NCBI GenBank assembly: GCA_964475165.1
Contig: CAYYVN010000008.1
Location: 4,160-68,159, forward strand
Direction of reading: 5' to 3'
Source of the DNA: an uncultured Verrucomicrobiota bacterium
GTDB lineage: Bacteria; Verrucomicrobiota; Kiritimatiellia; JAAZAB01
Length of the DNA: 64,000 nucleotides
In this document: positions 1-64,000 of the stretch, one piece after another
Numbering within the stretch: the first letter of the stretch is position 1
Layout of the letters: every line of letters starts with the position of its first letter
The notes under the pieces: generated by a model
What the model saw: the letters and a program-made list of their open reading frames with translations, nothing else
Told to the model about the DNA's origin: nothing
The model's database searches: none
Program-made: the position numbers and the translations under genes

Positions 1-1398
1 ACAGTCACCAACTGGGATGCGGCTTGGGTCTTTATCAAGTATCGCCTGCGCGAAGGTGCCAACACCAACTGGCAGCATGCGCACCTAGCCTCTGCAGGAC
101 ATGTGGCCCCGGAAGGCATCACCATCACGCCGGGAGCCACTGATGGCGATAATGTGGGTGCTTTCATCTATCGTAGCGTCAATGGTTTTGGTCCCTTGAA
201 TCTTGCCGATCTATGCCTGCGTTGGGATTACGGGGCCCAGAATCTGAAACCCTCCGATCCCTTAGATATCAGCGTGCAGGCCATCGAAATGGTCTATATT
301 CCAGAGGGACCCTTCTATGTGGGCGATGGACGCAATTACGGGACTTTTAATGACCGCGCTGCCTTTGAAACTGGCACGAGCGGCTTGCCCTTCCGGATAA
401 CTGCTGAAAATTACGAGATCACTCTGGGCGGCGGCGGGGAGGATAGTATGGGCAATCATAACCGGAGAGGATTGCATCAAGAATGGTATGATGGTTTTTC
501 GAATACATTCAGCGTTATCCTGCCGGCGGATTATCCCAAGGGCTATCACTCCTTTTACTGTATGAAATACGAGATCACCCAGGAACAATATAAGAACTTT
601 CTCAATAAATTAACTCGCGCTCAGCAAAAAGCCTTAGTGCATGCGGCCGGCACGAATGCCTCTTATTTTGCCATGTTTGGAACAGCAAGCATCACTAATC
701 GTAACGGTATTCGTTGTTCTGCGGAGGTGGGCGAGGGGCCGATCGTCTTCGGCTGTGATTTCAACGGTAATGGCATCTTCGATGAGGAAGATGATGGCCA
801 GGATTTGCCCTGTAACTCTCTTAACTCATACAGAGTACCGGCCTATCTGGCATGGGCTGGGTTACGGCCGTTTAGCGAATTGGAATATGAAAAAGCCTGT
901 CGCGGACCAAAGTATCCGGTGCTGTACGAATATGCCTGGGGTGGCACAGATAGAACCTGGTCTACCAACTATGTGGGTCAGGATGGCAGTGGCACCACAA
1001 CAGCCCTGCCAACCAATGCGAACCATATGCGGTGGACATCTTCTGGTTTCCTTATATTACGGGCTGGGATTTTTGCCACACCCACTTCCAGTCGCACCAA
1101 GGCCGGGGCCGGTTACTATGGGGCGATGGAATTAAGCGGCAGCATGGATGAAAGCGTGATATCCTTAGGGTCGGCCGCGGGGCGCGCATACAACAAAACG
1201 GCGCATGGCGCTGGCCATTTGGCCACCAATGGTCTGCCCAATGTGGTGACCAGTTGGCCCCCTAGCTTTGTAGCTGGCAATGGTTGGGGCTATCGCGATT
1301 ATAGTGAATATTCATCGCAAGTCTCAACTCGCTTTGCCTCAGGCTCTGGATCATGGCCGCATAGCCAAGGCGGCCGCGGCGTGCGCACAGCCCCCTGA
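1..1398 (+). CDS. SUMF1/FGE-sulfatase-fold domain protein, 5'-truncated (frame open from base 1)
   Basis: Frame 1 is open from base 1 (TVTNWDAAWVFIKYR...). Motifs MKYEITQEQY..FLN, AYLAWAGLRP.SELEYEKACRG and GAMELSG are typical of the FGE-sulfatase fold. Confidence 0.75.
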   Translation, partial: TVTNWDAAWVFIKYRLREGANTNWQHAHLASAGHVAPEGITITPGATDGDNVGAFIYRSVNGFGPLNLADLCLRWDYGAQNLKPSDPLDISVQAIEMVYIPEGPFYVGDGRNYGTFNDRAAFETGTSGLPFRITAENYEITLGGGGEDSMGNHNRRGLHQEWYDGFSNTFSVILPADYPKGYHSFYCMKYEITQEQYKNFLNKLTRAQQKALVHAAGTNASYFAMFGTASITNRNGIRCSAEVGEGPIVFGCDFNGNGIFDEEDDGQDLPCNSLNSYRVPAYLAWAGLRPFSELEYEKACRGPKYPVLYEYAWGGTDRTWSTNYVGQDGSGTTTALPTNANHMRWTSSGFLILRAGIFATPTSSRTKAGAGYYGAMELSGSMDESVISLGSAAGRAYNKTAHGAGHLATNGLPNVVTSWPPSFVAGNGWGYRDYSEYSSQVSTRFASGSGSWPHSQGGRGVRTAP

Positions 1399-1500
1399 TA
1401 TTTAGGCGTGACAACTCGCGCCGCTTATGCTTTCATCAAGCACGGTTATTTACTTATTGCCGGCCAGGCGGGCTTGGCGATCAAACAGGGGAGGGCAAAC

Positions 1501-3084
1501 ATGAAAAGATCTTGGGCTTTACTGGGAATCAGTCTGTGCCTGCCTGTGGCCATGCTGTGCAGTCAACCGGTGAGAGCATCCTCCTCTCTCCCGGATCAGG
1601 AAGAGATCCTCCCTCAGGATCCCATGAGTATGGTCCCCTATGAACTCTGGGAGCGCCTCCATGCTTTACAGCAGGCCGGGGCGACACAAGCCGAACGGCA
1701 ACTGTTGCTGAGTTGGCATGAGGCGTTTTTGGATCAGCAGATAAGCTATTTCAATATGCTGCTGAATAATTTGCTGGCGACGGATGAATTGGTATCGGCC
1801 GAAGACCTCTGCCAGCGTTTGCAGGGTCAGGCCGACCGTCTGCTGCGTGAATATTATTTCATGCTCCAGCGCTATTATAACGATCAGGAAGATAAGCAGG
1901 CTCTCCTGGATTGGTGTGTCGGTCTCCAGGAACGCAATCTGCCGGCGGATATGCGCCTGGATGCTTTTCGTTGGCTGCTGGATGCCCGCCGTCAGGTGGG
2001 CCCGGCCGCGCTGGTAGCCGAATTGGCACGGGAATGTGTGGCCACTTTTGATGCGCCAACCGGCATCGGATTGATGAGCGCGGTCCTGGATGCTTATCGT
2101 GATGCTGGTGATATAGAGGCTGCCAATCAAGTTTTGGACGCCATTGATAGCGCCAGTCAGGAGAGCGAGTGGCGGCAGTGGGTGATCTGCCAGCGACTGT
2201 ATCTGCTGCAGGCGGCGGCGAACTGGTCGGCAGCCGCAGCCCATTTTCAAAACAATGCGCCCGCGCTGCCGGATGCCAGCTTGGCGGCCTGTTTGCGGCG
2301 GGTCAGCGCCGAGGCTCGGCGTCTGGAGCAGTTTGATTATCTGGCCGGTATCTGTCAGTGGGTTTTTGATAAACAGAAACAGAAGCCGGCGGCCTGGCAG
2401 GCGGCGGCCAATGCCTGGCTGGCCAGTGCTGGTGCTCGTGAGGCGGCCTCCGAGATAGTGCTGCGTCTGAAACGGCTCGAGGAGCTGGACTGCGCGCCCA
2501 CCGTTCTGGCCCGTTTATTCTCACAATATGACTGTCTCGTTATGCAAACCTCGCAGACGAACCTGATAGAGGCCATGGCCAGCTTTGGCGACCGTTTGGC
2601 GCCCCGGCTGCCGGATGCCGAGGAGCGGGGCTATCTGCTCTTTTCAGTGGCCGAACATTACTTTCTCCTGGAAGATTACGAGCGTTCCCTGCAAATCATG
2701 GATCAACCGCTGCCTCATCTGAGCAGCGAGCAGCGGGATGTTTTCGTCAATAAAATCAAGGCCCACCTGGCTTTACAAAAGGGTGACAAAAAAGAAGCCA
2801 TTGAGCATTTCCGCGCCTTTATGCAGAGTGTCGAGGGGTGGGAACAGGCCCAGATCCATCCTTTTACCGGTCAGCTTTTCACCAAAGAAATGTGTCTGGG
2901 CTTCAATGCCAAGCGCATAGGTGATATTCTGGCATCCATGGCTGAGACCGCTGGGGCACGGGCGGCTTATCAGGAAGCCGCTGACTATTATGCGGCGGCG
3001 CTCCAGAAATTCGAAGCCGACGCGCCTGAAAGCCAGCAGATTCAGGAGCAGCAGGCTGCCCTGGCCGAGCTGTTGAAGCAATAA
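1501..3084 (+). CDS. Secreted alpha-helical/TPR-like protein
   Basis: Start at ATG 1501 follows GGGAGG and gives a Sec-like signal peptide (MKRSWALLGISLCLPVAMLCSQPVRA). Ala/Leu helical repeats with TPR-like pattern near the C-terminus. Confidence 0.6.
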   Translation: MKRSWALLGISLCLPVAMLCSQPVRASSSLPDQEEILPQDPMSMVPYELWERLHALQQAGATQAERQLLLSWHEAFLDQQISYFNMLLNNLLATDELVSAEDLCQRLQGQADRLLREYYFMLQRYYNDQEDKQALLDWCVGLQERNLPADMRLDAFRWLLDARRQVGPAALVAELARECVATFDAPTGIGLMSAVLDAYRDAGDIEAANQVLDAIDSASQESEWRQWVICQRLYLLQAAANWSAAAAHFQNNAPALPDASLAACLRRVSAEARRLEQFDYLAGICQWVFDKQKQKPAAWQAAANAWLASAGAREAASEIVLRLKRLEELDCAPTVLARLFSQYDCLVMQTSQTNLIEAMASFGDRLAPRLPDAEERGYLLFSVAEHYFLLEDYERSLQIMDQPLPHLSSEQRDVFVNKIKAHLALQKGDKKEAIEHFRAFMQSVEGWEQAQIHPFTGQLFTKEMCLGFNAKRIGDILASMAETAGARAAYQEAADYYAAALQKFEADAPESQQIQEQQAALAELLKQ

Positions 3085-3095
3085 AGAGGGAGGGG

Positions 3096-3167
3096 CGCGC
3101 CCAAGGAGAATCGAACTCCTCTTCCCAGGATGAAAACCTGGTGTCCTGACCGATAGACGATGGGCGC
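3096..3167 (-). tRNA. tRNA-Glu (anticodon TTC)
   Basis: Minus strand: GCGCCCA/TGGGCGC acceptor stem, anticodon arm CCAGG-TT TTC AT-CCTGG, T-arm AGGAG-TTCGATT-CTCCT. CCA is not encoded. Confidence 0.95.
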
Positions 3168-3290
3168 AGATCAAAAAAGCTTGATCCTAACAGCTCAAGC
3201 GCATAAAGCAATAGTTAAATCATCATTTAATGCAAAAACAGGCGTGCGGCATCATCCGCCGCCGGATTAGATAAGGAGCACATTCATCCT

Positions 3291-3518
3291 ATGGCACGCA
3301 GTTGCGATATCTGTGGTAAGGGTCTGCACTTTGGTAATATCATTCGGCGGCGCGGTCTACCCAAGGCCAAGGGCGGCATTGGATTGCATCGGACCGGCAT
3401 TCACCGGCGGGTTTTCCTGCCTAACCTGCAGAAAGTCCGTGTGCGCGAAAATGGCGGTGTATGCGTTCGGCGGGTGTGCACTCGCTGCATTAAGGCGGGC
3501 AAGATTCAAAAAGCCTGA
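3291..3518 (+). CDS. rpmB: 50S ribosomal protein L28 (Zn-binding CxxC...CxxC form)
   Basis: MARSCDICGK...RRGLPKAKGGIG...FLPNLQ...VCTRCIK; RBS AAGGAG upstream. Confidence 0.95.
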   Translation: MARSCDICGKGLHFGNIIRRRGLPKAKGGIGLHRTGIHRRVFLPNLQKVRVRENGGVCVRRVCTRCIKAGKIQKA

Positions 3519-3524
3519 GCTTGC

Positions 3525-4499
3525 TTAAGATGTCCTTTGCTCTTGCAGCCAGGTGCGCAGCAGGTCGGCCTGTGCACTCTGTAAGAGGGCGATCATGGTT
3601 GCACGTTTGATCTGCAATCCTCGGCTGTAAACTGGCAGCCAGCGCCGAAATAAGAGCGTCCCCACGCGCTCGCCATGCTGTTTGAGCATGGCTTCAAAAT
3701 GCCGCTGCATGAAGTCCAAACGTTCCTGGCGAGTCGGCTCTTGATAAGCCTGGCCGCTGAAAGCGGCCTGCGTGGCGCGTATGAGCCAGGGATCTTTGAG
3801 GGCCGCCCGCCCGATCATGACTCCGGCGCAGCCGCTAGCCGAGCGCAGCGCCAGTGCTTGGGCGGGTGTGCTGATATCTCCATTGCCGATCACCGGCACC
3901 CGGCGCACTCGTGCCACTAACTGACCAATCATATCCCAATTGGCGGCGCCGGCATATTGTTGCCGCGCGCTGCGGCCATGGATGGTGATGGCCGCCACCC
4001 CGGCTTCCTCCAGCGCGGCTGCCAAGGCCGGTGCCGTGTGGAGATCGTCCCAGCCGGCGCGCAGTTTGACGGTCACCGGCAGGGTCACCGCCGCCACGAC
4101 CCGGCTGGCCAGGCGGATGGCGGCCGGCGGATCCTTAAGCAGGCCGGCGCCGGCGCCGCGCCGCGCAATTTTTTTCTGCGGACAGCCCATATTGATATCG
4201 ATCAAGCTGGCGCCTCGGTCGGCCAGCCAGCGAGCAGCATCAGCCATGCTGGCGGCGTCTGCGCCATAGAGTTGGCAGCCCAGCGGGCGATCCTCCGCGC
4301 TGCTGGCCAGCAGAGCTTGGCGTTTACGGCCGCCGCCCAAGAGGATGGTGCGAGGCTCGATCATTTCGCTATAGGCCAGGCCCAGTCCGCCCAAGGCCCG
4401 CAGGGCCAGGCGGAAGGGGAGGTCGGTATAGCCGGCCATGGGCGCCAGCAGGACCGGTGAGGCCAGAGCAAGATTCCCGATCAGCAGCCCTTGATGCAT
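3525..4499 (-). CDS. dusB: tRNA-dihydrouridine synthase (DusB family)
   Basis: LAPMAGYTD, IDINMGCP, GAGLL, VTVKLRAGWD, TIHGR, GNGDI and GVMIGRA motifs. Confidence 0.9.
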   Translation of the reverse strand: MHQGLLIGNLALASPVLLAPMAGYTDLPFRLALRALGGLGLAYSEMIEPRTILLGGGRKRQALLASSAEDRPLGCQLYGADAASMADAARWLADRGASLIDINMGCPQKKIARRGAGAGLLKDPPAAIRLASRVVAAVTLPVTVKLRAGWDDLHTAPALAAALEEAGVAAITIHGRSARQQYAGAANWDMIGQLVARVRRVPVIGNGDISTPAQALALRSASGCAGVMIGRAALKDPWLIRATQAAFSGQAYQEPTRQERLDFMQRHFEAMLKQHGERVGTLLFRRWLPVYSRGLQIKRATMIALLQSAQADLLRTWLQEQRTS

Positions 4500-4585
4500 A
4501 CCGAGAGCTTAGCGCCCGGCCGCCGGCAAGGCAAACATCCCTTTTTTACTTGGCAGCCCTGGTCAGTCTGTTATACTATGACTCC

Positions 4586-5611
4586 ATGGCTGGCTTCTGG
4601 CAGAGGATAGCTCGGATTAAAAAGACTCCCCGCGATATTGTGGGCCTTGAGTATGGGCCGACGATGATCAGAGGGGTGCGTGTTCGCCGCCTCAATGATT
4701 CCTTGAGCGTAGTCGCCGCTGAGATCCTGCCGGGCTTGCCGTCTGAGCATCCTCCCGCGTCCTTGCGTTCGCATCTGCCTGATTCCCTGGCCGCCCGTTA
4801 TATATCCATTTGTGTTCCCAGCGACCGCGCTGTGGTCAAGCTCTTGAGCTTGCCAGGCGCCTTGGCGGATGACGCCCAGGCGCAGATCAAGGAACGGATG
4901 GGCATCGAGGAGGGCAATTACCGTATCGGCTATCGCATCCTCAGCGCCGGGCACGGTCGCACTGAGACCAGGCTTTTAACGGCAGCCATTCCGGACGATG
5001 AAGCGCTGGCCGTGAGTGCGGCCTTTGCCATCGGCTGGCCGGTACCGGTGGCCGTGGAGCTGGCTGGGCTAGCGGCCCTGACGGCTTTTGAGCAGGGCCC
5101 GGGTCAGGCCTACCGCGAACAGAACATTGGCGTGATTGTAATGGAGGAGCGCGCCACTTTCGCGGCTTTTTTCAGTAAAGGCGAATTGGTCTTGATCAGG
5201 AAATTCGATTTTGGGCATGGCTACCTGAGCGATGCCATTCAAACCAGTCTGAACGTGGATCATGCCACGGCCATCAAGATCATCGCCGATGGCTCCTTTG
5301 ATATCTCCCAGATTGTCAAGGCGGTGGCGGAGCCGTTTATCAAACAATTGGTCATTTCCAAGCTTTTCATTGAGCGCCGCGAAAATTGTCAACTGGCTAA
5401 ATTTTTTGTGCCGAGCGGTAAAACGGTTGCGCGTGCTTGGCTAGATGAGGTGCAAGCGGCGGTGGGGATGGAAGTGGATGCTTGGAATCCCTTGGCAAAT
5501 ATTAGCCTGGCCCCAGCTGCGCTAGCCTCATCGCTGGAGGGCGAAGAGGTCAGCTTGGCGGCGGCCCTGGGCGCCGCCTTGGGTTCCTTGGAGGCCTTGG
5601 CCGAGAGCTGA
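4586..5611 (+). CDS. PilM-like (actin-fold) type IV pilus/T2SS alignment protein
   Basis: IVGLEYG (cf. VGIDIG), IRKFDFG and C-terminal AAALGAALG (cf. AVAIGLAL). First gene of an M-N-O-(P)-Q array. Start set at ATG 4586. Confidence 0.65.
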   Translation: MAGFWQRIARIKKTPRDIVGLEYGPTMIRGVRVRRLNDSLSVVAAEILPGLPSEHPPASLRSHLPDSLAARYISICVPSDRAVVKLLSLPGALADDAQAQIKERMGIEEGNYRIGYRILSAGHGRTETRLLTAAIPDDEALAVSAAFAIGWPVPVAVELAGLAALTAFEQGPGQAYREQNIGVIVMEERATFAAFFSKGELVLIRKFDFGHGYLSDAIQTSLNVDHATAIKIIADGSFDISQIVKAVAEPFIKQLVISKLFIERRENCQLAKFFVPSGKTVARAWLDEVQAAVGMEVDAWNPLANISLAPAALASSLEGEEVSLAAALGAALGSLEALAES

Positions 5612-5631
5612 AGCAGGGCTATGAAAGTGCT

Positions 5632-6327
5632 ATGAGTCTGCAAATAAATTTGATGTTTGAGTCAGAGAAGCGCAGCGGCAGCTTGGTCAGCCTGAAGTTC
5701 AGTTTGCGCTTTTTGGCTTTTGTGGTGCCGCTGGCTCTGGCCTTGGCTCTGGGCGCTTTGTTGATGAGCGCGCGCGCGGCTCGCGAGCACCTGCGCCAGG
5801 TGGAGTTGGAACAAAGCAGTTTGGCGCCTACGCATCAAACCATTCTGAAACTGCGCCAGACCGTTGATGAATACCGGGGTCTGGCCGCCGTCTTGGATGG
5901 CTGGCATACATCGCGTGGCGATTGGTATACCCTCCTGGGCGAGCTGCAGCAGGTTATCCCGGCCTCGATTCAATTGTTGCGCCTCAGCCTTAACGAAAAA
6001 ATTATAGCGCAGGATAATTATCATACCCGCAGCGGCAGTCTGCTTTTACAGGGGCGCGTGACCGCCGAGTGTGCCGAGCGGGATGTGCGCTTGCTGGAAA
6101 CAGCTCTGCAGCAACAGCTGCCCGCGGTGGCTGTGAAGCGTTTTGCGGCTGATGATGCCGTTGATAAAAACATGCGCATCTTTGAGATGGAAGCCAGCTT
6201 GGCCACCCGCGCCATCAGCCGGGCGCAATCCTCCGCCAAGCAGTCGACCAGCGCCCGGCGCGCGCCGACACCGGCAACTGTTCCATCCCTGGATGATGAC
6301 TTCTTTGCCCAAGAACAGGTGAAATAA
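5632..6327 (+). CDS. PilN-like inner-membrane protein
   Basis: QINL motif at the N-terminus (PilN INLLP-like), one TM helix, a coiled coil, then W..LL.EL...IP..I.L..L and a LxLQG strand. Confidence 0.7.
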   Translation: MSLQINLMFESEKRSGSLVSLKFSLRFLAFVVPLALALALGALLMSARAAREHLRQVELEQSSLAPTHQTILKLRQTVDEYRGLAAVLDGWHTSRGDWYTLLGELQQVIPASIQLLRLSLNEKIIAQDNYHTRSGSLLLQGRVTAECAERDVRLLETALQQQLPAVAVKRFAADDAVDKNMRIFEMEASLATRAISRAQSSAKQSTSARRAPTPATVPSLDDDFFAQEQVK

Positions 6328-6331
6328 GCCC

Positions 6332-6928
6332 ATGCCTAAACCAAGTCAACGCATGCAATATTTTATATTGGGCGCCATTGTGGCCGGTGGCCTGTTATAT
6401 CTGGCTATTACTTTTTTTGTTATGCCGCGGCTGGCTGAACGCCGCGATAACCTTAACCAACTGGCGGCCCTGCAAACTAAGTTGGATAAAGCGCGCAGCT
6501 TGATTCGGACTCGCTCGTTATTGGAGCAACAGCAACATGAGGCGCAAGAGCGTATCTTTGAGCTGGCTGATCATATTCCCTTGCCGGTGCTGGGTAACTA
6601 TCTGTTGGGCATGGAGGAGCAAATCAATCAGGCCGCCCACGGCCTGGATGTGCGCATTCTGCAGGTGGCCAATCAGGATATTCAGGAATTGGAGGGTGGG
6701 CGTTGCCAGGTCTATCGGGTGCGGGTTAGCGCGCAAGCCGGCTTTAATCCGCTCCTGGAATTATTGCGCAATCTACAGACCCAGAACCCGATGTGTTCGG
6801 TTATGGAATTGAATATCACGCCCAATGCCAATGATTGCGAGCGGCATGATGTTGTTTTTAACGCGGCCTGGTTGATCTGGGTCGATCCCGCTGAGCGGGT
6901 GGCGTGGCTGGCAAACCACCAACCATGA
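6332..6928 (+). CDS. PilO/GspM-like inner-membrane protein
   Basis: N-terminal TM, coiled coil and ferredoxin-like tail (F..LLELLRNLQ..NP...V..L.I); follows the PilN-like gene. Confidence 0.65.
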   Translation: MPKPSQRMQYFILGAIVAGGLLYLAITFFVMPRLAERRDNLNQLAALQTKLDKARSLIRTRSLLEQQQHEAQERIFELADHIPLPVLGNYLLGMEEQINQAAHGLDVRILQVANQDIQELEGGRCQVYRVRVSAQAGFNPLLELLRNLQTQNPMCSVMELNITPNANDCERHDVVFNAAWLIWVDPAERVAWLANHQP

Positions 6929-6974
6929 AGGATGCAGCGAGCTACCGGGAGCCAAAGGGTGAGTTTATCTGGAG

Positions 6975-7439
6975 ATGAGGCAGGTCATGCTTAAGCTAGG
7001 TAAAATGATGTTATTGCTGCTCTGGGGCGCGTGCCTGTTTGCCGCTGAGCCGCTGCTCACGAATGCTGAGCCCCAGACGCCTCCCGGGCCAGCGGCCGCT
7101 CCAGATCTATCCGCCTCGGAGGCAGAGCTCAGCGCTGCCTCCGAGGCCCAGCAGTCAACTGAGCCCCGGGTGCTGCGCGATCCCTTCTGCGCGCCAGGCT
7201 ATGTGCCGCGAGGCATGGCGGCTGATCTAACCAGTATGCCGGCTGGCACGGCGCAGGATTGGCCTCAGTTTCAGATCGGGGGCATTATCAAGTGCGGATC
7301 AAAATACCTGGCGACAATCAATGGAGTGTTGGTGGAGGCCGGAGATAAATTACCCGTACTGGTGGACGGGCGCTGGGTGGTTTTTATAGTGCGCGCGGTG
7401 GATATGCATCGGGTGCGCATCGAACCGCTGAACCAATAG
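6975..7439 (+). CDS. Exported protein at the PilP/GspC position
   Basis: Signal peptide, then LRDPF motif (PilP RDPF-like) and F.I.GII...K..A.ING..V..GD, resembling a PilP/GspC-HR beta domain. Confidence 0.5.
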   Translation: MRQVMLKLGKMMLLLLWGACLFAAEPLLTNAEPQTPPGPAAAPDLSASEAELSAASEAQQSTEPRVLRDPFCAPGYVPRGMAADLTSMPAGTAQDWPQFQIGGIIKCGSKYLATINGVLVEAGDKLPVLVDGRWVVFIVRAVDMHRVRIEPLNQ

Positions 7440-7564
7440 TCAGCGGCCTGGCCCAGGCTGATATTTTACCTTGCTCAAATCCAAGGAAATGGCTAAAGTG
7501 CTCGGCATCACAGGTAAGGCCAGGCTGCTGCGCCGCGAGCGCCGGGCCACGGAAAGGGGATCTG

Positions 7565-8248
7565 ATGAATACCAAGCTTAAAATGATCTCTTGGGTGCTG
7601 CCCGCTTTACTGCTGGCCGCAGCCTTGGGCTTGATGATCGGTTGCGAAGGCAGCAGCACGGAAGATGATGCCAGCGGTGTGGACAAGTATTTCGAGACGG
7701 AAAGCTATGCTTCAGACCCCCGTTATCCCTTGGCGGCGCAGGAGATGGATATTAAACCTCCAAACGTCCAGATTTCCTTTATCAAGCAGGAAGTGGCTTT
7801 TACGGTCTCGGGCGGCAATGGCATTTATCATTGGCATGTGGGCAACAGCGCCAAGGGCGCAATCAATGCGCAGGGGGACAACCAGGCGCTCTATGTCGTT
7901 ACACAGCTGGCCGAAAATTCCGTCACCGTCGAGGATACGGCTGGCCATTACGCGGTGGCTTATCTGACCCCCAGCACGTCCACCGGCGCTGTGCCGCTGG
8001 TTGTGTCGCCCCCTTCGGTCACGCTTGCCACCGGCCAGTTGCAGGCCTCCTTTGCGGCCCAGGGTGGCCATGCGCCCTATGTCTGGGTTTCCGGTAATAT
8101 TAAATTAGGCTCGGTGACCTATGCTGCCCAGACGAGCCATATCGCCGCCTATACGGCTGTAGCGGGAGTCTATGGTCAAAATGTGGTGACCGTGACGGAC
8201 GCTGATGGTCGCAGAGCTTCCGCCACTATCATCACGCAGCAGCAATGA
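7565..8248 (+). CDS. Lipoprotein with two Ig-like beta-sandwich repeats
   Basis: Lipobox-like MIG-C. Two repeats of F.(V/A).GG...Y.W ... V(T)V.D..G..A. Confidence 0.6.
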   Translation: MNTKLKMISWVLPALLLAAALGLMIGCEGSSTEDDASGVDKYFETESYASDPRYPLAAQEMDIKPPNVQISFIKQEVAFTVSGGNGIYHWHVGNSAKGAINAQGDNQALYVVTQLAENSVTVEDTAGHYAVAYLTPSTSTGAVPLVVSPPSVTLATGQLQASFAAQGGHAPYVWVSGNIKLGSVTYAAQTSHIAAYTAVAGVYGQNVVTVTDADGRRASATIITQQQ

Positions 8249-8273
8249 CATCAACAATGGGAAGGCAGAGCTC

Positions 8274-10475
8274 ATGAGACAAGTGCTTGGGATAGCAGGA
8301 TTGTGCATTTGGCTGGCGCTGCTCTCGTTGGTGGGCCGCGCTCAAACCCTGGAAGCCCCGCTGCCGACGAGCGCGCCAGAGGCCCAGCCGCTCCCAGCAG
8401 CGGTCGTGGCCGATACAGTTGAAATAGAGGCTGTTGACCAGCCCAGCTCACTAGCCGAAACCCTGCCGGCCACGGATACTTCCCCAGCCGAAGCGCTTGC
8501 AGTCGAAGCGCCCGCAGCGGAAACATTCCCAGACGAAACGCCTGCAGCGGAAGCAGCCACAGATACATCGGAGCCTCCCGCTCTCGCGGCCGATCAGGCC
8601 GAACTGCTGCCGGCGGCGGAGCCCGGCGCCGAGGCGGATGATTCGGAGGCCATAGATATTATGCTGGCTGCCGACGAGCTGACCGCCCTGGCGGACGCAG
8701 CCGCGGCTAACGGTAATGCGAGTTTAATTTCAGTATCATTGGATGCGGTGCCAGTGATGGATGTGGCCAATATGTTCTCCAAAATCTCCGGGGCCAATAT
8801 CATTGTGGCCGGGGGCATTCCCGAGGCGGAGGTTACGGCCAACCTGAAAAATGTGGAATGGAAAACAGCTTTGAACTTGGTGCTGGGATCCGTCAATCTA
8901 TCGGTGATCGAGGATCCCTCCGGCATTCTGATGGTGGTCACTTCGGAGATGTATCGCGAGAAATTGCAGCAGATCGAAAACACCAAACCGCTGATCACCC
9001 GCAGTTTTCCGGTGCAGTATTTGAATGCCTCGGATTTTATCGAGCAGGTCAAACTTTTGAAGATCCTCTCGCCCCGCGGCACGATCATCGGCAGCCAGAG
9101 CAGAGAACAGGAACGGTTCAGCCTCAAATCCTCTTCCTTGGCCACGGAAATCATTCAAAATCCCAGTATTACCACGGAAATCATCGTCACCGATATCAAG
9201 GAGTATGTGGATAAAGTGGAAAGGCTCTTGCGCAGTCTGGATAAACGGGAGCCCCAGGTATTCATAGAGGCGCGCATCGTGGATGTGGTCTCAGGGGATA
9301 GCAAGAAACTGGGGTTCGATTGGGAAATGCTGGATCATTTCGGCGCCTCCCTGCAGTTGCAGGATCTGCAATGGTCTTTCAGTGATGACCATCAACTGGT
9401 CAATGCCGCTGAGCAGAAAGATTCCCGTTTCGATAAACGCAGCAATCTGGATATCGTTAACCAGCGCTATGATGTGTTTGGCAAACAATATGAAGAAACC
9501 ACCACCACCTATGAGGAGCAACCGCCCGGCTCGGGGAATTGGGTGGCGAATATTGTGCTGACGCCCACGCGCACCATCACCGATAGCATCAATCGCGGTC
9601 GCGACGTGACCTCCGATAAAACCGATACCCGCACCGATACCACCCGGGAAACCAAGATGGGCACCGCCATTCTTAATGTTTCCGATGCCTCGCTGTTTTT
9701 GAGCGCTTTGCAACGCGCCCAGAACACAGAGATGATCTCGCATCCCTTGATCGTGGTGGGCAACAAAGTCGAAGCCAAAATTCATGTTGGGGAAAGATAT
9801 CCCACCATTTCTTCCACCAAACAGTCCGCCAATCCGGAGCATGGCCAAACGGAATCCTATACCGAGCAGGTGGAATGGAATGATCTGGGCTTGACCCTGT
9901 GGGTGATTCCGGAGATCGATTTGAAGATGAATGCTGTGCGGCTCACGGTCAATCCTTCCATGAGCACTTGGATCAAGGATATCACGACGCCGGCCGGCTC
10001 GGTCTATCCGGTCATCAGCACGCGCCAGGTTTCCACCCGGGCCAATGTGCCCAGCAAGCATACCGTGGTCATTGGGGGCTTGATCGATAACCAGAAGGGT
10101 AAAAGGGAAAAACGCGTGCCGATTCTCAGCGATATCCCCTTGCTGGGGTTATTGTTCAAACATACGGAGGATACGCTCACGCGTCATAACCTGTTGATCT
10201 TGCTGACGCCTACCATCCTCGATGAACGCGCGCCGCTGACCGGCCTGGAAAACATTGCCCAGCAGGCAGTTGATCGTTTGGAAAAAATACCGCTGGCGCC
10301 CGGCAGTCTGGCCGCGCCGATCCCTCAGCCTGAGCAAGGTCCTCAGCCGGTTGCTGGCGGGCCAACTTCTTCGGCCAGCGTGGTGGAGCCGCCGGCGCCT
10401 GCAGCGGCAGAGGAGCCCTCCGCTGCCGTCGCCGAGCCCCTGGTGAGCGGAACAGCGGAGGAGATTCAGCCTTAG
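8274..10475 (+). CDS. Secretin (PilQ/GspD family)
   Basis: Signal peptide, acidic Ala/Glu/Pro linker, N0/N3 domains, PQVFIEARIVDV, LGLTLWV.P.I and VVIGGLI....KRVP.LSDIPLLG.LF. Start set at ATG 8274. Confidence 0.9.
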   Translation: MRQVLGIAGLCIWLALLSLVGRAQTLEAPLPTSAPEAQPLPAAVVADTVEIEAVDQPSSLAETLPATDTSPAEALAVEAPAAETFPDETPAAEAATDTSEPPALAADQAELLPAAEPGAEADDSEAIDIMLAADELTALADAAAANGNASLISVSLDAVPVMDVANMFSKISGANIIVAGGIPEAEVTANLKNVEWKTALNLVLGSVNLSVIEDPSGILMVVTSEMYREKLQQIENTKPLITRSFPVQYLNASDFIEQVKLLKILSPRGTIIGSQSREQERFSLKSSSLATEIIQNPSITTEIIVTDIKEYVDKVERLLRSLDKREPQVFIEARIVDVVSGDSKKLGFDWEMLDHFGASLQLQDLQWSFSDDHQLVNAAEQKDSRFDKRSNLDIVNQRYDVFGKQYEETTTTYEEQPPGSGNWVANIVLTPTRTITDSINRGRDVTSDKTDTRTDTTRETKMGTAILNVSDASLFLSALQRAQNTEMISHPLIVVGNKVEAKIHVGERYPTISSTKQSANPEHGQTESYTEQVEWNDLGLTLWVIPEIDLKMNAVRLTVNPSMSTWIKDITTPAGSVYPVISTRQVSTRANVPSKHTVVIGGLIDNQKGKREKRVPILSDIPLLGLLFKHTEDTLTRHNLLILLTPTILDERAPLTGLENIAQQAVDRLEKIPLAPGSLAAPIPQPEQGPQPVAGGPTSSASVVEPPAPAAAEEPSAAVAEPLVSGTAEEIQP

Positions 10476-10608
10476 GCCTGGATTGCCCTTCAGCCAGGGT
10501 CGGGAGATGGGCCGGCGGGTGGGGGAGGCGCGCTGGGTGTCGCAGCGTCCTTGAGTCTTAGTCTGGTATCCAAAGGATATCCGCGGAGCCGCGCTCCTGA
10601 AATACTAG

Positions 10609-12327
10609 GTGATGAATTTGCTGCCCAAAAGCACCTGGCGTTATGCTCTTCTGATAGTGGTTCTGTGCGCAATCGTTGCTATTGCGGCCCACTTCATTAT
10701 CTCTCACTTTGGCGAACAACTTGCGCAGACCGCCTACGCTAATTTGGTGACAGAATTAAGCCTGGCTATTTGGGCCCTGACCATGGGTTGCCTTTTTCTG
10801 GCCGGCGCTCTGGGGTTGTGGGTGATCCGCTCCACCACCGAAAGCGAAGGCCGTCGCCGCATCGGTCGCTTTGTGGATCAGATGGATTATTTAAGCGATG
10901 GCCTGGTGGCCCTGGACCGTGCCGGCCGCATCATAGGATCCAATCCGGCGGCGCGTCATATGGCGCCGTGTGTGCTGCCGCTTAAAACGGATCTATCTTT
11001 AGCGGAAACTTTTACCTGCTTAACCACCGCTGACATGCAAACGCTGCTGGATGTGAGCCGGTGCAGCGAGCTGGAACGGGATTGTGTTTATTCCTACGGG
11101 TTGCGCGCCTTGCGTTTTCGATCGCAGCCCTCGGAAGGGGTGGTCTTGGTGTTGATCAGCGATGTCACCGATATCCGCTCGCAGGATATTCGGCGCCGGC
11201 AAATCGCGCAGCTCCAACTCGTGGGCCGTATTGCCGCTGGCATGGCTCACGATGTCAACAATATCCTCTGCTCCATTGCTGCCCATGCGGCCTTGCTCGC
11301 CCGCGGCGGGCATGATCCGGAAACCATGCGCCGCTCTGTAGAGATCATCAACGAAGAAACCCAAAAAGGTTCGCAGTTATCCCAGCAACTGCTGGCCTTG
11401 AGCCGCACGGGCCATATCGGGAGTCCCAGCATGCAGCTGCCGCAGGATGTGGAAGGCGCGGCGGCCTTGTTACGCATTGTGCTGGCGCCGGCCTGGGTGG
11501 TGCAGACGCTGACCGTCGGCCAGTTTTCAACAGCGCCCTTGAGCTCGGCCCAGATTGAGCAGGTGATCCTGAATCTGGGCTTGCTGATCGCCGATGCGCA
11601 CCCGCAGCCGGGCACACTGACCATCACGCTTAAGGAGCGGGGTAGCGATTATCTGTTGGATGTGGGCAACCAATTCATGGCGGTGATTATGGTGAGCCTG
11701 GCCGATGATCTTGATAAACAAAATCTGCTCGCCAGCGCCATTGATGATGACGGCTCCGGGGCCGCCGAGCATGCTGGCGTTATTTTATCGGTGGTGAAAT
11801 CTATTCTGGAACAGGCTCAGGCGCGCCTGGATCGTTTGCTGGTGCCGGGTGGCGGCATCATTTATCGGGTCTGCTTGCCGCATATGGCGCTGATCGAAAA
11901 GCGTCCCGCGGCCGCACCGGTTGCGGATGAGCGGAAGACCGCGAGGGCAATGACCGGCTGGCGTATTCTCTTGGGCGGGCACTGCCACACCTTGGCTGCT
12001 CTGCAGCGCTATCTGCAACCCCTGGGCGTAGAAATCATGGAGCGTAAAACGATTTTTACTTTGCTGGCGGATGTGGAAGCTTTACAGTCCTTGGATGTTA
12101 TTGTGGCGGATAAGCGCCTGCTGGGCGTCGAAGCCGATGGTCTGATCAAGGCCTTGCGTAAGCTCTACCCGAGCGTGGGCTTAATGGTGATCTGTGATGA
12201 TCCGCGCCAGGAATCATCGTCTACCACGGCCGGCGTGGTATTCATCGCCTATGAAGCCGAGCGCCAACAGATATTGCAGGCCCTGAGCAAGGCGCGCGCT
12301 TTAGCCCGTGCCACAGCAGCGTCCTGA
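10609..12327 (+). CDS. Membrane hybrid sensor kinase-like protein (2 TM, PAS, HisKA, degenerate HATPase, degenerate receiver)
   Basis: PAS-like DGLVALDRAGRI...NPAA and H-box AGMAHDVNNIL are present. N, G1 and G2 boxes and the receiver acidic pocket and Lys are altered. Confidence 0.75.
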   Translation: MMNLLPKSTWRYALLIVVLCAIVAIAAHFIISHFGEQLAQTAYANLVTELSLAIWALTMGCLFLAGALGLWVIRSTTESEGRRRIGRFVDQMDYLSDGLVALDRAGRIIGSNPAARHMAPCVLPLKTDLSLAETFTCLTTADMQTLLDVSRCSELERDCVYSYGLRALRFRSQPSEGVVLVLISDVTDIRSQDIRRRQIAQLQLVGRIAAGMAHDVNNILCSIAAHAALLARGGHDPETMRRSVEIINEETQKGSQLSQQLLALSRTGHIGSPSMQLPQDVEGAAALLRIVLAPAWVVQTLTVGQFSTAPLSSAQIEQVILNLGLLIADAHPQPGTLTITLKERGSDYLLDVGNQFMAVIMVSLADDLDKQNLLASAIDDDGSGAAEHAGVILSVVKSILEQAQARLDRLLVPGGGIIYRVCLPHMALIEKRPAAAPVADERKTARAMTGWRILLGGHCHTLAALQRYLQPLGVEIMERKTIFTLLADVEALQSLDVIVADKRLLGVEADGLIKALRKLYPSVGLMVICDDPRQESSSTTAGVVFIAYEAERQQILQALSKARALARATAAS

Positions 12328-12387
12328 GCTGCTCTAAACACGCCCCAGCATTTTGATGGAGCTCGGCCTGCTATCCCCTTAAAAAAC

Positions 12388-12416
12388 TTGCAACCCGCCG
12401 CTCTTCCTTGTAAGTC
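12388..12416 (+). promoter_or_regulatory. Putative sigma70 promoter of tRNA-Thr
   Basis: A-tract, then TTGCAA-17 nt-TAAGTC, about 20 nt upstream of the tRNA. Confidence 0.45.
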
Positions 12417-12435
12417 TTAGATAGAGCAACCTTCC

Positions 12436-12508
12436 GCCAGCTTAGCTCAGTTGGTAGAGCAGCTGATTTGTAATCAGCAGGTCGTCGGTTCGACCCCGAC
12501 AGCTGGCT
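12436..12508 (+). tRNA. tRNA-Thr (anticodon TGT)
   Basis: GCCAGCT/AGCTGGC acceptor stem, D-arm TAGCTCAGTTGGTAGAGC, anticodon arm GCTGA-TT TGT AA-TCAGC, T-loop TTCGACC. Confidence 0.97.
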
Positions 12509-12799
12509 TCCTCCCGGCTTCGATAAGCTTGCCTCGGGTTTCGTTTAGCCTGTCCCGGGCCTCTTTTGCGTGCTCCTGCAATTGTGAGCGTGAAGCTCCA
12601 TCTATGTGCGAGAGCGCACCGGCCCGGAGGCTCAGTGCCGGCCCCAACTGCCGGATGGCTCGCATCGCGCGCGCGCTTTCTCCTCCGCCTGGCGGCTCAG
12701 CCCTAAGAAGGGCAGGGAGAGGAGTGAAGACCAAACCAGGTCGGTCGCCAGCGCCGCGCTAGCTGAGCTTGCCTGGGCGCAGGGTTTTTTGAGGTCATA

Positions 12800-12875
12800 A
12801 AAAAATATAAAAAAAAGTTGACATTTGGTGGGGGAAAGTGTGGAATAGTGTCAAACAAGGGGGCAAGGGTGGACC
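12800..12875 (+). promoter_or_regulatory. mraZ/dcw promoter with MraZ-type GTG boxes at 10-bp spacing
   Basis: A-rich UP-like tract, TTGACA at 12818-12823, GTGGGG/GTGTGG/GTGTCA at 12828, 12838 and 12848, and GTGGA at 12869. Confidence 0.7.
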
Positions 12876-12883
12876 AAAAGGAC

Positions 12884-13354
12884 ATGGAACGCAGCAATGA
12901 GCCAGGGATGCTGGGTGCTTTCGTCAGCAGTTATCTCCATGCGCTGGATCCCAAAAAACGCCTGACCATTCCCGCCGAATGGCGCGCACGGGTGGGCGAA
13001 CCGGCCAGTTTATATGTGCTCCCCGGGCTGCAGAACGAAAAATGCCTCTATGTATTTCCGGCGCGTGAACTTTCCCAGCGCCTCGCCAAATTCCGCCAGA
13101 TCGGCATCGGCGACAAAAAAGCGCGCGCCTTTGCCCGTGTTTTCGCTTCGCAATCCGATCTCATTTCGGCCTGGGATGTGCAGGGGAGAATTCGCATCAA
13201 GGATGAATTGCTCGCTCATGCGCAGTTAGTCGACCAGGTGCAGTTGGTGGGGGCCTGGGATCATTTCGAGCTTTGGAATCCGCGCCTCTGGCAGGCTGCG
13301 GCGGCGCTGGATGCCACCACCATGGAAGATGCGATACGTTACATAGGGTTTTAA
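12884..13354 (+). CDS. mraZ: Division/cell-wall cluster transcriptional repressor MraZ
   Basis: Y.HALDPKKRLTIPAEWR and DVQGRIRI..EL..HAQL...V.LVG..DHFELWN, i.e. two SpoVT/AbrB repeats. Start set at ATG 12884. Confidence 0.93.
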   Translation: MERSNEPGMLGAFVSSYLHALDPKKRLTIPAEWRARVGEPASLYVLPGLQNEKCLYVFPARELSQRLAKFRQIGIGDKKARAFARVFASQSDLISAWDVQGRIRIKDELLAHAQLVDQVQLVGAWDHFELWNPRLWQAAAALDATTMEDAIRYIGF

Positions 13355-13368
13355 GCGGAGGGCAAAAG

Positions 13369-13638
13369 ATGCAAAGAGTGATGTTTTTGGATGTCAACGC
13401 GGCCTTGCGAGGTGGTTTGCGTAAAGGTCGTTGGTTTAGTTTGCCGGAGAAAAAACACATGGTGCGCTCGGTGCGTTTTGGCAATCACGCTTGCGTCCTC
13501 AGCGATACCATGCAAATTCTGCCGCTGAGCGATATCGCCCCGGTAGCTGCCCGCGCGGGTTCCTGGCGCCTGGGGGTGCGCAAGGTATGGGATTTGTTAT
13601 CGCAACGCCCGCGCTATTGGCAGACCTTGCTGCAGTAA
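13369..13638 (+). CDS. Small hypothetical protein (89 aa) inside the dcw operon
   Basis: GGAGG RBS 7 nt upstream of ATG 13369, immediately after the mraZ stop. No recognised family. Confidence 0.45.
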   Translation: MQRVMFLDVNAALRGGLRKGRWFSLPEKKHMVRSVRFGNHACVLSDTMQILPLSDIAPVAARAGSWRLGVRKVWDLLSQRPRYWQTLLQ

Positions 13639-13679
13639 TGCTCGGCGGGGACTTCTGCGGCACGGATGAGGAGAGCAGG

Positions 13680-13877
13680 GTGAAGCAGACGCCATCATTG
13701 ATCATGAAATGCTGCCTCTGCGGTCGCGAAAACACGGAGCAGGGGTGGCAATACCGCCGCGCGGCCGTTGAAGCGAGCATCTTTTATTCACATGGTTTTT
13801 GTACGCAGTGTTATGCGCTCGAGATTCAGAAAATCAGACTGCAAGGGCAGCTGACGGCGCTGGCCGCCTGTCATTAA
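13680..13877 (+). CDS. Small putative Zn-ribbon protein (CxxC...SHGxCxxC)
   Basis: MKCCLCGR...YSHGFCTQC. GTG 13680 has a GAGGAG RBS; ATG 13638 overlapping the upstream stop is an alternative start. Confidence 0.6.
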   Translation: MKQTPSLIMKCCLCGRENTEQGWQYRRAAVEASIFYSHGFCTQCYALEIQKIRLQGQLTALAACH

Positions 13878-13934
13878 AGGGTGGTTGGCAACCCGCTTCG
13901 GCCTGCCCGGGGCGGAGGAGCATGAGGAGGCAGC

Positions 13935-14858
13935 ATGCATGAGCCGGTCATGGTTCAAGAAGTGCTGACCTTGCTGGCGGTGCAGCCGGGGGGCATTTAT
14001 ATGGATGGCACCCTCGGCGGCGGCGGGCATGCCCGGGCGATTTTAGAGCGCCTGGCCGGCCAAGGGTTGTTGCTGGGCATAGATCGGGATAGCGCAGCGC
14101 TGGCGCAGGCCGCGTGCGCGCTGGCAGCCTGGCCGGCACAATGCCGTTTGGCGCAGGGTAACTTTAACGAGTTGGATCGCCTGGCGGCGGCTCACAACAT
14201 CCAGACCCTCGATGGGCTCTTGCTGGATTTGGGCATGTCGTCCCTGCAGCTGGATGCTCCCGCGCGTGGTTTTAGTTTCCACCATGCTGGCCCGCTCGAT
14301 ATGCGCATGGATCGTGCGCAGCCCTTGACAGCGGCCGCTTGGCTGGCGGCGGCCACGGAAAGGGAGATCGCACAACAGCTGCGCAAATTGGGTGATGAGC
14401 CGGATGCGCGACGGATAGCTCGGGCCATCGTCAGGGAACGCGCTAGAGAGCCGCTGCTAACGACGCAGCAACTGGCTGATCTGGTGCTGGGCGTTAAGCG
14501 TGGGCGGCGGGGTAAAATTCATCCGGCCACTCGCACTTTTCAAGCCTTGCGCATGATCGTCAACCGGGAGCTGGAATGCTTGGAGGAAGGCTTGCGGAAA
14601 GGCTGGAGGCTTTTGCGTCCCGGGGGGCGCTTGGCAGTCCTGGCTTACCATAGTTTGGAGGATCGGATCGTTAAGCATTTTGCCCGGCAACATATCGGGC
14701 GTTGGGAATCTTTGCCCGCTGGTGGTCGGCGCTGGCTGGGGCAAGAGCCGGCCGCGCGCTGGCTAACGCCCAAGCCCTTAACACCCAGCGCGGCCGAGAT
14801 CAGTCGTAATCCACGCTCACGTTCAGCGAAACTAAGGGTCATAGAAAGGATACAATAA
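13935..14858 (+). CDS. rsmH: 16S rRNA m4C1402 methyltransferase
   Basis: MHEPVMVQE, DGTLGGGGH, DLGMSS.QLD...RGFSF, LDMRMD, HPATRTFQALR, HSLEDRIVK and NPRSRSAKLR. Confidence 0.97.
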   Translation: MHEPVMVQEVLTLLAVQPGGIYMDGTLGGGGHARAILERLAGQGLLLGIDRDSAALAQAACALAAWPAQCRLAQGNFNELDRLAAAHNIQTLDGLLLDLGMSSLQLDAPARGFSFHHAGPLDMRMDRAQPLTAAAWLAAATEREIAQQLRKLGDEPDARRIARAIVRERAREPLLTTQQLADLVLGVKRGRRGKIHPATRTFQALRMIVNRELECLEEGLRKGWRLLRPGGRLAVLAYHSLEDRIVKHFARQHIGRWESLPAGGRRWLGQEPAARWLTPKPLTPSAAEISRNPRSRSAKLRVIERIQ

Positions 14859-14861
14859 CTC

Positions 14862-15242
14862 ATGGCTGGTAAAAATAGAAAGAAACACATGGCGGGGTTT
14901 GCCTTTCCATTGCCCGTGGCGGGCGTTCTGACGGTATTGGTAATGTTGCTCTTGCTGTATGTCTGGCTGGATGCCAGGGTGCAGGCCTTGGGTGTGCAGA
15001 TCAAAACGCTGGAACAGCAACGCGCTGAAATTCAGCAACGCTACGATATTGAGCTGTGGAAATGGGAGACGCTCAAGTCTCCGGCTAATATTGAAAAAAC
15101 CCTGGCCGAACATAAACTGGTCATGGTCTGGCCGGCTGAGGCCAATATCATACGCTTGCATGAACCGGCCTTGGCGGGCGTGTATGTTGATGGACAAATG
15201 GCGCAATTATCCAGATATCCCGGGTCCCTAGCGCATGATTGA
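14862..15242 (+). CDS. ftsL: Cell division protein FtsL-like
   Basis: Short basic N-terminus, one TM, coiled coil, L.SP..IE..; lies between rsmH and ftsI. Confidence 0.7.
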   Translation: MAGKNRKKHMAGFAFPLPVAGVLTVLVMLLLLYVWLDARVQALGVQIKTLEQQRAEIQQRYDIELWKWETLKSPANIEKTLAEHKLVMVWPAEANIIRLHEPALAGVYVDGQMAQLSRYPGSLAHD

Positions 15243-16983
15243 GCGCAGATACAAGCTTCGCTTGGTGATCTCAGCGGCGGTGATGGTGCTGGGATTGGCG
15301 GGATTGAGTGCCCGCCTTATTTTTTTACATCTGGGCCCCTACGCGGAGCGGCGCGCGCGGATCAACGAGTTGCGCCGCTGGGAAAAAGATCTGCATGTTG
15401 GCCGGGGCAAGATCTTAGATCGCCACGGCCATATTTTGGCTCTGGATCTGGTGAAACAGGAATTGGCGGCGGACCCCGCCTTGATGCATAGCAATCATCT
15501 GGTGCCCAGCGTGGCCGCGCGCCTGGCCGAAATTCTCGAGGTCGATCCGGCCCCCCTGGCGGCTCGCTTAAATGCCGCCCAAGGCCGTTTTGTTTATCTG
15601 CTGGGTTACGGACGCTATCTCGAAGCGGAGCAGGCCGCCCGGATCAGCCAGCTCAAAATAGCGGGTTTGATTTTGAACGATGTCATGGCGCGTTCCTATC
15701 CGCGCGGGCGCAGTATGTGCCATGTCTTGGGATATGTTAATCTGGAGCGTGAGGGCAGTGCCGGTATTGAGCAACGTTGGGATCACTATTTGCGAGGCGT
15801 ACCCGGCTTGTTGATCAGCGAATTGGATGGGCAGCGCCGTGAATTATATGACCGGCGCGCGTTGGAAATCAAGCCGCGCCAGGGCGCTGATATCACTTTG
15901 ACCCTTGATCAATATGTGCAATTCATCGTGGAGCGTGCGCTGGAAAGGGCCGTCCAGGAACATCGGGCTACGGCTGCCTGGGCGATCGTGGAGCGCATTG
16001 AGAGCGGCGAGATTTTGGCGATGGCGAGCTGGCCGGCCTATGACAGTAATCGTTTTCGTCTGGCGGCCACCAACGAGATGCGTAACCGTTGCATTGCCGA
16101 TCTGTATGAACCGGGTTCAACCTTTAAGATAGCCGCAGTGGCGGCGGCCCTCAACGAGGGCCTGGCCAGTCCCTCTCAGATCATCGATTGCGAGGGTGGC
16201 ACCTGGTTTTATCGCGGGCGGCCCTTACGCGACTATCATCCTTATGATCAGCTGAGCTTGGCGGATGTTCTCAAGAAATCCAGCAATATTGGCACGGCCA
16301 AGATCGCTCTGCTGCTTGGCGAAGCGCGTTTCTATCGCTATTTGAAAGCCTTTGGGGTGGGCCAGCCCACCGGCATCGAGCTGCCCGGAGAGGAAGCCGG
16401 TATTTTACATCCGGTCTCGCGCTGGCAGCCGATCAGCATCACGCGCATTGCCATTGGCCATGGCGTAGCGGTCACCGCCCTGCAGGTGTTGGGTATGTTC
16501 TGCGCCATTGCCAATGATGGTGTTTTAATGAAGCCCTATATTGTGCAGCGCGTGACGAGCCCGGAAGGAGAAATTTTATTTGAACAGCAGCCGGTGGTCG
16601 TCGGCCGCCCGCTGCGTCCGGAAACAGCCCTCGAAATGCAACGGCTCTTAGCGCGGGTCACCGAGAAAGGCGGCACGGGCTACCGGGCGCAAGTGCCCGA
16701 ATACACTGTGGGCGGCAAGACCGGGACCGCCCAGAAACCTGTTGCCGGCGGTTATTCCGATCAGCTTAATGTGGCTTCCTTTGCAGGATTCATTCCGGCT
16801 GAGGATCCGCAACTGGCTATTATTGTGGTTTTAGATGAGCCCCGGAATCTGCATACGGGCGGCGTGGTCGCCGCCCCGGTTTTCAAGGAAATAGCTGAGC
16901 AGGCGGTGCGTTACTTGGATATTCCGCCGGTCAGCAGCGAAGTGTTTGGGCAGGCCGGCGCCCCGTCCGCCCGCGTTTTATAA
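15235..16983 (+). CDS. ftsI: Peptidoglycan D,D-transpeptidase FtsI/PBP3
   Basis: RG.I.DR.G, R.YP.G, EPGSTFK (SxxK), SSN (SxN) and KTGTAQ. Confidence 0.93.
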   Translation: MIERRYKLRLVISAAVMVLGLAGLSARLIFLHLGPYAERRARINELRRWEKDLHVGRGKILDRHGHILALDLVKQELAADPALMHSNHLVPSVAARLAEILEVDPAPLAARLNAAQGRFVYLLGYGRYLEAEQAARISQLKIAGLILNDVMARSYPRGRSMCHVLGYVNLEREGSAGIEQRWDHYLRGVPGLLISELDGQRRELYDRRALEIKPRQGADITLTLDQYVQFIVERALERAVQEHRATAAWAIVERIESGEILAMASWPAYDSNRFRLAATNEMRNRCIADLYEPGSTFKIAAVAAALNEGLASPSQIIDCEGGTWFYRGRPLRDYHPYDQLSLADVLKKSSNIGTAKIALLLGEARFYRYLKAFGVGQPTGIELPGEEAGILHPVSRWQPISITRIAIGHGVAVTALQVLGMFCAIANDGVLMKPYIVQRVTSPEGEILFEQQPVVVGRPLRPETALEMQRLLARVTEKGGTGYRAQVPEYTVGGKTGTAQKPVAGGYSDQLNVASFAGFIPAEDPQLAIIVVLDEPRNLHTGGVVAAPVFKEIAEQAVRYLDIPPVSSEVFGQAGAPSARVL

Positions 16984-17007
16984 GCAAGCCATATAAGAGG
17001 ATAGGCC

Positions 17008-18480
17008 ATGAAACTGAATGTGCTCTTAACACATATGCAACCGCTGGCGGTCAGCGGCGCCAGCGATACGCTGGTGCAAGGTATCACCTATGATTCACGC
17101 CAGGTGCGGGAGGGCTTTATTTTTTGTGCGCTGCCCGGGCAGCGCGCGGATGGCCATGATTATATCGAGGATGCGCTGCAGCGCGGGGCGGTGGCGATTG
17201 TATCGGAGCGCGCCGCGCCCCTGCCGCATAGCCCCGTGGCTTTCATTCAAACCAGAGATGCGCGCCAGGCCTTAGCCTTACTAGCCAAGGCTTTTTATGG
17301 CGATCCCTCGCGGCGCTTAGCGGTGGTGGGTATCACCGGCACCAACGGCAAAACCACCACGGCCTTTATGGTCCGCGATATTTTGCGCGCCGCCGAACGC
17401 CAGCCCGGGTTGATAGGTACGGTGAATTACGAAATCGGCGCGCGCATCATTCCGGCCACGCGCACTACGCCGGAAGCCTCCGACCTGCAGCGCCTGCTGG
17501 CGGAGATGGTGCGGGTGGGTTGCCGGAGTGCGGTCTTGGAGGTCACCTCGCATGCGCTGGTACAGCAGCGCGTTGCTGGCCTTGAATTCGCGGCGGCTCT
17601 TTTCACCAATCTAACCCATGATCATCTTGATTATCATGGCACATTCGCAGAATATTTCGAGGCTAAAGCCCTGCTTTTCCGCAGCTTGATGCGCCAGCAT
17701 ACCAAGGCGCCGGCTATCATCAATGTGGATGATCCCTGGGGGGAGAAACTGGCGCAATTGCCCGAATTGCAGTTGCCGTTGATCACCTGCAGCTTAGAGC
17801 GCGAGGCCTTGGTGCGCGTTACACGCATGCAGGTTAGTGCGGCCGGCACGGAGATGGATGTGGAGAGCCCTTGGGGCAGGGTGAGCTTCGCCATAAAATT
17901 ATTGGGTCGCTTCAACGCCGCCAACGCCCTCTTGGCCCTGGCGGCCGCCGGGGCGCTGGGGATCGCTCCGGAGCTGAGTGCCGGCGTGTTGGCACAAATC
18001 GCCTGTGTGCCCGGACGCTTGGAGGAAATCAAAAGCAACCAGGGCTTCCAGGTTTTTGTGGATTATGCGCACACCGAGGATGCCTTGCAGAATGTGCTTA
18101 GCACCCTGCGCGAAATCACCACCGGCCGCTTGCTGGTGGTCTTTGGTTGCGGTGGTAACCGCGACCAGAAGAAACGCCCCCTGATGGGTGCCGTGGCCGC
18201 CCGGCTGGCGGACTATATCATCTTAACTTCCGATAATCCGCGTAAGGAAAATCCCTCTGCGATCATTGCCCAGATTCGCGGCGGCATTCCCGGCAGCGAC
18301 CAGCACGAAGTCATCGAGGATCGCTACGAGGCCATTGCGCGGGCCTTAGCGCTGGCCGAAGAGGGCGATAGCGTCTTGATCGCCGGTAAGGGGCATGAGA
18401 ATTATCAGGAATTTGCCGATACCGTCATCCCCTTTGATGATCGGCAAGTGGTGCGCGAGTGCCTGGGGATTCGGGAATGA
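17008..18480 (+). CDS. murE: UDP-MurNAc-dipeptide:meso-DAP ligase
   Basis: GITGTNGKTTT, EVTSHAL.Q.R, NLTHDHLDYH, VDYAHT.DAL, FGCGG.RD..KR and DNPR (DAP-specificity motif). Confidence 0.96.
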   Translation: MKLNVLLTHMQPLAVSGASDTLVQGITYDSRQVREGFIFCALPGQRADGHDYIEDALQRGAVAIVSERAAPLPHSPVAFIQTRDARQALALLAKAFYGDPSRRLAVVGITGTNGKTTTAFMVRDILRAAERQPGLIGTVNYEIGARIIPATRTTPEASDLQRLLAEMVRVGCRSAVLEVTSHALVQQRVAGLEFAAALFTNLTHDHLDYHGTFAEYFEAKALLFRSLMRQHTKAPAIINVDDPWGEKLAQLPELQLPLITCSLEREALVRVTRMQVSAAGTEMDVESPWGRVSFAIKLLGRFNAANALLALAAAGALGIAPELSAGVLAQIACVPGRLEEIKSNQGFQVFVDYAHTEDALQNVLSTLREITTGRLLVVFGCGGNRDQKKRPLMGAVAARLADYIILTSDNPRKENPSAIIAQIRGGIPGSDQHEVIEDRYEAIARALALAEEGDSVLIAGKGHENYQEFADTVIPFDDRQVVRECLGIRE

Positions 18481-18523
18481 AGCAACAGGCCCGCATAGCG
18501 CAGGTTTAAGGGGCTCTTGGGCC

Positions 18524-19906
18524 ATGCCAAAATTGGATAGTAGCTTGATCGCGTCTTGGACGGGCGGGCGCTGGTTATCAGCGCCACCGGCCAGCCTGCG
18601 CGGCGTATCCATTGATACGCGTTCCTTGCATCCCGGCGATTTATTCGTGGCCATAAGTGGCGCGCGTTTTGATGGGCATGATTTTATCGCGCAGGCCTTC
18701 GCCCAGCAGGCGGCGGCAGCGGTGGTCGAGCGGGATGCTGTCAGCAGCTGCTCGGGGCCCATCTTGCGTGTGGACCACACGCTGCAAGCCTTGCAGGATA
18801 TGGCCGCCGCCTATCGCCAAACACATAAGGCCCAAATCATTGCCGTAACAGGCAGCCTCGGTAAAACTACGGTAAAGGAAATGGTGGCCGATACCCTGGC
18901 CATGCGCCTCTCCACGGCGCGCACCTGTGGTAATTTGAATAATCATCTGGGGGTACCCTTAAGCCTGCTGAATATGGAAGGCAGTGCTCAGGTGGGGGTT
19001 TTTGAGGCGGGCACCAGTCAGGCCGGAGAGTTGGCGCCCTTGTGTCGCATCTTGGCGCCCGATTGGGGGTTGATCACCACGCTGGCGCCGGCGCATCTGG
19101 AGTTTTTCGGTTCCTTGGAAGAAATCGCTGCTGAAAAAGCGACGCTGCTAAGCAGTCTCTCGGCGGCTGGGACAGCAGTGTTGCGCGGCGATGATCCCTG
19201 CTATGAGCGCTTGCGCGCGGCAGTGTCCGGGCGTGTTATAACGATCGCCGTGCGGGGCCCGGCCGATTACCAGGGTTGGCCGGCGCGTGTCTGGGGTGGG
19301 CCGGTTGAAGTTCTGGAACGCTCCAGTGAGCAGCGCTGTCAACTCCAGCTGCCCCTGCCGGGCGAGCATCAGGTGGTCAATGCGCTCTATGCGGTGGCGG
19401 TGGGCCGGAGCTATGGTCTGAGCTGGGATGAGATTCGCTCCGCCCTGGAAAATTATCGCCCGCCGCCGATGCGCTGGGAATGCCGGCAACAGGCGGGCAT
19501 CACAATCATCAATGATGCCTATAATGCCAATCCGGAGAGCATGGCCGCTGCCCTGCGAACTTTTGCGGCTATGCCCGTGCGCGGTCGGCGTTGGTTGGTT
19601 TTGGCTGATATGCGCGAGCTGGGCGCTCTCGCCGCGGAGGCCCATGCCAAATTGGGCCAACTGGCAGCGCAAATGTCCTGTGAAGGCTTGCTGGTGTTGG
19701 GAGAGTGGAGCGAGATCATCAAGCAGGCGGCCATGCAAGCCGGCTTGGATGCGCGGCGTATTTTTCGCTGCCCAGATCATGCCGCCGCCGCCGAGCGTTT
19801 AGTCCAAGTAACCCAGCCGGGCGATGCTGTGCTGCTCAAGGCTTCACGCAGTCAGTGTCTGGAAAAAGTATTGATCTATTGGCAAGAGCTGCTTAGCAAA
19901 GAGTGA
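18524..19906 (+). CDS. murF: UDP-MurNAc-tripeptide:D-Ala-D-Ala ligase
   Basis: DTRSL..GDLFVA..G..FDGHDF, VTGS.GKTT.KE, NNHLGVP, NDAYNANPESM and KASR. Start set at ATG 18524. Confidence 0.95.
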   Translation: MPKLDSSLIASWTGGRWLSAPPASLRGVSIDTRSLHPGDLFVAISGARFDGHDFIAQAFAQQAAAAVVERDAVSSCSGPILRVDHTLQALQDMAAAYRQTHKAQIIAVTGSLGKTTVKEMVADTLAMRLSTARTCGNLNNHLGVPLSLLNMEGSAQVGVFEAGTSQAGELAPLCRILAPDWGLITTLAPAHLEFFGSLEEIAAEKATLLSSLSAAGTAVLRGDDPCYERLRAAVSGRVITIAVRGPADYQGWPARVWGGPVEVLERSSEQRCQLQLPLPGEHQVVNALYAVAVGRSYGLSWDEIRSALENYRPPPMRWECRQQAGITIINDAYNANPESMAAALRTFAAMPVRGRRWLVLADMRELGALAAEAHAKLGQLAAQMSCEGLLVLGEWSEIIKQAAMQAGLDARRIFRCPDHAAAAERLVQVTQPGDAVLLKASRSQCLEKVLIYWQELLSKE

Positions 19907-19912
19907 GGATGT

Positions 19913-21025
19913 ATGTTGTATTACCTGCATTTACTAGCGGATCAGATTTCCTATTTCCGCGTCTTTCAATATATCACCGTGCGCATTTTCTTGGCCGCCG
20001 GCACAGCCTTTCTCTTCAGCTTGCTGGCGGGGCCCTGGTTCGTACGCCGCTTACACGCTCTGACAGCCGATACCACTGCGCGCTATCAAAATGATGCGCC
20101 GGCCTTAGATGCGCTGGGCGGCGCAGCCAAAAGAAAGACGCCCACCATGGGCGGGCTTCTGATCATTGCGGCTGTGGTCATAGCCTGCCTGCTCTGGGCG
20201 CTGCCCACTAATTTACTGGTCTGGATGGCTCTGGCCACCATGGGCGTCATGGGGCTGATCGGCTTTGCCGATGACTACATCAAGACCGTCCAGCGCAATG
20301 CGCGTGGCTTAAGCGCCTGGAAAAAATTAGTTCTGCAGAGCCTGTGGGTGCTGGGGATAGTCGGCCTCTTGTTGTTGCTGCCGGAAACCCGCCCGCTCGC
20401 CCGGCAGTTGATGGTGCCCTTTCTTAAAACACCGCTGATCCCGCAGATGAGCCTACTGGTCCTGGCCATTTTTGTGATTCTGGTGATAGTGGGTTCCAGC
20501 AATGCGGTCAATTTAACCGATGGACTCGACGGCCTGGCCATTGGCTGCACCGGTTCGGTGACCGTAGCCTATCTGGTGATGACCTATGTCGCCGGGCATA
20601 TCCATTTGGCTGATTATCTCCAGGTACCCTATATTGTTGGCAGTGGGGAATTGGCCGTTTTTTGCGGAAGTCTCTTGGGTGCCAGTTTGGGGTTCCTGTG
20701 GTTTAATTGCTTCCCGGCGCGCATTTTCATGGGCGATACCGGCAGTTTAGCTTTAGGCGGCGCGCTGGGGATGGTGGCCGTTTTAATCAAACAGGAACTG
20801 GTGCTGATAATCGTGGGCGGTATTTTTGTGATGGAAGCCTTGAGCGTTATCATGCAGGTGGGCTGGTTCAAGCTGAAAGGCCGGCGTATTTTTGCTTGTG
20901 CGCCGCTCCATCATCATTTCCAATTAAAAAAAATGCCTTGGAGCGAAACTCAAATCACAGTCCGTTTTTGGATTATTTCATTGATGTGCGCTTTGCTGGG
21001 GGTGCTCATGCTTAAGATGCGCTGA
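19913..21025 (+). CDS. mraY: Phospho-MurNAc-pentapeptide transferase
   Basis: KTPTMGG, GFADDYIK, NAVNLTDGLDGLA, FMGDTGSL and APLHHHFQ. Confidence 0.97.
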   Translation: MLYYLHLLADQISYFRVFQYITVRIFLAAGTAFLFSLLAGPWFVRRLHALTADTTARYQNDAPALDALGGAAKRKTPTMGGLLIIAAVVIACLLWALPTNLLVWMALATMGVMGLIGFADDYIKTVQRNARGLSAWKKLVLQSLWVLGIVGLLLLLPETRPLARQLMVPFLKTPLIPQMSLLVLAIFVILVIVGSSNAVNLTDGLDGLAIGCTGSVTVAYLVMTYVAGHIHLADYLQVPYIVGSGELAVFCGSLLGASLGFLWFNCFPARIFMGDTGSLALGGALGMVAVLIKQELVLIIVGGIFVMEALSVIMQVGWFKLKGRRIFACAPLHHHFQLKKMPWSETQITVRFWIISLMCALLGVLMLKMR

Positions 21026-22362
21026 TGAAAAAATATCCAACAGCATTGATCCTGGGCTTAGCGGCCAGCGGCGAGGCTGCCGCTCGGCTCTTGCTGGCTG
21101 AGGGCAGCAAGGTGTGGATTGCTGATCTTCAAGATGGCGAAGTCCAGCGCCAGCGCGCCGCCCAGCTCGAAGCGCTGGGGGCCATGGTTAGCCTGGGCCG
21201 CCCGGAACTGCCGGCGGGCGTCTATTCGATCTGCATTGTGAGCCCGGGCATTCCCGTGCATTCGGCCTGGGTCATGGCCTTGCGCCGTCGCGGCGTGCCG
21301 GTGATATCCGAATTGGAATTGGGGTGGAGTAGGGCGTCTTGTCCGGTGCTGGCGATTTCGGGTTCCAATGGTAAAAGCACGCTGGTGAAACTATGTGCGG
21401 ACGCCTTGCGCTGCGCCGGGCATCGCGTTGCCATCGCTGGCAATTATGGCCCGCCCGTCTCACGGGTGGTCAGGGAAGCGGAGCCTTACGATTGGCTGGT
21501 GCTGGAAGTGAGTTCCTTTCAACTGGAAACCGTGCGCGCCTTTCGGCCAGCGGTAGCGGTGCTCTTGAACCTGTATCCCAATCACCTGGATCGGCATGGG
21601 GATATGGCCCGTTATCAGGGGTTAAAAACGCGTCTTTTCCGCTGCCTGCAAGCTGAAGATAGCGGCGTCTTGCCGGATACCTTGGCGGCAGATCTCAGTG
21701 GGCGTCTGGCATCACCTAATCGCTGGTTGACCTTTGGCGCGACGTCCGCCGCCGATGTTTGCTATCAGGCCGGGCGCCTCACTAATCGCCTCTCCTCTCA
21801 GAAGATTTCATTGGCCGATACGCTGATGGCCAACGAGGTGCTGGGTCTGACCGCCGCCGCCGCCGGCGCCGCGCTCACGGCCTGTGGCGTATCCATGACG
21901 GCTCTGCAAGAAGCCTTGCACGCCTTCCAGCCGCTGGCGCATCGCATGCAAACGGTGGCTATCCACCGGCAGGTGCGCTTCGTGGATGATTCCAAGGCCA
22001 CCAATCTGGCCGCGCTGCTGGCAGCCTTAAAGATGAGTTCCGCGCCGGTGCGCCTGATTACGGGCGGTCAGCCGAAGGGTGAGTCCTACGCTGAAGCGCG
22101 CCCGCTCTTGGCCGAGAAGGTGGCGGCCGTCTATCTCATCGGCAGCGCCGCTGACACAATGGCGGCCGCCTGGCAGGATATCGTCGCCTGCCATTTGAGC
22201 CGCACCCTGGAGCAAGCCTTCCAGCTGGCCTGGACGCAGGCCCAGCCCGGCGACACCATTTTATTATCGCCGGCCTGTGCCAGTTTCGATCAATTCAAGG
22301 ATTTCGAGGAGCGTGGCGCACGCTTTGCGGCCGCGGTTCAAGTGCTAGTCGAAAAAACATAA
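21025..22362 (+). CDS. murD: UDP-MurNAc-L-Ala:D-Glu ligase
   Basis: GL..SG, VSPGIP, SGSNGKST, LEVSSFQLE, HLDRH, DDSKATN and LSPACASFDQF..FEERG. Confidence 0.96.
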   Translation: MKKYPTALILGLAASGEAAARLLLAEGSKVWIADLQDGEVQRQRAAQLEALGAMVSLGRPELPAGVYSICIVSPGIPVHSAWVMALRRRGVPVISELELGWSRASCPVLAISGSNGKSTLVKLCADALRCAGHRVAIAGNYGPPVSRVVREAEPYDWLVLEVSSFQLETVRAFRPAVAVLLNLYPNHLDRHGDMARYQGLKTRLFRCLQAEDSGVLPDTLAADLSGRLASPNRWLTFGATSAADVCYQAGRLTNRLSSQKISLADTLMANEVLGLTAAAAGAALTACGVSMTALQEALHAFQPLAHRMQTVAIHRQVRFVDDSKATNLAALLAALKMSSAPVRLITGGQPKGESYAEARPLLAEKVAAVYLIGSAADTMAAAWQDIVACHLSRTLEQAFQLAWTQAQPGDTILLSPACASFDQFKDFEERGARFAAAVQVLVEKT

Positions 22363-22368
22363 AGAAGC

Positions 22369-22397
22369 TTGACAAGCCCCCAGGCTTTTTCAATAGT
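22369..22397 (+). promoter_or_regulatory. Possible internal promoter upstream of the LysM gene
   Basis: Perfect TTGACA at 22369-22374 in the murD-lysM gap; only a weak -10 (CAATAG/AATAGT). Confidence 0.35.
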
Positions 22398-22445
22398 GCA
22401 TGGTGAGTTTAACTATCAGGGGCATTCTTCAGATAAGGAGCTGTT

Positions 22446-23279
22446 ATGAAAACCTTGGGCTTGGTTGTGGTCGTCGCCGCTCTGCATTGCGCGGTGCTTG
22501 GTTCGGTATTTTTCATTTCCGGATGCGGCACCACCCCTAAAGCCGAAACAACTTCCTTGCTGCCGGCTATGCCTTCACCCACAGCTCCGCAAAAGCCGTC
22601 GGCACCGGTGGCGCCTGCGCCGCCCGAGGTTAAGCTGCCCGGCACGGGTGGTGAATATATCGTGCAGCCGGGTGATTCCATCTCGGTGATCGCGCGCCGC
22701 TGCCACGTCACCCAAGCGGAATTGATCGCCGTTAATCGCTTAAGCGATCCCAATAAAATTCGGGCTGGTCAGAAGCTGATTCTGCCGGCGAGCGGCACGG
22801 CGCCGTCCGTGGCCGCACCCAGCAAGCCGGTGGCCAAAGCCAAACCGAAAGTGGAAGCGCCTGTCGTGGTGGCGGGTGCCAATGAATATGTGGTGCAGCC
22901 CGGCGATAATCTCTCCAAGATCGCCGCGCGCCATGGCGTCAAAGTCAGTGCTTTGCGCGAAGCCAATAAACTGCAGAGCGATAAGCTGCTGATCAATCAG
23001 AAGCTGATCATTCCGCCCGCGCCCAGCGCCGCCCCGGCGGAGCCGCCGGCGCCGCTGGCGACCCCCGCGCCGGAGCCGGAAACAAATCTGCCGGCAGTCG
23101 AATCTCAGTCCGATACCAGCACGTTGACCGGCTCTGGCATTGTACATCTGGTGCTCCCGGATGAGGATTTGATTTCCATTGCCAAGCTCTATGCGGTGAC
23201 CGTTGAAGAAATTGCCGAGTTGAATCAACTTTCCTTGGATCGCCCGCTGCAAGCTGGCCAACGCCTGAAGATTCCTTGA
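22446..23279 (+). CDS. LysM-repeat peptidoglycan-binding protein (3 LysM), possibly a lipoprotein
   Basis: Three LysM motifs (YIVQPGDS, YVVQPGDN, HLVLPDED...L..GQ.L.IP), Pro/Ala linkers, and a hydrophobic N-terminus ending ISG-C. Confidence 0.9.
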   Translation: MKTLGLVVVVAALHCAVLGSVFFISGCGTTPKAETTSLLPAMPSPTAPQKPSAPVAPAPPEVKLPGTGGEYIVQPGDSISVIARRCHVTQAELIAVNRLSDPNKIRAGQKLILPASGTAPSVAAPSKPVAKAKPKVEAPVVVAGANEYVVQPGDNLSKIAARHGVKVSALREANKLQSDKLLINQKLIIPPAPSAAPAEPPAPLATPAPEPETNLPAVESQSDTSTLTGSGIVHLVLPDEDLISIAKLYAVTVEEIAELNQLSLDRPLQAGQRLKIP

Positions 23280-23388
23280 GCACGGCCGGCCAGCAGCATA
23301 CGCTGCCGAGATTCCGGTACTGGCCCGGACGCCTGACTGGCGGCTGGGGCGCTTTCTACGGGTATGGACGAGAGGATCGGGCGCGATT

Positions 23389-24534
23389 TTGGGTATGTGG
23401 AAAACACCCACCGTTCTGATTGTCATCGTTTTGACGCTGTTGGCCGTTGGCGTGGTGATGCTGGCCAGCACCAGCGCCATCAAGGCCTTGGCCTTGTATG
23501 ATGATCCAGATTACTTCGTCAAACACCAAATAGTCTGGCTGCTTTTGGCCCTGATCATAGGGGTCTTAGCCTCCCGGATCGATTATCATCGCTGGCGCTA
23601 TTTAGCCATACCCTTGCTGCTCTTCACGCTGGCGCTGCTGATCCTGGTTTTGCTGCCGGGCATCGGCGTCAAAATTGGCGGTAGCCGGCGCTGGCTGCAT
23701 TGTGGACCGATCGGTTTTCAACCTTCCGAACTGGGCAAATTTTCCTTGGTCCTGATCCTGGCCTGGTGGATGGCGCGGGAGCAGCGGCACATCCGGCTGT
23801 TTGTGCGCGGCGCCTTGATCCCCGCCTTGCTGATGGGCATGATCTTGGGCTTGATCTTTGTGGAGCCGGATTTTGGCACCACTTTTCTCTCAGCCTGTGT
23901 GGGCCTGGCCATCCTCTTTTTGGGCGGCACGCGGGTTTTTTACCTGGGCATTTTCTCGACGGTGGGCTTGACGGGATTCATGCTGGCCTTGATGCATAAT
24001 GAGGTGCGGCTGCAACGCATTCTGGCCTTCCGTGATCCCGAAAGATATGCCCAGACCTTTGCTTACCAATTGAATAAATCCATTGATGCCTTTGTGGCTG
24101 GCGGCGGGACAGGCGTGGGGTTGGGGGCCAGCATTCAGAAACATTTTTATCTGCCGGAAGCGCATACCGATTTCATCTTTGCGATCATCGGCGAGGAACT
24201 GGGCATTATGGCTACCTTGCTGATTTTGCTCTTATTTGCTGGCATCTTGATCTGCGGCCTGCGCATCAGCTGGCGGGCCCCGGATATCTTTGGCCGCCTG
24301 CTGGCCTTTGGGTTAACGATGATGATAGCCTTGCAGGCCATGTATAATATAGCGGTGGTCACGGGGTGTATACCCACCAAGGGCTTGCCTCTGCCCTTTA
24401 TCAGTTATGGCGGCTCGAGCCTGGTGACTTCGCTGCTGGGCGTGGGGGTGCTCATTAATATCGCCCTGCATGCCGGCGAGCGGCCGGCGCATCAAGAGAC
24501 GCGTCTCACCAAGGATCGTCTGCATCGTTTCTAG
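23389..24534 (+). CDS. ftsW: SEDS peptidoglycan polymerase FtsW
   Basis: GSRRWL..G...FQPSE.GK, EPDFGT, LPEAHTDFIFAIIGEELG and KGLPLPFISYGGSSL. Confidence 0.95.
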   Translation: MGMWKTPTVLIVIVLTLLAVGVVMLASTSAIKALALYDDPDYFVKHQIVWLLLALIIGVLASRIDYHRWRYLAIPLLLFTLALLILVLLPGIGVKIGGSRRWLHCGPIGFQPSELGKFSLVLILAWWMAREQRHIRLFVRGALIPALLMGMILGLIFVEPDFGTTFLSACVGLAILFLGGTRVFYLGIFSTVGLTGFMLALMHNEVRLQRILAFRDPERYAQTFAYQLNKSIDAFVAGGGTGVGLGASIQKHFYLPEAHTDFIFAIIGEELGIMATLLILLLFAGILICGLRISWRAPDIFGRLLAFGLTMMIALQAMYNIAVVTGCIPTKGLPLPFISYGGSSLVTSLLGVGVLINIALHAGERPAHQETRLTKDRLHRF

Positions 24535-26573
24535 CTTGGCGCTCTCGGCTGCAGGGTGGCGTTCAGTGCAGCTGGCCCGGGTCTACGGGCTTGGGCCAGC
24601 ATGGCGAGTAAGAGCAGAGCTATCAGCCCGCCATAGGCCAAGACCAGCACCGGCAGCCAAGCGGGGCCTAAAATCCCCGCGTGGATCAATGCCAGCCGCC
24701 GCATGATTTCCCCAGGCGCATGGGTGTAAGCCCATTGCACGGCGGCGATGGCGAAGGTGCCATGGAACTCGGTGAGAGCGAACAGGCCCCCGAGCCAGGC
24801 TGTTCCAATGATCCAGAGCCGGGGCAGTCGCCAACCGGAAGCGGCTTTGAGCGTTAAAGCCAAGAAGGGTAGAAAGGCCGGCATGACATAATAGGCTGGT
24901 GTGAGGATGGTGCCATAAGCGGCTCGGGAAGATAAAGCATGCGCATAAGCTCCCCAGAAGGTGGTCCCGCTGACGATCAGGCAGAGGGCGATCAGCGGCG
25001 CGCAGCTTGGATCCCATCCGCGCCGCCGCCCGCTGATTATCCAGAAGATGCCGCCAGCGCTAAAGATGAGCATGCTATAAAAATAGCAGCGCTGCAGGAC
25101 GAGTGATGGCTTGAGAAACAGCCATCCACCGGTCCAAAGATTATCCCTGATCATACGCAGGATAAAAAAATCCCAGAGATCGGCCAGGCGCACGGCCGCC
25201 AGTACATCGGCCCAGCCTTTACCGGCCTTGAGCAGGACCATGCCTTCCTGGCCGGGAATCGCCAGGCCGTAGGCGGCCATATTCTGGGCCCAGAGCGGAG
25301 CGGCCAGCGCGAGGCAGGGCAGGGTCGTCAGAGCCATGGCCAGCCCGGCCAGGCGCCAGCTTATCCGACCCGCCCAGCCGAGGTAGGCATAGAATAATAG
25401 TGCGGCCGGCAGCCAGGCGAACACATTGGCGCGTACCCAAACCCCGATCCCCAAGAGCAATCCGACTGCCAGGGCCCTGGTCAGCTGCCCGGTGCGCCGG
25501 GGGGAGGCTAGCGCCGCAAAAATCAGCGCAGTTATGCAAAGCGCCATAGCATCGCTGGCCACCCGTACGGCGTAGTTCAAATACATAGGGGCCAGACTAA
25601 CCACCAGGGCCACGGCCATAGCCTGAGCTTGGGTTCGGAACAGCTGGCGCAAGGGGAGGAGATAAAAGGTGAGCGCCAAAGCTGCCAAGAGAAGACTAAC
25701 GCCTCGCACAAGATAAACGGCCAGGCGGAACCCATCTGCTTGGAGCACTCGGGCAAACAATGGAGCTAACAGTCTGTAGTAGAGGGGTGGATGAAAGGCG
25801 GCCGAGAGCATGACCCGCTGGGAATCGTCGGGTGGCGTGGCGGCCGCGGTCCAAAAATCCTGGTAGCGCCTGGCGCCCATCAGCTTGAGTTGTTGCCAGC
25901 CATAGGTGGAATGGGGGTTGGCGACCAGATCGGCATAGAGCGTGGTGGGGATGGTGTCCAGGCCGTATTGTGGCAGCCGCTGCTGTTCGTTCAAAAACAC
26001 CAAATAGGCGATATGCTGATGCTCGTCGTATCCTTCCAGCGGCGGGTAAACGCTTAGCAGGATAAGACCGCGCAGGATGAAGAGCAGGCCGACGGCTGCG
26101 CAAAAAATGCGCCATGAAAAAAAATGCGCCAGCCGCCAGCGAGCGCTGAAACGGTCGCCGGCGGCCAGGAATCCCGACCACCATCGGCTCAGGCGCCGGC
26201 GCAATCCGATGAACAGTAGGACGCTGCCAACACCAAGGATGATTAGCCCGGCGCGTTGGCGTGTTTTATGCCGCAGCTGGTGTGCCTCCGGCGAATTGCT
26301 GAGCGCGGAGATGAGCCACTTTTCATTTTGGCCCGCGTACAGCAGGGCGTGCGTGTAGGTCTCCAAACCGGAAGGATCCGGCTCCCGCTGCAGGATTTTC
26401 AGATAATGCTGCCTGATGATCTTATGCGCCGCCAGAGTGGCGGGCGCGTCAGTGATCTCTGGCGCTGGCTCGGTCGTGCCAGCGGCGCCCAAGCAGCAGC
26501 CTGCGATCAACCCGGCCAGCGCCAGGGTCACTAAAACCCTTCGTAAATGGCCGCCAGATGATCTAACTTGCAT
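24531..26573 (-). CDS. Polytopic GT-C (ArnT/PMT-like) glycosyltransferase with an N-terminal DUF4214-like domain
   Basis: Signal/TM segment, then Y..IL.REPD..GL..Y...L..G......L.NSPE, then PP.EGYDE..H..Y and HPPLYY.L followed by many TM helices. Start set at ATG 26573. Confidence 0.65.
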   Translation of the reverse strand: MQVRSSGGHLRRVLVTLALAGLIAGCCLGAAGTTEPAPEITDAPATLAAHKIIRQHYLKILQREPDPSGLETYTHALLYAGQNEKWLISALSNSPEAHQLRHKTRQRAGLIILGVGSVLLFIGLRRRLSRWWSGFLAAGDRFSARWRLAHFFSWRIFCAAVGLLFILRGLILLSVYPPLEGYDEHQHIAYLVFLNEQQRLPQYGLDTIPTTLYADLVANPHSTYGWQQLKLMGARRYQDFWTAAATPPDDSQRVMLSAAFHPPLYYRLLAPLFARVLQADGFRLAVYLVRGVSLLLAALALTFYLLPLRQLFRTQAQAMAVALVVSLAPMYLNYAVRVASDAMALCITALIFAALASPRRTGQLTRALAVGLLLGIGVWVRANVFAWLPAALLFYAYLGWAGRISWRLAGLAMALTTLPCLALAAPLWAQNMAAYGLAIPGQEGMVLLKAGKGWADVLAAVRLADLWDFFILRMIRDNLWTGGWLFLKPSLVLQRCYFYSMLIFSAGGIFWIISGRRRGWDPSCAPLIALCLIVSGTTFWGAYAHALSSRAAYGTILTPAYYVMPAFLPFLALTLKAASGWRLPRLWIIGTAWLGGLFALTEFHGTFAIAAVQWAYTHAPGEIMRRLALIHAGILGPAWLPVLVLAYGGLIALLLLAMLAQARRPGPAALNATLQPRAPS

Positions 26574-26632
26574 GAGATAGTCATCCGCAACTTGGCTTGT
26601 TGACCCAGCCATTCTGGTGACTGGTCGGAGTT

Positions 26633-27802
26633 TCAGATGGTCATATGCTTGGCTTGGATGGCATCGGCCAGGGCATCCATTTGGGCCAGCGTGGCGGCGG
26701 CTGGCGCCCCCTTGCAGAGCACGCTGCCTAAAAGCTCCACCTTCAGATTGGGGATCAGGCCCGCGAGCTGTTCCACGGCCTTGGTGCCCCAACCGTAGGA
26801 GCCGATGATGGCGGCATATTTCAGCTTAGGTCGTAGAGCATTGGCCAGATGCGCGGCCGCGAAGACATGAGGATGCGGTCCCCAATGCACCGTGGGCGTG
26901 CCGATGACCAGCGTGGCCGCATCCACCAGGGCCATGGCCAGCTTACCGATATCGGTACTGGCCAGCTCGAATTTCTGGACGCTGACGCCGCGCTTGGCCA
27001 GGGCGGCCACCAAATGATCCACCATGATCTCCGTGCTGCCATGCATGGAGATATAGGGGATGACCACCAGATTGGCCGCCCGCTCGGAAACCCAGTTTCG
27101 ATAGGCGGCTAGGATATGTTGCGGTTGATCATGGAGGGGACCATGGCTAGGGGCGATCAGATCGAAATTCAGATTATCGATTTTCTGTAGATGCCCCTGG
27201 ATCGCTTGCCGAAAAGGCATCATGATCTCCGCATAGTAGCGCTTGGCAGCCTCCAGGATATAGGGGTCATGGCCGGCATAGAGGCCGGACATAGCCATAT
27301 GCGAGCCCAGGAAGTCACAAGTGAATAAGAGCCGGTCTTCCGGCAGATGAGCCAGCATGGTCTCGGGCCAATGCACCCAGGGGGTATGCAGGAAGCGCAG
27401 CGTTTTGCCTCCCAGGGCGATGCTCTCACCATCGGCTACCGTCTGAATACGTTGGGCTGGTAGCGCCAGATGCTCCATCAGCAAATCCTTGGCCTTGGGC
27501 GAACAGAGCACTGTGGCTGCTGGATATTTTTCCAGGATTAAAGGGATGCTGCCCGAGTGATCCTGTTCGGCATGCAAGGAAACCACGTAATCAATCTGCG
27601 GGATATGCTCCAGGCGCCGCTTCAGGATTGAGGCCATACTGGGGTCGACTGAGTCTATCAGGGCTATCTTCTCCGAGCCCTGCACCAGGTAGGCGTTATA
27701 GCTGGTGCCATCCGGTAGAGGGATCAAGGAATCAAACAAGCGCCGATTCCAATCCACTGCTCCCACCCACTGCACGCCCTTGCGTATTTCTATTGGTTGC
27801 AT
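26633..27802 (-). CDS. fprA: Flavodiiron protein (FprA/NorV-type O2/NO reductase)
   Basis: GTSYNAYL, H.EQDHSGS, PWVHWPET, D.LGSH, APSHG, then a flavodoxin domain (S.HGSTE, GSYGWG). Start set at ATG 27802. Confidence 0.93.
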   Translation of the reverse strand: MQPIEIRKGVQWVGAVDWNRRLFDSLIPLPDGTSYNAYLVQGSEKIALIDSVDPSMASILKRRLEHIPQIDYVVSLHAEQDHSGSIPLILEKYPAATVLCSPKAKDLLMEHLALPAQRIQTVADGESIALGGKTLRFLHTPWVHWPETMLAHLPEDRLLFTCDFLGSHMAMSGLYAGHDPYILEAAKRYYAEIMMPFRQAIQGHLQKIDNLNFDLIAPSHGPLHDQPQHILAAYRNWVSERAANLVVIPYISMHGSTEIMVDHLVAALAKRGVSVQKFELASTDIGKLAMALVDAATLVIGTPTVHWGPHPHVFAAAHLANALRPKLKYAAIIGSYGWGTKAVEQLAGLIPNLKVELLGSVLCKGAPAAATLAQMDALADAIQAKHMTI

Positions 27803-27883
27803 AGGTCTCTCCCTTGGCGGATGATGATTTTTTAGGCGCTGGGCAACACAATCTAGGGCAGGCTGCCCCGGGCACCTGAGCGG

Positions 27884-27921
27884 CAAGCGGCAGCCGCGTG
27901 TTTAGACGCCGCTGCCGCTTG
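27884..27921. repeat. Strong intergenic inverted repeat (16-bp stem, one mismatch) between prx and fprA
   Basis: CAAGCGGCAGCCGCGT-GTTTAG-ACGCCGCTGCCGCTTG; no U-tract on either strand. Confidence 0.7.
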
Positions 27922-27944
27922 TGATGCTCAGTAGGTTTTACGGT

Positions 27945-28628
27945 TTATTTTGAGCGCGGGCATTTCTTGAAGCACATGAACCAGTCCAGGCAGGTCACAT
28001 CCGGATCTTGTTGTTGGGTGCGATCCTTGGCCAGACCGCAGGATCCGGGCGGCGGTACGATGACATCGTCGCCTGGCTGCCAGTTAGCCGGTGTGGCCAC
28101 GCCATGTTCATCGGAGGTCTGCATGGCGATCAGCAGCCGCATCACTTCAGCCATGTGGCGGCCATTCGAGAGGGGATAATAGAGGATCGCCCGCACGATT
28201 GACTTAGGATCAATGATGAATACCGCCCGCACAGCCTGAGTGCTGCTGGCGCCCGGCTGCAGCATGCCGAAGGCTTTGGAGACATCCATCTTGAGATCTT
28301 CGATTACCGGGAAGTTGATTTCGACATTCTTCATGCCCTTGTAAGCGATTTTCTCTTTGATGGTCAACAGCCACGCGATATGCGCGTAGATACTATCGAT
28401 GGAAAGCCCCAACAACTTGCAGTTGCGCTTGGCAAAATCATCCTGCATTGAGGCAAAGGTCATGAATTCCGTCGTGCATACCGGCGTGAAATCGGCCGGA
28501 TGCGAAAAGAACACGACCCAACTCCCCTCGTAATCCTGCGGGAAATTGATCTTGCCCTGGGTGGTGACGGCGGTGAACGCCGGTGCCTTGTCGCCGATTA
28601 ACGGTAGACGCACTGTTTCTTCGCTCAT
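27945..28628 (-). CDS. Peroxiredoxin (Prx6/archaeal-type)
   Basis: FSHPADFTPVCTTEF peroxidatic motif, ATPANW.PG, and a C-terminal CLDWFMC. Confidence 0.92.
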   Translation of the reverse strand: MSEETVRLPLIGDKAPAFTAVTTQGKINFPQDYEGSWVVFFSHPADFTPVCTTEFMTFASMQDDFAKRNCKLLGLSIDSIYAHIAWLLTIKEKIAYKGMKNVEINFPVIEDLKMDVSKAFGMLQPGASSTQAVRAVFIIDPKSIVRAILYYPLSNGRHMAEVMRLLIAMQTSDEHGVATPANWQPGDDVIVPPPGSCGLAKDRTQQQDPDVTCLDWFMCFKKCPRSK

Positions 28629-28915
28629 GCTCTATCTCCTTTTTGGCCTCGTTTGTTTTTTAAGCTGCTGCTGAGGCCTGCGGCAGCTTAATATGTCAGG
28701 CACAGCGGAATTGCCCATGCCTGGCGATGCGATCCATGCGAGCGCCTGCTCGCAATTTAAAAACAGGCTAACATAATCCTGGCCAGATATCCAGCAATTC
28801 TATCAAGAGCTTGTGCTGCTGAACGGATCCTGCCCATAACTCTGAAGCTCCTCGCTCGTAGATTGTAAAGATTTATGCGTTTTTTTCTGCTGCGTCTGGC
28901 CCGGTTGCTGTTGCG

Positions 28916-30208
28916 CTAAGCATTAAGCGCCCCTGGTATGATCGCTCCATGTTGCCGCAACAGGGCGTAGACATCCTCCAGCGGCAGTTCCTCCGGATCC
29001 AGCTCTTGCGCCGCGCTCAAGGCCGCCAGCGCGCCGGCCGCCTGACCGGTGGCCATACAAGTTGCTTGGACGCGTAAAGCTGAATTGGCCAGACGATCGC
29101 TGGCGAGGCAACGGCCGGCTACCAACAGATAATGGCTCTTAACCGGCAGTAGCGCTCCGCGCGGCACAGTGGGCACCACTCCCTCGGCCAAAGGCTGGCA
29201 TTGCACGCCCGATCCGGCTGCGCCGTGCAGGTCAATGGGATAGAAAGCATAACAGAGGGCATCTTCCCATAGCCGACCGGATTGATAGTCTTGAACTGTC
29301 ACGGTTTTTTTACCTTGGATGGTGATGGTTTCGCGCACGCCGCATTCGGGGGCCAGCTGTTCGATAACCAGTTGCTCCAACCCCGGTTGCTGGCGCAGAA
29401 AGCGATAGAGCCGCAAGAGGCTCTGGCGGGCTTGCAATTCCAGGCGACTCTTGCTCCGGCTGTCCCGGGCGTTGATGTTATAGATATGATTGGAGTTGAA
29501 GCCGTGGCTGGAGAGCCAGCGTTCGATATGGGGCCCGTGGGCGTTCCAGGATGCATCGGTGTAGGCCAGGCGTCCGGCGCGCACCTCGCCGTCGAAGGCC
29601 CGGTTGATGCTATCCAAATCGAGTTTTGCCAGATCATATCCGCCGACTCGATAGGCCAGGGTGGCCGGCTGGTTGGTCTCTGGCAGATTAAGCGGCAAGC
29701 CGGCCAGGGCGACGGCATTGGCATCGCCGGTGGCGTCGATCAAGACTTTGGCGCTATAGCGCAATAAGCCTTCCTTGGCGCAGAGGGTTATGCGCCATCC
29801 CGCGTGCTGGGTCCAGGGTTCCAGGTCGGCTAAGAGGGTATGGAAGAGGATCTCAACTCCGGCCGCGCCGGCGGCCTCATCGCAGAGTGCCGCATAAAGG
29901 CTGGGATTAACGCGTATCTGGAGGCGGTCATGCGATTGGCGATAAGCGGTGAAGTCGGGCAGGCTGTCGCCGGCTTCTCTCACGCACCGCTCGACTAACT
30001 CCCAGCCCAGGCCGGCGATGATCTGTCGACCCCAGGCATGGAAGAGGCCCGGGTAGTGCATGCCGGCGGAGGTGAGCGTGCCGCCCAGCAGGCCGGTTTT
30101 TTCCACAAGTAGGGTCCTGGCTCCGGCGCGCCCCGCCTGAATGGCGGCTATCGTTCCGGCTGTTCCTCCACCGATAACAATTACATCATATGCTAGTGGC
30201 TCTTGCAT
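28916..30208 (-). CDS. FAD-dependent oxidoreductase (FAD_oxidored/GidA-like family)
   Basis: DVIVIGGGTAG..AAI.A.R.G..TLLVEK...LGG..T, IDATGDA, and VP.GAL.P....LLVAGRC. Confidence 0.85.
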   Translation of the reverse strand: MQEPLAYDVIVIGGGTAGTIAAIQAGRAGARTLLVEKTGLLGGTLTSAGMHYPGLFHAWGRQIIAGLGWELVERCVREAGDSLPDFTAYRQSHDRLQIRVNPSLYAALCDEAAGAAGVEILFHTLLADLEPWTQHAGWRITLCAKEGLLRYSAKVLIDATGDANAVALAGLPLNLPETNQPATLAYRVGGYDLAKLDLDSINRAFDGEVRAGRLAYTDASWNAHGPHIERWLSSHGFNSNHIYNINARDSRSKSRLELQARQSLLRLYRFLRQQPGLEQLVIEQLAPECGVRETITIQGKKTVTVQDYQSGRLWEDALCYAFYPIDLHGAAGSGVQCQPLAEGVVPTVPRGALLPVKSHYLLVAGRCLASDRLANSALRVQATCMATGQAAGALAALSAAQELDPEELPLEDVYALLRQHGAIIPGALNA

Positions 30209-30451
30209 GGCGACCGGGCGGATGGCATGGCCCGTTTCTCCGTCGGATCGTTGCCAGTTATTTCCACAACATGCTTTAGAGGCTGATGCTATTGTGAGCC
30301 AGCAGAGAAGTCGAGCCTAATTCTCTTGGCTAGCCTGACCAGCGGCCTGCGCTGCTGATAGGCCGGCGCGGTTTGGGAGGGCCCTTTTCTTAGGCCGCGC
30401 CCGGTTTTTCAGGTATTTCCTAGGGCGGCGAGGGGACGCCATAAAAAAAGG

Positions 30452-30481
30452 TTGACTGCTTCCCGGCTATTATGCCATAAA
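30452..30481 (+). promoter_or_regulatory. Putative promoter of the TRL lipoprotein gene
   Basis: A-tract, TTGACT, 18-nt spacer, extended -10 TGcCATAAA. Confidence 0.45.
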
Positions 30482-30529
30482 GTGTTTCGGAAACCGCGAG
30501 TTATCGCACATAAACAAAAGGAGGCGCCA

Positions 30530-30850
30530 ATGCAGAAATGGTTGACCGGATTGAGTTTTATGTTGGTGTTAGGCATGGTCATGCTGGCCATGGGCTGTGC
30601 ATCGCCGAAGCCTGTCGGTGTGATATACACCGAGACCACCACACCGGAAATAGCCACCTCGAACGCCCAGGCCACGAAAGTTGGCGTTTCCGAGTGCATT
30701 TCTGTTATGGCCTTGGTGGCCGTGGGGGATGCCAGTATCGCAGCGGCAGCCAAGAATGGCGGCATCACCAAAATCCATAGTGTGGATTGGAATGCCAAAA
30801 GTATTCTAGGGATTTACAGCGTCTACCAGACGATCGTTCGCGGCGAATAA
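30530..30850 (+). CDS. TRL-like family lipoprotein
   Basis: Lipobox AMG-C; K.G..EC.S..ALVAVGDASI..A...GGITKI..VD.....ILG.Y......V.G. RBS AGGAGG; start set at ATG 30530. Confidence 0.85.
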   Translation: MQKWLTGLSFMLVLGMVMLAMGCASPKPVGVIYTETTTPEIATSNAQATKVGVSECISVMALVAVGDASIAAAAKNGGITKIHSVDWNAKSILGIYSVYQTIVRGE

Positions 30851-30860
30851 GCGCAGTTTG

Positions 30861-30914
30861 AAAAAAGGCAGAAAAGGTTTAGCCCTTCGGGGCGGTCGGT
30901 TCTGCCTTTTTTTT
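30861..30914. terminator. Bidirectional intrinsic terminator between the TRL gene and hddC
   Basis: AAAAAAGGCAGAA...TTCTGCCTTTTTTTT stem with an internal GCCC-TTCG-GGGC hairpin; sits between convergent genes. Confidence 0.75.
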
Positions 30915-30925
30915 ATGCCGCGAGC

Positions 30926-31618
30926 TTAGCGGAAGTATTGTTCCATGGCGGCCAGTCCGGCGGGCGTGCCCATATCCAAAAGCGGCGGCGGAGTGGGGCA
31001 GACGCTTAGTTGCCGCTGCGCAGCCAGGCCCGGGAAAATATCCTTCTCCAATGAAAGGGCCTCATCCACCGGCAACAGATCCAAGATCGCTTTGGACATC
31101 AGATAGATACCGCCATTGATCCAGGCCGCCTCCCGCTCAGCTTTTTCATGGAAGGCGACCAAGCGTCGCTGGGCATCGAACTCAATCGTACCATAGCGGT
31201 CTGCCGGCCGGATTTGGGTGACGGCGATGGCTGCCAAGATGCCGTTCTGCCCGGCGGCGGTTCGCAGAGCGGTCAGTTCCAGGGCCGGCAAGAGGGTATC
31301 GCCGTTGAGGACCAGGAAGGGATCGGAGCGGATATGATTCTGGGCGAACTTCAGGCCGCCAGCCGTGCCCAGGGGGCTGGGCTCGATGGAATAGGAGAGC
31401 TGGCCGTCGGGCTTGGCCTGGCCTAGCCAGGCCACGATATCCTGAGCTAGATAACCGGCCGCCAGATGGATGGCTTCGATCCCCAAACGGTTCAGCCAGC
31501 GCAGCTGGCGCGCGAGGAAGGGTTCACCGGCGACTGGTACCAGCGCCTTGGGGCGATCAGGAAAGAGTTCCTTGATGCGCGTGCCCCGGCCACCCAGCAG
31601 AATGATCGCTTGAATCAT
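30926..31618 (-). CDS. hddC: Sugar-phosphate nucleotidyltransferase, HddC-like (heptose-1-P guanylyltransferase)
   Basis: ILLGG.GTR......RPKAL.PV.G.PFL, EP.PLGT.G.L, LNGDT, INGGIY and SLE.D.FP. Co-located with hddA. Confidence 0.75.
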   Translation of the reverse strand: MIQAIILLGGRGTRIKELFPDRPKALVPVAGEPFLARQLRWLNRLGIEAIHLAAGYLAQDIVAWLGQAKPDGQLSYSIEPSPLGTAGGLKFAQNHIRSDPFLVLNGDTLLPALELTALRTAAGQNGILAAIAVTQIRPADRYGTIEFDAQRRLVAFHEKAEREAAWINGGIYLMSKAILDLLPVDEALSLEKDIFPGLAAQRQLSVCPTPPPLLDMGTPAGLAAMEQYFR

Positions 31619-31628
31619 GGCGTATCAG

Positions 31629-31656
31629 ATAATATACTTTGAACAGGGTTTGTCAA
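31629..31656 (-). promoter_or_regulatory. Canonical sigma70 promoter for hddC
   Basis: Minus strand TTGACA (31656-31651)-16 nt-TATTAT (31634-31629), 10 nt above the hddC ATG. Confidence 0.6.
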
Positions 31657-31710
31657 AACAAGCCTGCGCTTTAATCAGCCCGTAAGTGTGTCGGTGGCTA
31701 AGATAAACGG

Positions 31711-32964
31711 ATGAAGACGACCCCTCAAAAACAGCCCGCGAGCACGCCGCCCACATGGCTCAAGACCTTTCTGGCTGTGGTCATTGCCTTGGCGGTAATT
31801 TTGGCCCTGGCGGCCTTGGTGATGATGTTCAATTGGGCGCCGATCACCCGAGCTCTCGCTCAGGAGGGCTGGGGGGCTTTTGCTGCTGTTATCCAGCGTA
31901 ATAAGATCAGCGCTTTATGGCATGCTTCCTTGATGAGCGCCGCCCTGGCGCTGGGCGTCTGGCTCTTGTGCTGCACGCCCGGACTGCGCCGCGCAGTGGC
32001 ACAGTCCTTAGCCTGGCTATTGGTCTTGCTGGTGGCCGCCGATGCTTTCTATTTAGCGCGCCATTATATCAAGACCATGCCGCTCAGTGCCGTGGCCGAA
32101 AATGATGTTATCCGCATCTTAAAATCTGCTCAGCCCGACGGTCGGGTAGCATTGGTGAGTCAATCCGGATTTTATAATCTCTGGTTGACCTATCTCTTGC
32201 CCTATCATCATATCCAGGCGATGAATGTGACCCAGATGCCCCGTATGCCCCAGGATTATAAGCAATTCCTCGAGGCGCTGGGTGGCCAGCCCTTGCGGCT
32301 GTGGCAACTTTCCGCCGTGACACATGTTTTGGGGCCAGCCCAGTTTTGGAATCATCTTCAGCAGGATGAACAGCTGCGCGCTGCTTTCAGACTGCTGTAC
32401 GCTTATAATGTTATACAAGATGATGCGCGCGTGACGGTTATCCCGGCCAGTGCCGAGCAACCGGGTCAACATGTGGTGCTGGAGCTGAAACTGCCCGCCC
32501 CGCGCTTCGCCTTGCTGGCCGGCTGGGAGGCTTTGCCGGATGATGAGGCTTTGCATCGCCTGGCCGATGAAGCTTTTCCCCTGTGGACCCAAGTCCTGGT
32601 GGCGCCGGAATGCGCCCAGGATCTAGCGCCCTTGGCGGGGCAGGGCTTGCGAGGCAGGATACAGCGCAAAAGCGGCTCGGCCCGCGAGGTGATTCTGGAT
32701 ATTATCACGGAAGAAGCGGCTATTTTGAGGATTGCCAATAAATATGATCCGGACTGGAAAGCCTGGGTGGATGGGCAGTCTCAACCTGTCTTGAGGGTCG
32801 ATTATATCTTTCAGGGGGTATATATTGCCCCCGGCCGCCATGAAATCATTTTGCGTTACGCGCCCCGCATTTGGACGGCTTGGGTTCAGGTGGCAGGGAT
32901 ATTGGCGTGCGGGGGAGCGGCATGGATCTTATTGGCTCGCCGCCGGAAAAATCCGGATAAATAG
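31711..32964 (+). CDS. YfhO-family GT-C protein, C-terminal half only
   Basis: Three TMs (LL..LVAAD.......Y), then a soluble region ending PR..L...W, EAAILR....YDPDWKAWVDG....V.RVDY.FQGV.I..G.HE....Y.P and a final TM, which is the YfhO C-terminus. Confidence 0.75.
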   Translation: MKTTPQKQPASTPPTWLKTFLAVVIALAVILALAALVMMFNWAPITRALAQEGWGAFAAVIQRNKISALWHASLMSAALALGVWLLCCTPGLRRAVAQSLAWLLVLLVAADAFYLARHYIKTMPLSAVAENDVIRILKSAQPDGRVALVSQSGFYNLWLTYLLPYHHIQAMNVTQMPRMPQDYKQFLEALGGQPLRLWQLSAVTHVLGPAQFWNHLQQDEQLRAAFRLLYAYNVIQDDARVTVIPASAEQPGQHVVLELKLPAPRFALLAGWEALPDDEALHRLADEAFPLWTQVLVAPECAQDLAPLAGQGLRGRIQRKSGSAREVILDIITEEAAILRIANKYDPDWKAWVDGQSQPVLRVDYIFQGVYIAPGRHEIILRYAPRIWTAWVQVAGILACGGAAWILLARRRKNPDK

Positions 32965-33950
32965 CCCATCCCGTAACCTAGATGAGCAACTAAGAATCCC
33001 GTTATGGTCATGAGAGCTTCGAGGGCGCCAGAGGAAACTTTCAGGCTCTCGAAGATAATCGCCAAGAAATATAAGAATAGCGGCAGATAGCTTAAACTTA
33101 TTATTCGGGCCGGCCAAGGGCATAGCCAGATAAAATTGACGATCAAAAGGTAGATCATTAGCAGCGCCGGCATGGCCTGCCAGAGATATGTGCTCCCTTT
33201 TCCCTTTCGAGCGATCCAGCCTTTGTAAAGGCCGTAATTATAAAATTGTTTGAAAAAAGGGAGATACACGGCGCGGCGGTGATGAAAGACCACCACCTCC
33301 GGGTCGTAAAGGATTGTTAAGCCTTGGGCGCGCATATCTTCGCAAAAGACCATATCCTCAGCGGTATCAAGTCTTTCATCAAAGAACAGGTTGGGGGGCC
33401 GGCGTATCACCATGTTGCAAGTTGGCATCTCATTCACCAAGCGGCGCGATACGGGGCGATGGCGAATATGGGCTGGTCCAAACCCTAGCGGACTGGCCAT
33501 CACATGTCCTGAGATCCGGCGCCGTAAAGCATCCCTGGGTGGCGTCAGGTTGGGGCCGGCCACTATTCCAACTTTATCCCGTAGTAAGGGCACGGCTTGT
33601 TTGAGCCAGTCGTTCCGGGGATAAGCATCGGCATCAATGAAAGCCAGGATTGATTCCTGTGCTTTGTGCAACGCGACATTCCGTTTGCAGGCCGGATTGC
33701 TGGGCCCCGTTGGCTCAATGATAACAGGGTGAACCTGCCCGACAGTTTCCAGTCGTTTTTTCCAATGTTCATCGGGCATCTCATTCGGCAAAAGCCACAA
33801 GGTGAAATGAGGATAGTCCAGCTTATGGCAATGCTGCACGCAATCCAGAAGCCAATCATCCCATTTATGGCAGGGGACCACGATAGCTACGGCGGGCCAC
33901 TCGTTGAGACGAGAGGGTAGTTCTGTTTGAGTTTTCATGCCATCCACCAT
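32886..33950 (-). CDS. GT2 family glycosyltransferase with C-terminal TMs
   Basis: AIVVPC, KRN.A, AFIDADAYP..DWL, NM..R...FDE....AED, Y.P.VVVFHHRR and F.KQ...YG. Confidence 0.85.
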   Translation of the reverse strand: MVDGMKTQTELPSRLNEWPAVAIVVPCHKWDDWLLDCVQHCHKLDYPHFTLWLLPNEMPDEHWKKRLETVGQVHPVIIEPTGPSNPACKRNVALHKAQESILAFIDADAYPRNDWLKQAVPLLRDKVGIVAGPNLTPPRDALRRRISGHVMASPLGFGPAHIRHRPVSRRLVNEMPTCNMVIRRPPNLFFDERLDTAEDMVFCEDMRAQGLTILYDPEVVVFHHRRAVYLPFFKQFYNYGLYKGWIARKGKGSTYLWQAMPALLMIYLLIVNFIWLCPWPARIISLSYLPLFLYFLAIIFESLKVSSGALEALMTITGFLVAHLGYGMGYLSGFFRRRANKIHAAPPHANIPAT

Positions 33951-34019
33951 TTACCCGCGTTAAAAGCGCACCTCAGTTCAAAATAGATTGGTTCTCATAA
34001 ACCGGCGGTAAGCTGGCCC

Positions 34020-35384
34020 TCAAAGCGCATGTGATCTTTGGCGGTGAGTTTTTTCATGGACGTCCCTGGCGCCCGCAGAAGATGGAGTATGGTTGCAGCG
34101 CATCAATTCATCCAGTCCATAGGCCGCCAGGATACCCAGGGTCAGTTGGAAGACTTGCAGGAATTTATTGGGATTGCGGATGGTGGAGATAAGCGGCAAT
34201 TTATAGAAGAGTGCATAAAGCGGAAAATATTTACCAAAAGCTAACAGGAGGGTGAGGCCGGCCGCGCAGCTCCAAAAGATTATTTCCGCTTTGCGTTCCG
34301 AATGCTCAGCGCCTGCACCTGCCTGATCATGCGGCAGGCCCTTGATAGCTGCCAGCAGGGCAAAGAGGGCCAGCAGGATGGGAATGGCACCCAGGTATTG
34401 GTTCTCCAGCTTGAAATTCATGAATCCCTGGCGAGTCTCTTCCCATCCGGCTGAGCGCCCCATGCGTCCCCAATAGGGGCCGGCAGCCTCACCGCTGCGC
34501 CAGCCCATATAGCCCGGGGCGATGAAGTCAATGCTTTCCGTCGGCGGCCAGCTCCATTGGGTGGCATAGGCCCACTTTTCCTCGGCCGACTCAGCCTGCA
34601 TCACAGCCACTTCCTGCACATTGATGCGGTAATTGCTGAGAATGTTGGAAAAGGAAAACAGCAGACCCATAGCGCCCAGCGTCAGCAGCACCAGGCAAGG
34701 CTTCCACCAGCTATGGCTGGCTCGCGCCAGCCGGATAGCCAGAAAGAGGGCGTAGGCGCCCAGAACCAATCCGAAGAAAAGGGCCACATCCAATTGCTCC
34801 AGGAACATCAGCCCTATGGCCGCACCGGCTAAAATACTCCAGGCGTAATGCGCCTGGCTCTCCAGCGCCTGCGCCAGGCAGTAGAGCCCCACACCGGCCC
34901 AGAGCAGCACGCCGAATTTGCCGATATGCCCGGCATAGGTTAAAGTTAAATTACTACCCAACCATAAGGCGCTCAATAATCCCATGAAAATGGCTGGGTA
35001 AGACATGCGGCGCCGTATCAGAAAGAGCATCATAAAAACAGAAGCGCCCAGCAGGGATAGGGCATGGATCCAGTTGAAATAAAGAGTGGTGGGCGCCAGC
35101 CAGAGTAAAACATTATTTAGAGTAAGAGGCAGGGAGCCGGCGGGCATGCCTAATAAGACAGAATCTTGCCACCACCATAAAAAGGATTCGGGCATTGTGC
35201 TCTTAGCCAAGTTGCATAAGCCGATGTTATCATCGGTAGTGAAAAGACACACATGCTTGAAAAATATCTGCCGAAACAAGCCAGCCGCCAAAAACAATAT
35301 GGCTAGCATAGCCCAAGCGAGCTTGCGGAGACTGGTGGAGGAGATAAGTTTATTTCCTTGTGAGGGCATATCCCTGCTCAGCAT
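34020..35384 (-). CDS. YfhO-family GT-C protein, N-terminal half only
   Basis: F.TDDNIG, W......GMP, AGHIGK, ATQWSWPP.E...F..PG..G, YWGRMG, YLG.IP..LA, L.LAFGKY.PLY..FY..P.....RNP.KF; ends just after this loop. Confidence 0.75.
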   Translation of the reverse strand: MLSRDMPSQGNKLISSTSLRKLAWAMLAILFLAAGLFRQIFFKHVCLFTTDDNIGLCNLAKSTMPESFLWWWQDSVLLGMPAGSLPLTLNNVLLWLAPTTLYFNWIHALSLLGASVFMMLFLIRRRMSYPAIFMGLLSALWLGSNLTLTYAGHIGKFGVLLWAGVGLYCLAQALESQAHYAWSILAGAAIGLMFLEQLDVALFFGLVLGAYALFLAIRLARASHSWWKPCLVLLTLGAMGLLFSFSNILSNYRINVQEVAVMQAESAEEKWAYATQWSWPPTESIDFIAPGYMGWRSGEAAGPYWGRMGRSAGWEETRQGFMNFKLENQYLGAIPILLALFALLAAIKGLPHDQAGAGAEHSERKAEIIFWSCAAGLTLLLAFGKYFPLYALFYKLPLISTIRNPNKFLQVFQLTLGILAAYGLDELMRCNHTPSSAGARDVHEKTHRQRSHAL

Positions 35385-36630
35385 TTTCTGGGTCGCGCAG
35401 AATACAGTCTAGCACAGCATTGGCAGTGTGCCTAGACATCCATTGGCGTCTGATCGGTTGCAGGCGATCCTGCAGCCGTGTATAATCCTGTAAAACATGC
35501 CGCAAAATCAGCTGTGCATGCGCAGGGTCTTTCAAGTTCACGCCTAGATCTCCCAGACCTTCCCGTTGCAGTTCGTTATCCAGCCATGTATCACGAGCCA
35601 CAATGGGCAGGACTCCATAAAGCACACTCTCGATTAAGATGTTGGAGGATTGCGCCCTAAAAATCGGTGGGCGATACAATAAAACAGCTATATTGGCGCG
35701 CCGTAATAGCTCGTGATATGCATTTTCCGGCAGAACAGCATCTTGGATTTGGATTTGTGGAAAACGATCGGCCAAGCGTTTCAGCCTGTGGAAGTAAGCG
35801 AGACTGCGCTCATATTCTGCCGGCGGTTGTTGGGAGGGGATAAGGTAAGCCTGCGCAATAACCCGTACTCGCTCAAAGAGGCTGGCATCATTGGAGAGCT
35901 CTTCAATCAGCTCCACAAAACAATCGAACCCTTTATTGATGCGCGCGCCACCCAAGAAAACGATGACCAAGGGATCTAGAGGCTTGGCTTCCATGGTAAA
36001 GCTCTGCGCTCCCACCGAGGGTATTATGGGGATCGGGCAGACTGCGACCGGCCAGCGCAATAACCCGGTGTAATCGGCGCTGAGCTTCTGGGTATCGCTG
36101 ATATAGCGTAGGCGTCTGCCCAGAGCTTTGCTCATTAGACCATGGCAGAAGCGCTGGCCCCACCCGAACATTTGGGTCATGAAAGCCGAAGGGTAGGAAC
36201 CGCGTCGCCAATCAAAGCGCAGCATGATGACGACACGTATCTTCTTGGCGGCCAGCTCATGACGCGTTTGCCAGATGAAACAGGCTAGAGGCAAAAGATC
36301 CGGCAACAATATGGTGGGGATAAAAATAAGGTCTCCCTGAGCGGGCTGCAGGCCATCTACGGCATACCATTGTGAGCGCAATTGCCTGTAAAGCCGGATC
36401 ATGGCCCGGAAGATCTTCAATATTTTGAGGAGATTGACCCTGGACTCCACCGTTTGCGCTGTCACCGGCGTGAAAGCCGGCACAATCTCGTTACTGCATG
36501 CGCTCGTGGCTCCATAGAGGTGGACCACGATTCCGCGGGCGCGGGCTGCTTCCATCACGCGCTTGTCGTAGCCATAAGCATGGCCGCTTTCATCGCCAGT
36601 CAGGCCGGGATCTATAATCAAGATCTTCAT
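35350..36630 (-). CDS. GT-B (GT4-like) glycosyltransferase
   Basis: MKILIIDPGL....GH, FLGGAR.NKGFD, Y.ELL..A...VL.Y and S.IL.E....G. Confidence 0.7.
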   Translation of the reverse strand: MKILIIDPGLTGDESGHAYGYDKRVMEAARARGIVVHLYGATSACSNEIVPAFTPVTAQTVESRVNLLKILKIFRAMIRLYRQLRSQWYAVDGLQPAQGDLIFIPTILLPDLLPLACFIWQTRHELAAKKIRVVIMLRFDWRRGSYPSAFMTQMFGWGQRFCHGLMSKALGRRLRYISDTQKLSADYTGLLRWPVAVCPIPIIPSVGAQSFTMEAKPLDPLVIVFLGGARINKGFDCFVELIEELSNDASLFERVRVIAQAYLIPSQQPPAEYERSLAYFHRLKRLADRFPQIQIQDAVLPENAYHELLRRANIAVLLYRPPIFRAQSSNILIESVLYGVLPIVARDTWLDNELQREGLGDLGVNLKDPAHAQLILRHVLQDYTRLQDRLQPIRRQWMSRHTANAVLDCILRDPENAEQGYALTRK

Positions 36631-36738
36631 GCTAATTGTCTAAAAAAATCCTGCTGAGGCATGGCTGCGGGTTATGCTTAAAGGAGCGCTCCGGTTCTAT
36701 TCTGAGGAGCCTTGTTTTGCATTGAGGGATTATAGTGC

Positions 36739-37659
36739 TCAGGACGCAGATCCTAGTATTGCCTTATCGAACCACGCCACCGTTTGTTGTAGGCCCTGAT
36801 CCAGTGGGGTAGGGTTCCAAACGGGCATCAGCGTGCCTAGTTTTTCGATATCCAAAACCTTTGATCTGGCGCCCACATAACGATCAGGATCATAGCGGAT
36901 TAAATCGTGATCATAACCAGTAATTTCACATATTTTTTTGGCGAAAGCGCGTATCGAATAGCCTTGGCCGTTGCCGATATTGATAATTTCATTGGCAACG
37001 TGTTGCGCCAGAAATAAGGCCGCCTTCACAAAATCATCAATATAAACCAACTCCCTTTGCTGATAGCCATCACCCCAGAGGACAACAGCAGCTCCGCGTT
37101 TCTTTCCGTTCAAGATCTTCTCTATTAAATCGAAGATAAAATGCATTTGCTTCCCCTGCGTGCGGTAGCCCGGGCCATATAAAGTGGAAGGAACCAGATA
37201 AAGATACTGCAAGCCATACTGCTGATGTAAGGCTTGCAGGCCGACATAAAGCATGCGTTTGGTCATCGCGTAGGTATATAGGTCTGGAATAGGCATGCCT
37301 TGCATATAATTGGATTCAATCAGCTTATCCTCTGGCGCATACGAGCAACTAGTGCCCATAGCTATTAGTTTGGCTTGAGGCTGACGAGCTTGCCACCAAT
37401 CCAAAACAGTGGTGTTGATATGCTGATTGATGATCCATTGTTCACCAGGGTGATAACGGCAGAAATCACCAGCCTGGGTCCAGGCCGCCAAATGATATAT
37501 AAAATCATAACGCCTGTCTTCAAAAGCCCGGAGCGCTCCCGGCTGCCGTAAATCAGCATTCCGGGAATTGACGCCCACCACCTGGGCGCCCTGGGCAGTC
37601 AGGGCGCGGCATAAATGAGTGCCTAAAAAACCGGTGGCTCCGGTTACTAGAATATTCAT
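36739..37659 (-). CDS. GDP-fucose-synthase-like NDP-4-keto-sugar C4-reductase (SDR)
   Basis: ILVTGATGFLG, HLAA...AG, GTSCSY, YAMTKR (YxxxK), PSTLYGPG and WGDG.QQRE..Y.DD. Confidence 0.8.
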   Translation of the reverse strand: MNILVTGATGFLGTHLCRALTAQGAQVVGVNSRNADLRQPGALRAFEDRRYDFIYHLAAWTQAGDFCRYHPGEQWIINQHINTTVLDWWQARQPQAKLIAMGTSCSYAPEDKLIESNYMQGMPIPDLYTYAMTKRMLYVGLQALHQQYGLQYLYLVPSTLYGPGYRTQGKQMHFIFDLIEKILNGKKRGAAVVLWGDGYQQRELVYIDDFVKAALFLAQHVANEIINIGNGQGYSIRAFAKKICEITGYDHDLIRYDPDRYVGARSKVLDIEKLGTLMPVWNPTPLDQGLQQTVAWFDKAILGSAS

Positions 37660-38870
37660 GGAGTTTGCTCCGACGGATTGATGGGAAAAAAGAACTCGAC
37701 CCCCTGATGTAGCAGATCGGCGTAGCGGTTCAGTATTTCATTTTTAAAGTTCCAGGCCAGTACGAAATATATATCTGGTTGGCGGAGGACTTCATTTTCC
37801 AGCAGGATGGGGATATGCATTCCAGGCGAATACAAATGCGCCCGCATAGGGTTTTTTTCCACCAGATAATCCAAATAACGTGTGTTGATCCCGCAGTAAT
37901 TTAAAAGGGTATTCCCCTTAACTGGTGCGCCCATACCATAAATTGTTTTGCCTGTCGCTTTGGCTTTCTCCAGATATGCCATCAGGCGTGTGCGCAGTTC
38001 AGTTGTGCGGTGCGCAAACGCAGCATAAGTGGCAAAATCATTGGTATGTTCGCGAGCCTCTAACGCGCGCATAGCGGTTAGGCGCTCGGAAACCTGGGCC
38101 AGATTATGATGCCTGACAAAAAGAATGATTGATCCGCCATGCACAGGTGAGCAATAGGCATCCACAGATGCTAGACCATGACGTTGCAGCAGGTGCTCAA
38201 TGCTAGCTAGGGTATAATAGAGCAGGTGTTCATGGTAGACCTGATCGAAAGCGGTATTGGCCATGATCTGTTTCATATAAATAAATTGTACTACGAAAAT
38301 CCCCTCTGGTGCCAAGCATTCCCGAATACCTTCCGTTACCGAGTGCAATTCCTCCAAATGAAAAAACACTCCGGACGCATTGATAATACCGAATTTGCGC
38401 TCCAAGTTTTGGGCCGTTTCAAGATTGAAGAAATCGGCGACGGTCGGAATACCGGAGGCCACAGCTCGCTGCGCAATTTTGTGGCAAGACTCCACGCCGA
38501 GCACATCATATCCCAGGCGTTGATATTCTTGTAGTTGTGTGCCATCATTGGAGCCGATATCCAAGACGCTCCGCTGCGCTAAGCTATGCCCGAAATGGTG
38601 ATCAACATATTGGGCAGTTTCAGCAAAATGGTTTCTGAGAGTTGCCGTGGTGCCGGAGAGATAAGTATGGTTCTTGAACATGATTTCTTTGGAGACCGTA
38701 TAATCCAACTGCGCCGCCTGGCACTTCGCACAATGCAGTAATCGCAAGGGATAGCGTGGTTCGCGGCCCAGCTCATCCTTTTTCAAAAAATGATTGCCCC
38801 AGGGTTGATCTCCTAAATCGAGAGCCAAGCGTAAGTCTTTCCCGTCGCATATCCTACATTGCATTGTCAT
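37656..38870 (-). CDS. NDP-sugar C-methyltransferase (Zn-binding N-domain, SAM domain, C-methyltransferase C-domain)
   Basis: CRIC....L..LDLG.QP.GN.F, C.KC...QL, DIGSNDG..L, YHEH..YY, HGGS and YG.GAP.KGNTLLNY, as in the TcaB9/NovU/EryBIII type. Confidence 0.85.
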   Translation of the reverse strand: MTMQCRICDGKDLRLALDLGDQPWGNHFLKKDELGREPRYPLRLLHCAKCQAAQLDYTVSKEIMFKNHTYLSGTTATLRNHFAETAQYVDHHFGHSLAQRSVLDIGSNDGTQLQEYQRLGYDVLGVESCHKIAQRAVASGIPTVADFFNLETAQNLERKFGIINASGVFFHLEELHSVTEGIRECLAPEGIFVVQFIYMKQIMANTAFDQVYHEHLLYYTLASIEHLLQRHGLASVDAYCSPVHGGSIILFVRHHNLAQVSERLTAMRALEAREHTNDFATYAAFAHRTTELRTRLMAYLEKAKATGKTIYGMGAPVKGNTLLNYCGINTRYLDYLVEKNPMRAHLYSPGMHIPILLENEVLRQPDIYFVLAWNFKNEILNRYADLLHQGVEFFFPINPSEQTP

Positions 38871-39370
38871 GGTGTATCCTCACTCGTAAAAACCATCCGC
38901 TCTGAAAAACGGCGGTTATTGTCTTGGATCCGGATGCCATATGCTCGCCGGGATTCCATCAACCCGGCACTTGTTTGTTGTGGGTCCTCGGCGAGCCATT
39001 GATGATGGCCATAGCGCGAGAGCATCATGGGCCTAATGGGAGAACTTTCGGAATTATGCTCGGGGTGCATCTTGTTGGAGTACACATCAAGAGCGGAAAG
39101 CTGCATATAGTGCTCGAATCGAAAATCATGCAAAGCGCGCGCCACACCGCGCACCGATGCTTCGAATTCTAACTGCGGATTTTGATCTGCCAGATATTTC
39201 TGGGAATTGCCAGTGGTATTGATCAGCACGCGACACTTGGCGCCTGCCCGCAGGGAATATTCATCTGCATCCACCACCTCGGGTTCGATACCCTGGTGGC
39301 GGTATTTCGTCGCGCTGGCGGATTCCAGAAAACCCCTTCCGCCCAATACGATTATCTCTGCAGATGCCAT
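38867..39370 (-). pseudogene. Decayed NAD-dependent epimerase/reductase
   Basis: Rossmann motif GGRGFLE (third Gly lost) and YGHHQ in place of YxxxK. Similarity ends about 130 aa in, and the C-terminal half is missing. Confidence 0.6.
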
Positions 39371-39536
39371 ATCCGTAAAACTCTAGCTCCAACATTACAA
39401 CGGTAAAATCAATGTAATCTGGCGGACTAGCTCTATCAAGAAACTTTTGATGATAGATCCGGCTTCGGCTAACAACATCAGTGCCAGCTCCTCATCTCGA
39501 CCGCACACTGGCCAGTCGATTGCACCGTTAGGGCCA

Positions 39537-40799
39537 TCAGGTTGGCTGGTCGTCTGATTTCACCAGCTCATAATCTAACTTGGCATCCACGCATAATTTA
39601 AGCAGAGGCTCCACCATTTGCTGGGTTATCTTTTGCTTATCAAAGAGTTCTCCGGCTGCAGCCAAGGCCAGGGAGCCAAATTTTTTACGGAGCACAGGAT
39701 TTAAAGCCAATCTGATGAGCTTAGCCTTGAATTCAGCCATATTGGTCGGATCAAACAGGTAACCATTTTCTCCATCGCGAATGACCTCTCTAATCGAGTT
39801 TAACCTGGCCGCGAGCACTGGTAAAGCGCAAGCCATATTATGGACCAGCGTGCCAGTCATAGAGAAGTGATCCGTATCAAGTCCCACGCGCATCACCAGG
39901 CCAATATCGCCCGCATTAAGGGCCTCATTGACTTCAGCGGGGGTATCCAGCCATCCAGCAAAGGTGACGATTTTTTGTAAATTATGGGCGGCAACCATTT
40001 TCTGTAGACGCGGCAATTCGGGGCCGTCACCAATCAGCAGAAAACGCAGCGCCGGGCATTGAGGCAGCACATCAGGCAATGACGCAATAATGAGATCATT
40101 GCCCTTGTTGGGATGCAGGATGCCATGATGCACGAGAATGATTTCATCTGGTGCAAAGCTCCAGCGTTGCCGACAGGGGTCCTTTGGTTGGGGGTAGTAT
40201 ATATTTGTATCGCAGGGATCGTATACCGGTACAACACGTGCGGCAGGCACCCCTGATTGTGCTAGATAAGCGCGCGTGGTTTTAGCGCGGGTAAAAATCA
40301 AGGGCAGTTTGCGCCAAACTAGCATATCCAGGCGGTTGATCGCCTGGCCCAGGCTTCTGAGACAAGGGTTTTTACGACCATAGATGTTGAGGAAAAAATC
40401 AGCAATCGTTACCACGACCTTCCGTCCAAAAAATATGCGTGCCAGACCAGCGCTCAAAGGCAGCGTTTCCTCAATGAAAACCACATCAATATTATGGATC
40501 CGGCAATGGAGTCCCATAAAGGGTATGAGCAAAATCCATAAGCAGGTTTTTAGGAATTTATCGAAGGTGCTTTGGCGGTTAATGGCCAGGGGCAAGATAT
40601 GGAGCCGGGCATTCCGGGCTATGCGCTGCGGACATGGCTTGGAGCTTTTCAAGCCATAATAATGAACCACGCAATCGTGCGCGAGAGCTTCTATGATATC
40701 TGGGATGCAATGCAAGAGCTCGGTATGTTCCGCCGGGCCATAGCGAAACCAAAAGGCAATCTGCGGCTTGCGACGGGGATTGTTTGTTGGGGCCTGCAT
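39537..40799 (-). CDS. GT4 family glycosyltransferase
   Basis: HG.L...KG.D, ..GDGPE...L, GW.....V......DIG, MA..LPV.A.....REVI.DGENGYLF. Confidence 0.85.
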   Translation of the reverse strand: MQAPTNNPRRKPQIAFWFRYGPAEHTELLHCIPDIIEALAHDCVVHYYGLKSSKPCPQRIARNARLHILPLAINRQSTFDKFLKTCLWILLIPFMGLHCRIHNIDVVFIEETLPLSAGLARIFFGRKVVVTIADFFLNIYGRKNPCLRSLGQAINRLDMLVWRKLPLIFTRAKTTRAYLAQSGVPAARVVPVYDPCDTNIYYPQPKDPCRQRWSFAPDEIILVHHGILHPNKGNDLIIASLPDVLPQCPALRFLLIGDGPELPRLQKMVAAHNLQKIVTFAGWLDTPAEVNEALNAGDIGLVMRVGLDTDHFSMTGTLVHNMACALPVLAARLNSIREVIRDGENGYLFDPTNMAEFKAKLIRLALNPVLRKKFGSLALAAAGELFDKQKITQQMVEPLLKLCVDAKLDYELVKSDDQPT

Positions 40800-40989
40800 G
40801 GTTTAAAATAATATCAGGCGTGATTGCGGGGCGCATCTGCGCAGGGCTCTGCAATCATCCTCATATACGGACCAATCCTTTTTTACGAGCTTCCCTACAT
40901 CAACGGACGGTGCAGGCAATCCCCACTTCAAGCGAGGTAGGAAAACTCATTCCCGACTTGCTAAGCTGCCAAAATTATGCCGGCTAAAA

Positions 40990-41151
40990 TTATCCGCATG
41001 CTTCCATGCATAAGACAACCTCGGCTCCAAACAGCGCCTCGGATAAGCCTTCGGGAGCGTTCAGATCCATAACAATATCGGCCGGTCCACTATCTGGTAT
41101 GCCGCGCCATCCGCGGCAAATAGACAAGGCAAAACCGAGTCGCTCTATCAT
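40990..41151 (-). pseudogene. Possible remnant of a class I SAM methyltransferase
   Basis: 53-codon ORF with ADIVMDLN...AEVVLCMEA, resembling the D.V.DLN...FD.VLC.E pattern, in an otherwise ORF-less 500-bp gap. Confidence 0.25.
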
Positions 41152-41304
41152 GGTGCATCCATGGGGGATTGATCGTTTGTAACCCTACAATGCTTATCTT
41201 GAATTACTACCAGCGTCAAGAGGCTTATATTTTAATTCCAGCGCGCCGCGCCTTGCTCCCAGAGAGATCCTTGTGGCCTGTAGCAATACTCAAGCATGGG
41301 GTGC

Positions 41305-42579
41305 TTATGCATTTGCCGAAAGAATCTGCTGTGGTTGATTGCGGTGCAGAGCCAGAAATAAAAAGATCAACAAAAATGTTCCAACCAACATCAGCACCGC
41401 CACGATCTGCAACAAGGCGGCATGCCAGAGGATAACGCCCGCCAGGTAAGCGCCAACGCAAAGGGCTAGAGGCGCCAGGATCCGAAAACGGTTTTGGGAG
41501 AGCTCGAAGGTCATCAGGATATAGGCCAGGCTCAGGGGGCTCATGGCCCAAATCACACCGCGCACCAGGCGGCGCATCTCGGCTTCTGGTGCCCAATCAT
41601 GATAGAGCAGGCCCAGTGGCAATTGCGGAAAGAGGCTGCAGATCAGGGCCGCTGCGCCGACCAGCAGGCCGGCATAGAGTAGCGCCCGCCTGAGCATTTC
41701 CAGATGCTGATGGCTGCTGGCGCCATGACTGACTGTTTTAGGAAATAAAGCGCCGGCAATGGGCATAGGCAGGAAGATGATCATGCGCCCGATGGTGCTG
41801 GCGCGCGCGTAAAGGCCCGATTCCAGGGGTGCGAAATAGTGTTTAACGATCAACACATCGGCATTCATCAGAAAAGCGAAGCCTGCCAATACCAGGAGCG
41901 TCTGCAGCAAATACGTGCGCGCGCCACTCGGTAAACCCTGCGCCGGCGCCAAACGCCCGCGCAATACCAGGATGAGCCCCCAGAGGCCCAAGCCAAGATT
42001 CACCAGCACGGCCAGGCCTTGCCCGGCCAATGCCCAGTGGGCTGTGGCCGCAATTGCATAGACGAACCAGCCGCCGGCCAAGAGGCGCACCAGACCCCAG
42101 CTGGCGCCGGCGATGGAGGCCCAGCCAAAAGCCTGTACCCCTTGCAAGGCGCCGCCCATAATGGGTGGTAGAAAGGAGAGCGCCAAGACCAATAAAGCCC
42201 AGAAGAATACACCGCTATTGGGTAATTGGAAGAAGAGCGTTAGACTATCGCGCGCCAGCCAAGCGGCCCAGAATATGCCGATGGCGATCAAGGCCATTTT
42301 CCAAGCCCAGTTCCAGACCAGCGGCAGAATATCGCCGGCGCGCTGCTCTTGCAGCAGATGCGCGGAGAAAAAGGCCAGAGCATTGCTGAGAGCGTTCAAG
42401 GGCATGCCAGCGATCAGGATCAGGCCCAGCATGGAAACCAGGATGCCATACTCCGTCGGCGCCAACCAGCGGCCCATCACCACATGAAAAAGAGCATTAC
42501 AAATATTGCCCACCTGGGAAGCTGCCATTAACAGCAGGCTATGCCGCAGGAGGGGATCCTTAAGATTCACAGGGCTCAT
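41305..42579 (-). CDS. Wzx-like oligosaccharide flippase (MOP family)
   Basis: About 12 TMs, N.LFH....R.L.P..YG.L, D...VKHYF.....G.YA.AS.IGR.I.F.P. Start set at ATG 42579. Confidence 0.85.
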   Translation of the reverse strand: MSPVNLKDPLLRHSLLLMAASQVGNICNALFHVVMGRWLAPTEYGILVSMLGLILIAGMPLNALSNALAFFSAHLLQEQRAGDILPLVWNWAWKMALIAIGIFWAAWLARDSLTLFFQLPNSGVFFWALLVLALSFLPPIMGGALQGVQAFGWASIAGASWGLVRLLAGGWFVYAIAATAHWALAGQGLAVLVNLGLGLWGLILVLRGRLAPAQGLPSGARTYLLQTLLVLAGFAFLMNADVLIVKHYFAPLESGLYARASTIGRMIIFLPMPIAGALFPKTVSHGASSHQHLEMLRRALLYAGLLVGAAALICSLFPQLPLGLLYHDWAPEAEMRRLVRGVIWAMSPLSLAYILMTFELSQNRFRILAPLALCVGAYLAGVILWHAALLQIVAVLMLVGTFLLIFLFLALHRNQPQQILSANA

Positions 42580-43552
42580 AAAAAATGATTTGGGTCCCCG
42601 AATGCTCGAACCGGAAGGGGACATGGAGTAGGGGCGCCATCTGTTGTTGGAATTGCGCCTGCCGCTCCGGCGGCACAAAGAAAAGCATGAACCCACCGCC
42701 ACCGGCGCCCAGCAGCTTACCGCCGAGTGCGCCGGCTTGCAGCGCCTGAGCATAAATGGCATCCACATGCGATGTTGATATTTTAGTGCTGAGCGAACGC
42801 TTGATCTGCCAGGATTCGTGCAGCAGCCTTCCAAAGGCGGCGATATCATCGGTGCCCTGCAGAATGGCCAGGGCCTGATCCACCATTTGGCGCATGGCCC
42901 GCAGTTCCTTGGTTTTGGCGGATATATTGCGGATTTGGTCGGCAGCCACCTCGGAAGCGGTGCGCGAGAAGCCGGTGAAATAGAGCATCAGATGGGATTG
43001 CAGTTGCCGCAAACGCGCCGGGGATAGCGTCACCGGCTGAAGGGTGATGCGGTCGCCGGCAGCGAACTCGATCAGGTTCAAACCCCCGCAGGCGGCGGTC
43101 ACTTGGTCCTGAGAGCCCACATTTTCGCCGATCAGATCACGTTCGACATGGATGGCCTCTTGGGCCAACTGCTGGCGGCTGCGCATCGTGCCGCGCAGGG
43201 CATAGAGAGCGTGCAGAATCCCCACCATGAAGGCGGAGCTGGAGCCCAAGCCGGCGCGGGCCGGCAGATCGCTATCATTATGGATTTCCACACCCTGTTC
43301 GATGCGCAGGTATTTCAGGCCCTCGCGCACAGCTGGGTGCTTGATTTCCTCGATGGTATTTACCCCCTCGAGGCGCGAGTAAACGATGCGGTATTTATGA
43401 TCGAAGAAAGGTGGCAGATAGCGGCAGGTGATGTAGCAATAGCGGTTGATGCTGGTGGCCAGCACCGCCCCGCCATGGTCATTGTACCAGGCCGGATAAT
43501 CTGTACCCCCACCAAAAAACGAGATGCGATAAGGCGTGCGACTGATAATCAT
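42560..43552 (-). CDS. hddA: D-glycero-alpha-D-manno-heptose-7-phosphate kinase (GHMP family)
   Basis: IISRTP.RISFFGGGTDYP, DLPA.AGLGSSS, VG.QDQ..AA.GG and GGKLLGAGGGGF. Start set at ATG 43552. Confidence 0.88.
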   Translation of the reverse strand: MIISRTPYRISFFGGGTDYPAWYNDHGGAVLATSINRYCYITCRYLPPFFDHKYRIVYSRLEGVNTIEEIKHPAVREGLKYLRIEQGVEIHNDSDLPARAGLGSSSAFMVGILHALYALRGTMRSRQQLAQEAIHVERDLIGENVGSQDQVTAACGGLNLIEFAAGDRITLQPVTLSPARLRQLQSHLMLYFTGFSRTASEVAADQIRNISAKTKELRAMRQMVDQALAILQGTDDIAAFGRLLHESWQIKRSLSTKISTSHVDAIYAQALQAGALGGKLLGAGGGGFMLFFVPPERQAQFQQQMAPLLHVPFRFEHSGTQIIFYEPCES

Positions 43553-43584
43553 CTTTATTTTCCTGAGCGCGCCTGAGTTTCCCC

Positions 43585-44517
43585 TCAAATATTGGCATAT
43601 TGATTGCGGCGGATGATTTGATAACCCTTGATCAATTCGGCGATCCCCTGCCTCAGGGAGTGGCGCGGCTTGAAGCCGGTGCCCTCGAGCTTGGCGTTGC
43701 TGACCAGATAATCGCGCTGATCCGGGTCGCGGCCGACCGGAGACTCCAGGATCTGAAAATCGGGTAGTTGCTTCTTGATCTCCAAACAGAGCTCCAGCTT
43801 GGAGAGATTGGCGTTGCTGAGACCGACATTATAGGCTTCGCCGCGCATCTGGGCCTGCTGATCCAAGGCATGCATAAAAGCGCGGGCCACATCGCGCACA
43901 TGGATGTAATTGCGCTTGAAATGCGATTCGAAGAGCACCACGCAACGATCGGTTATGGCGCGATAGGTAAAATCATTAACCAATAAATCCAGGCGCATGC
44001 GCGGGCTGATGCCGAAGGCCGTGGCCAGACGCAGCGAAATAGCATTGCTGGATTCCAGCAGATATTTCTCCAACTCCACCTTCAATTTGCCATAGAGGGA
44101 GACGGGCCGCAGCGGCGAGCGTTCAGTGCAATAACCATCTCGCGTACCGATGCCATAGCCGCTATTGGTGATGGGGATGATGATGAGCTGCTGGCGACTG
44201 GCCAGGCGGCTGAGCATCTTTACAGCATCCAGATTGATGGCGCGCGCTTCCGTCGGCTTCCGCGCGCAAAGCGGCGCACCCACCAAGCAGGCCAGGGGCA
44301 AGATGGCATCGGCCTGGGGCAGGGCGGATTTGATGAGGGCCTTATCCCGCGCGTCACCGCGGATAACCGTCAGGGATTTTTTATGGCAGCAATCCAGGAG
44401 GGAGGCTTGACCATATAAGAAATTATCGATCACCGTCACTTGATGACCGGCGTTCAAGAGCATCGGCACTAAAATCGAGCCAATATAACCGGCACCGCCG
44501 GTGACCAGGATCTTCAT
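43585..44517 (-). CDS. GDP-D-glycero-D-manno-heptose C4-dehydrogenase-like SDR (Campylobacter Cj1427c type)
   Basis: GGAGYIGS, PLA.LVGAPLC, P.TNSGYGIG, CTE.SPLRP.S.YG..K, RLAT.FG.SPRMRLDLLVNDFTYRA and DPD.RDY.VSN.KLE match my recollection of Cj1427c along its length. Confidence 0.8.
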   Translation of the reverse strand: MKILVTGGAGYIGSILVPMLLNAGHQVTVIDNFLYGQASLLDCCHKKSLTVIRGDARDKALIKSALPQADAILPLACLVGAPLCARKPTEARAINLDAVKMLSRLASRQQLIIIPITNSGYGIGTRDGYCTERSPLRPVSLYGKLKVELEKYLLESSNAISLRLATAFGISPRMRLDLLVNDFTYRAITDRCVVLFESHFKRNYIHVRDVARAFMHALDQQAQMRGEAYNVGLSNANLSKLELCLEIKKQLPDFQILESPVGRDPDQRDYLVSNAKLEGTGFKPRHSLRQGIAELIKGYQIIRRNQYANI

Positions 44518-44591
44518 AGCATCAGCCTCATAACGCGTTTCAACCTAGCTCAGGCGCCCGCTAAAGTCAAACGCAATGTTGTAGAGCGCCC

Positions 44592-44620
44592 TTGCATTGT
44601 CCGCTGGGCCGGGGCATAAT
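44592..44620 (+). promoter_or_regulatory. Putative sigma70 promoter of prfB
   Basis: TTGCAT-17 nt-CATAAT, 33 nt upstream of the prfB ATG. Confidence 0.55.
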
Positions 44621-44653
44621 GGCCGCCAAATTGTTGAGGGGAGGATTTAGCGT

Positions 44654-45803
44654 ATGCCGGATGATCTCAAGGAACGCCTGGAACGCCTGGAGTTGAAGGT
44701 GCTGGAGATGCGGAGGTATCTTTGACGTTGCCAACCGCGAGCAGGCCTTGCGTGAACTGGAAACGCGCATGGCCGCGGCAGAATTCTGGCATAACCAGAC
44801 CGCTGCCCAGGAGGTCATCGCGCAGGCCAATGCGCAGCGCGCCATCCTGAATCCCTTCCGGGCCCTGCAAACCGGCTATGAGGATAACCGTCTCCTGCTG
44901 GAATTGGCCCTGGCCGAGCCGGACGCTGAGCAGCGTCAGATGGCCTTAAGCAGCGTGACGCAGGACCTGGATCGTTTGGAGGCCGCTTTCCAGAAACTGG
45001 AACTGGAATCCCTGTTCAATGGCCGCTTTGATCGGCATAACGCCTATCTCACCCTGCATGCCGGCGCGGGTGGCACGGAATCCTGCGATTGGGCGGAGAT
45101 GCTCTTGCGTATGTATCGCCGCTATTGCGAGCAGCATGGTTTCGAGGTGGCCTTGCTCGATATCCTGCCCGGCGAGGAAGCCGGCATCAAAAATGCCACC
45201 CTGGCCGTGAATGGAGAGTATGCCTATGGCTACCTCGCCGCCGAGCGCGGCGTACACCGCCTGGTGCGCATCAGCCCCTTCGATGCCAATAAGCGCCGCC
45301 ATACCTCTTTTGCCTCCCTGGATGTGGTGGCGGAACTGAACGATGAGGTTGCCGTGGAAATCAAGGAGGCTGATTTGCGCGTGGATACTTACCGTTCGGG
45401 CGGGGCCGGCGGTCAGCATGTTAATCGCACCGATTCGGCCGTGCGCCTGACGCACCTGCCCAGCGGCATTGTGGTGGCTTGCCAAGCGGAGCGTTCCCAG
45501 CATGCCAATCGCGCTCGCGCGCTGAAGATCCTGCAGGCGCGCCTCTATGAATGGACCCAGGACCAGAAACGCCGCGAGATGGAAAAATTCTATGGCGCCA
45601 AGGGTGAAATCGCCTGGGGCCGCCAGATACGTTCCTATGTGTTGCAACCCTATACCATGGCCAAGGATCATCGCACCGGTATTGAAATCGGCAATGTCGC
45701 CGATGTGCTGGAGGGCAACCTGGATGCTTTTATCGCTGGTTATTTAAAATTCAAACAATCCGCCGGAGATAGAGAGGGGCGCACGCCAGATGAGCATCAA
45801 TAG
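44654..45803 (+). CDS. prfB: Peptide chain release factor 2 (programmed +1 frameshift)
   Basis: ORF0 MPDDLKERLERLELKVLEMRRYL ends at CTT TGA (44720-44725). The +1 frame continues (DVANRE...) into SPF and GGQ motifs. Confidence 0.96.
44712..44726 (+). promoter_or_regulatory. RF2 autoregulatory +1 frameshift cassette
   Basis: GGAGG-TAT-CTT-TGA-C: internal SD, slippery Leu codon and weak UGA-C stop. Confidence 0.93.
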
Positions 45804-46674
45804 TATGACCGGTTTTGGTCGCGGGACGGCTAGCGCGCGCGGCCTGCAAGTGGTGGTGGAATTGAAATCCGTCAATCATAAGCAATTCGATTGCCGGCTG
45901 GATTTGCCGTCAGCCTGGGGCGCAGCGGAAATCATCTTGCGCAAACAAATCCAAGCGCGCCTGGCGCGCGGCTATATCAGCGGCCGCATCAGCTTGCCCG
46001 GTCCAGCCCGGCTCTGCGTCAGCCTGGCGGCGGTGGATGATAAATTGGCTCAGCGCTATCTCCAGCGCTTGCGGGCGGTGGCCGCGCGTCTGGGCATGAA
46101 GGATGATTTAAGCGCCAGCGCTTTGTTGAAAATGCCGCAAGTGGTGCGCCTGCTGGAGCCGCCGGCCCAAGTGCCGCTCTGCCGTGCCCTGGCCAAGACC
46201 GCTTTGGAGAGTGCGCTGCGTGCCCTCCTGGCCATGCGGGCGCGCGAGGGGCGTGCTTTGGCGCGCGACCTGCGCCGGCGTCTGCTCACATTGCATCGTC
46301 TGGCCGAGCGCATCGCGCGGCGCGCGCCGACCGTTGCGCGCGCCTATCGCTTGGCGCTCCGGCGGCGCATTCGGGAATCCAGGCTTAAAATCAAGCTGGA
46401 TGATCCGCGTCTCATCAAGGAAGTGGCTCTCTATGCCGATCGGGCGGATATCGCCGAGGAGTTGACGCGCTTGCACTCGCATCTGCAACAATGGACCACC
46501 ATCATGGCCGGCGGCGGGGCGGTGGGGCGGACTTTGGATTTTCTGGCTCAAGAGCTCTGGCGCGAGATCAATACCATTGGTTCCAAGGCCAATGATAGCC
46601 GCATCGCTGAACACGTTATCCAATTCAAGACGGAGCTGGAACGGCTCCGCGAACAGGTCCAGAACATCGAATGA
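45790..46674 (+). CDS. yicC: YicC/YloC family endoribonuclease
   Basis: SMTGFGRG, ELKSVNHK, EVAL.ADR.DI.EEL.RL.SH and GR.LDFL.QE..RE.NTIGSK. Confidence 0.92.
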   Translation: MSINSMTGFGRGTASARGLQVVVELKSVNHKQFDCRLDLPSAWGAAEIILRKQIQARLARGYISGRISLPGPARLCVSLAAVDDKLAQRYLQRLRAVAARLGMKDDLSASALLKMPQVVRLLEPPAQVPLCRALAKTALESALRALLAMRAREGRALARDLRRRLLTLHRLAERIARRAPTVARAYRLALRRRIRESRLKIKLDDPRLIKEVALYADRADIAEELTRLHSHLQQWTTIMAGGGAVGRTLDFLAQELWREINTIGSKANDSRIAEHVIQFKTELERLREQVQNIE

Positions 46675-47288
46675 AGAAACCCCATCAGCGCCCCTTATGT
46701 ATCGTGCTTTCCGCGCCTTCCGGCGCCGGTAAGACCACCCTGGCCACCCGTTTGCTGGGGGAGTTTCCGGAGATCATGCCTTCGGTTTCCTGTACCACGC
46801 GCGCCCCGCGCCCGGGAGAGGTGACCGGGCAGCATTATCATTTCCTGAGCGCAGCGGAGTTCGAGCGCCGTATCCCCACCGGCTATTTTCTGGAATATGC
46901 CCAGGTTCACGATCATTGGTATGGCACGCCCCGCCAACCTTTAGAGCAGGCTTTGCTGGCCGGGCGCGACGCTCTTTTGGTGATAGATGTGCAGGGGGCC
47001 GCCCGCATTCGGCGCTTGATAAGCCAATCCGGCTTTGATATCCTCAAGAATACTTTGGTTGATATTTTCATCCTGCCGCCGAGTCTGGCCATTCTGCAGG
47101 AGCGCTTAATCAAACGCGGCCAGGATTCAGCCGCCAGCTTGCAACGGCGCCTGGCCGGCGCTGCGCAGGAAATGGCCTGCCGGGATCAGTATCGGCATGT
47201 GATCATCAATGATCAACTCGAAGCCGCCTATGCCCAATTAAAAAAAATAATCCAAGAGGAACACACCCAGCCGCTTGGTCAGAGATGA
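46671..47288 (+). CDS. gmk: Guanylate kinase
   Basis: SAPSGAGKTT, SCTTR.PR.GE..G.HY.F, EYAQVH..WYGT and IDVQGA. Confidence 0.95.
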   Translation: MKKPHQRPLCIVLSAPSGAGKTTLATRLLGEFPEIMPSVSCTTRAPRPGEVTGQHYHFLSAAEFERRIPTGYFLEYAQVHDHWYGTPRQPLEQALLAGRDALLVIDVQGAARIRRLISQSGFDILKNTLVDIFILPPSLAILQERLIKRGQDSAASLQRRLAGAAQEMACRDQYRHVIINDQLEAAYAQLKKIIQEEHTQPLGQR

Positions 47289-47845
47289 AAACTAAGCCTC
47301 ATATTGTGCTCGGCGTCACCGGTTCCATCGCCGCCTATAAGGCGGCCGAACTGGTGCGCCTGATGGTCAAACAAAATTGGGAAGTATCCGTGATCATGAC
47401 CCAGGCGGCGCAGCGTTTCGTGGGCGCGCTGACTTTGCAAACGCTCTCGCGCCGCCCGGTGGTGCTGGATCTGTTTGCGGAGCCCGACGATTGGCAGCCG
47501 GCACATATCGCGCTGGCCGATCTAGCCGATGTGCTCTTGATCGCACCCTGCACGGCCAATGTGCTGGCCAAGCTGGCCCATGGTTTGGCCGATGATGCCT
47601 TGAGCGCCACGGCCCTCGCTTGCCGCTCGCCGCTATTGATCGCTCCGGCCATGAACACCAGGATGTGGGAACATCCGGCCACGCGCGCTAACCTCCAGCT
47701 ACTGGAGGCGCGCCAAGCCCGCATTGTGGCCGTGGAAAAGGGCGCGCTGGCCTGCGCTCAAGAAGGCGCCGGGCGCATGGCCGCGCCGGAAAGCATCTTG
47801 GCGGCCGTCGCCGATCTTTTACCCAAAGATGCCCGCCGCCCCTGA
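47285..47845 (+). CDS. coaC: Phosphopantothenoylcysteine decarboxylase (stand-alone CoaC)
   Basis: LGVTGSIAAYKA, HI.LA, APCTAN.LAK.A.G.ADD, APAMN..MW and G.LAC...G.GRM. Confidence 0.9.
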   Translation: MKTKPHIVLGVTGSIAAYKAAELVRLMVKQNWEVSVIMTQAAQRFVGALTLQTLSRRPVVLDLFAEPDDWQPAHIALADLADVLLIAPCTANVLAKLAHGLADDALSATALACRSPLLIAPAMNTRMWEHPATRANLQLLEARQARIVAVEKGALACAQEGAGRMAAPESILAAVADLLPKDARRP

Positions 47846-47873
47846 AGGGTGGCCAAGCTTATAGGGGCAAGCC

Positions 47874-48521
47874 ATGAGAATACTGATTACCGCCGGGCCA
47901 ACGCGAGAACCGATTGATCCCGTGCGCTTCATCAGCAATCGTTCCAGTGGTAAAATGGGCTATGCCGTGGCGCGCGCCGCCCTCCGGCAGGGACATGAAA
48001 CGGTGCTGATCTCCGGTCCGGTGGCGCTGCCGCCACCGGAGCAGGTGGAGGTGCTTTCCGTCCTCACCGCTCAGGAGATGCTGGCAGCCATCCAGCAGCG
48101 CCTGGCCTGGTGCGAGGTTCTGGTAATGGCCGCCGCTGTCTGCGACTGGCGGCCGCGTTATCCCTGCTCGCAAAAGATCAAGAAATTGCAGATGTCCCAT
48201 GCCTTACAATTGAAGCCCACCCCGGATATTCTGCGCGCTGTGCGCGCCCAAAAAGAGCACCGGATTTTTGTGGGGTTTGCCGCTGAAACGCGCGATCTCA
48301 TCAAGGAAGCCAAACGTAAACTGATCGAAAAAGACCTGGACCTGATCGTCGCCAATGATGTCAGCCAGCCCGGAGCCGGGTTCGATGTGGATACCAATCA
48401 AGTAGTCATGATTGGCGCCGCTGGGGAAAGCATCAAACTGCCGCTGCTCTCTAAGGATGAGGTAGCCGCGCGTATCATTCAATGGTTAGAGACCCGCGCT
48501 GGCCAAAAAGCCGCGCGCTAG
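47874..48521 (+). CDS. coaB: Phosphopantothenate-cysteine ligase (stand-alone CoaB)
   Basis: LITAGPTRE.IDPVRFISNRSSGKMG, AAAV.D, VGFAAET and D..VANDVS....GF..D.N. Confidence 0.92.
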   Translation: MRILITAGPTREPIDPVRFISNRSSGKMGYAVARAALRQGHETVLISGPVALPPPEQVEVLSVLTAQEMLAAIQQRLAWCEVLVMAAAVCDWRPRYPCSQKIKKLQMSHALQLKPTPDILRAVRAQKEHRIFVGFAAETRDLIKEAKRKLIEKDLDLIVANDVSQPGAGFDVDTNQVVMIGAAGESIKLPLLSKDEVAARIIQWLETRAGQKAAR

Positions 48522-49357
48522 TTGTCCCTGGCCTGCACGGGTAGGCTTGGCGTTGCCGGCGCGGGGGTTGTGGGCTGGTTTCCGCCCAGCGGCCGGCCAG
48601 CCGGGCGCCAGATCTGCGCGGCTTTCAGATTCAATTGCGCGGCAACCTCCCAAGCTCGCCGGATGCTGGCCAGCTCGCCGATCTCATGGGCGTCAGAGCC
48701 CAGTGCGAAACAAACCCCTTCCGCCGCCAGCGCCGCCAGGAAGGCGATGTATTCTTCCACATAGCGTTGGCCATAAAAGGGATTGGTCAGGTTGGAGCAG
48801 GCATTGATTTCGATGGCCGTGCCTGTCTCTCTGGCCGCCTGGCCCAGTTCGCGTATATAGCTTTGGGGAACAGCGCGCATCGAATCAAACAAGGCCCAGC
48901 CTTTCCGCTTGAATTCTGACTCCATGAACCAATAGGGGTGCACTAAAACATCCACCAGGGGATCGCGGCAGACTTTGAGATGATGGCGATGTTGTATGGC
49001 CAGCATTCGCGGCAGATCATAGCTATCCAAATAGGTGCTATGGATGCCGGCGCTGGCAAACTGAAAGCCATATTGCTCCTTGATTTCGGCATTGAAGGCG
49101 AAGGAACCGTCTGGCCCGGAAAAATTCAGTTCGGCGCCAAAGTAGACAGCCACCTCCGTATCCAAGGCTTCGATATCACGGCGAATGAGCTGATGGCGGT
49201 CGAGGCGATCGATAGAGTTCAAGTGATCGGAGATGCCCAGCGCGGTTATGCCCAGGCGCTCACATTCGGCCACAATGGCTGCCAGCTCCATGGAACTATC
49301 GGCGCAGCCCAGGTATTTGGTGTGAATATGAAAATCATACCGCGGAACATTATTCAT
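48518..49357 (-). CDS. PHP-domain metal-dependent phosphoesterase
   Basis: DFHIHT, GISDH, G.ELN, ..HPY, .EIN and GSDAHE. Start set at ATG 49357; the longer ORF overlaps the ferredoxin gene. Confidence 0.85.
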   Translation of the reverse strand: MNNVPRYDFHIHTKYLGCADSSMELAAIVAECERLGITALGISDHLNSIDRLDRHQLIRRDIEALDTEVAVYFGAELNFSGPDGSFAFNAEIKEQYGFQFASAGIHSTYLDSYDLPRMLAIQHRHHLKVCRDPLVDVLVHPYWFMESEFKRKGWALFDSMRAVPQSYIRELGQAARETGTAIEINACSNLTNPFYGQRYVEEYIAFLAALAAEGVCFALGSDAHEIGELASIRRAWEVAAQLNLKAAQIWRPAGRPLGGNQPTTPAPATPSLPVQARDN

Positions 49358-49492
49358 TATCAGTATCTCATGCCAAGAGCAGCTGAGCGCCGGAGGGGCC
49401 GCTGCTTTTTTATAATATTTTTTATTGTCAAGGACCCCGCGAGTGGATAAGCTATCTACTATCAATGCGGTCTTATTACAAGGAGAAACATT

Positions 49493-49681
49493 ATGAAGGC
49501 CATAGTGGATAAAGATACATGCACAGGCTGCGGCCTTTGCGTGGATACCTGTCCGGAAGTGTTTGAGATGGATGATGCCGTGGCCACGGTGAAAGTGGCC
49601 GAAGTGCCCGCGGAGGCGATACAAACCTGCCGGGAGGCCGCTGATATTTGCCCGGTGGAAGCCATCAAGATCGAAGAATAA
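49493..49681 (+). CDS. Ferredoxin (single cluster, CxxCxxC...CP)
   Basis: CTGCGLC...CPEVF ... A.D.CPVEAI; RBS AAGGAGA. Confidence 0.9.
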   Translation: MKAIVDKDTCTGCGLCVDTCPEVFEMDDAVATVKVAEVPAEAIQTCREAADICPVEAIKIEE

Positions 49682-49837
49682 TTCGCCGCCGTCAGCCAGC
49701 GTCGATAATTTCGCCCGCGCGCCGCTCAAAGCATCGCCGGGCTCAGCCTAGCCTCTAGGGGCAGTTACTTTGCTGCCGCAAGGGTAGGGGTCTATTGGGC
49801 GGCGCTGCCGGTCTAGCCCCGCGCACTTGTTTGCTGA

Positions 49838-50962
<1,125 letters not shown>

Positions 50963-51001
50963 CAACCCAGCAGAAAAGCTAAATATACCAGGAGACGATC
51001 T

Positions 51002-51358
51002 ATGATCACGATAGCTTGCACAACAATTCTCGCTATGGGCGGCAGTGCCGGAGGACCAGGACAATCGCAGTCGCCGATGGTCCTGATCGGCTGGCTGGCG
51101 ATCATGGTGGGCTTGTTTTATTTCATGATGATCCGTCCCCAGCAACGCAAGGAAAAGGAGCGTAAAGCTTTAATCAGCAACATCAAATCCGGCGATCGGG
51201 TTCTCTTGAGCGGCGGGATCATTGGTGTCGTGGCCAATATCAAGGATAACATCTTTATCGTTAAAATTGCCGACAATACCAGGATCGAAGTCATCAAGAG
51301 CGCGATCTTGCGCGTTTTGCAGAAGGATGAGGATATCTCCTCGGAAGCGAAAGGGTAG
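51002..51358 (+). CDS. yajC: Preprotein translocase subunit YajC
   Basis: FYFMMIRPQQRK.KE...L...IK.GD.V...GGI.G; lies between tgt and secD. Confidence 0.93.
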   Translation: MITIACTTILAMGGSAGGPGQSQSPMVLIGWLAIMVGLFYFMMIRPQQRKEKERKALISNIKSGDRVLLSGGIIGVVANIKDNIFIVKIADNTRIEVIKSAILRVLQKDEDISSEAKG

Positions 51359-51364
51359 GCTCTC

Positions 51365-53884
51365 ATGGACAAGCATGCCGTATGGAAGTGGCTGATACTC
51401 ATCGCCCTGACCGCCTGGTCGCTGGCCTTGGTAATCCCGCCGGCCAAAAAAATCAAGCTGGGCCTTGATCTGAAGGGCGGGACCAGTTTCACCGTGCAGA
51501 TCAATCAGGCCGAAATCGAGAAGCAATTGCGCGAGGAATATCCGGATTGGACCGCTGAGCAGCTTCAGAGCCGCGTGCCATCATCCATCAAGCGTGCCCA
51601 GGAACAGGCCCTGGAAATCATTCGCAATCGCGTGGATGCCCTGGGCGTGGCTGAGCCGCTGATTTACCCGGAAAAAGATAATCATGTTATCGTCCAGATT
51701 CCCGGTCTCAAAGAGGCCGATCGCGAGCGTGCCATCCAGTTGATTCAGAGTGCGGCTTTCCTGGAATTTGCCATGGTGCACGAGGAAAACGATAAGCTCG
51801 TGCAGGCGCTCTTCGATAAAGGCCTGGCGCCGGAAGGCTATCGGATTGTGAGCGCGGGCGGGCGCCAGTTTCATGGCGACTATTACCAGCGCGATCTGCA
51901 ATCCATGCCCGATGGCGCGTTGGGTGCCGAGTTCCGCGCTCGCTTGGAGCGTTTCCAGGCCCCGCCCGGTTATCGCTTTATGCTGGAGGAAAAAATCATT
52001 GAGGGCCAAAAACAGCATATCCCCTATTTCGTCCGCCAACGCTACGAGATGAAAGGCGATGCCCTCAAAAACGCCGGCGTGGAATACGATCAGATGGGGC
52101 GGCCCTATGTGACGCTCTCCTTTGATAAAAAAGGCGCTCGTAAATTCGCGCGCATCACCTCCGATTACGCCCCCGGCGGGGCGCGCAATCCCAGTCCGGA
52201 AGGCCGCCGCTATATGGCCATCATCATGGATGGCCGCCTTTATTCGGCGCCTTTCCTGAAAACCGCCATCTACGGTGGCGATGCCATCATTGAGGGTAAT
52301 TTTTCCATAGCCGAGGCCCAGGGCCTCGCCATCGTGCTCCGTTCCGGATCGCTGCCGGCACCGGTGGAAATCATCGCTTCGTGGACGGTGGATCCTTCCC
52401 TGGGCCGTGATTCCATCGAAAGCGGCACGCGCGCCACCATCTATAGCGGCATCATTGTGGTTGTTTTTATGACCGCTTACTATTTACTGGGTGGCGTCAT
52501 CGCCAATATCGGCCTGCTCTTCAATATGCTGCTGCTGCCGCTGGCGATGATGATCACCGCCGGTGTTCTGAGCATGTTTTCCGGTGGCGCCGGCGGTGGC
52601 GCCAGCGTCGGTTTGCCCGTCTTAACCCTGCCGGGGATTGCTGGGATCGCTCTGACCATCGGCATGGCCGTGGATGCCAATGTCCTCATCTTTGAGCGGA
52701 TTCGTGAGGAACAAAATACCGGTAAGCGCCTGGCGGCGGCCATTGAGGGCGGCTACCATAAGGCTTTCATCACCATCTTGGATGCCAATCTGACCACCGT
52801 GCTGACGGCGGTGATCCTCTTCATTTTCGGCACAGGCGCCGTGCGCGGCTTCGGCATTACCTTGACGGCTGGCATTATGGCCAGCATGTATTCAGCCCTG
52901 GTGATCACGCGGATGATCTTCAATGCCATCGTCGCCCGCAGCTCGCTGCCGCGCTTACGCATGTTGCATATTATCCGCTCCACCAACATTGATTTCATCG
53001 GTGTCTGGAAGATCGCTCTGCTGGTCTCGCTGATCGTGATTGTGGGGGCTTGGGCCGTGGTTGTTTCCAGAGGCCACCAGGATATCACCCGGGTGCTGGG
53101 TACAGATTTCACCGGTGGCGCGGCTATCACCTTCAGCTTCCAAGAGAAAGAGGCTGTGGAAAAAATTCGCGATACCCTGGCTGGCGTGGGCATCAAGCAG
53201 GCCCATATTCAATACCAGAAGGTCATGGATAAGCCCTTGGAATATTTGCAGGTGCGTGTGCCGGAAGCCAGCGGTATCGCCGCCAAGGAAGCTCTCTTAA
53301 CCGCTTTCGCCGGAGCGGGTTTCAGTGTGCTCAGCGAAGATTTGGTTGGCCCCCAGGTGGGCGCGGATATGGCGCGGCGGGCGCTCTGGGCCATGGCCCT
53401 GGCTTTGGGTGGTATTATTATTTATATATCCTGCCGCTTCAAGTTTGCCTATGCCGTCGGCGCCGTGGCGGCGCTCCTGCATGATGTCTTGGTGGGGCTG
53501 GGGATCTATTGCCTTTGCGGCCGCCAGGTAGATATGATCATCGTGGCCGCCCTGATGACCATCATCGGCTTTTCGGTGAATGATACCATCGTCATTTTCG
53601 ATCGTATTCGCGAGAAGCTCAAGTTGCAGCCCAATCTGCCTTTTCGGCAAGTCTGCAATCTGAGCATCAACGAAACCCTGGGCCGCACCATCCTGACTTC
53701 CACCACCATCTTTTTGGCGGTCTTGATGTTGCTGATCTTTGGCGGCGGTGCCATTAATGATTTTGCCTTTCTATTCTTCATCGGCATCATCGCCGGAACC
53801 TATTCCAGCGTTTATATCGCCACGCCGGTGATGATCGCCCTCACCCGCCGCAGCAAGGGGGCCGCCAGCACACCCAAGCGTTGA
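51365..53884 (+). CDS. secDF: Fused protein translocase SecDF
   Basis: LGLDLKGG, LTLPGIAG..LTIGMAVDANVLIFERIREE, G.DFTGG and GFSVNDTIVIFDRIRE. Confidence 0.96.
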   Translation: MDKHAVWKWLILIALTAWSLALVIPPAKKIKLGLDLKGGTSFTVQINQAEIEKQLREEYPDWTAEQLQSRVPSSIKRAQEQALEIIRNRVDALGVAEPLIYPEKDNHVIVQIPGLKEADRERAIQLIQSAAFLEFAMVHEENDKLVQALFDKGLAPEGYRIVSAGGRQFHGDYYQRDLQSMPDGALGAEFRARLERFQAPPGYRFMLEEKIIEGQKQHIPYFVRQRYEMKGDALKNAGVEYDQMGRPYVTLSFDKKGARKFARITSDYAPGGARNPSPEGRRYMAIIMDGRLYSAPFLKTAIYGGDAIIEGNFSIAEAQGLAIVLRSGSLPAPVEIIASWTVDPSLGRDSIESGTRATIYSGIIVVVFMTAYYLLGGVIANIGLLFNMLLLPLAMMITAGVLSMFSGGAGGGASVGLPVLTLPGIAGIALTIGMAVDANVLIFERIREEQNTGKRLAAAIEGGYHKAFITILDANLTTVLTAVILFIFGTGAVRGFGITLTAGIMASMYSALVITRMIFNAIVARSSLPRLRMLHIIRSTNIDFIGVWKIALLVSLIVIVGAWAVVVSRGHQDITRVLGTDFTGGAAITFSFQEKEAVEKIRDTLAGVGIKQAHIQYQKVMDKPLEYLQVRVPEASGIAAKEALLTAFAGAGFSVLSEDLVGPQVGADMARRALWAMALALGGIIIYISCRFKFAYAVGAVAALLHDVLVGLGIYCLCGRQVDMIIVAALMTIIGFSVNDTIVIFDRIREKLKLQPNLPFRQVCNLSINETLGRTILTSTTIFLAVLMLLIFGGGAINDFAFLFFIGIIAGTYSSVYIATPVMIALTRRSKGAASTPKR

Positions 53885-54116
53885 AACGCTAGCGCCTGCT
53901 ATTATCAAGCGGCAGCGTAGAGGGTAATAGCGCCCGGACCGGCCAACGCCCGCGCTGGCCGCGCGGCCTTGGGCCGCTGGCCCTTACCCTGCTGGCGCTT
54001 GGACCGGCGCGCCTTGAGCCGCGGCCGCAGGCGGCGCCTATCGGAGAGGCCGGGGAGCTTGGTGGAAGCGATGGTTGAAAAGATGGCTCGCTATGCTATG
54101 CTATCGGCCAGCGAAC

Positions 54117-54659
54117 ATGGCTATCAAGATTAAAACTGGTATAGGCTTTGATGTGCACCGGCTGACGCCGGAGCGGCCTCTGATCTTGGGTGGGGTAACC
54201 ATAGAGCATCCGCTGGGCCTGCTGGGGCATTCGGATGCCGATGCCTTGTGCCATGCCATCGGCGACGCCTTGCTGGGTGCCGTGGCCGCCGCGGATCTGG
54301 GGGCGCATTTTCCGGATACGGATCCGCGCTGGAAAAATGCGGTCAGTTTGGAGCTGCTCGCTCGCATACGCGAGCAACTCATCGCGCAGCATGCGCGCAT
54401 CATTAATGTGGATGCAGTGGTGCTGGCCGAGCAGCCGCGTTTGGCGCCGCACCGTGAGGCCATGCGCGCCAACCTGGCGCGGGCCTTGCAAATATCAGTG
54501 GATTGTGTTTCGGTAAAAGCAACCACCCTGGAAGGGCTGGGCGCTCTGGGCCGTCAAGCAGGCATTGCCGTCATGGCGGTGGCCACGGTGGAGCAAGGCG
54601 TATCCGCAGAGCAACCTGGCCCGGCCCGATCTGCGCCGGGGACATCAGCGGTAATCTGA
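54117..54659 (+). CDS. ispF: 2-C-methyl-D-erythritol 2,4-cyclodiphosphate synthase
   Basis: G.GFDVH, GHSDAD...HAI.DALLGA, DLG..FPD and KATT.EGLG..GR..GIA. Start set at ATG 54117. Confidence 0.95.
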   Translation: MAIKIKTGIGFDVHRLTPERPLILGGVTIEHPLGLLGHSDADALCHAIGDALLGAVAAADLGAHFPDTDPRWKNAVSLELLARIREQLIAQHARIINVDAVVLAEQPRLAPHREAMRANLARALQISVDCVSVKATTLEGLGALGRQAGIAVMAVATVEQGVSAEQPGPARSAPGTSAVI

Positions 54660-54660
54660 T

Positions 54661-56073
54661 ATGGCTCTGAAAATCTTCAACACGCTCTCTCGTCGGCTGG
54701 AATCCTTTGAGCCTTTGACGGCTGGTAAGGTCCGCATGTATACCTGCGGGCCGACTGTTTATGATTATGCGCACATTGGTAATTTTCGCGCTTACCTGTT
54801 TGAGGATCTGTTGCGGCGCTATCTGCAATATAGTGGGTATCAGGTCACGCAGATCATGAATCTTACCGATGTCGACGATAAAACCATTCAAGGTTCACAG
54901 AAAGCCGGTTTGCCCTTGGCGGAATATACGCGCCATTATAAGGAAGCATTTTTCGCTGATATCCAGGCTTTGAACATTGAGGCGGCTGAAGCATATCCGG
55001 CGGCTACGGAACATATTCCGGAAATGATCGCTTTGATCGAGACCCTGTTCAAGGCGGGAGTTGCCTATCGATCCGAGGATGGATCGGTCTATTTCAGTAT
55101 CGCTAAATTTCCCGCCTATGGCCGCTTGGCCCAGTTGGATTTATCGGAACTGCGCCCGGGGGCGCGGGTTGCCCAGGATGAATATCAGAAGGATAACCTG
55201 GCCGATTTTGCCCTCTGGAAAGCCTGGAGTCCAGCGGATGGCCCCGTGGGCTGGGAGGCGCCCTGGGGGCGAGGACGGCCGGGCTGGCACATCGAATGCT
55301 CGGCCATGAGCATGAAATATCTGGGGCCGAGCTTCGATCTGCACACGGGAGGAGTCGATAATATCTTCCCTCATCATGAAGATGAAATTGCCCAAAGCGA
55401 GGCGGCCACCGGTCAACCTTTCGTTAAATATTGGATGCACTGTGCGCACTTGGTGGTTGAGGGGCGGAAAATGTCGAAATCGCTGGGTAATTTTTTCACC
55501 CTGCGCGACCTGCGCGAGCGCGGCTATAATGGTAGGGAGATCCGTTACGCTTTACTGAGCGCTCATTACCGTCAGACTTTGAACTTCAGTTTCGCCGCCT
55601 TAACGGCTGCCCGTGCGGCCCTGCAGCGCCTGGATGAATTTCAAGATCGCCTGGCTCCCTTGGCGGGCAGTGTTCAGCTAGCGCCGGACACTTTGCCGCC
55701 CTGGGTGGCTCAACAGCGTTTGGCTTTCGAGGCGGCTCTGGATGATGATCTCAATATGCCCCTGGCCCTGGCCGCGCTCTTTGAGCTGGTGCATGCCGGT
55801 CACCGCCGCCTGGATACGCAAGCCCTGTCGCCGCCAGAGGCTGCACACATCCAACATACTCTCTCGGCCTGGGATCGAGTGCTGGGCTTCTTGGCCAAAA
55901 CGGAAGCGCAGCCGGATGCTGCCGTAACGCGCCTGGCCACTGAACGCCAGGAGGCTCGCGCGGCGCGCCAGTGGCAGGCAGCCGATCGTTTACGGCAATT
56001 GATCGCTGAGCGCGGCTGGATCGTTCAGGATACTCCGCAGGGATTTCAATTGAAGCCTAACAATCTTCGCTAG
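54661..56073 (+). CDS. cysS: Cysteine--tRNA ligase
   Basis: CGPTVY...HIGN, GRPGWHIECSAM, FPHHE.E.AQ and KMSKS. Confidence 0.97.
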   Translation: MALKIFNTLSRRLESFEPLTAGKVRMYTCGPTVYDYAHIGNFRAYLFEDLLRRYLQYSGYQVTQIMNLTDVDDKTIQGSQKAGLPLAEYTRHYKEAFFADIQALNIEAAEAYPAATEHIPEMIALIETLFKAGVAYRSEDGSVYFSIAKFPAYGRLAQLDLSELRPGARVAQDEYQKDNLADFALWKAWSPADGPVGWEAPWGRGRPGWHIECSAMSMKYLGPSFDLHTGGVDNIFPHHEDEIAQSEAATGQPFVKYWMHCAHLVVEGRKMSKSLGNFFTLRDLRERGYNGREIRYALLSAHYRQTLNFSFAALTAARAALQRLDEFQDRLAPLAGSVQLAPDTLPPWVAQQRLAFEAALDDDLNMPLALAALFELVHAGHRRLDTQALSPPEAAHIQHTLSAWDRVLGFLAKTEAQPDAAVTRLATERQEARAARQWQAADRLRQLIAERGWIVQDTPQGFQLKPNNLR

Positions 56074-56087
56074 CATGGGAGGTCAGG

Positions 56088-56738
56088 ATGCCCCGTGGCA
56101 AATTCATTACCTTGGAAGGCCCGGATGGCAGCGGTAAATCCACCCACGCTCGGATCTTGGCGGAACGGATGACCGCTGCCGGCTATGCCCTGATCACCGT
56201 GCGCGAGCCGGGTGGCACACAGGTGGGGGAGGCCATCCGCCAGTTATTGCAAGCCGACGCTGCCGATGCTCCCCTGGCGGCGGAAGCCGAATTATTCCTC
56301 TTCATGGCCAGTCGCGCCCAACTGGTGCGCCAGGTTATCCGGCCTGCTTTGGAGCAGGGCCAGCATGTGATTTGCGATCGCTTTGCTGATTCCACCAGCG
56401 CTTATCAGGGCTATGGACGAGGGATGGATCTGGAACGCATCTTGATGATCAATGCTTTGGCCGTGCAGGGCTTGGAGCCGGATCTGACGCTCCTTTTGGA
56501 TGTCCCCGTGGCCGCCGGTTTCGAGCGTCTGCGGCAACGCAGCGCCGCTACTTCCGCTCAGCCGGATCGGATGGAACGCGCGGGAGGACCTTTTCATGAA
56601 CAGGTGCGCTCTGGCTACCTGGAGCTGGCGCGTCGCTGGCCGGATCGGATTCGGCGGGTGGACTCATCCGGTCCGCAAGCGGAAGTGCACGCAAAAATTT
56701 GGAGCATAGTGAGCGATGTCCTTGCAGGCGGAAATTAA
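56088..56738 (+). CDS. tmk: Thymidylate kinase
   Basis: FITLEGPDGSGKST, REPGGT, LF.ASRAQ, CDRF.DST.AYQG and PDLTLLLD. Confidence 0.95.
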   Translation: MPRGKFITLEGPDGSGKSTHARILAERMTAAGYALITVREPGGTQVGEAIRQLLQADAADAPLAAEAELFLFMASRAQLVRQVIRPALEQGQHVICDRFADSTSAYQGYGRGMDLERILMINALAVQGLEPDLTLLLDVPVAAGFERLRQRSAATSAQPDRMERAGGPFHEQVRSGYLELARRWPDRIRRVDSSGPQAEVHAKIWSIVSDVLAGGN

Positions 56739-57756
56739 AACGGCCTTAACGGCGCTCAGTAAAAGCATGGCCGCCGGTCGTTTGGCGCATGCTTATTTGA
56801 TAGTTGGTCCGCCGCGCGGCGCGGCGACCGCTTTAGCCGAAGCGATCCTGGGGTTGCTCTATTGCACGGCGGCCGCCGCCGCCCGTCCCTGCGGAACCTG
56901 TGCTGTTTGCCGGCAACTCAAGCAGCATATCCATCCTGATTTGCTGTGGGTCGAGCCTCAGAAAAAAACGCGCACCATCCAAAAAGAGCAGGTGCAACAG
57001 ATTCAAGAGCATGTTTTGCAGACTTCCCTGGTTGGCGGTTGGAAGGCCATCGTCCTGCTGCATGCCGAGCGTTTACACGAAATGGCCGCTAATAAACTGC
57101 TCAAGACGCTGGAGGAACCGCCGCCGCGCTGTCTCTTCCTGCTCTTAAGCGGCAACCCTGAATTTTTACCGAGCACGATCATCTCCCGCTGCCAGCGCCT
57201 GACGCTGGGGGGCAGTGCCGCTCCGGATGATGCCGCCTTGAAAGCCGCGGTGGCCCAGATTGTCACCTCCGCTTTCGAGCCGGATCTGTTGGGCGGCTTG
57301 GCCTACGCTCGGCGGATACAGGATCTTTTAGAAGATCTCCGCGCCACCATAGAGGCCGCGGAAAGCAGCGCTCCTGCTCTCAGTATCCAAGCTCAGCCGA
57401 GCGCGGAGCCATCCGCTGCGGCCGCGCCCGATCCGGCTCTGCGCCAGAATCTGAAGGAGGCTGCGCAAGCGCGCATCGAAGGGCGTTACCGGGAAAGCCG
57501 TCAGGCGGTCTTGGGCTGGCTCTTATGTTGGCAGCGGGACCTGCTGCTGAGCGTTTGTGGATTGCCAACAGCCGGATTGTATTTTCCGGAGGAAAGCGCC
57601 CGCTTGCAAGATCAGGCGCGAGGGTTGACTTACCGGCAGGTCCTGCATAACATCCACGTGGTGGAGGAGATGAAGGATCAATTGGAGCAATTGTTGCCGG
57701 AAAACATGGTCTTGGAACGGGGTTTGACCCGCTTGAATCATCAACGCCGGAGGTGA
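56716..57756 (+). CDS. holB: DNA polymerase III delta-prime subunit
   Basis: HAYL, Zn module C...PCG.C..C, HPD, AN.LLKTLEEPP and L.TI.SRC; follows tmk. Confidence 0.9.
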   Translation: MSLQAEIKTALTALSKSMAAGRLAHAYLIVGPPRGAATALAEAILGLLYCTAAAAARPCGTCAVCRQLKQHIHPDLLWVEPQKKTRTIQKEQVQQIQEHVLQTSLVGGWKAIVLLHAERLHEMAANKLLKTLEEPPPRCLFLLLSGNPEFLPSTIISRCQRLTLGGSAAPDDAALKAAVAQIVTSAFEPDLLGGLAYARRIQDLLEDLRATIEAAESSAPALSIQAQPSAEPSAAAAPDPALRQNLKEAAQARIEGRYRESRQAVLGWLLCWQRDLLLSVCGLPTAGLYFPEESARLQDQARGLTYRQVLHNIHVVEEMKDQLEQLLPENMVLERGLTRLNHQRRR

Positions 57757-57760
57757 ACCC

Positions 57761-58594
57761 TTGCGCTTGGCCCATGTGCATTGTGGCGATATTCATCCCG
57801 TGCCCTGTTACTGCGCGGCGGAATTGGCCATTAATGTCGGCGACGCCTGCGTGATCGAACTGGATAAAATCTTGGAATTCGGGCATGTGACCAGCCTGAC
57901 CAAGATCGACGGGGAGGCCGAGAAGGTTCCTCAGGGGGCGGCCCTTATGTTGCGCCGGGCCACGCTGCAGGATCAGTCGCGGGCCAATGAAAATATTTTG
58001 TTCTCCAAAACGGCGCGCCATCTCTGTCAGGAAAAAATCCAGCATCATCAACTGAACATGCGCTTATTGCGTGTGCACTATACCTTTGATCGTTCCCGAT
58101 TGCAGATCGTTTTTACGGCTGAAAGCCGGGTGGATTTTCGGCAATTGATACAGGATTTGGCGGCCGAAACACAGGCGCGGGTGGAAATGCGCCAGATCGG
58201 CGCGCGGGATGCCGCCGCGATTCTGGGCGGACTGGCGCCTTGCGGCCGGACGCTGTGCTGCCGCGATTGGATCAAGGAATTCGACAATATCCATATCCGC
58301 ATGGCTAAAACGCAGGGGTTATCCTTGAATCCGACCAGCATTAATGGCATGTGCGGTCGTTTGAAATGCTGTTTGCGCTTTGAACATAATTGCTATGAGG
58401 ATTTGGAGCGCAACTTACCCCGCAAGGAAACACGCGTAACCTGCCCGGCGGGCAGTGGCAAGGTGTTGGAAACTAAGGTGTTGTTGCAGCGCGTCAAGGT
58501 GGCCCTCGATGATCAGCGCGTGTTGGAATTTGATCAGCAGGACGTAATTGTGCTTGGCAGCCCGGCCATAAATGGGAATAATGCTTCCTCATGA
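57761..58594 (+). CDS. ricT: RicT/YaaT (PSP1) family protein
   Basis: FTAE.RVDFR.L...LA......E.RQIG.RD.A...GG...CGR.LCC, MAK.Q.L..NP....G.CGRL.CCL.FE. Confidence 0.9.
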   Translation: MRLAHVHCGDIHPVPCYCAAELAINVGDACVIELDKILEFGHVTSLTKIDGEAEKVPQGAALMLRRATLQDQSRANENILFSKTARHLCQEKIQHHQLNMRLLRVHYTFDRSRLQIVFTAESRVDFRQLIQDLAAETQARVEMRQIGARDAAAILGGLAPCGRTLCCRDWIKEFDNIHIRMAKTQGLSLNPTSINGMCGRLKCCLRFEHNCYEDLERNLPRKETRVTCPAGSGKVLETKVLLQRVKVALDDQRVLEFDQQDVIVLGSPAINGNNASS

Positions 58595-59094
58595 AAAAGA
58601 TTTTATTGTTGAATGGCCCCAGTTTGGGCCGTCTGGGAAAACGCGAGCCGCAGCTTTACGGTCACGAGACCCTCGCGGCTATCGTGCGGCGGCTGCAAAC
58701 CCTCGCTTTGACCTGGGGCGCGCGCCTGGATGCTTTGCAGAGCGATGAAGAAGGCGTCTTGGTCTCGCACATCATCCGTGCCAGTGGCAGCTATGATGGG
58801 ATCATCTTAAATCCGGGTGCCTATACGCATACCAGCGTGGCCCTGCGCGATGCGCTCCAGGCTGTGCCCGTGCCCTGCGTGGAGGTGCATTTATCCAATA
58901 CGGCTGCTCGCGAATCATTCCGCCAGATCAGTTTAACCGCCGCCGCTTGCCAGGGGCAGATCATGGGCTTTGGCGCGCGGAGCTATGAACTGGCTTTAAT
59001 AGCGCTCTTGGGCAGTTCGGATGCTGAGCGGCGGCCGCGCCCGCGGCGCCGCACTTCTGCGCCGCGCGCCCGCCGAACGGCGGCCAAGAGCTGA
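58591..59094 (+). CDS. aroQ: Type II 3-dehydroquinate dehydratase
   Basis: LNGP.L..LG.REP..YG, NPGAYTHTS.ALRDA and EVHLSN..ARE.FR..S; Arg-rich C-terminal tail. Confidence 0.93.
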   Translation: MKKILLLNGPSLGRLGKREPQLYGHETLAAIVRRLQTLALTWGARLDALQSDEEGVLVSHIIRASGSYDGIILNPGAYTHTSVALRDALQAVPVPCVEVHLSNTAARESFRQISLTAAACQGQIMGFGARSYELALIALLGSSDAERRPRPRRRTSAPRARRTAAKS

Positions 59095-59120
59095 GATGCG
59101 CTGGTTGATGCTCGCAAATA

Positions 59121-59564
59121 ATGCAAGGGGTGAATATGAATCTCGATGATATCAAAGAAATCATAAACCTGATGACGGTGCACGGCTTGACCGAATTCGA
59201 AAAGGAGGAGGAGGGCGTGCGCATTGCGATCAAGAAAGGTATGGCGCAAGCGCCCGCGCCGCCGGCGCCCCTGCCGGCCGTGGTCCAGAGCCCGCCTCCG
59301 GCTGAGCCGGAGATTGATGATAAGTGCGTGCTGGTCAAGGCGCCCTTCGTGGGCACCTTTTATCGGGCGCCCTCGCCGGAATCCGAGCCTTACGTCAAGG
59401 TGGGCCAGGAGATTAGCGCCGATACGGTATTATGCATTGTGGAAGCCATGAAAGTGATGAACGAAATCAAGGCCGAAGTGCGCGGGGTGGTGCGCGATAT
59501 TTTAGTGGAAAATGCGCATGTCGTCCAATTCGGTCAGCCGCTTTTCAAAATCGAAAAACTGTAA
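59121..59564 (+). CDS. accB: Acetyl-CoA carboxylase biotin carboxyl carrier protein
   Basis: AP.VGTFYRAPSP and IVEAMKVMNEI (biotinylation site), V.FGQPLF. Confidence 0.96.
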   Translation: MQGVNMNLDDIKEIINLMTVHGLTEFEKEEEGVRIAIKKGMAQAPAPPAPLPAVVQSPPPAEPEIDDKCVLVKAPFVGTFYRAPSPESEPYVKVGQEISADTVLCIVEAMKVMNEIKAEVRGVVRDILVENAHVVQFGQPLFKIEKL

Positions 59565-59624
59565 AGAAAGGGTCAAGCCCTGCGCCGGCCGCTGGTCGCA
59601 AGGCCAGCGTTTGGCCATCAGATC

Positions 59625-61028
59625 ATGTTTAAGCGTGTTTTAATTGCTAACCGTGGCGAGATCGCCTTGCGGATCATTCGCGCCTGCCGCGAACTGGGCA
59701 TCAAGTCGGTGGCCGTTTATTCCGAGGCCGATGAGCAAGCCCTCCATGTGCAGATGGCCGATGAAGCCATTTGCATCGGGCCAGCCGCGGCCACGGATAG
59801 CTATTTGAAAATCGCCAATATCATCAGCGCCGCCGAAGTGGCCGACGTGGATGCCATTCACCCCGGCTATGGGTTTTTGTCCGAGAATACCCATTTTGTG
59901 CAGATCTGTGAGAGCTGCAATATTAAGTTTATCGGGCCGACCTCCGATAACATCAAGCGCATGGGCGATAAAGCCGCCGCCCGTGAAACCATGCGCAAGT
60001 GTGGGCTGCCCACCATCCCCGGCAGCAAGACCATCGTCAAAAATAAAGAGGAGGCGTTGACCGTCGCCCGCCGGGCCGGCTATCCGGTCTTAATCAAAGC
60101 CGCCGCCGGGGGTGGGGGCAAGGGGCTGCGCATTGCGCATAATGATGTTAGTTTGACGCAAGGCTTTCTGATGGCCAGTGCTGAGGCCGGGCGCGCTTTT
60201 GGGCGCGAGGATGTTTACATCGAAAAGTTCATCGAGCAGGCCCGGCATGTGGAAGTGCAGGTCCTGGCTGATCATTATGGCCATGTGGTTCAGCTGGGCG
60301 AGCGGGATTGCAGCATTCAGCGGCGGCATCAAAAACTGCTCGAGGAATCGCCCTGCCCGGTTTTACAGCCCGAGCAACGCCGGCGCATGGGGCGCTATGC
60401 CATTCGCGCCGTGGAATGTATTGGCTATCGCAACGCTGGTACCATCGAGTTTTTATTGGATGGCAAGGGCAATTTTTATTTCATGGAAATGAATACGCGT
60501 ATCCAGGTGGAACATCCCGTGACCGAAATGGTCACCGGCGTTGATATCGTTAAGGAACAAATTCGGGTGGCGGCCGGCGAGCGACTGGCTTTCGATCAAA
60601 AGGATATCAAGCCCAAGGGGCACGCCATAGAATGGCGGGTTAATGCCGAGGATGCCGGTAACAACTTTGCGCCTTCGCCGGGGCGGGTTGAGTGGTTGCA
60701 TTTTCCGGGTGGGCCGGGCGTGCGCGTGGATTCAGCCGTTTATAACGGCTGTGAAATTCTGCCTTATTATGACAGCATGATCGCCAAAATTATCGTGCAA
60801 GGCGATACCCGCGAGGAAGCCATTAGCCGCATGTCGCGCGCCTTGAGCGAATGCCTGATTGAAGGGCCCAAAACAACCTTGCCCCTGGGGCAGGCGATCA
60901 TGAACGATTCTTTGTTCCGCCGCGGCAAATACAACACGGCCTTTTTAGATAATTTCTTGAAAGACGGCTGGGGCATGGCGGTCATGTCCGGCAGCAGCAT
61001 CTGGAGAAGCGGCGAGGGGCGTTCCTGA
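59625..61028 (+). CDS. accC: Acetyl-CoA carboxylase biotin carboxylase
   Basis: LIANRGEIA.RIIRAC, HPGYGFLSEN, GGGGKG.R, ERDCS.QRRHQK and EMNTRIQVEHPVTE. Confidence 0.97.
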   Translation: MFKRVLIANRGEIALRIIRACRELGIKSVAVYSEADEQALHVQMADEAICIGPAAATDSYLKIANIISAAEVADVDAIHPGYGFLSENTHFVQICESCNIKFIGPTSDNIKRMGDKAAARETMRKCGLPTIPGSKTIVKNKEEALTVARRAGYPVLIKAAAGGGGKGLRIAHNDVSLTQGFLMASAEAGRAFGREDVYIEKFIEQARHVEVQVLADHYGHVVQLGERDCSIQRRHQKLLEESPCPVLQPEQRRRMGRYAIRAVECIGYRNAGTIEFLLDGKGNFYFMEMNTRIQVEHPVTEMVTGVDIVKEQIRVAAGERLAFDQKDIKPKGHAIEWRVNAEDAGNNFAPSPGRVEWLHFPGGPGVRVDSAVYNGCEILPYYDSMIAKIIVQGDTREEAISRMSRALSECLIEGPKTTLPLGQAIMNDSLFRRGKYNTAFLDNFLKDGWGMAVMSGSSIWRSGEGRS

Positions 61029-61112
61029 AAAGGGCGGATATCACCGCAGCGGTTAGGGAGGGAAGTCGGCAATCGGCGTCGGCATTAACCGGCGCCTAAG
61101 AGGGGGGAGAGC

Positions 61113-61679
61113 ATGAAAATACTACGCAGCTTAATCGGCTTTATCATCTCACTGGTGGTTTTGGGTCTGGGCTGGCTGTTGATCGCCGGAGTTTTCGGGA
61201 TTCATTATGCCTGCTGGGATCTGCTGATGAGCAATCGCCTTTGGCAGCTCTCACTGGGCGTGAGCCTGGCGACGATCGTGATTCTCTTCTGGCTCTCGGC
61301 TATCTCCATTGGTAAGCGGGAGCATTTTCTTTCCTTCGATAGCGAAGGTGGCACGGTTAGCATTAGCGTGGCGGCGGTGAATGTGTTTCTGGCCAAGCTG
61401 AAGAATGAATTCGCCGGCATTGTGGATCTGCGTGCGGATGTCTCAGCTTCGCGCGCTGGCGCCATTGAGGTGCGTTTGGATTTGAGCGTTAAGGCCGGCA
61501 CGCATGTGCAACAATTATCGCAAGCCCTGCAACAGCGCGTGCGCGATACTATGCGCGAAAGCCTGGGTATTCTGGATATAGCCTCGGTGAAGGTGAATGT
61601 GCAGGATATCGTCTCCAGCGAGACCAGCGCGGAACGCCGCCAGGCCCAGTCATCCGATTGGCATGCATCCGAGGTTTGA
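61113..61679 (+). CDS. AmaP/Asp23-like membrane-anchor protein
   Basis: Two N-terminal TMs, then G.V.IS..AV, ..L.V....V..L...LQ..VRD.....LG....V.V.V, a pattern shared with Asp23/AmaP; follows accC. Confidence 0.65.
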   Translation: MKILRSLIGFIISLVVLGLGWLLIAGVFGIHYACWDLLMSNRLWQLSLGVSLATIVILFWLSAISIGKREHFLSFDSEGGTVSISVAAVNVFLAKLKNEFAGIVDLRADVSASRAGAIEVRLDLSVKAGTHVQQLSQALQQRVRDTMRESLGILDIASVKVNVQDIVSSETSAERRQAQSSDWHASEV

Positions 61680-61691
61680 AGCGCGGCGCCC

Positions 61692-62927
61692 TTAAAAGGT
61701 GTGAATCAAGAGCCCAGAACGGACTTTCGGTTCGAACCAGGTGCTTTTGGGTGGCATGCTCTTTCCGGCATCGGCGATAGCCATCAATTGTTCTCCGGCC
61801 ACCGGAAACATCGCAAAAGCTACGGCGGCCGCTCCGGAATCCACGCGTTGTTTCAGCTCGGCCACGCTCTGGCGGCCGCCGCTAAAATCGATGCGCTGGT
61901 CGGTGCGCGGGTCGCCGATGCCCAAAATCGGTTGCAGCAGACGCATTTGCAGCAAGTGCACATCCAATCCGCTGGTGGGGTCAGCGCCGTCTGCCGCCGC
62001 AGCTCTTTCCGGCTGCAGGGCCAGATCATACCATTGGCCGGCGCAATACATGCGCGCATGTCCGGCCTGAGTGGGGTTGGCATCGGCAGCAGGGGTCATC
62101 CGCATTTGGCTGCCGACGGCCTCCAGAAAAGCGGCCGTTGATTGGCCGTGCAGATCCTTAACGCAACGGTTATAGGGTAGGATTTGCAATTGGCTGGCAG
62201 GAAAGAGAACCACCGGAAACCAATTATATTCTTCTCCGCCATGATGGGCGGGATTGGCGGCGCGGCAGTCCCGCGCGATGCGCGCGGCGCTGGCGGCGCG
62301 GTGGTGCCCATCCGCAATATAGCAATGGGAGATTTGGGCACAGGCGGCGCTCAAGGGCGCTGTCTGGCGCACACGCCAGACGGTATGGCGGACGCCATCC
62401 GGCAGGGTAAAATCATAGATAGGATCCCGCGCCTCGATCTCCTGGAGCTGGCTGGTCAGGGCGGGTTGATCGCGATACATCAGGAAGACCAGACCTCCAT
62501 GGGCGCGCAGGGCGCCGATGTGGCGCGTGCGATCGTCTTCTTTATCCTGGCGGGTTTTTTCATGCTTCTTGATGAGGCCCGCTGTGTAATCTTCGGCATG
62601 ACAGCAGGCCACCAAGCCGCATTGTTTATGAGCGGCTTGTTGCAAGCGATAGAGATATAAAGAGGGTTCGGCCTCGCGCACAAAAACGCCCTTATCCTGG
62701 AGGGCTTTGAAGTTGTCGGCGGCGCGGGCATAGACGACGGCGGCATCCAGCGGCGTGGTTTCCGGCAGGCCGATTTCGGGGCGGGAAACATGCAGAAAAC
62801 TCAATGGATTCTGCGCGGCCAGCGCGGCGGCGGCCGCGCGATCCACCACATCATACGGCACACAAGAAACCTCGGCGACCAGCTCTGGCCGGGGTCGCAA
62901 AGCCTGAAAGGGATTGATACGTAACAT
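61692..62927 (-). CDS. DUF1015 family protein
   Basis: I.PF.ALRP, PYDVV, HE.TR..KE.DR, YIADGHHR.A.A and MPPKSTWFEPK.RSGL. Start set at ATG 62927. Confidence 0.9.
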   Translation of the reverse strand: MLRINPFQALRPRPELVAEVSCVPYDVVDRAAAAALAAQNPLSFLHVSRPEIGLPETTPLDAAVVYARAADNFKALQDKGVFVREAEPSLYLYRLQQAAHKQCGLVACCHAEDYTAGLIKKHEKTRQDKEDDRTRHIGALRAHGGLVFLMYRDQPALTSQLQEIEARDPIYDFTLPDGVRHTVWRVRQTAPLSAACAQISHCYIADGHHRAASAARIARDCRAANPAHHGGEEYNWFPVVLFPASQLQILPYNRCVKDLHGQSTAAFLEAVGSQMRMTPAADANPTQAGHARMYCAGQWYDLALQPERAAAADGADPTSGLDVHLLQMRLLQPILGIGDPRTDQRIDFSGGRQSVAELKQRVDSGAAAVAFAMFPVAGEQLMAIADAGKSMPPKSTWFEPKVRSGLLIHTF

Positions 62928-63014
62928 GCTTGCTCCAGATTGTTGTTTAATGCCCCTCAATCTAGCATAGTATCGTCAGCTCGCAACCTAAAATTATGGT
63001 CCTGGAACAAAAGA

Positions 63015-63044
63015 TTGACGCAGCCGGCCGGAGTGCTATTTAAT
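63015..63044 (+). promoter_or_regulatory. Putative promoter of leuS
   Basis: TTGACG-18 nt-TTTAAT upstream of ATG 63069. Confidence 0.4.
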
Positions 63045-63068
63045 GCTGGCTTAAGCGCAGGCTCAAAT

Positions 63069-64000
63069 ATGCAAGAAAAATATCCATTTGATGAAATCGA
63101 ACCGAAGTGGCAGCGCTTTTGGCAGGCTGAGGGTTTCTTTAAGATTGAGCAGAGCCGGACCGAGCGTAAATATTATTGCCTGACCATGTTTCCTTATCCT
63201 TCGGGCACGATGCATGCCGGGCATGTGCGCAACTACTGTATTGGCGATGTGATCGTCCGCTACAAGATGCTGCGTGGCTACCGCGTCCTCTCGCCGATGG
63301 GTTGGGATGCTTTTGGTTTGCCAGCTGAAAACGCGGCCCGGGAGCATGGCGTGCATCCGCGCCATTGGACCCTGCAGAACATTGCCCAGATGAAACAACA
63401 GCTCCTTTCCTGGGGCATGGCCTACGATTGGGAGCGCGAACTGGCCACTTGCCATCCCGAATATTATCGCTGGACCCAATGGATTTTCCTGAAGCTTTTT
63501 GAACGCGGCTTGGCCTATCAGAAGACGGCGGCGGTCAATTGGTGCGAGTGCTGCACCACGCTGGCCAACGAGGAAGTACTGGCCGATGGCACTTGTGAAC
63601 GTTGCGGCCGTACGGTCACTCAAAAAGACCTGCAGCAATGGTTTTTTAAGATCACCGATTATGCCCAGCCCTTGCTCGATGATCTGAAACTGCTTGAGCG
63701 CTGGCCGGAAAATGTGCGTGCCATGCAAGCCAACTGGATCGGCCGCTCGGTTGGCGCCCGGATCGTTTTTGAGGTAGTCGAAACCGGCGCGGCCTGCCCG
63801 ATTTTCACTACGCGTCCTGATACCGTCTATGGCGTGACCTTCATGGCCTTAGCGCCCGAACACCCGCTCGTGGAAACTTTCTTACCCAATAATCCGCGGG
63901 CGGATGAGATCCGCGCCTTTGTGGAGCGCCAGAAAAAGATCTCCGCCGCCGAGCGCTCTCGAGAGAATATCCGCCCGGAAGGCGTCTTTACCGGATTCCA
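63069..64000 (+). CDS. leuS: Leucine--tRNA ligase, 3'-truncated (absent from the ORF track)
   Basis: Translated by hand from ATG 63069: MQEKYPFDEIEPKWQ...MFPYPSG.MHAGHVRNY (HIGH motif), MGWDAFGLPAENAA, MQ.NWIGRS.G and FTTRPDT; open to the window end. Confidence 0.95.
   Translation, partial: MQEKYPFDEIEPKWQRFWQAEGFFKIEQSRTERKYYCLTMFPYPSGTMHAGHVRNYCIGDVIVRYKMLRGYRVLSPMGWDAFGLPAENAAREHGVHPRHWTLQNIAQMKQQLLSWGMAYDWERELATCHPEYYRWTQWIFLKLFERGLAYQKTAAVNWCECCTTLANEEVLADGTCERCGRTVTQKDLQQWFFKITDYAQPLLDDLKLLERWPENVRAMQANWIGRSVGARIVFEVVETGAACPIFTTRPDTVYGVTFMALAPEHPLVETFLPNNPRADEIRAFVERQKKISAAERSRENIRPEGVFTGF

Follow-up and report, generated by a model that had tools for sequence, protein, structure and literature searches.

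A surface-glycan gene island with a predicted route to a C-methylated heptose nucleotide in a Kiritimatiellae-like bacterium

What sugar is made by a locus in which GDP-heptose genes stand together with a sugar C-methyltransferase? We examined a surface-glycan gene island of 13.6 kb (positions 30926-44517) in a 64-kb stretch of DNA, here called the window. Our reading, to which we give a probability of about 60%, is that this is a locus for a cell-surface glycan in a diderm bacterium resembling Kiritimatiellae, built around five enzymes that would lead to a C-methylated heptose nucleotide. All genes described below lie on the minus strand, except 31711-32964. When the coordinates were rechecked, each gene named in the original prediction was found in its place, and the five core reading frames were full-length with intact catalytic residues. 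GMD, cupin, GmhA and GmhB were looked for with Pfam and tblastn in the island and across all 64 kb, and none was found, in agreement with the earlier claim that the island has neither GMD nor a cupin 3,5-epimerase and the window neither GmhA nor GmhB. There was also no 4,6-dehydratase in the 64-kb window, and GmhA and GmhB were not found in about 10 kb past its right end.

The heptose module

The gene at 43585-44517 encodes a Cj1427-type GDP-heptose C4-dehydrogenase, an extended SDR of 310 residues with the motifs GGAGYIG and YGKLK. In a phmmer search, residues 2-309 aligned to PDB entry 6VO6 (E = 3e-121, about 62% identity), which we take to be Cj1427 of Campylobacter, and this match over the full length agrees with the predicted correspondence to Cj1427c. 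At 96% identity, 6VO6 corresponds to a C. jejuni gene that lies in the order Cj1427-hddA-gmhA-hddC. The closest relatives of the window enzyme (70-72%) are Kiritimatiellae and Verrucomicrobiota genes adjoining a kinase gene, a nucleotidyltransferase gene or both.

The neighbouring gene (42560-43588; the ATG at 43552 is the likely true start) encodes an HddA/WcbL-like GHMP sugar kinase with GHMP_kinases_N and GHMP_kinases_C domains. Its best PDB matches were WcbL 4USK (2e-43), the HddA-type 3K85 (6e-40) and 4N3O (1e-35), whereas a fucokinase matched at only 1e-17; identity to Campylobacter HddA is no more than about 29%. Of 80 dehydrogenase loci, 47 have a kinase gene next to the Cj1427-like gene. 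At the other end of the island (30926-31618), an HddC-like short-form sugar-1-phosphate guanylyltransferase of 230 residues (NTP_transferase, 2e-25) is encoded directly downstream of a TTGACA-16-TATTAT match at 31629-31656. Yersinia HddC 5XHW (2e-26) and GMPPB (1e-24) were among its best PDB matches, and genes 52-55% identical to it adjoin the Cj1427-like gene in Kiritimatiellae loci. The presence and homology of the predicted HddA and HddC were thus borne out, but the NCBIfam scores stayed far below the equivalog cut-offs: 155 bits against 600 for the HddA model, and, for the nucleotidyltransferase, 121 bits with the HddC model and 127 bits with the Man1P guanylyltransferase model. A reverse scan from dehydrogenase loci showed that dehydrogenase, kinase and transferase together form a heptose module of general occurrence, typical of this lineage.

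That the nucleotidyltransferase scores equally well on the Man1P guanylyltransferase model as on HddC would fit a pathway in which the Cj1427-like enzyme oxidises GDP-mannose, giving GDP-3-C-methyl-mannose, and the heptose genes serve another residue. 3-C-methyl-D-mannose does occur in Helicobacter pylori (PMC9912281, PMC4205683), and its formation needs C4 oxidation without 6-deoxygenation, the chemistry of the Cj1427 class. We nevertheless consider GDP-mannose a quite unlikely substrate: the island has an HddA/WcbL-type kinase, GmhA and GmhB co-localise at 15-16 related loci, ManB/ManC-type genes were not found among the recurrent cassette families, and GDP-heptose is the published substrate of Cj1427.

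The methyltransferase, its reductase and their neighbourhood

The gene at 37656-38870 encodes a 404-residue NDP-4-keto-sugar C-methyltransferase of the TylC3/TcaB9/MtmC type. The Methyltransf_13 (2e-19) and Methyltransf_14 (2e-47) architecture was recovered in a Pfam check, as anticipated for an NDP-sugar C-methyltransferase in the original prediction, together with a class I SAM domain (Methyltransf_23, 4e-13); the PDB matches were MtmC (2.7e-73), TcaB9 (1.7e-61) and KijD1 (1.6e-53). The zinc cysteines C5, C8, C47 and C50, as well as H171, Y212, E214 and H215, recur in TcaB9 and are conserved among 68 relatives, so that all four cysteines and the positions of TcaB9 H181, Y222, E224 and H225 are kept. 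The cysteines, the catalytic positions and the architecture group the enzyme with sugar C-methyltransferases and not with O-methyltransferases. The equivalent of TcaB9 Tyr76 is His in the window enzyme and in half of the clade.

The methyl group is probably placed at C3 of the heptose. In a variant of the same pathway it would enter at C5, as with NovU, to give a 5-C-methyl heptose; C3 and C5 are both alpha to the 4-keto group, NovU-type 5-C-methyltransferases are members of the TylC3/TcaB9-type family, and the altered Tyr76 position is consistent with such a difference. We regard methylation at C5 as quite improbable, since the best-scoring solved relatives (MtmC, TcaB9 and KijD1) are all named 3-C-methyltransferases and the heptose C5 would already bear the bulky C6-C7 side chain.

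The adjacent gene (36739-37659) encodes a GDP-fucose-synthase-like 4-ketoreductase paired with the methyltransferase. Matches to the Epimerase family (1.4e-52) and to the human (3e-27) and E. coli (3e-22) GFS are in line with the reductase originally proposed; the score with the Fcl (GDP-fucose synthase) model was 134 bits, below the cut-off of 500. The reductase retains the T/S-Y-K triad and the equivalent of Cys109, but has Gly at the position of His179. The GC content of the methyltransferase and reductase genes is 0.481 and 0.482, respectively, and that of the window 0.571. Reductases adjoining a methyltransferase are 51-69% identical to the window reductase, whereas those of heptose cassettes without a methyltransferase are only 23-35% identical. 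The methyltransferase-reductase pair are an add-on module that recurs beside heptose modules in many phyla.

This recurrence was seen in a survey of 80 methyltransferase loci, 40 of which extended 8 kb or more to either side of the methyltransferase gene. In these full-flank loci, the co-occurrence foreseen in the original prediction was frequent: a reductase was present in 39 of 40, a Cj1427-like dehydrogenase in 34, a kinase in 33 and all three in 31; for the whole set, the counts were 72, 59, 59 and 53 of 80. The median gap to the methyltransferase was 0.7-1.9 kb. The hosts include Kiritimatiellae, Verrucomicrobia, Chlamydiae, Planctomycetota, Comamonadaceae, Alphaproteobacteria, Synergistaceae, Acidobacteriota and Bacteroidota; among cultured bacteria, Bosea lupini, Roseomonas ponticola and Falsiroseomonas spp. 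carry the cassette. Because the same gene set recurs beside the methyltransferase across many phyla, the clustering is not due to chance. GmhA was found in 15 of the 80 loci, GmhB in 16, and complete cassettes exist (e.g. L013, L029, L038 and L174). An L-2-hydroxyglutarate oxidase (545 bits; cut-off 299) was present in 8 of 80, which fits the turnover of Cj1427, in which alpha-ketoglutarate is converted to L-2-hydroxyglutarate (PMC10680097).

The survey also bears on whether two pathways share one locus, one leading to an ordinary modified heptose and the other to a virenose- or evalose-like 6-deoxy-3-C-methyl hexose; the methyltransferase and reductase would then use a GDP- or dTDP-4-keto-6-deoxyhexose whose dehydratase is encoded elsewhere. 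By their PDB names, all characterised members of the methyltransferase family use 4-keto-6-deoxy sugars, and the route proposed for Coxiella virenose combines GMD, an enzyme resembling fucose synthase and a methylation (PMC3204966). At one locus (L018) the methyltransferase occurs with GMD and without a Cj1427-like gene, and the sole cyanobacterial homologue checked, that of Rippkaea PCC 8801 (61% identical to the window enzyme), is a solitary gene without heptose genes around it. We think that two pathways are unlikely, given that the window contains no 4,6-dehydratase, that GMD was found at only 6 of the 80 methyltransferase loci, that in unrelated phyla the Cj1427-like gene is found close to the methyltransferase (median distance about 1 kb), and that compact cassettes such as L174 (NTP-kinase-methyltransferase-reductase-GmhA-dehydrogenase) encode nothing else that would supply a 4-keto sugar.

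A single pathway on a heptose nucleotide would proceed as follows. From its strong homology, the Cj1427 orthologue is expected to oxidise C4, and its bound NAD+ would be regenerated by the conversion of alpha-ketoglutarate to L-2-hydroxyglutarate, as published for Cj1427. The TylC3/TcaB9-type enzyme would deprotonate the carbon alpha to the 4-keto group, most likely C3, and transfer a methyl group to it from SAM, and the Fcl-like SDR would then reduce C4 with NAD(P)H. The most likely product is GDP-C-methyl-heptose. Occurrence of the same gene set in many bacterial phyla points to a methyl-branched heptose, so far undescribed, as the probable product; consistent with the earlier statement that no such sugar was described, neither a C-methyl-heptose nor a pathway for one was found in the literature searched. 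Our analysis supports the original interpretation, and each computational check suggested with it gave a favourable result; methylation at C3 and not C5, the stereochemical outcome of the C4 reduction and the very existence of such a sugar are inferences.

Glycan assembly and signs of decay

Assembly of the glycan would fall to the remaining genes. The GT4-family GT-B glycosyltransferase at 39537-40799 (Glyco_trans_1_4, 1.2e-22; Glycos_transf_1, 5e-22) has 50-53% identical counterparts beside the methyltransferase-reductase pair in two Kiritimatiellae loci (L002 and L005). A divergent GT-B glycosyltransferase, GTx (35350-36630), had no Pfam match of its own; homologues (18-25% identical) were present at about 40 of the 80 methyltransferase loci, 11 of 26 family members match Glyco_trans_1_4, and a profile of the 26 matches the GT-B enzymes GlgA (3e-7), WaaG and MshA. 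GTx is a candidate transferase for the modified heptose. The gene at 32886-33950 encodes a GT2-family glycosyltransferase with C-terminal membrane segments (Glycos_transf_2, 1e-7; Glyco_tranf_2_3, 3e-7; an MftF-like score of 105 bits did not reach the cut-off). No Pfam or NCBIfam match was obtained for the 424-residue protein encoded at 41305-42579; its AlphaFold model (pLDDT 91.8) gave WzxE 9g9n and 9g9p as top Foldseek matches (TM 0.69-0.76), followed by MATE and MurJ, which indicates a Wzx-type flippase of the MOP superfamily. Relatives occur in Kiritimatiellae and Lentisphaerae, and some are labelled O-antigen export protein by JGI. The cassette-linked GTx, the GT4 and the GT2 would build a lipid-linked repeat, which the Wzx-fold protein would flip.

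The predicted assembly set therefore stood as regards the GT4, the second GT-B, the GT2 and the Wzx fold, but the YfhO-type GT-C proved to be two reading frames on opposite strands. The plus-strand frame at 31711-32964 matches Pfam YfhO (1.6e-7) over profile positions 774-827 of 835, and its residues 152-401 align to the C-terminal half of an 854-residue YfhO-like protein (L076:14289-16853). Residues 185-429 of the frame at 34020-35384, which had no Pfam match, align to the N-terminal (membrane) half of the same protein. The split GT-C may have a role outside the membrane.

Directly upstream of the methyltransferase we also noticed a truncated gene (38867-39370), missing from the original list. 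It is a remnant of an RmlD-like SDR (SDR277) and probably a pseudogene: only its first 128 residues align (59%) to an SDR of 277 residues in L001, its C-terminal half has been lost, and it has YGHHQ in place of YxxxK. Epimerase and RmlD_sub_bind domains are found in the full-length homologue, and intact copies stand between reductase and kinase in Verrucomicrobial heptose cassettes.

The truncated SDR with its replaced catalytic Lys, the YfhO-like gene split over two strands, the lack of GmhA and GmhB in the window and a 0.5-kb non-coding gap (40800-41304) could all mean that the locus is decaying or non-functional in this organism and that no modified heptose is made. We judge this very improbable, because the five core genes are intact, identical proteins occur in several independent samples, and GmhA and GmhB lie outside the cassette at most related loci too.

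Comparison with known systems

One of the systems closest to the island is the capsular GDP-heptose modification pathway of Campylobacter jejuni (GmhA2-HddA-GmhB-HddC, Cj1427, Cj1430, Cj1428), with which it would share C4 oxidation by a Cj1427-type enzyme and a final C4 reduction by an SDR. Unlike in C. jejuni, a SAM-dependent C-methyltransferase takes the place of the cupin C3/C5 epimerase, the reductase, which is Fcl-like, belongs specifically to the pairing with the methyltransferase, and identity to the Campylobacter kinase and transferase is only 28-37%.

The methyltransferase has the three domains, zinc cysteines and H181/Y222/E224/H225 positions of the dTDP-sugar 3-C-methyltransferases TylC3, EryBIII, TcaB9, MtmC and KijD1 (E from 1e-53 to 1e-73), apart from the His at the Tyr76 position of TcaB9. 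It lies, however, in a GDP-heptose polysaccharide locus and not in an antibiotic cluster for a dTDP-2,6-dideoxy sugar; to our knowledge, its characterised relatives all act on dTDP-6-deoxy sugars and not on GDP-heptose.

We know of no described biosynthesis genes for the 3-C-methyl-D-mannose of H. pylori, and the Helicobacter Cj1427-like loci retrieved had no methyltransferase within 8 kb. This O-antigen sugar (PMC9912281) is 3-C-methyl-branched, of manno type and retains its 6-OH; although not a heptose, it would be the predicted product's hexose counterpart.

By description, the route also resembles that proposed for GDP-virenose (6-deoxy-3-C-methylgulose) in Coxiella burnetii, with the GMD CBU0689, an enzyme resembling fucose synthase and methylation "perhaps by CBU0691" (PMC3204966); the O-antigen region there also has gmhA-like and HldE-like heptose genes (PMC5843353). 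Common to both would be a GDP-4-keto sugar, C-methylation and an Fcl-like reductase, grouped within an O-antigen region. In Coxiella, where the methylation step is itself only proposed, the 4-keto sugar arises through a 4,6-dehydratase and leads to a 6-deoxyhexose, whereas the non-dehydrating Cj1427-type oxidase of the island would retain the full heptose side chain.

Predicted genes for GDP-heptose C4 oxidation

The SDR encoded at 43585-44517 on the minus strand, one of five core enzymes of the island and the first gene in its transcription order, had been predicted to be a relative of Cj1427, and database comparison bore this out. Residues 2-309 aligned with PDB entry 6VO6 at an E-value of 3e-121 and approximately 62% identity, the runner-up PDB match being 1e-17. 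We take 6VO6 and 6VO8 to be structures of Cj1427; the gene order found in Campylobacter is consistent with this, as the 6VO6 sequence, searched against genomes, returned a 96% identical gene of the Campylobacter jejuni capsule locus, followed by homologues of hddA, gmhA and hddC. The extended-SDR motifs are present (GGAGYIG at residues 7-13; YGKLK, aligned to YGIDK of 6VO6), the kinase gene adjoins that of the dehydrogenase, and the transferase gene lies within the same island; GmhA is absent from the window.

The kinase and the nucleotidyltransferase had been named HddA and HddC-like. For the kinase, kinship with HddA was supported by the top structural matches; both proteins fell below the NCBIfam equivalog cut-offs. 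The GHMP kinase (42560-43588, minus strand, second in transcription order) has heptose-7-phosphate kinases as its nearest solved relatives (WcbL 4USK, 2e-43; 3K85, 6e-40; 4N3O, 1e-35), well ahead of fucokinase at 1e-17, shares only about 29% identity with Campylobacter HddA and scored 155 bits against an HddA cut-off of 600. The transferase (30926-31618, minus strand, last in the listed order) is a short single-domain form of 230 aa, which reached 121 bits on the HddC model (cut-off 300) and scored equally on the HddC and Man1P guanylyltransferase models, in both cases under the cut-off; Yersinia HddC (5XHW, 2e-26) is among its top PDB structures.

The island (30926-44517) is a low-GC block of glycan-biosynthesis genes with housekeeping genes on either side. 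One flank has genes for a peroxiredoxin, an FAD oxidoreductase and a TRL lipoprotein, the other flank prfB, yicC, gmk and coaC/coaB; farther out lie the dcw cell-wall cluster upstream and tgt, secDF, ispF and cysS downstream. By tblastn, no GMD, cupin epimerase, GmhA, GmhB or L-2-hydroxyglutarate oxidase was found in the window, and when the missing genes were sought in about 10 kb past its right end, only housekeeping genes were seen. The FAD oxidoreductase (28916-30208) was ruled out as an L-2-hydroxyglutarate oxidase, being a PF12831 member with no LhgO match. A mobile-element boundary is not evident at the island, because no direct or inverted repeats of note surround it and no tRNA gene lies next to it. 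Matches in a promoter scan were not enriched over shuffled sequence, and the 0.5 kb at 40800-41304, between the flippase and GT4 genes, holds no ORF or recognised feature.

Elsewhere in the window, prfB (44654-45803, plus strand) has a classic programmed +1 frameshift: the start ATG is at 44654, GGAGG precedes TAT CTT TGA C (CTT TGA C at 44720-44726), and the downstream frame runs to 45803. The usually fused coaBC is present as two separate genes on the plus strand, with a Flavoprotein domain (47285-47845) and a DFP domain (47874-48521). Three ORFs had no Pfam match, at 24531-26792 (minus strand, 753 aa), 1408-3084 (plus strand, 558 aa) and 5632-6327 (plus strand, 231 aa), the last within a PilM-secretin gene cluster.

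The methyltransferase, its reductase and the assembly genes

The predicted zinc/SAM/C-terminal architecture of the C-methyltransferase (37656-38870, minus strand, sixth in transcription order) was recovered with Pfam, as Methyltransf_13 with its four-cysteine zinc site (PF08421, 2.2e-19), a SAM domain (PF13489, 3.6e-13) and Methyltransf_14 (PF08484, 2.1e-47). The protein matched the 3-C-methyltransferases MtmC, TcaB9 and KijD1 at 1e-53 to 1e-73. C5, C8, C47 and C50 align with the cysteines of TcaB9 and are kept in 67-68 of 68 relatives. The active-site residues of TcaB9, in the numbering of the mutant studies of that enzyme, are Tyr76, His181, Tyr222, Glu224 and His225. The last four residues are matched by His171, Tyr212, Glu214 and His215, conserved across the 68 relatives; the equivalent of Tyr76 is His68, a position occupied by His in 34 relatives and Tyr in 31, next to an invariant Tyr70. 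As to the substrate, genomic context points to GDP-4-keto-heptose and not dTDP-4-keto-6-deoxyhexose.

A methyltransferase 61% identical to that of the window is encoded in Rippkaea orientalis PCC 8801 (L161; CP001287, 2440538-2461740). It is solitary, in unrelated surroundings (lipase, TIR-WD40, PGDH) with no heptose genes at the locus. Close homologues occur in many other cyanobacteria.

The gene that follows (36739-37659, minus strand, seventh) had been described as a GDP-fucose-synthase-like reductase, which agrees with its model score and intact Thr/Ser-Tyr-Lys triad. It was rejected as a true GDP-L-fucose synthase and is classed as Fcl-like because its score on the NCBIfam equivalog was 134 bits (cut-off 500) and because, of what we take to be the epimerisation pair of fucose synthase, Cys109 and His179, the Cys109 equivalent is kept and that of His179 is Gly. 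Members of the clade differ at the latter position, with Gly in 28 and His in 20.

Immediately before the methyltransferase in transcription order, as the fifth gene, lies an SDR fragment of 167 aa (38867-39370, minus strand), whose counterpart is the first 128 residues of an RmlD-like SDR of 277 aa. Its C-terminal half is gone, its YxxxK motif reads YGHHQ, so that the catalytic Lys is Gln, and the end of the ORF is the start codon of the methyltransferase. The usual Verrucomicrobial cassette has the order dehydrogenase, reductase, 277-aa RmlD-like SDR and kinase. The fragment is probably a rearrangement scar, left when the methyltransferase-reductase pair displaced an older tailoring enzyme. 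GC content also suggests that the central block (36739-40799) has a history separate from the rest: it is 0.481 in the methyltransferase gene, 0.482 in that of the reductase and 0.502 in that of the GT4 enzyme (39537-40799, minus strand, fourth in order), against 0.56-0.62 in the kinase, dehydrogenase and transferase genes and a window mean of 0.571.

Among the assembly genes, a 454-aa membrane protein (34020-35384, minus strand) matches the N-terminal half, and a fragment at 31711-32964, the sole plus-strand gene of the island, the C-terminal half, of a YfhO-like protein that is a single chain of 854 aa in a related locus (L076:14289-16853). The two ORFs are oppositely oriented and separated by a GT2 glycosyltransferase gene (32886-33950, minus strand), and no inverted repeat flanking them was found. 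These broken genes are what an explanation by decay of the whole locus would start from; the conserved methyltransferase residues and the intact reductase triad stand on the other side, and we regard decay as very unlikely.

Neither the YfhO-like N-terminal half nor the polytopic membrane protein at 41305-42579 (minus strand, third in order) had a match in Pfam or NCBIfam at E-values up to 1. The predicted structure of the latter (pLDDT 91.8) gave WzxE as top Foldseek matches (E 6e-8, TM 0.69-0.76), which is what would be expected of a Wzx flippase of the MOP superfamily, with its fold of about 12 transmembrane helices. The 426-aa protein encoded at 35350-36630 (minus strand) has no Pfam match itself, and a word-indexed homologue search returned it alone. 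Its family was therefore built from relatives at the methyltransferase loci, where members occur in about 40 of 80. The profile of 26 members matched the GT-B enzymes GlgA, WaaG and MshA, and 11 of the 26 matched Glyco_trans_1_4. On these comparisons it is a divergent GT-B enzyme and the best candidate for the transferase of the predicted modified heptose.

Distribution of the cassette

Scanning genomes for the methyltransferase yielded 80 loci from many phyla at 42-70% identity, and cassette content was determined by tblastn and all-against-all clustering of the ORFs in these loci. The expected co-occurrence of hddA, a Cj1427-like gene and the C-methyltransferase proved to be recurrent: among the 40 loci whose flanks extend for 8 kb or more in either direction, the reductase was found in 39, the dehydrogenase in 34, the kinase in 33, these three together in 31 and the transferase in 23, with median gaps to the methyltransferase of 0.7-2.8 kb. 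Of all 80 loci, 15 include GmhA and 16 GmhB, whereas GMD appears in only 6. Some cassettes cover every step from sedoheptulose 7-phosphate onwards, for instance those of Bosea (L038), Comamonadaceae (L013 and L021), Planctomycetota (L029) and Bacteroidota (L174).

These counts bear on two other explanations. The island could serve two pathways that run independently, one of them leading to a 6-deoxy-3-C-methyl hexose through a dehydratase encoded elsewhere, or GDP-mannose could be the substrate, giving 3-C-methyl-mannose, which is known from H. pylori. The methyltransferase family is indeed not confined to heptose use, given the solitary cyanobacterial homologue and a locus (L018) with GMD and without a Cj1427-like gene. 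Against both stand the small number of loci with GMD, the occurrence of GmhA and GmhB, and the short distances between the cassette genes in different phyla; we consider two separate pathways unlikely and a GDP-mannose substrate quite improbable.

In the reverse scan the dehydrogenase served as query. It found 80 loci, 62-72% identical, of which 47 carry the kinase, 43 the transferase and 9 GmhA. The methyltransferase was essentially absent from them (2 weak matches), and their Fcl-like genes share no more than 23-35% identity with the reductase of the window, whereas methyltransferase-paired reductases share 51-69% identity across non-alphaproteobacterial phyla. Dehydrogenase, kinase and transferase therefore constitute a widespread module for GDP-heptose C4 oxidation, to which the methyltransferase with its own reductase appears, from these gene comparisons, to be one of several tailoring add-ons. 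The idea that methyltransferase-linked dehydrogenases form a clade of their own was rejected, since that of the window is nearest to Kiritimatiellae/Verrucomicrobiota genes unlinked to a methyltransferase.

Variants of the cassette were also seen. Alphaproteobacterial loci (L038-L072) have a second Fcl-like SDR between methyltransferase and reductase, together with Wzm/Wzt ABC export and a 1038-aa GT4-GT2 fusion; in Verrucomicrobia subdivision 3-type loci a Gfo/Idh/MocA oxidoreductase gene stands next to that of the reductase, and sixteen loci have an extra class I methyltransferase. Also among the variant loci are L065, L069, L071 and L074-L079. The products of these variants may be differently configured or further methylated. 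The hosts are environmental chlamydiae, Planctomycetes, Verrucomicrobia and soil and water Proteobacteria. As strains of Bosea, Roseomonas, Falsiroseomonas, Roseibium and Siccirubricoccus among the carriers are cultured, the prediction is directly testable.

Cj1427 re-oxidises its tightly bound NADH by means of alpha-ketoglutarate, which yields L-2-hydroxyglutarate (PMC10680097). An L-2-hydroxyglutarate oxidase gene (545 bits on NF008726, cut-off 299) was found in 8 of the 80 methyltransferase loci and in 3-4 dehydrogenase loci. The loci with the gene include L006:12141-13397, L007:943-2148, L009:13141-14397, L019:13387-14589, L030:12123-13325, L065, L071 and L076, and also L127, L128 and L172. 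In several phyla the genes lie inside or beside heptose and methyltransferase cassettes. Such a position would suit an enzyme that recycles the L-2-hydroxyglutarate formed by Cj1427-type enzymes and so regenerates alpha-ketoglutarate, and it strengthens, indirectly, the link to Cj1427 chemistry.

Predicted product and related systems

We favour, with a probability of roughly 0.6, a route in which GDP-heptose would be oxidised at C4, C-methylated and reduced at C4 to a GDP-C-methyl-heptose. The methyl group would be placed at C3 of the 4-keto heptose. The other position to be weighed is C5, next to the same keto group, but all close solved relatives of the enzyme are 3-C-methyltransferases and a heptose already carries a substituent at C5, so C3 is favoured and we hold C5 methylation to be rather improbable. 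The reduction may take either stereochemical course; only one of the two fucose synthase epimerisation residues is present in the reductase.

We put the chances slightly above even that the methyltransferase-reductase pair is an undescribed, multi-phylum tailoring branch of GDP-heptose metabolism, with the first C-methyl-branched (eight-carbon) heptose, the first C-methyltransferase shown to act on a GDP-sugar, a divergent GT-B family of its own and, in some genomes, an L-2-hydroxyglutarate recycling enzyme. The components are familiar; their combination, the predicted product and the wide distribution appear to be undescribed. In the full-text library searched, nothing relevant was found on a C-methyl heptose or on Cj1427 together with a C-methyltransferase; the one match to 'branched-chain heptose' was eurekanate of everninomicin, which is pentose-derived. 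To our knowledge there is no earlier GDP-sugar C-methyltransferase that is biochemically tractable, and one would inform the unproven methylation step of Coxiella virenose synthesis. A C-methyl heptose, if real, would be a new monosaccharide class and, given the host range of the cassette, could be a widespread yet overlooked surface epitope.

Sugars with branched chains are seldom found in the surface glycans of bacteria. Those with a 3-C-methyl branch have been termed 'quite uncommon' in a review, and the closest known sugar is 3-C-methyl-D-mannose (PMC9912281). The systems most like the predicted one are the C. jejuni heptose-modification pathway, the dTDP-sugar 3-C-methyltransferases of antibiotic biosynthesis and the GDP-virenose route of Coxiella, which is proposed but unproven (PMC3204966). 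In Coxiella burnetii, the region implicated in virenose synthesis (CBU0674-CBU0678) encodes a phosphoheptose isomerase and a reversed-domain HldE-like kinase/adenylyltransferase that is essential for phase I LPS (PMC5843353); there, as predicted for the island, heptose-nucleotide genes lie near a C-methyl-sugar pathway.

Follow-up and report, generated by a model that had tools for sequence, protein, structure and literature searches.

Two genes on opposite strands of a 64,000-nucleotide stretch of DNA (the window) from an uncultured bacterium of the Kiritimatiellia encode the N-terminal and C-terminal halves of what is probably one membrane glycosyltransferase of the GT-C_A fold, divided by an old gene fission and proposed to reassemble as one enzyme. 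The family to which the halves belong is distantly YfhO-like and typical of Kiritimatiellia/Verrucomicrobiota. The features of the locus are listed below.

30926-31618, minus strand: sugar-phosphate nucleotidyltransferase (Pfam PF00483)
31619-31710: divergent intergenic region of 92 nt, from the sequence, between the nucleotidyltransferase gene (minus) and the C-half (plus)
31711-32964, plus strand: C-half of the split GT-C, 417 aa, intact ORF
32884-34106: variable cassette, defined by blastn, holding the GT2 gene and the 3' ends of both halves (~27 codons of the C-half, ~29 of the N-half)
32886-32964: antisense overlap of 79 nt between the convergent 3' ends of the C-half and GT2, from the ORF coordinates
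32886-33950, minus strand: GT2 gene, 354 aa, intact ORF, between the N-half and the C-half
34020-35384, minus strand: N-half of the split GT-C, 454 aa, intact ORF
35350-36630, minus strand: ORF for a 426-aa protein, directly upstream of the N-half and overlapping it

The ORF list agrees with the initial annotation of this DNA in giving three intact ORFs, with the GT2 gene lying between the halves and convergent with the C-half. The N-half probably starts at M6 (35369), because its relatives begin there. Within the 79-nt overlap, the C-half codes for its final TM helix and the opposite strand for the C-terminal tail of the GT2, a non-conserved part; alignments of GT2 orthologues stop at about residue 324-337 of 354. 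The 426-aa protein has no match in Pfam or NCBIfam, is 95% conserved in a related locus (L055) and, by position, shares an operon with the N-half; its gene comes after epimerase and sugar C-methyltransferase genes. The C-half probably has a promoter of its own in the intergenic region at 31619-31710, and C-half and N-half would then belong to separate transcription units. Promoter-like hexamers occur there (11/12 on the minus strand, 9/12 on the plus strand), and the assignment is weak because the promoter scan overall gave no enrichment over shuffles. The nucleotidyltransferase also adjoins the GT-C/GT2 module in L003, L009-L011, L013, L014, L024 and L056, at 47-53% identity.

Alignment with a fused homologue, P0059 (787 aa), places residues 30-404 against residues 47-436 of the N-half (51% identity, E 3e-125) and residues 427-785 against residues 40-413 of the C-half (43% identity, E 3e-91). 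The halves thus map to collinear, complementary and non-overlapping parts of one full-length protein, as had been proposed. The earlier estimate that together they would make about 870 aa, roughly one full-length protein, is close in number (871 aa), but exceeds the fused forms (~790-870 aa); most of the excess comes from a tail on each side of the break and from an extra loop segment in the N-half. In an alignment of 150 sequences, N-halves stop just past the helix '...FLQVFQ..AAYGLD' and C-halves open with the following TM helix. TM10 and TM11 are joined by a short cytoplasmic turn, and the break is located there; it is a 3-residue turn in the AlphaFold2 (AF2) model of a fused homologue, and the basic residues at both broken ends, from charge and TM layout, fit a cytoplasmic side.

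The N-half comprises TM1-TM10, according to the helix map from the AF2 model, followed by a basic cytoplasmic tail; it can be described as a conserved, putatively catalytic 7-TM module with first-loop aspartates, plus three more TM helices. Its first periplasmic loop, right after TM1, carries a conserved TTDDN motif in which D51 is 100% and D52 94% conserved among 148 relatives, and these acidic residues are putative counterparts of the catalytic base in the first extracytoplasmic loop of GT-C_A enzymes. A long conserved periplasmic loop follows (TQWSWPPxE...GWR...GRMGRS...NFxLE...IRNPNKF). The C-half opens with a short basic leader and continues with TM11-TM13, a periplasmic domain of alpha/beta and beta-sandwich type with the motifs FYNxWLTYxxPY, TQMPRM and DPxWxAxxDG, and a final TM14.

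Family databases recognise little of this architecture. Residues 334-387 of the C-half match PF09586 (YfhO) at profile positions 774-827 of 835, and fused relatives match the same C-terminal stretch at 26-31 bits. The YfhO C-terminal motifs ascribed to the C-half are thus recovered, over only ~55 residues and at 30.6 bits against a cut-off of 28.5, and the N-terminal YfhO-like motifs ascribed to the N-half go unrecognised, that half having no significant match in Pfam or NCBIfam. The label 'YfhO-type' therefore seems only marginally justified for the pair by sequence. Fused relatives also give weak PMT_2 matches in the TM region (E 2e-3 to 7e-3). A profile search with the whole family found nothing among PDB sequences, and only fold comparison gave matches. 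The AF2 models, one of a fused homologue (pLDDT 94.8, pTM 0.93) and one of the tethered window halves (pLDDT 92.7, pTM 0.92), have ~14 TM helices and a periplasmic domain; that of the tethered halves has low confidence at the junction tails only, and is not independent evidence of assembly because of the artificial linker and the fused homologues in the alignment. The models show a polytopic protein with an N-terminal 7-TM module and then a variable module, which is the GT-C_A arrangement. Foldseek against the PDB returned AftD (E 8e-8), ArnT (E 5e-6, TM-score 0.55 normalised to the target), STT3, PglB and Pmt4, all at probability 1.0 and with E from 8e-8 to 9e-3. The fused homologue and the tethered halves are each modelled as one GT-C_A fold resembling AftD, ArnT and STT3/PglB.

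Stand-alone homologues of each half fall into more than 100 protein clusters in Kiritimatiellia/Verrucomicrobiota, and the 104 C-half homologues are mostly 405-470 aa long. In an exhaustive census, among the best 150 representatives at 50% identity, about 15 were stand-alone N-halves and the remainder mostly fused. Synteny in related genomes shows a single fused ORF of ~790-940 codons in 35 loci, and in the closest relatives N and C are separate ORFs with DUF2961/GH172, B12-radical SAM, PDDEXK_3 and HEPN genes between them. In neighbour-joining (NJ) trees the fused form is the inferred root state and the window halves sit within pure split clades; both are closest to other stand-alone halves, which speaks against independent truncation of two different full-length paralogues. 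The trees contain 3-4 state changes and not one clean fission, which may be tree noise. Distance matrices for N and C are correlated (r=0.90, Mantel p=0.001), and remain so when the split loci are taken alone (r=0.71, p=0.006). In comparison with a 97%-identical strain, dN/dS is 0.185 for the N-half and 0.151 for the C-half, similar to 0.18 for the neighbouring epimerase. Of 116 positions with family-wide conservation of 93% or more, the window halves retain 114. These comparisons indicate that N-half and C-half are conserved as separate genes, co-evolving and under purifying selection, and that the split is to be read as an old gene fission and not a local accident. Of the two origins put forward in the initial annotation, a two-subunit GT-C and a gene pair rearranged by inversion, the former gains support from this conservation in more than 100 clusters each, from co-evolution and from selection.

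The opposite-strand layout is found only in the window lineage; in all other split loci examined the halves lie on the same strand, which supports a later, lineage-specific rearrangement following fission. Both proposed origins would then hold, as successive events, although a single simple inversion cannot yield the gene order: inverting an ancestral [C, GT2] block gives the order of L055 and L060 (N-> <-GT2 <-C), not that of the window (N-> GT2-> <-C). The window differs from L055 and L060 by replacement of a cassette, not by a flip. L060 was the one informative contig added by a metagenome scan that started from the C-half and gave 10 loci. By blastn, the flanks of the near-identical strains L055 and L060 are 96-98% identical to the window, with sharp breakpoints at 34107 and 32883, and their cassette holds another GT2 in the opposite orientation. 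Fission might have been caused by a PDDEXK_3 gene that inserted itself; L003, L058 and L059 carry such a gene or its remnants immediately upstream of the C-half, but this is suggestive only, since the PDDEXK_3 family is also present in fused loci.

Opposite-strand halves flanking another gene, with cassette breakpoints that cut both 3' ends, resemble a disrupted gene at first sight. That they are decaying remnants, a pseudogene pair, or that the layout is an assembly artefact is nevertheless very improbable, and is largely refuted by the two intact ORFs with dN/dS of 0.15-0.19, by the 114 retained positions, by conservation of the split state in over 100 clusters, and by the recurrence of the convergent layout with the same breakpoint in two independent assemblies (L055, L060). 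The opposite orientation of the GT2 there could also suggest a phase-variation switch, in which programmed DNA inversion reversibly joins and separates the halves or flips the GT2. This is hardly credible, as the GT2 of the window and that of L055/L060 are distinct genes (26% aa identity, without DNA similarity), the cassette is without flanking inverted repeats, no recombinase gene is adjacent, each half has its own start, stop and tail, and the other split loci hold unrelated genes between the halves. A more serious alternative, though still an unlikely one, is sub-functionalisation, in which the N-half (10 TM helices and the catalytic loop) is an autonomous minimal GT-C and the C-half a separate membrane-anchored periplasmic protein for carbohydrate binding or scaffolding. 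The N-half contains the conserved 7-TM module in full, together with the DD motif (PMC13503287), and one review raises the speculation that separate acceptor-binding partners may be required by small GT-C enzymes (PMC8035078). The halves probably lie in different transcription units here, and elsewhere they can be separated by more than 10 kb. L007, L012 and L019 have no C-half within 5.8-10 kb of the N-half, and in some MAGs the two are on different contigs, so that co-regulation is not guaranteed. In one subgroup (L001, L003, L004, L006, L037) C-halves are closer to each other (d 0.18-0.31) than N-halves (d 0.36-0.59), hinting at partly uncoupled evolution. However, the C-half retains TM11-13, which join the same helical bundle in the models (pTM 0.92-0.93), N and C distances still co-vary in split loci, and the family-conserved residues of both halves are kept. 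Moreover, in solved GT-C_A enzymes, which are built of a conserved 7-TM module followed by a variable one, the acceptor is bound where the two modules meet (PMC13503287).

Assembly of the two subunits into one GT-C enzyme is the most likely outcome. Each half would enter the membrane on its own, its broken end facing the cytoplasm, and the halves would associate laterally to rebuild one enzyme, which would move a sugar from a lipid-linked donor onto a periplasmic acceptor. The donor is probably produced by the adjacent GT2, a membrane-anchored protein of GT-A fold with C-terminal TM helices (Pfam PF00535/PF13641/PF13632) and the presumed partner making the lipid-linked sugar. In other genomes, its orthologues (39-47% identity) are the next gene downstream of a fused GT-C gene. 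Among the 35 fused loci, at least 17 have a GT2 in this place, and the conserved adjacency gives indirect support for a polyprenyl-phosphate-linked sugar donor. The locus thus places a membrane-linked GT2 beside a GT-C, the arrangement of multi-component glycosylation systems, in which GT-A and GT-C pairs such as CsbB/YfhO work via a C55-P-sugar intermediate (PMC8035078). The GT2 itself gave no match to GtrB/CsbB, its best NCBIfam match being MftF-like and below cut-off; other weak matches are GT21 and a PglI-like glucosyltransferase (E 5e-3), and the GT2 of the alternative cassette weakly matches ceramide glucosyltransferase (E 2e-3). No GtrA-type flippase was seen by Pfam among the larger ORFs of 28-47 kb; the known multi-component systems often have their flippase gene at another site (PMC8035078).

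Fission would have freed both genes to move, and in the window lineage they would have become convergent, separate transcription units around a strain-exchanged GT2 cassette. A tentative extension, for which the odds are low, is a modular enzyme in which the N-subunit is catalytic while the C-subunit, for acceptor specificity, and the GT2 cassette, for the donor, are both exchangeable, such that recombination in the half-genes re-tools the surface glycan of the strain. This would fit the swap of the GT2 cassette with both 3' tails between 97%-identical strains, the two N-halves in one MAG (locus-tag prefix Q7J98), the two subclades of C-halves against one main N clade in NJ trees, and the uncoupled N and C rates of the one subgroup.

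Among the known systems closest to the proposed two-subunit enzyme are the YfhO/CsbB systems of B. subtilis, S. aureus and Listeria (PMC8035078). Common to both are a polytopic GT-C that ends in a beta-rich periplasmic domain and its genetic pairing with a membrane-anchored GT2, and the GT2 adjacency is conserved. The C-terminal ~55-70 residues match Pfam YfhO, whereas the N-terminal ~750 positions of the PF09586 profile are without a match here, YfhO proteins are single chains, and the window GT2 is dissimilar by sequence to CsbB/GtrB. The acceptor must also differ, because the host belongs to the diderm PVC group and is not expected to have teichoic acids. AftD (6w98), ArnT (5f15), STT3/PglB (8pn9, 5ogl) and Pmt4 (9i5k) are of the same fold class by Foldseek and share the acidic motif in the first periplasmic loop and the order of conserved 7-TM and variable modules (PMC13503287), but at 8-15% sequence identity, the PDB being without a sequence-level match. 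The solved GT-C_A enzymes have their fold in a single polypeptide, and the partners in OST or Pmt1/Pmt2 are extra proteins or full-length paralogues, not half-folds.

One glycosyltransferase fold in two genes is known from the GT-B enzymes Alg13/Alg14 and bacterial EpsE/EpsF, in which neither product is dispensable, some lineages have the split and others the fused form, and one old split with later rearrangements is inferred (PMC8993221). Those enzymes are soluble or peripheral, in contrast to the polytopic GT-C here, and their split lies between two Rossmann-like domains, not within a transmembrane helix bundle. For membrane proteins, loop-cut pieces are known to insert independently and re-associate, as in SecD/SecF compared with fused SecDF and in co-expressed LacY fragments, and the SecDF family occurs both split and fused. 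These are translocon accessories or transporters, unlike a glycosyltransferase pair. A fused SecDF is itself encoded in the window.

To our knowledge, GT-C enzymes (OST/PglB, ArnT, Emb/Aft, PMT and YfhO) have all been described with the fold in a single polypeptide, and no report of a naturally split GT-C was found in the searchable literature. The family is invisible in current annotation of surface-glycan loci of Kiritimatiellia, because stand-alone N-halves lack a Pfam domain and go under the label 'hypothetical protein'. The split pair suggests a two-piece version of an enzyme class described so far only as single chains. If true, a clade-conserved split inside the helix bundle would mean that a GT-C can receive its variable module in trans, and would provide a natural system for learning which parts set donor and acceptor specificity. 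It would also suggest how split or modular GT-C enzymes might be designed for glycoengineering.

The three ORFs on which the initial annotation rested were borne out by an ORF check as intact, and there is no second copy of the N-half or the C-half in the window.

31711-32964, (+): C-half, intact ORF of 417 aa
32886-33950, (-): glycosyltransferase gene (GT2), intact ORF of 354 aa
34020-35384, (-): N-half, intact ORF of 454 aa

The true start of the N-half is probably the second ATG (M6, 35369; window 35369-35384); the equivalent start is used in L055, a near-identical strain of the window lineage, and in most relatives, and it leaves an overlap with the upstream gene of 20 nt instead of 35 nt. 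The C-half matches PF09586 at profile positions 774-827 of 835 only (30.6 bits, cut-off 28.5), and the N-half has no match in Pfam or NCBIfam. Fused relatives, in which one ORF carries both parts, display the same Pfam pattern plus a weak PMT_2 signal in their TM part. The label 'YfhO' receives little support from these two collections.

A search with the N-half returned a few proteins of ~790 aa amid many of ~440 aa. P0059, a fused homologue of 787 aa, corresponds at residues 30-404 to N-half residues 47-436 (51% identity) and at residues 427-785 to C-half residues 40-413 (43% identity), in a collinear alignment with no overlap and no helix missing. In an alignment of 150 fused and stand-alone sequences, N-halves end a few residues past the helix '...FLQVFQ..AAYGLD', and C-halves open with a short polar leader, after which comes the TM helix that is next in line in the fused proteins. 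These comparisons show that the window ORFs are two halves of one protein, with the complementary coverage of a full-length homologue that had been proposed for them. Had the halves arisen from different full-length paralogues, each might have been closest to its own; the closest relatives of both are stand-alone halves. The initial annotation was essentially right, and we infer a single enzyme built from both subunits.

In the 42 genomes that have both parts, distances of the N- and C-domains are correlated (r=0.90, Mantel p=0.001), and the correlation holds when only split loci are considered (r=0.71, p=0.006). Of the 116 positions with a family-wide conservation of 93% or more, 114 are retained in the window, across both halves. 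Against L055 (97% identical), the N-half has a dN/dS of 0.185 and the C-half one of 0.151, values derived from small non-synonymous counts (11 and 14.5, respectively); a neighbouring epimerase has 0.18. Family-wide the C part is the faster-evolving one (distances between fused proteins of 1.13, versus 0.70 for the N part), a trend that is reversed in a subgroup of five split loci (L001, L003, L004, L006 and L037), with C-half distances of 0.18-0.31 versus N-half distances of 0.36-0.59. Exchange of C-halves between genomes, or a constraint altered after fission, are possible explanations for the C-half similarity in this subgroup.

AlphaFold2 modelling of P0059, with the 150-sequence alignment as input, gave a pLDDT of 94.8 and a pTM of 0.93, and the break site falls in a turn of 3 residues that joins helices 373-397 and 401-427. 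Foldseek searches of the PDB with this model matched AftD, ArnT, STT3, PglB and Pmt4, each with a probability of 1.0, and on these matches the family is placed, from a predicted structure, in the GT-C_A class; a search of PDB sequences with the family sequence profile found no entry. In GT-C_A enzymes a conserved 7-TM module at the N-terminus, whose first outer loop holds the catalytic base, precedes a variable module, and the acceptor site lies at the boundary between the two (PMC13503287). In the helix map, the N-half comprises TM1-10, with the TTDDN loop and a long periplasmic loop that is highly conserved, and the C-half comprises TM11-13, a periplasmic domain and TM14. Basic residues are abundant at both broken ends, as would be expected for a cytoplasmic location. 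Joined end to end, the window halves gave a model with a pLDDT of 92.7 and a pTM of 0.92, in which low confidence is limited to residues 1-9 and ~430-468, the latter stretch made up of the N-half tail and C-half leader. Because the halves were tethered and the input alignment includes fused homologues, this model shows compatibility with one fold and is not proof of assembly. Stand-alone N-halves also carry a variable-length insertion in the TM8-TM9 loop that is absent from fused proteins; in the window it occupies N-half residues ~349-366 (about 34290-34340), where AlphaFold2 confidence dips.

The split is not confined to the window. Among 54 loci, sampled at one genome per species and all from Kiritimatiellia/Verrucomicrobiota-type MAGs, 35 carry a single fused ORF, seven carry separate N and C ORFs on one strand, and three (L007, L012, L019) have a stand-alone N-half and lack a C-half within 5.8-10 kb, the remainder being interrupted by contig ends. 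The halves are adjacent in one of the seven (L001) and lie 0.75-3.9 kb apart in the other six; additional look-ups yielded further same-strand split loci (L056/L057, L058 and L059). In a large protein collection, stand-alone clusters at 90% identity number >100 for each half and >110 fused proteins are listed, and an exhaustive census with HMMER, clustered at 50%, returned 1149 relatives (E <= 1e-3), the best 150 of which include ~15 stand-alone N-halves and are otherwise mostly fused. In neighbour-joining (NJ) trees the root state is fused, and the window N-half and C-half fall within pure split clades of 29 and 13, respectively. Parsimony gives 3-4 state changes on these trees, which carry no support values and are compatible with either one fission or several.

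The genes found between split halves (DUF2961/GH172, B12-radical SAM, PD-(D/E)XK and HEPN genes) are mutually unrelated. In several split loci this position is taken by a DUF2961/GH172 protein of ~770-800 aa, by a radical-SAM enzyme of the B12-binding type, or by both. A small PD-(D/E)XK (PDDEXK_3) gene or remnant lies directly upstream of the C-half in three split loci, which represent both C subclades, and a HEPN gene does so in a fourth.

L004, 11338-12723: DUF2961/GH172 and/or B12-radical-SAM insert
L006, 11481-13841: DUF2961/GH172 and/or B12-radical-SAM insert
L034, 902-3295: DUF2961/GH172 and/or B12-radical-SAM insert
L037, 11456-15304: DUF2961/GH172 and/or B12-radical-SAM insert
L059, 11486-13789: DUF2961/GH172 and/or B12-radical-SAM insert
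L003, 11263-11715: PDDEXK_3 gene or remnant
L058, 6210-6383: PDDEXK_3 gene or remnant
L059, 13786-14067: PDDEXK_3 gene or remnant
L017, 10454-10957: HEPN gene

The PDDEXK_3 gene may have been left behind by the insertion event responsible for the split; however, genes of this family are also found a few kb from fused genes (L027, L038, L040, L043).

Among the split loci examined, halves on opposite strands are found only in the window lineage, including L055. The gene order in L056 is TRL(+), NTP-transferase(-), N(+), C(+), and in the window TRL(+), NTP-transferase(-), C(+), GT2(-), N(-); relative to L056, the window N-half and its upstream operon thus lie on the other side and are inverted. 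On both flanks L055 DNA is 96-97% identical to the window, but the interval 32884-34106 (1223 nt) finds no DNA match in L055, which instead (4191-5376) has a different GT2 in the opposite orientation, with 26% amino acid identity. The breakpoints of this strain-variable cassette are sharp and lie directly past '...AAYGLDE' (N-half) and '...APRIWTAW' (C-half), and since both are inside the half-genes, the 3' tail of each half-gene is part of the cassette, the N-half cytoplasmic tail and the final C-half TM helix having been exchanged along with GT2. A third independent contig, L060 (2263-2943), from another near-identical strain, shares the 32883/32884 breakpoint with L055 and carries the L055-type cassette. 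Flipping of a single cassette was rejected, as the two GT2 genes are different and no inverted repeats flank the cassette; the difference is an allelic replacement. Both GT2 types occur directly downstream of fused GT-C genes in other loci. GT2 and the C-half are convergent, with a 79-nt overlap of their 3' ends (32886-32964) in which the last ~26 codons of GT2 lie antisense to the sequence for the final C-half TM helix. Because alignments of GT2 orthologues end before this tail, it looks like a read-through made by the cassette junction.

The neighbouring genes, GT4 enzymes among them, fit a surface-glycan cluster providing an unusual activated sugar.

30926-31618: nucleotidyltransferase, paired with the GHMP-type kinase
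35350-36630, (-): 426-aa protein without a Pfam family, just upstream of the N-half
36739-44517: two NAD-dependent epimerase/dehydratases, sugar C-methyltransferase (PF08421/PF08484), one GT4, GHMP-type kinase
41305-42849, (-): 514-aa protein without a Pfam family, about 8-9 hydrophobic segments

Gene content suggests that this sugar may be C-methylated or unusual in some other way. The 426-aa protein is 95% conserved in L055 (dN/dS 0.32), and the 514-aa protein is a candidate flippase, polymerase or ligase. Elsewhere in the window, SecD and SecF, a membrane protein family occurring both split and fused, form a single 839-aa SecDF (51365-53884, +).

The nearest precedents for one glycosyltransferase fold across two genes are Alg13/Alg14 and EpsE/EpsF, in which a GT-B is cut between domains (PMC8993221), whereas the window GT-C is cut within a helix bundle; no report of a split GT-C was found in the literature searched, the coverage of which was not exhaustive. 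AftD and ArnT are the nearest structural relatives, and the CsbB/YfhO-type system is the nearest functional analogue. With such GT-A/GT-C pairs as a model (PMC8035078), it is proposed that the membrane GT2 would attach a sugar to its lipid carrier on the cytoplasmic side, that the loaded carrier would be flipped across the membrane, and that the GT-C, its two subunits assembled in the membrane, would move the sugar to a periplasmic acceptor. The results establish the fission and its conservation, the co-evolution of the halves and the fold, while membrane assembly, donor, acceptor and GT2 function in this scheme are inferred. The enzymology is ordinary; it is the gene architecture that is unusual.
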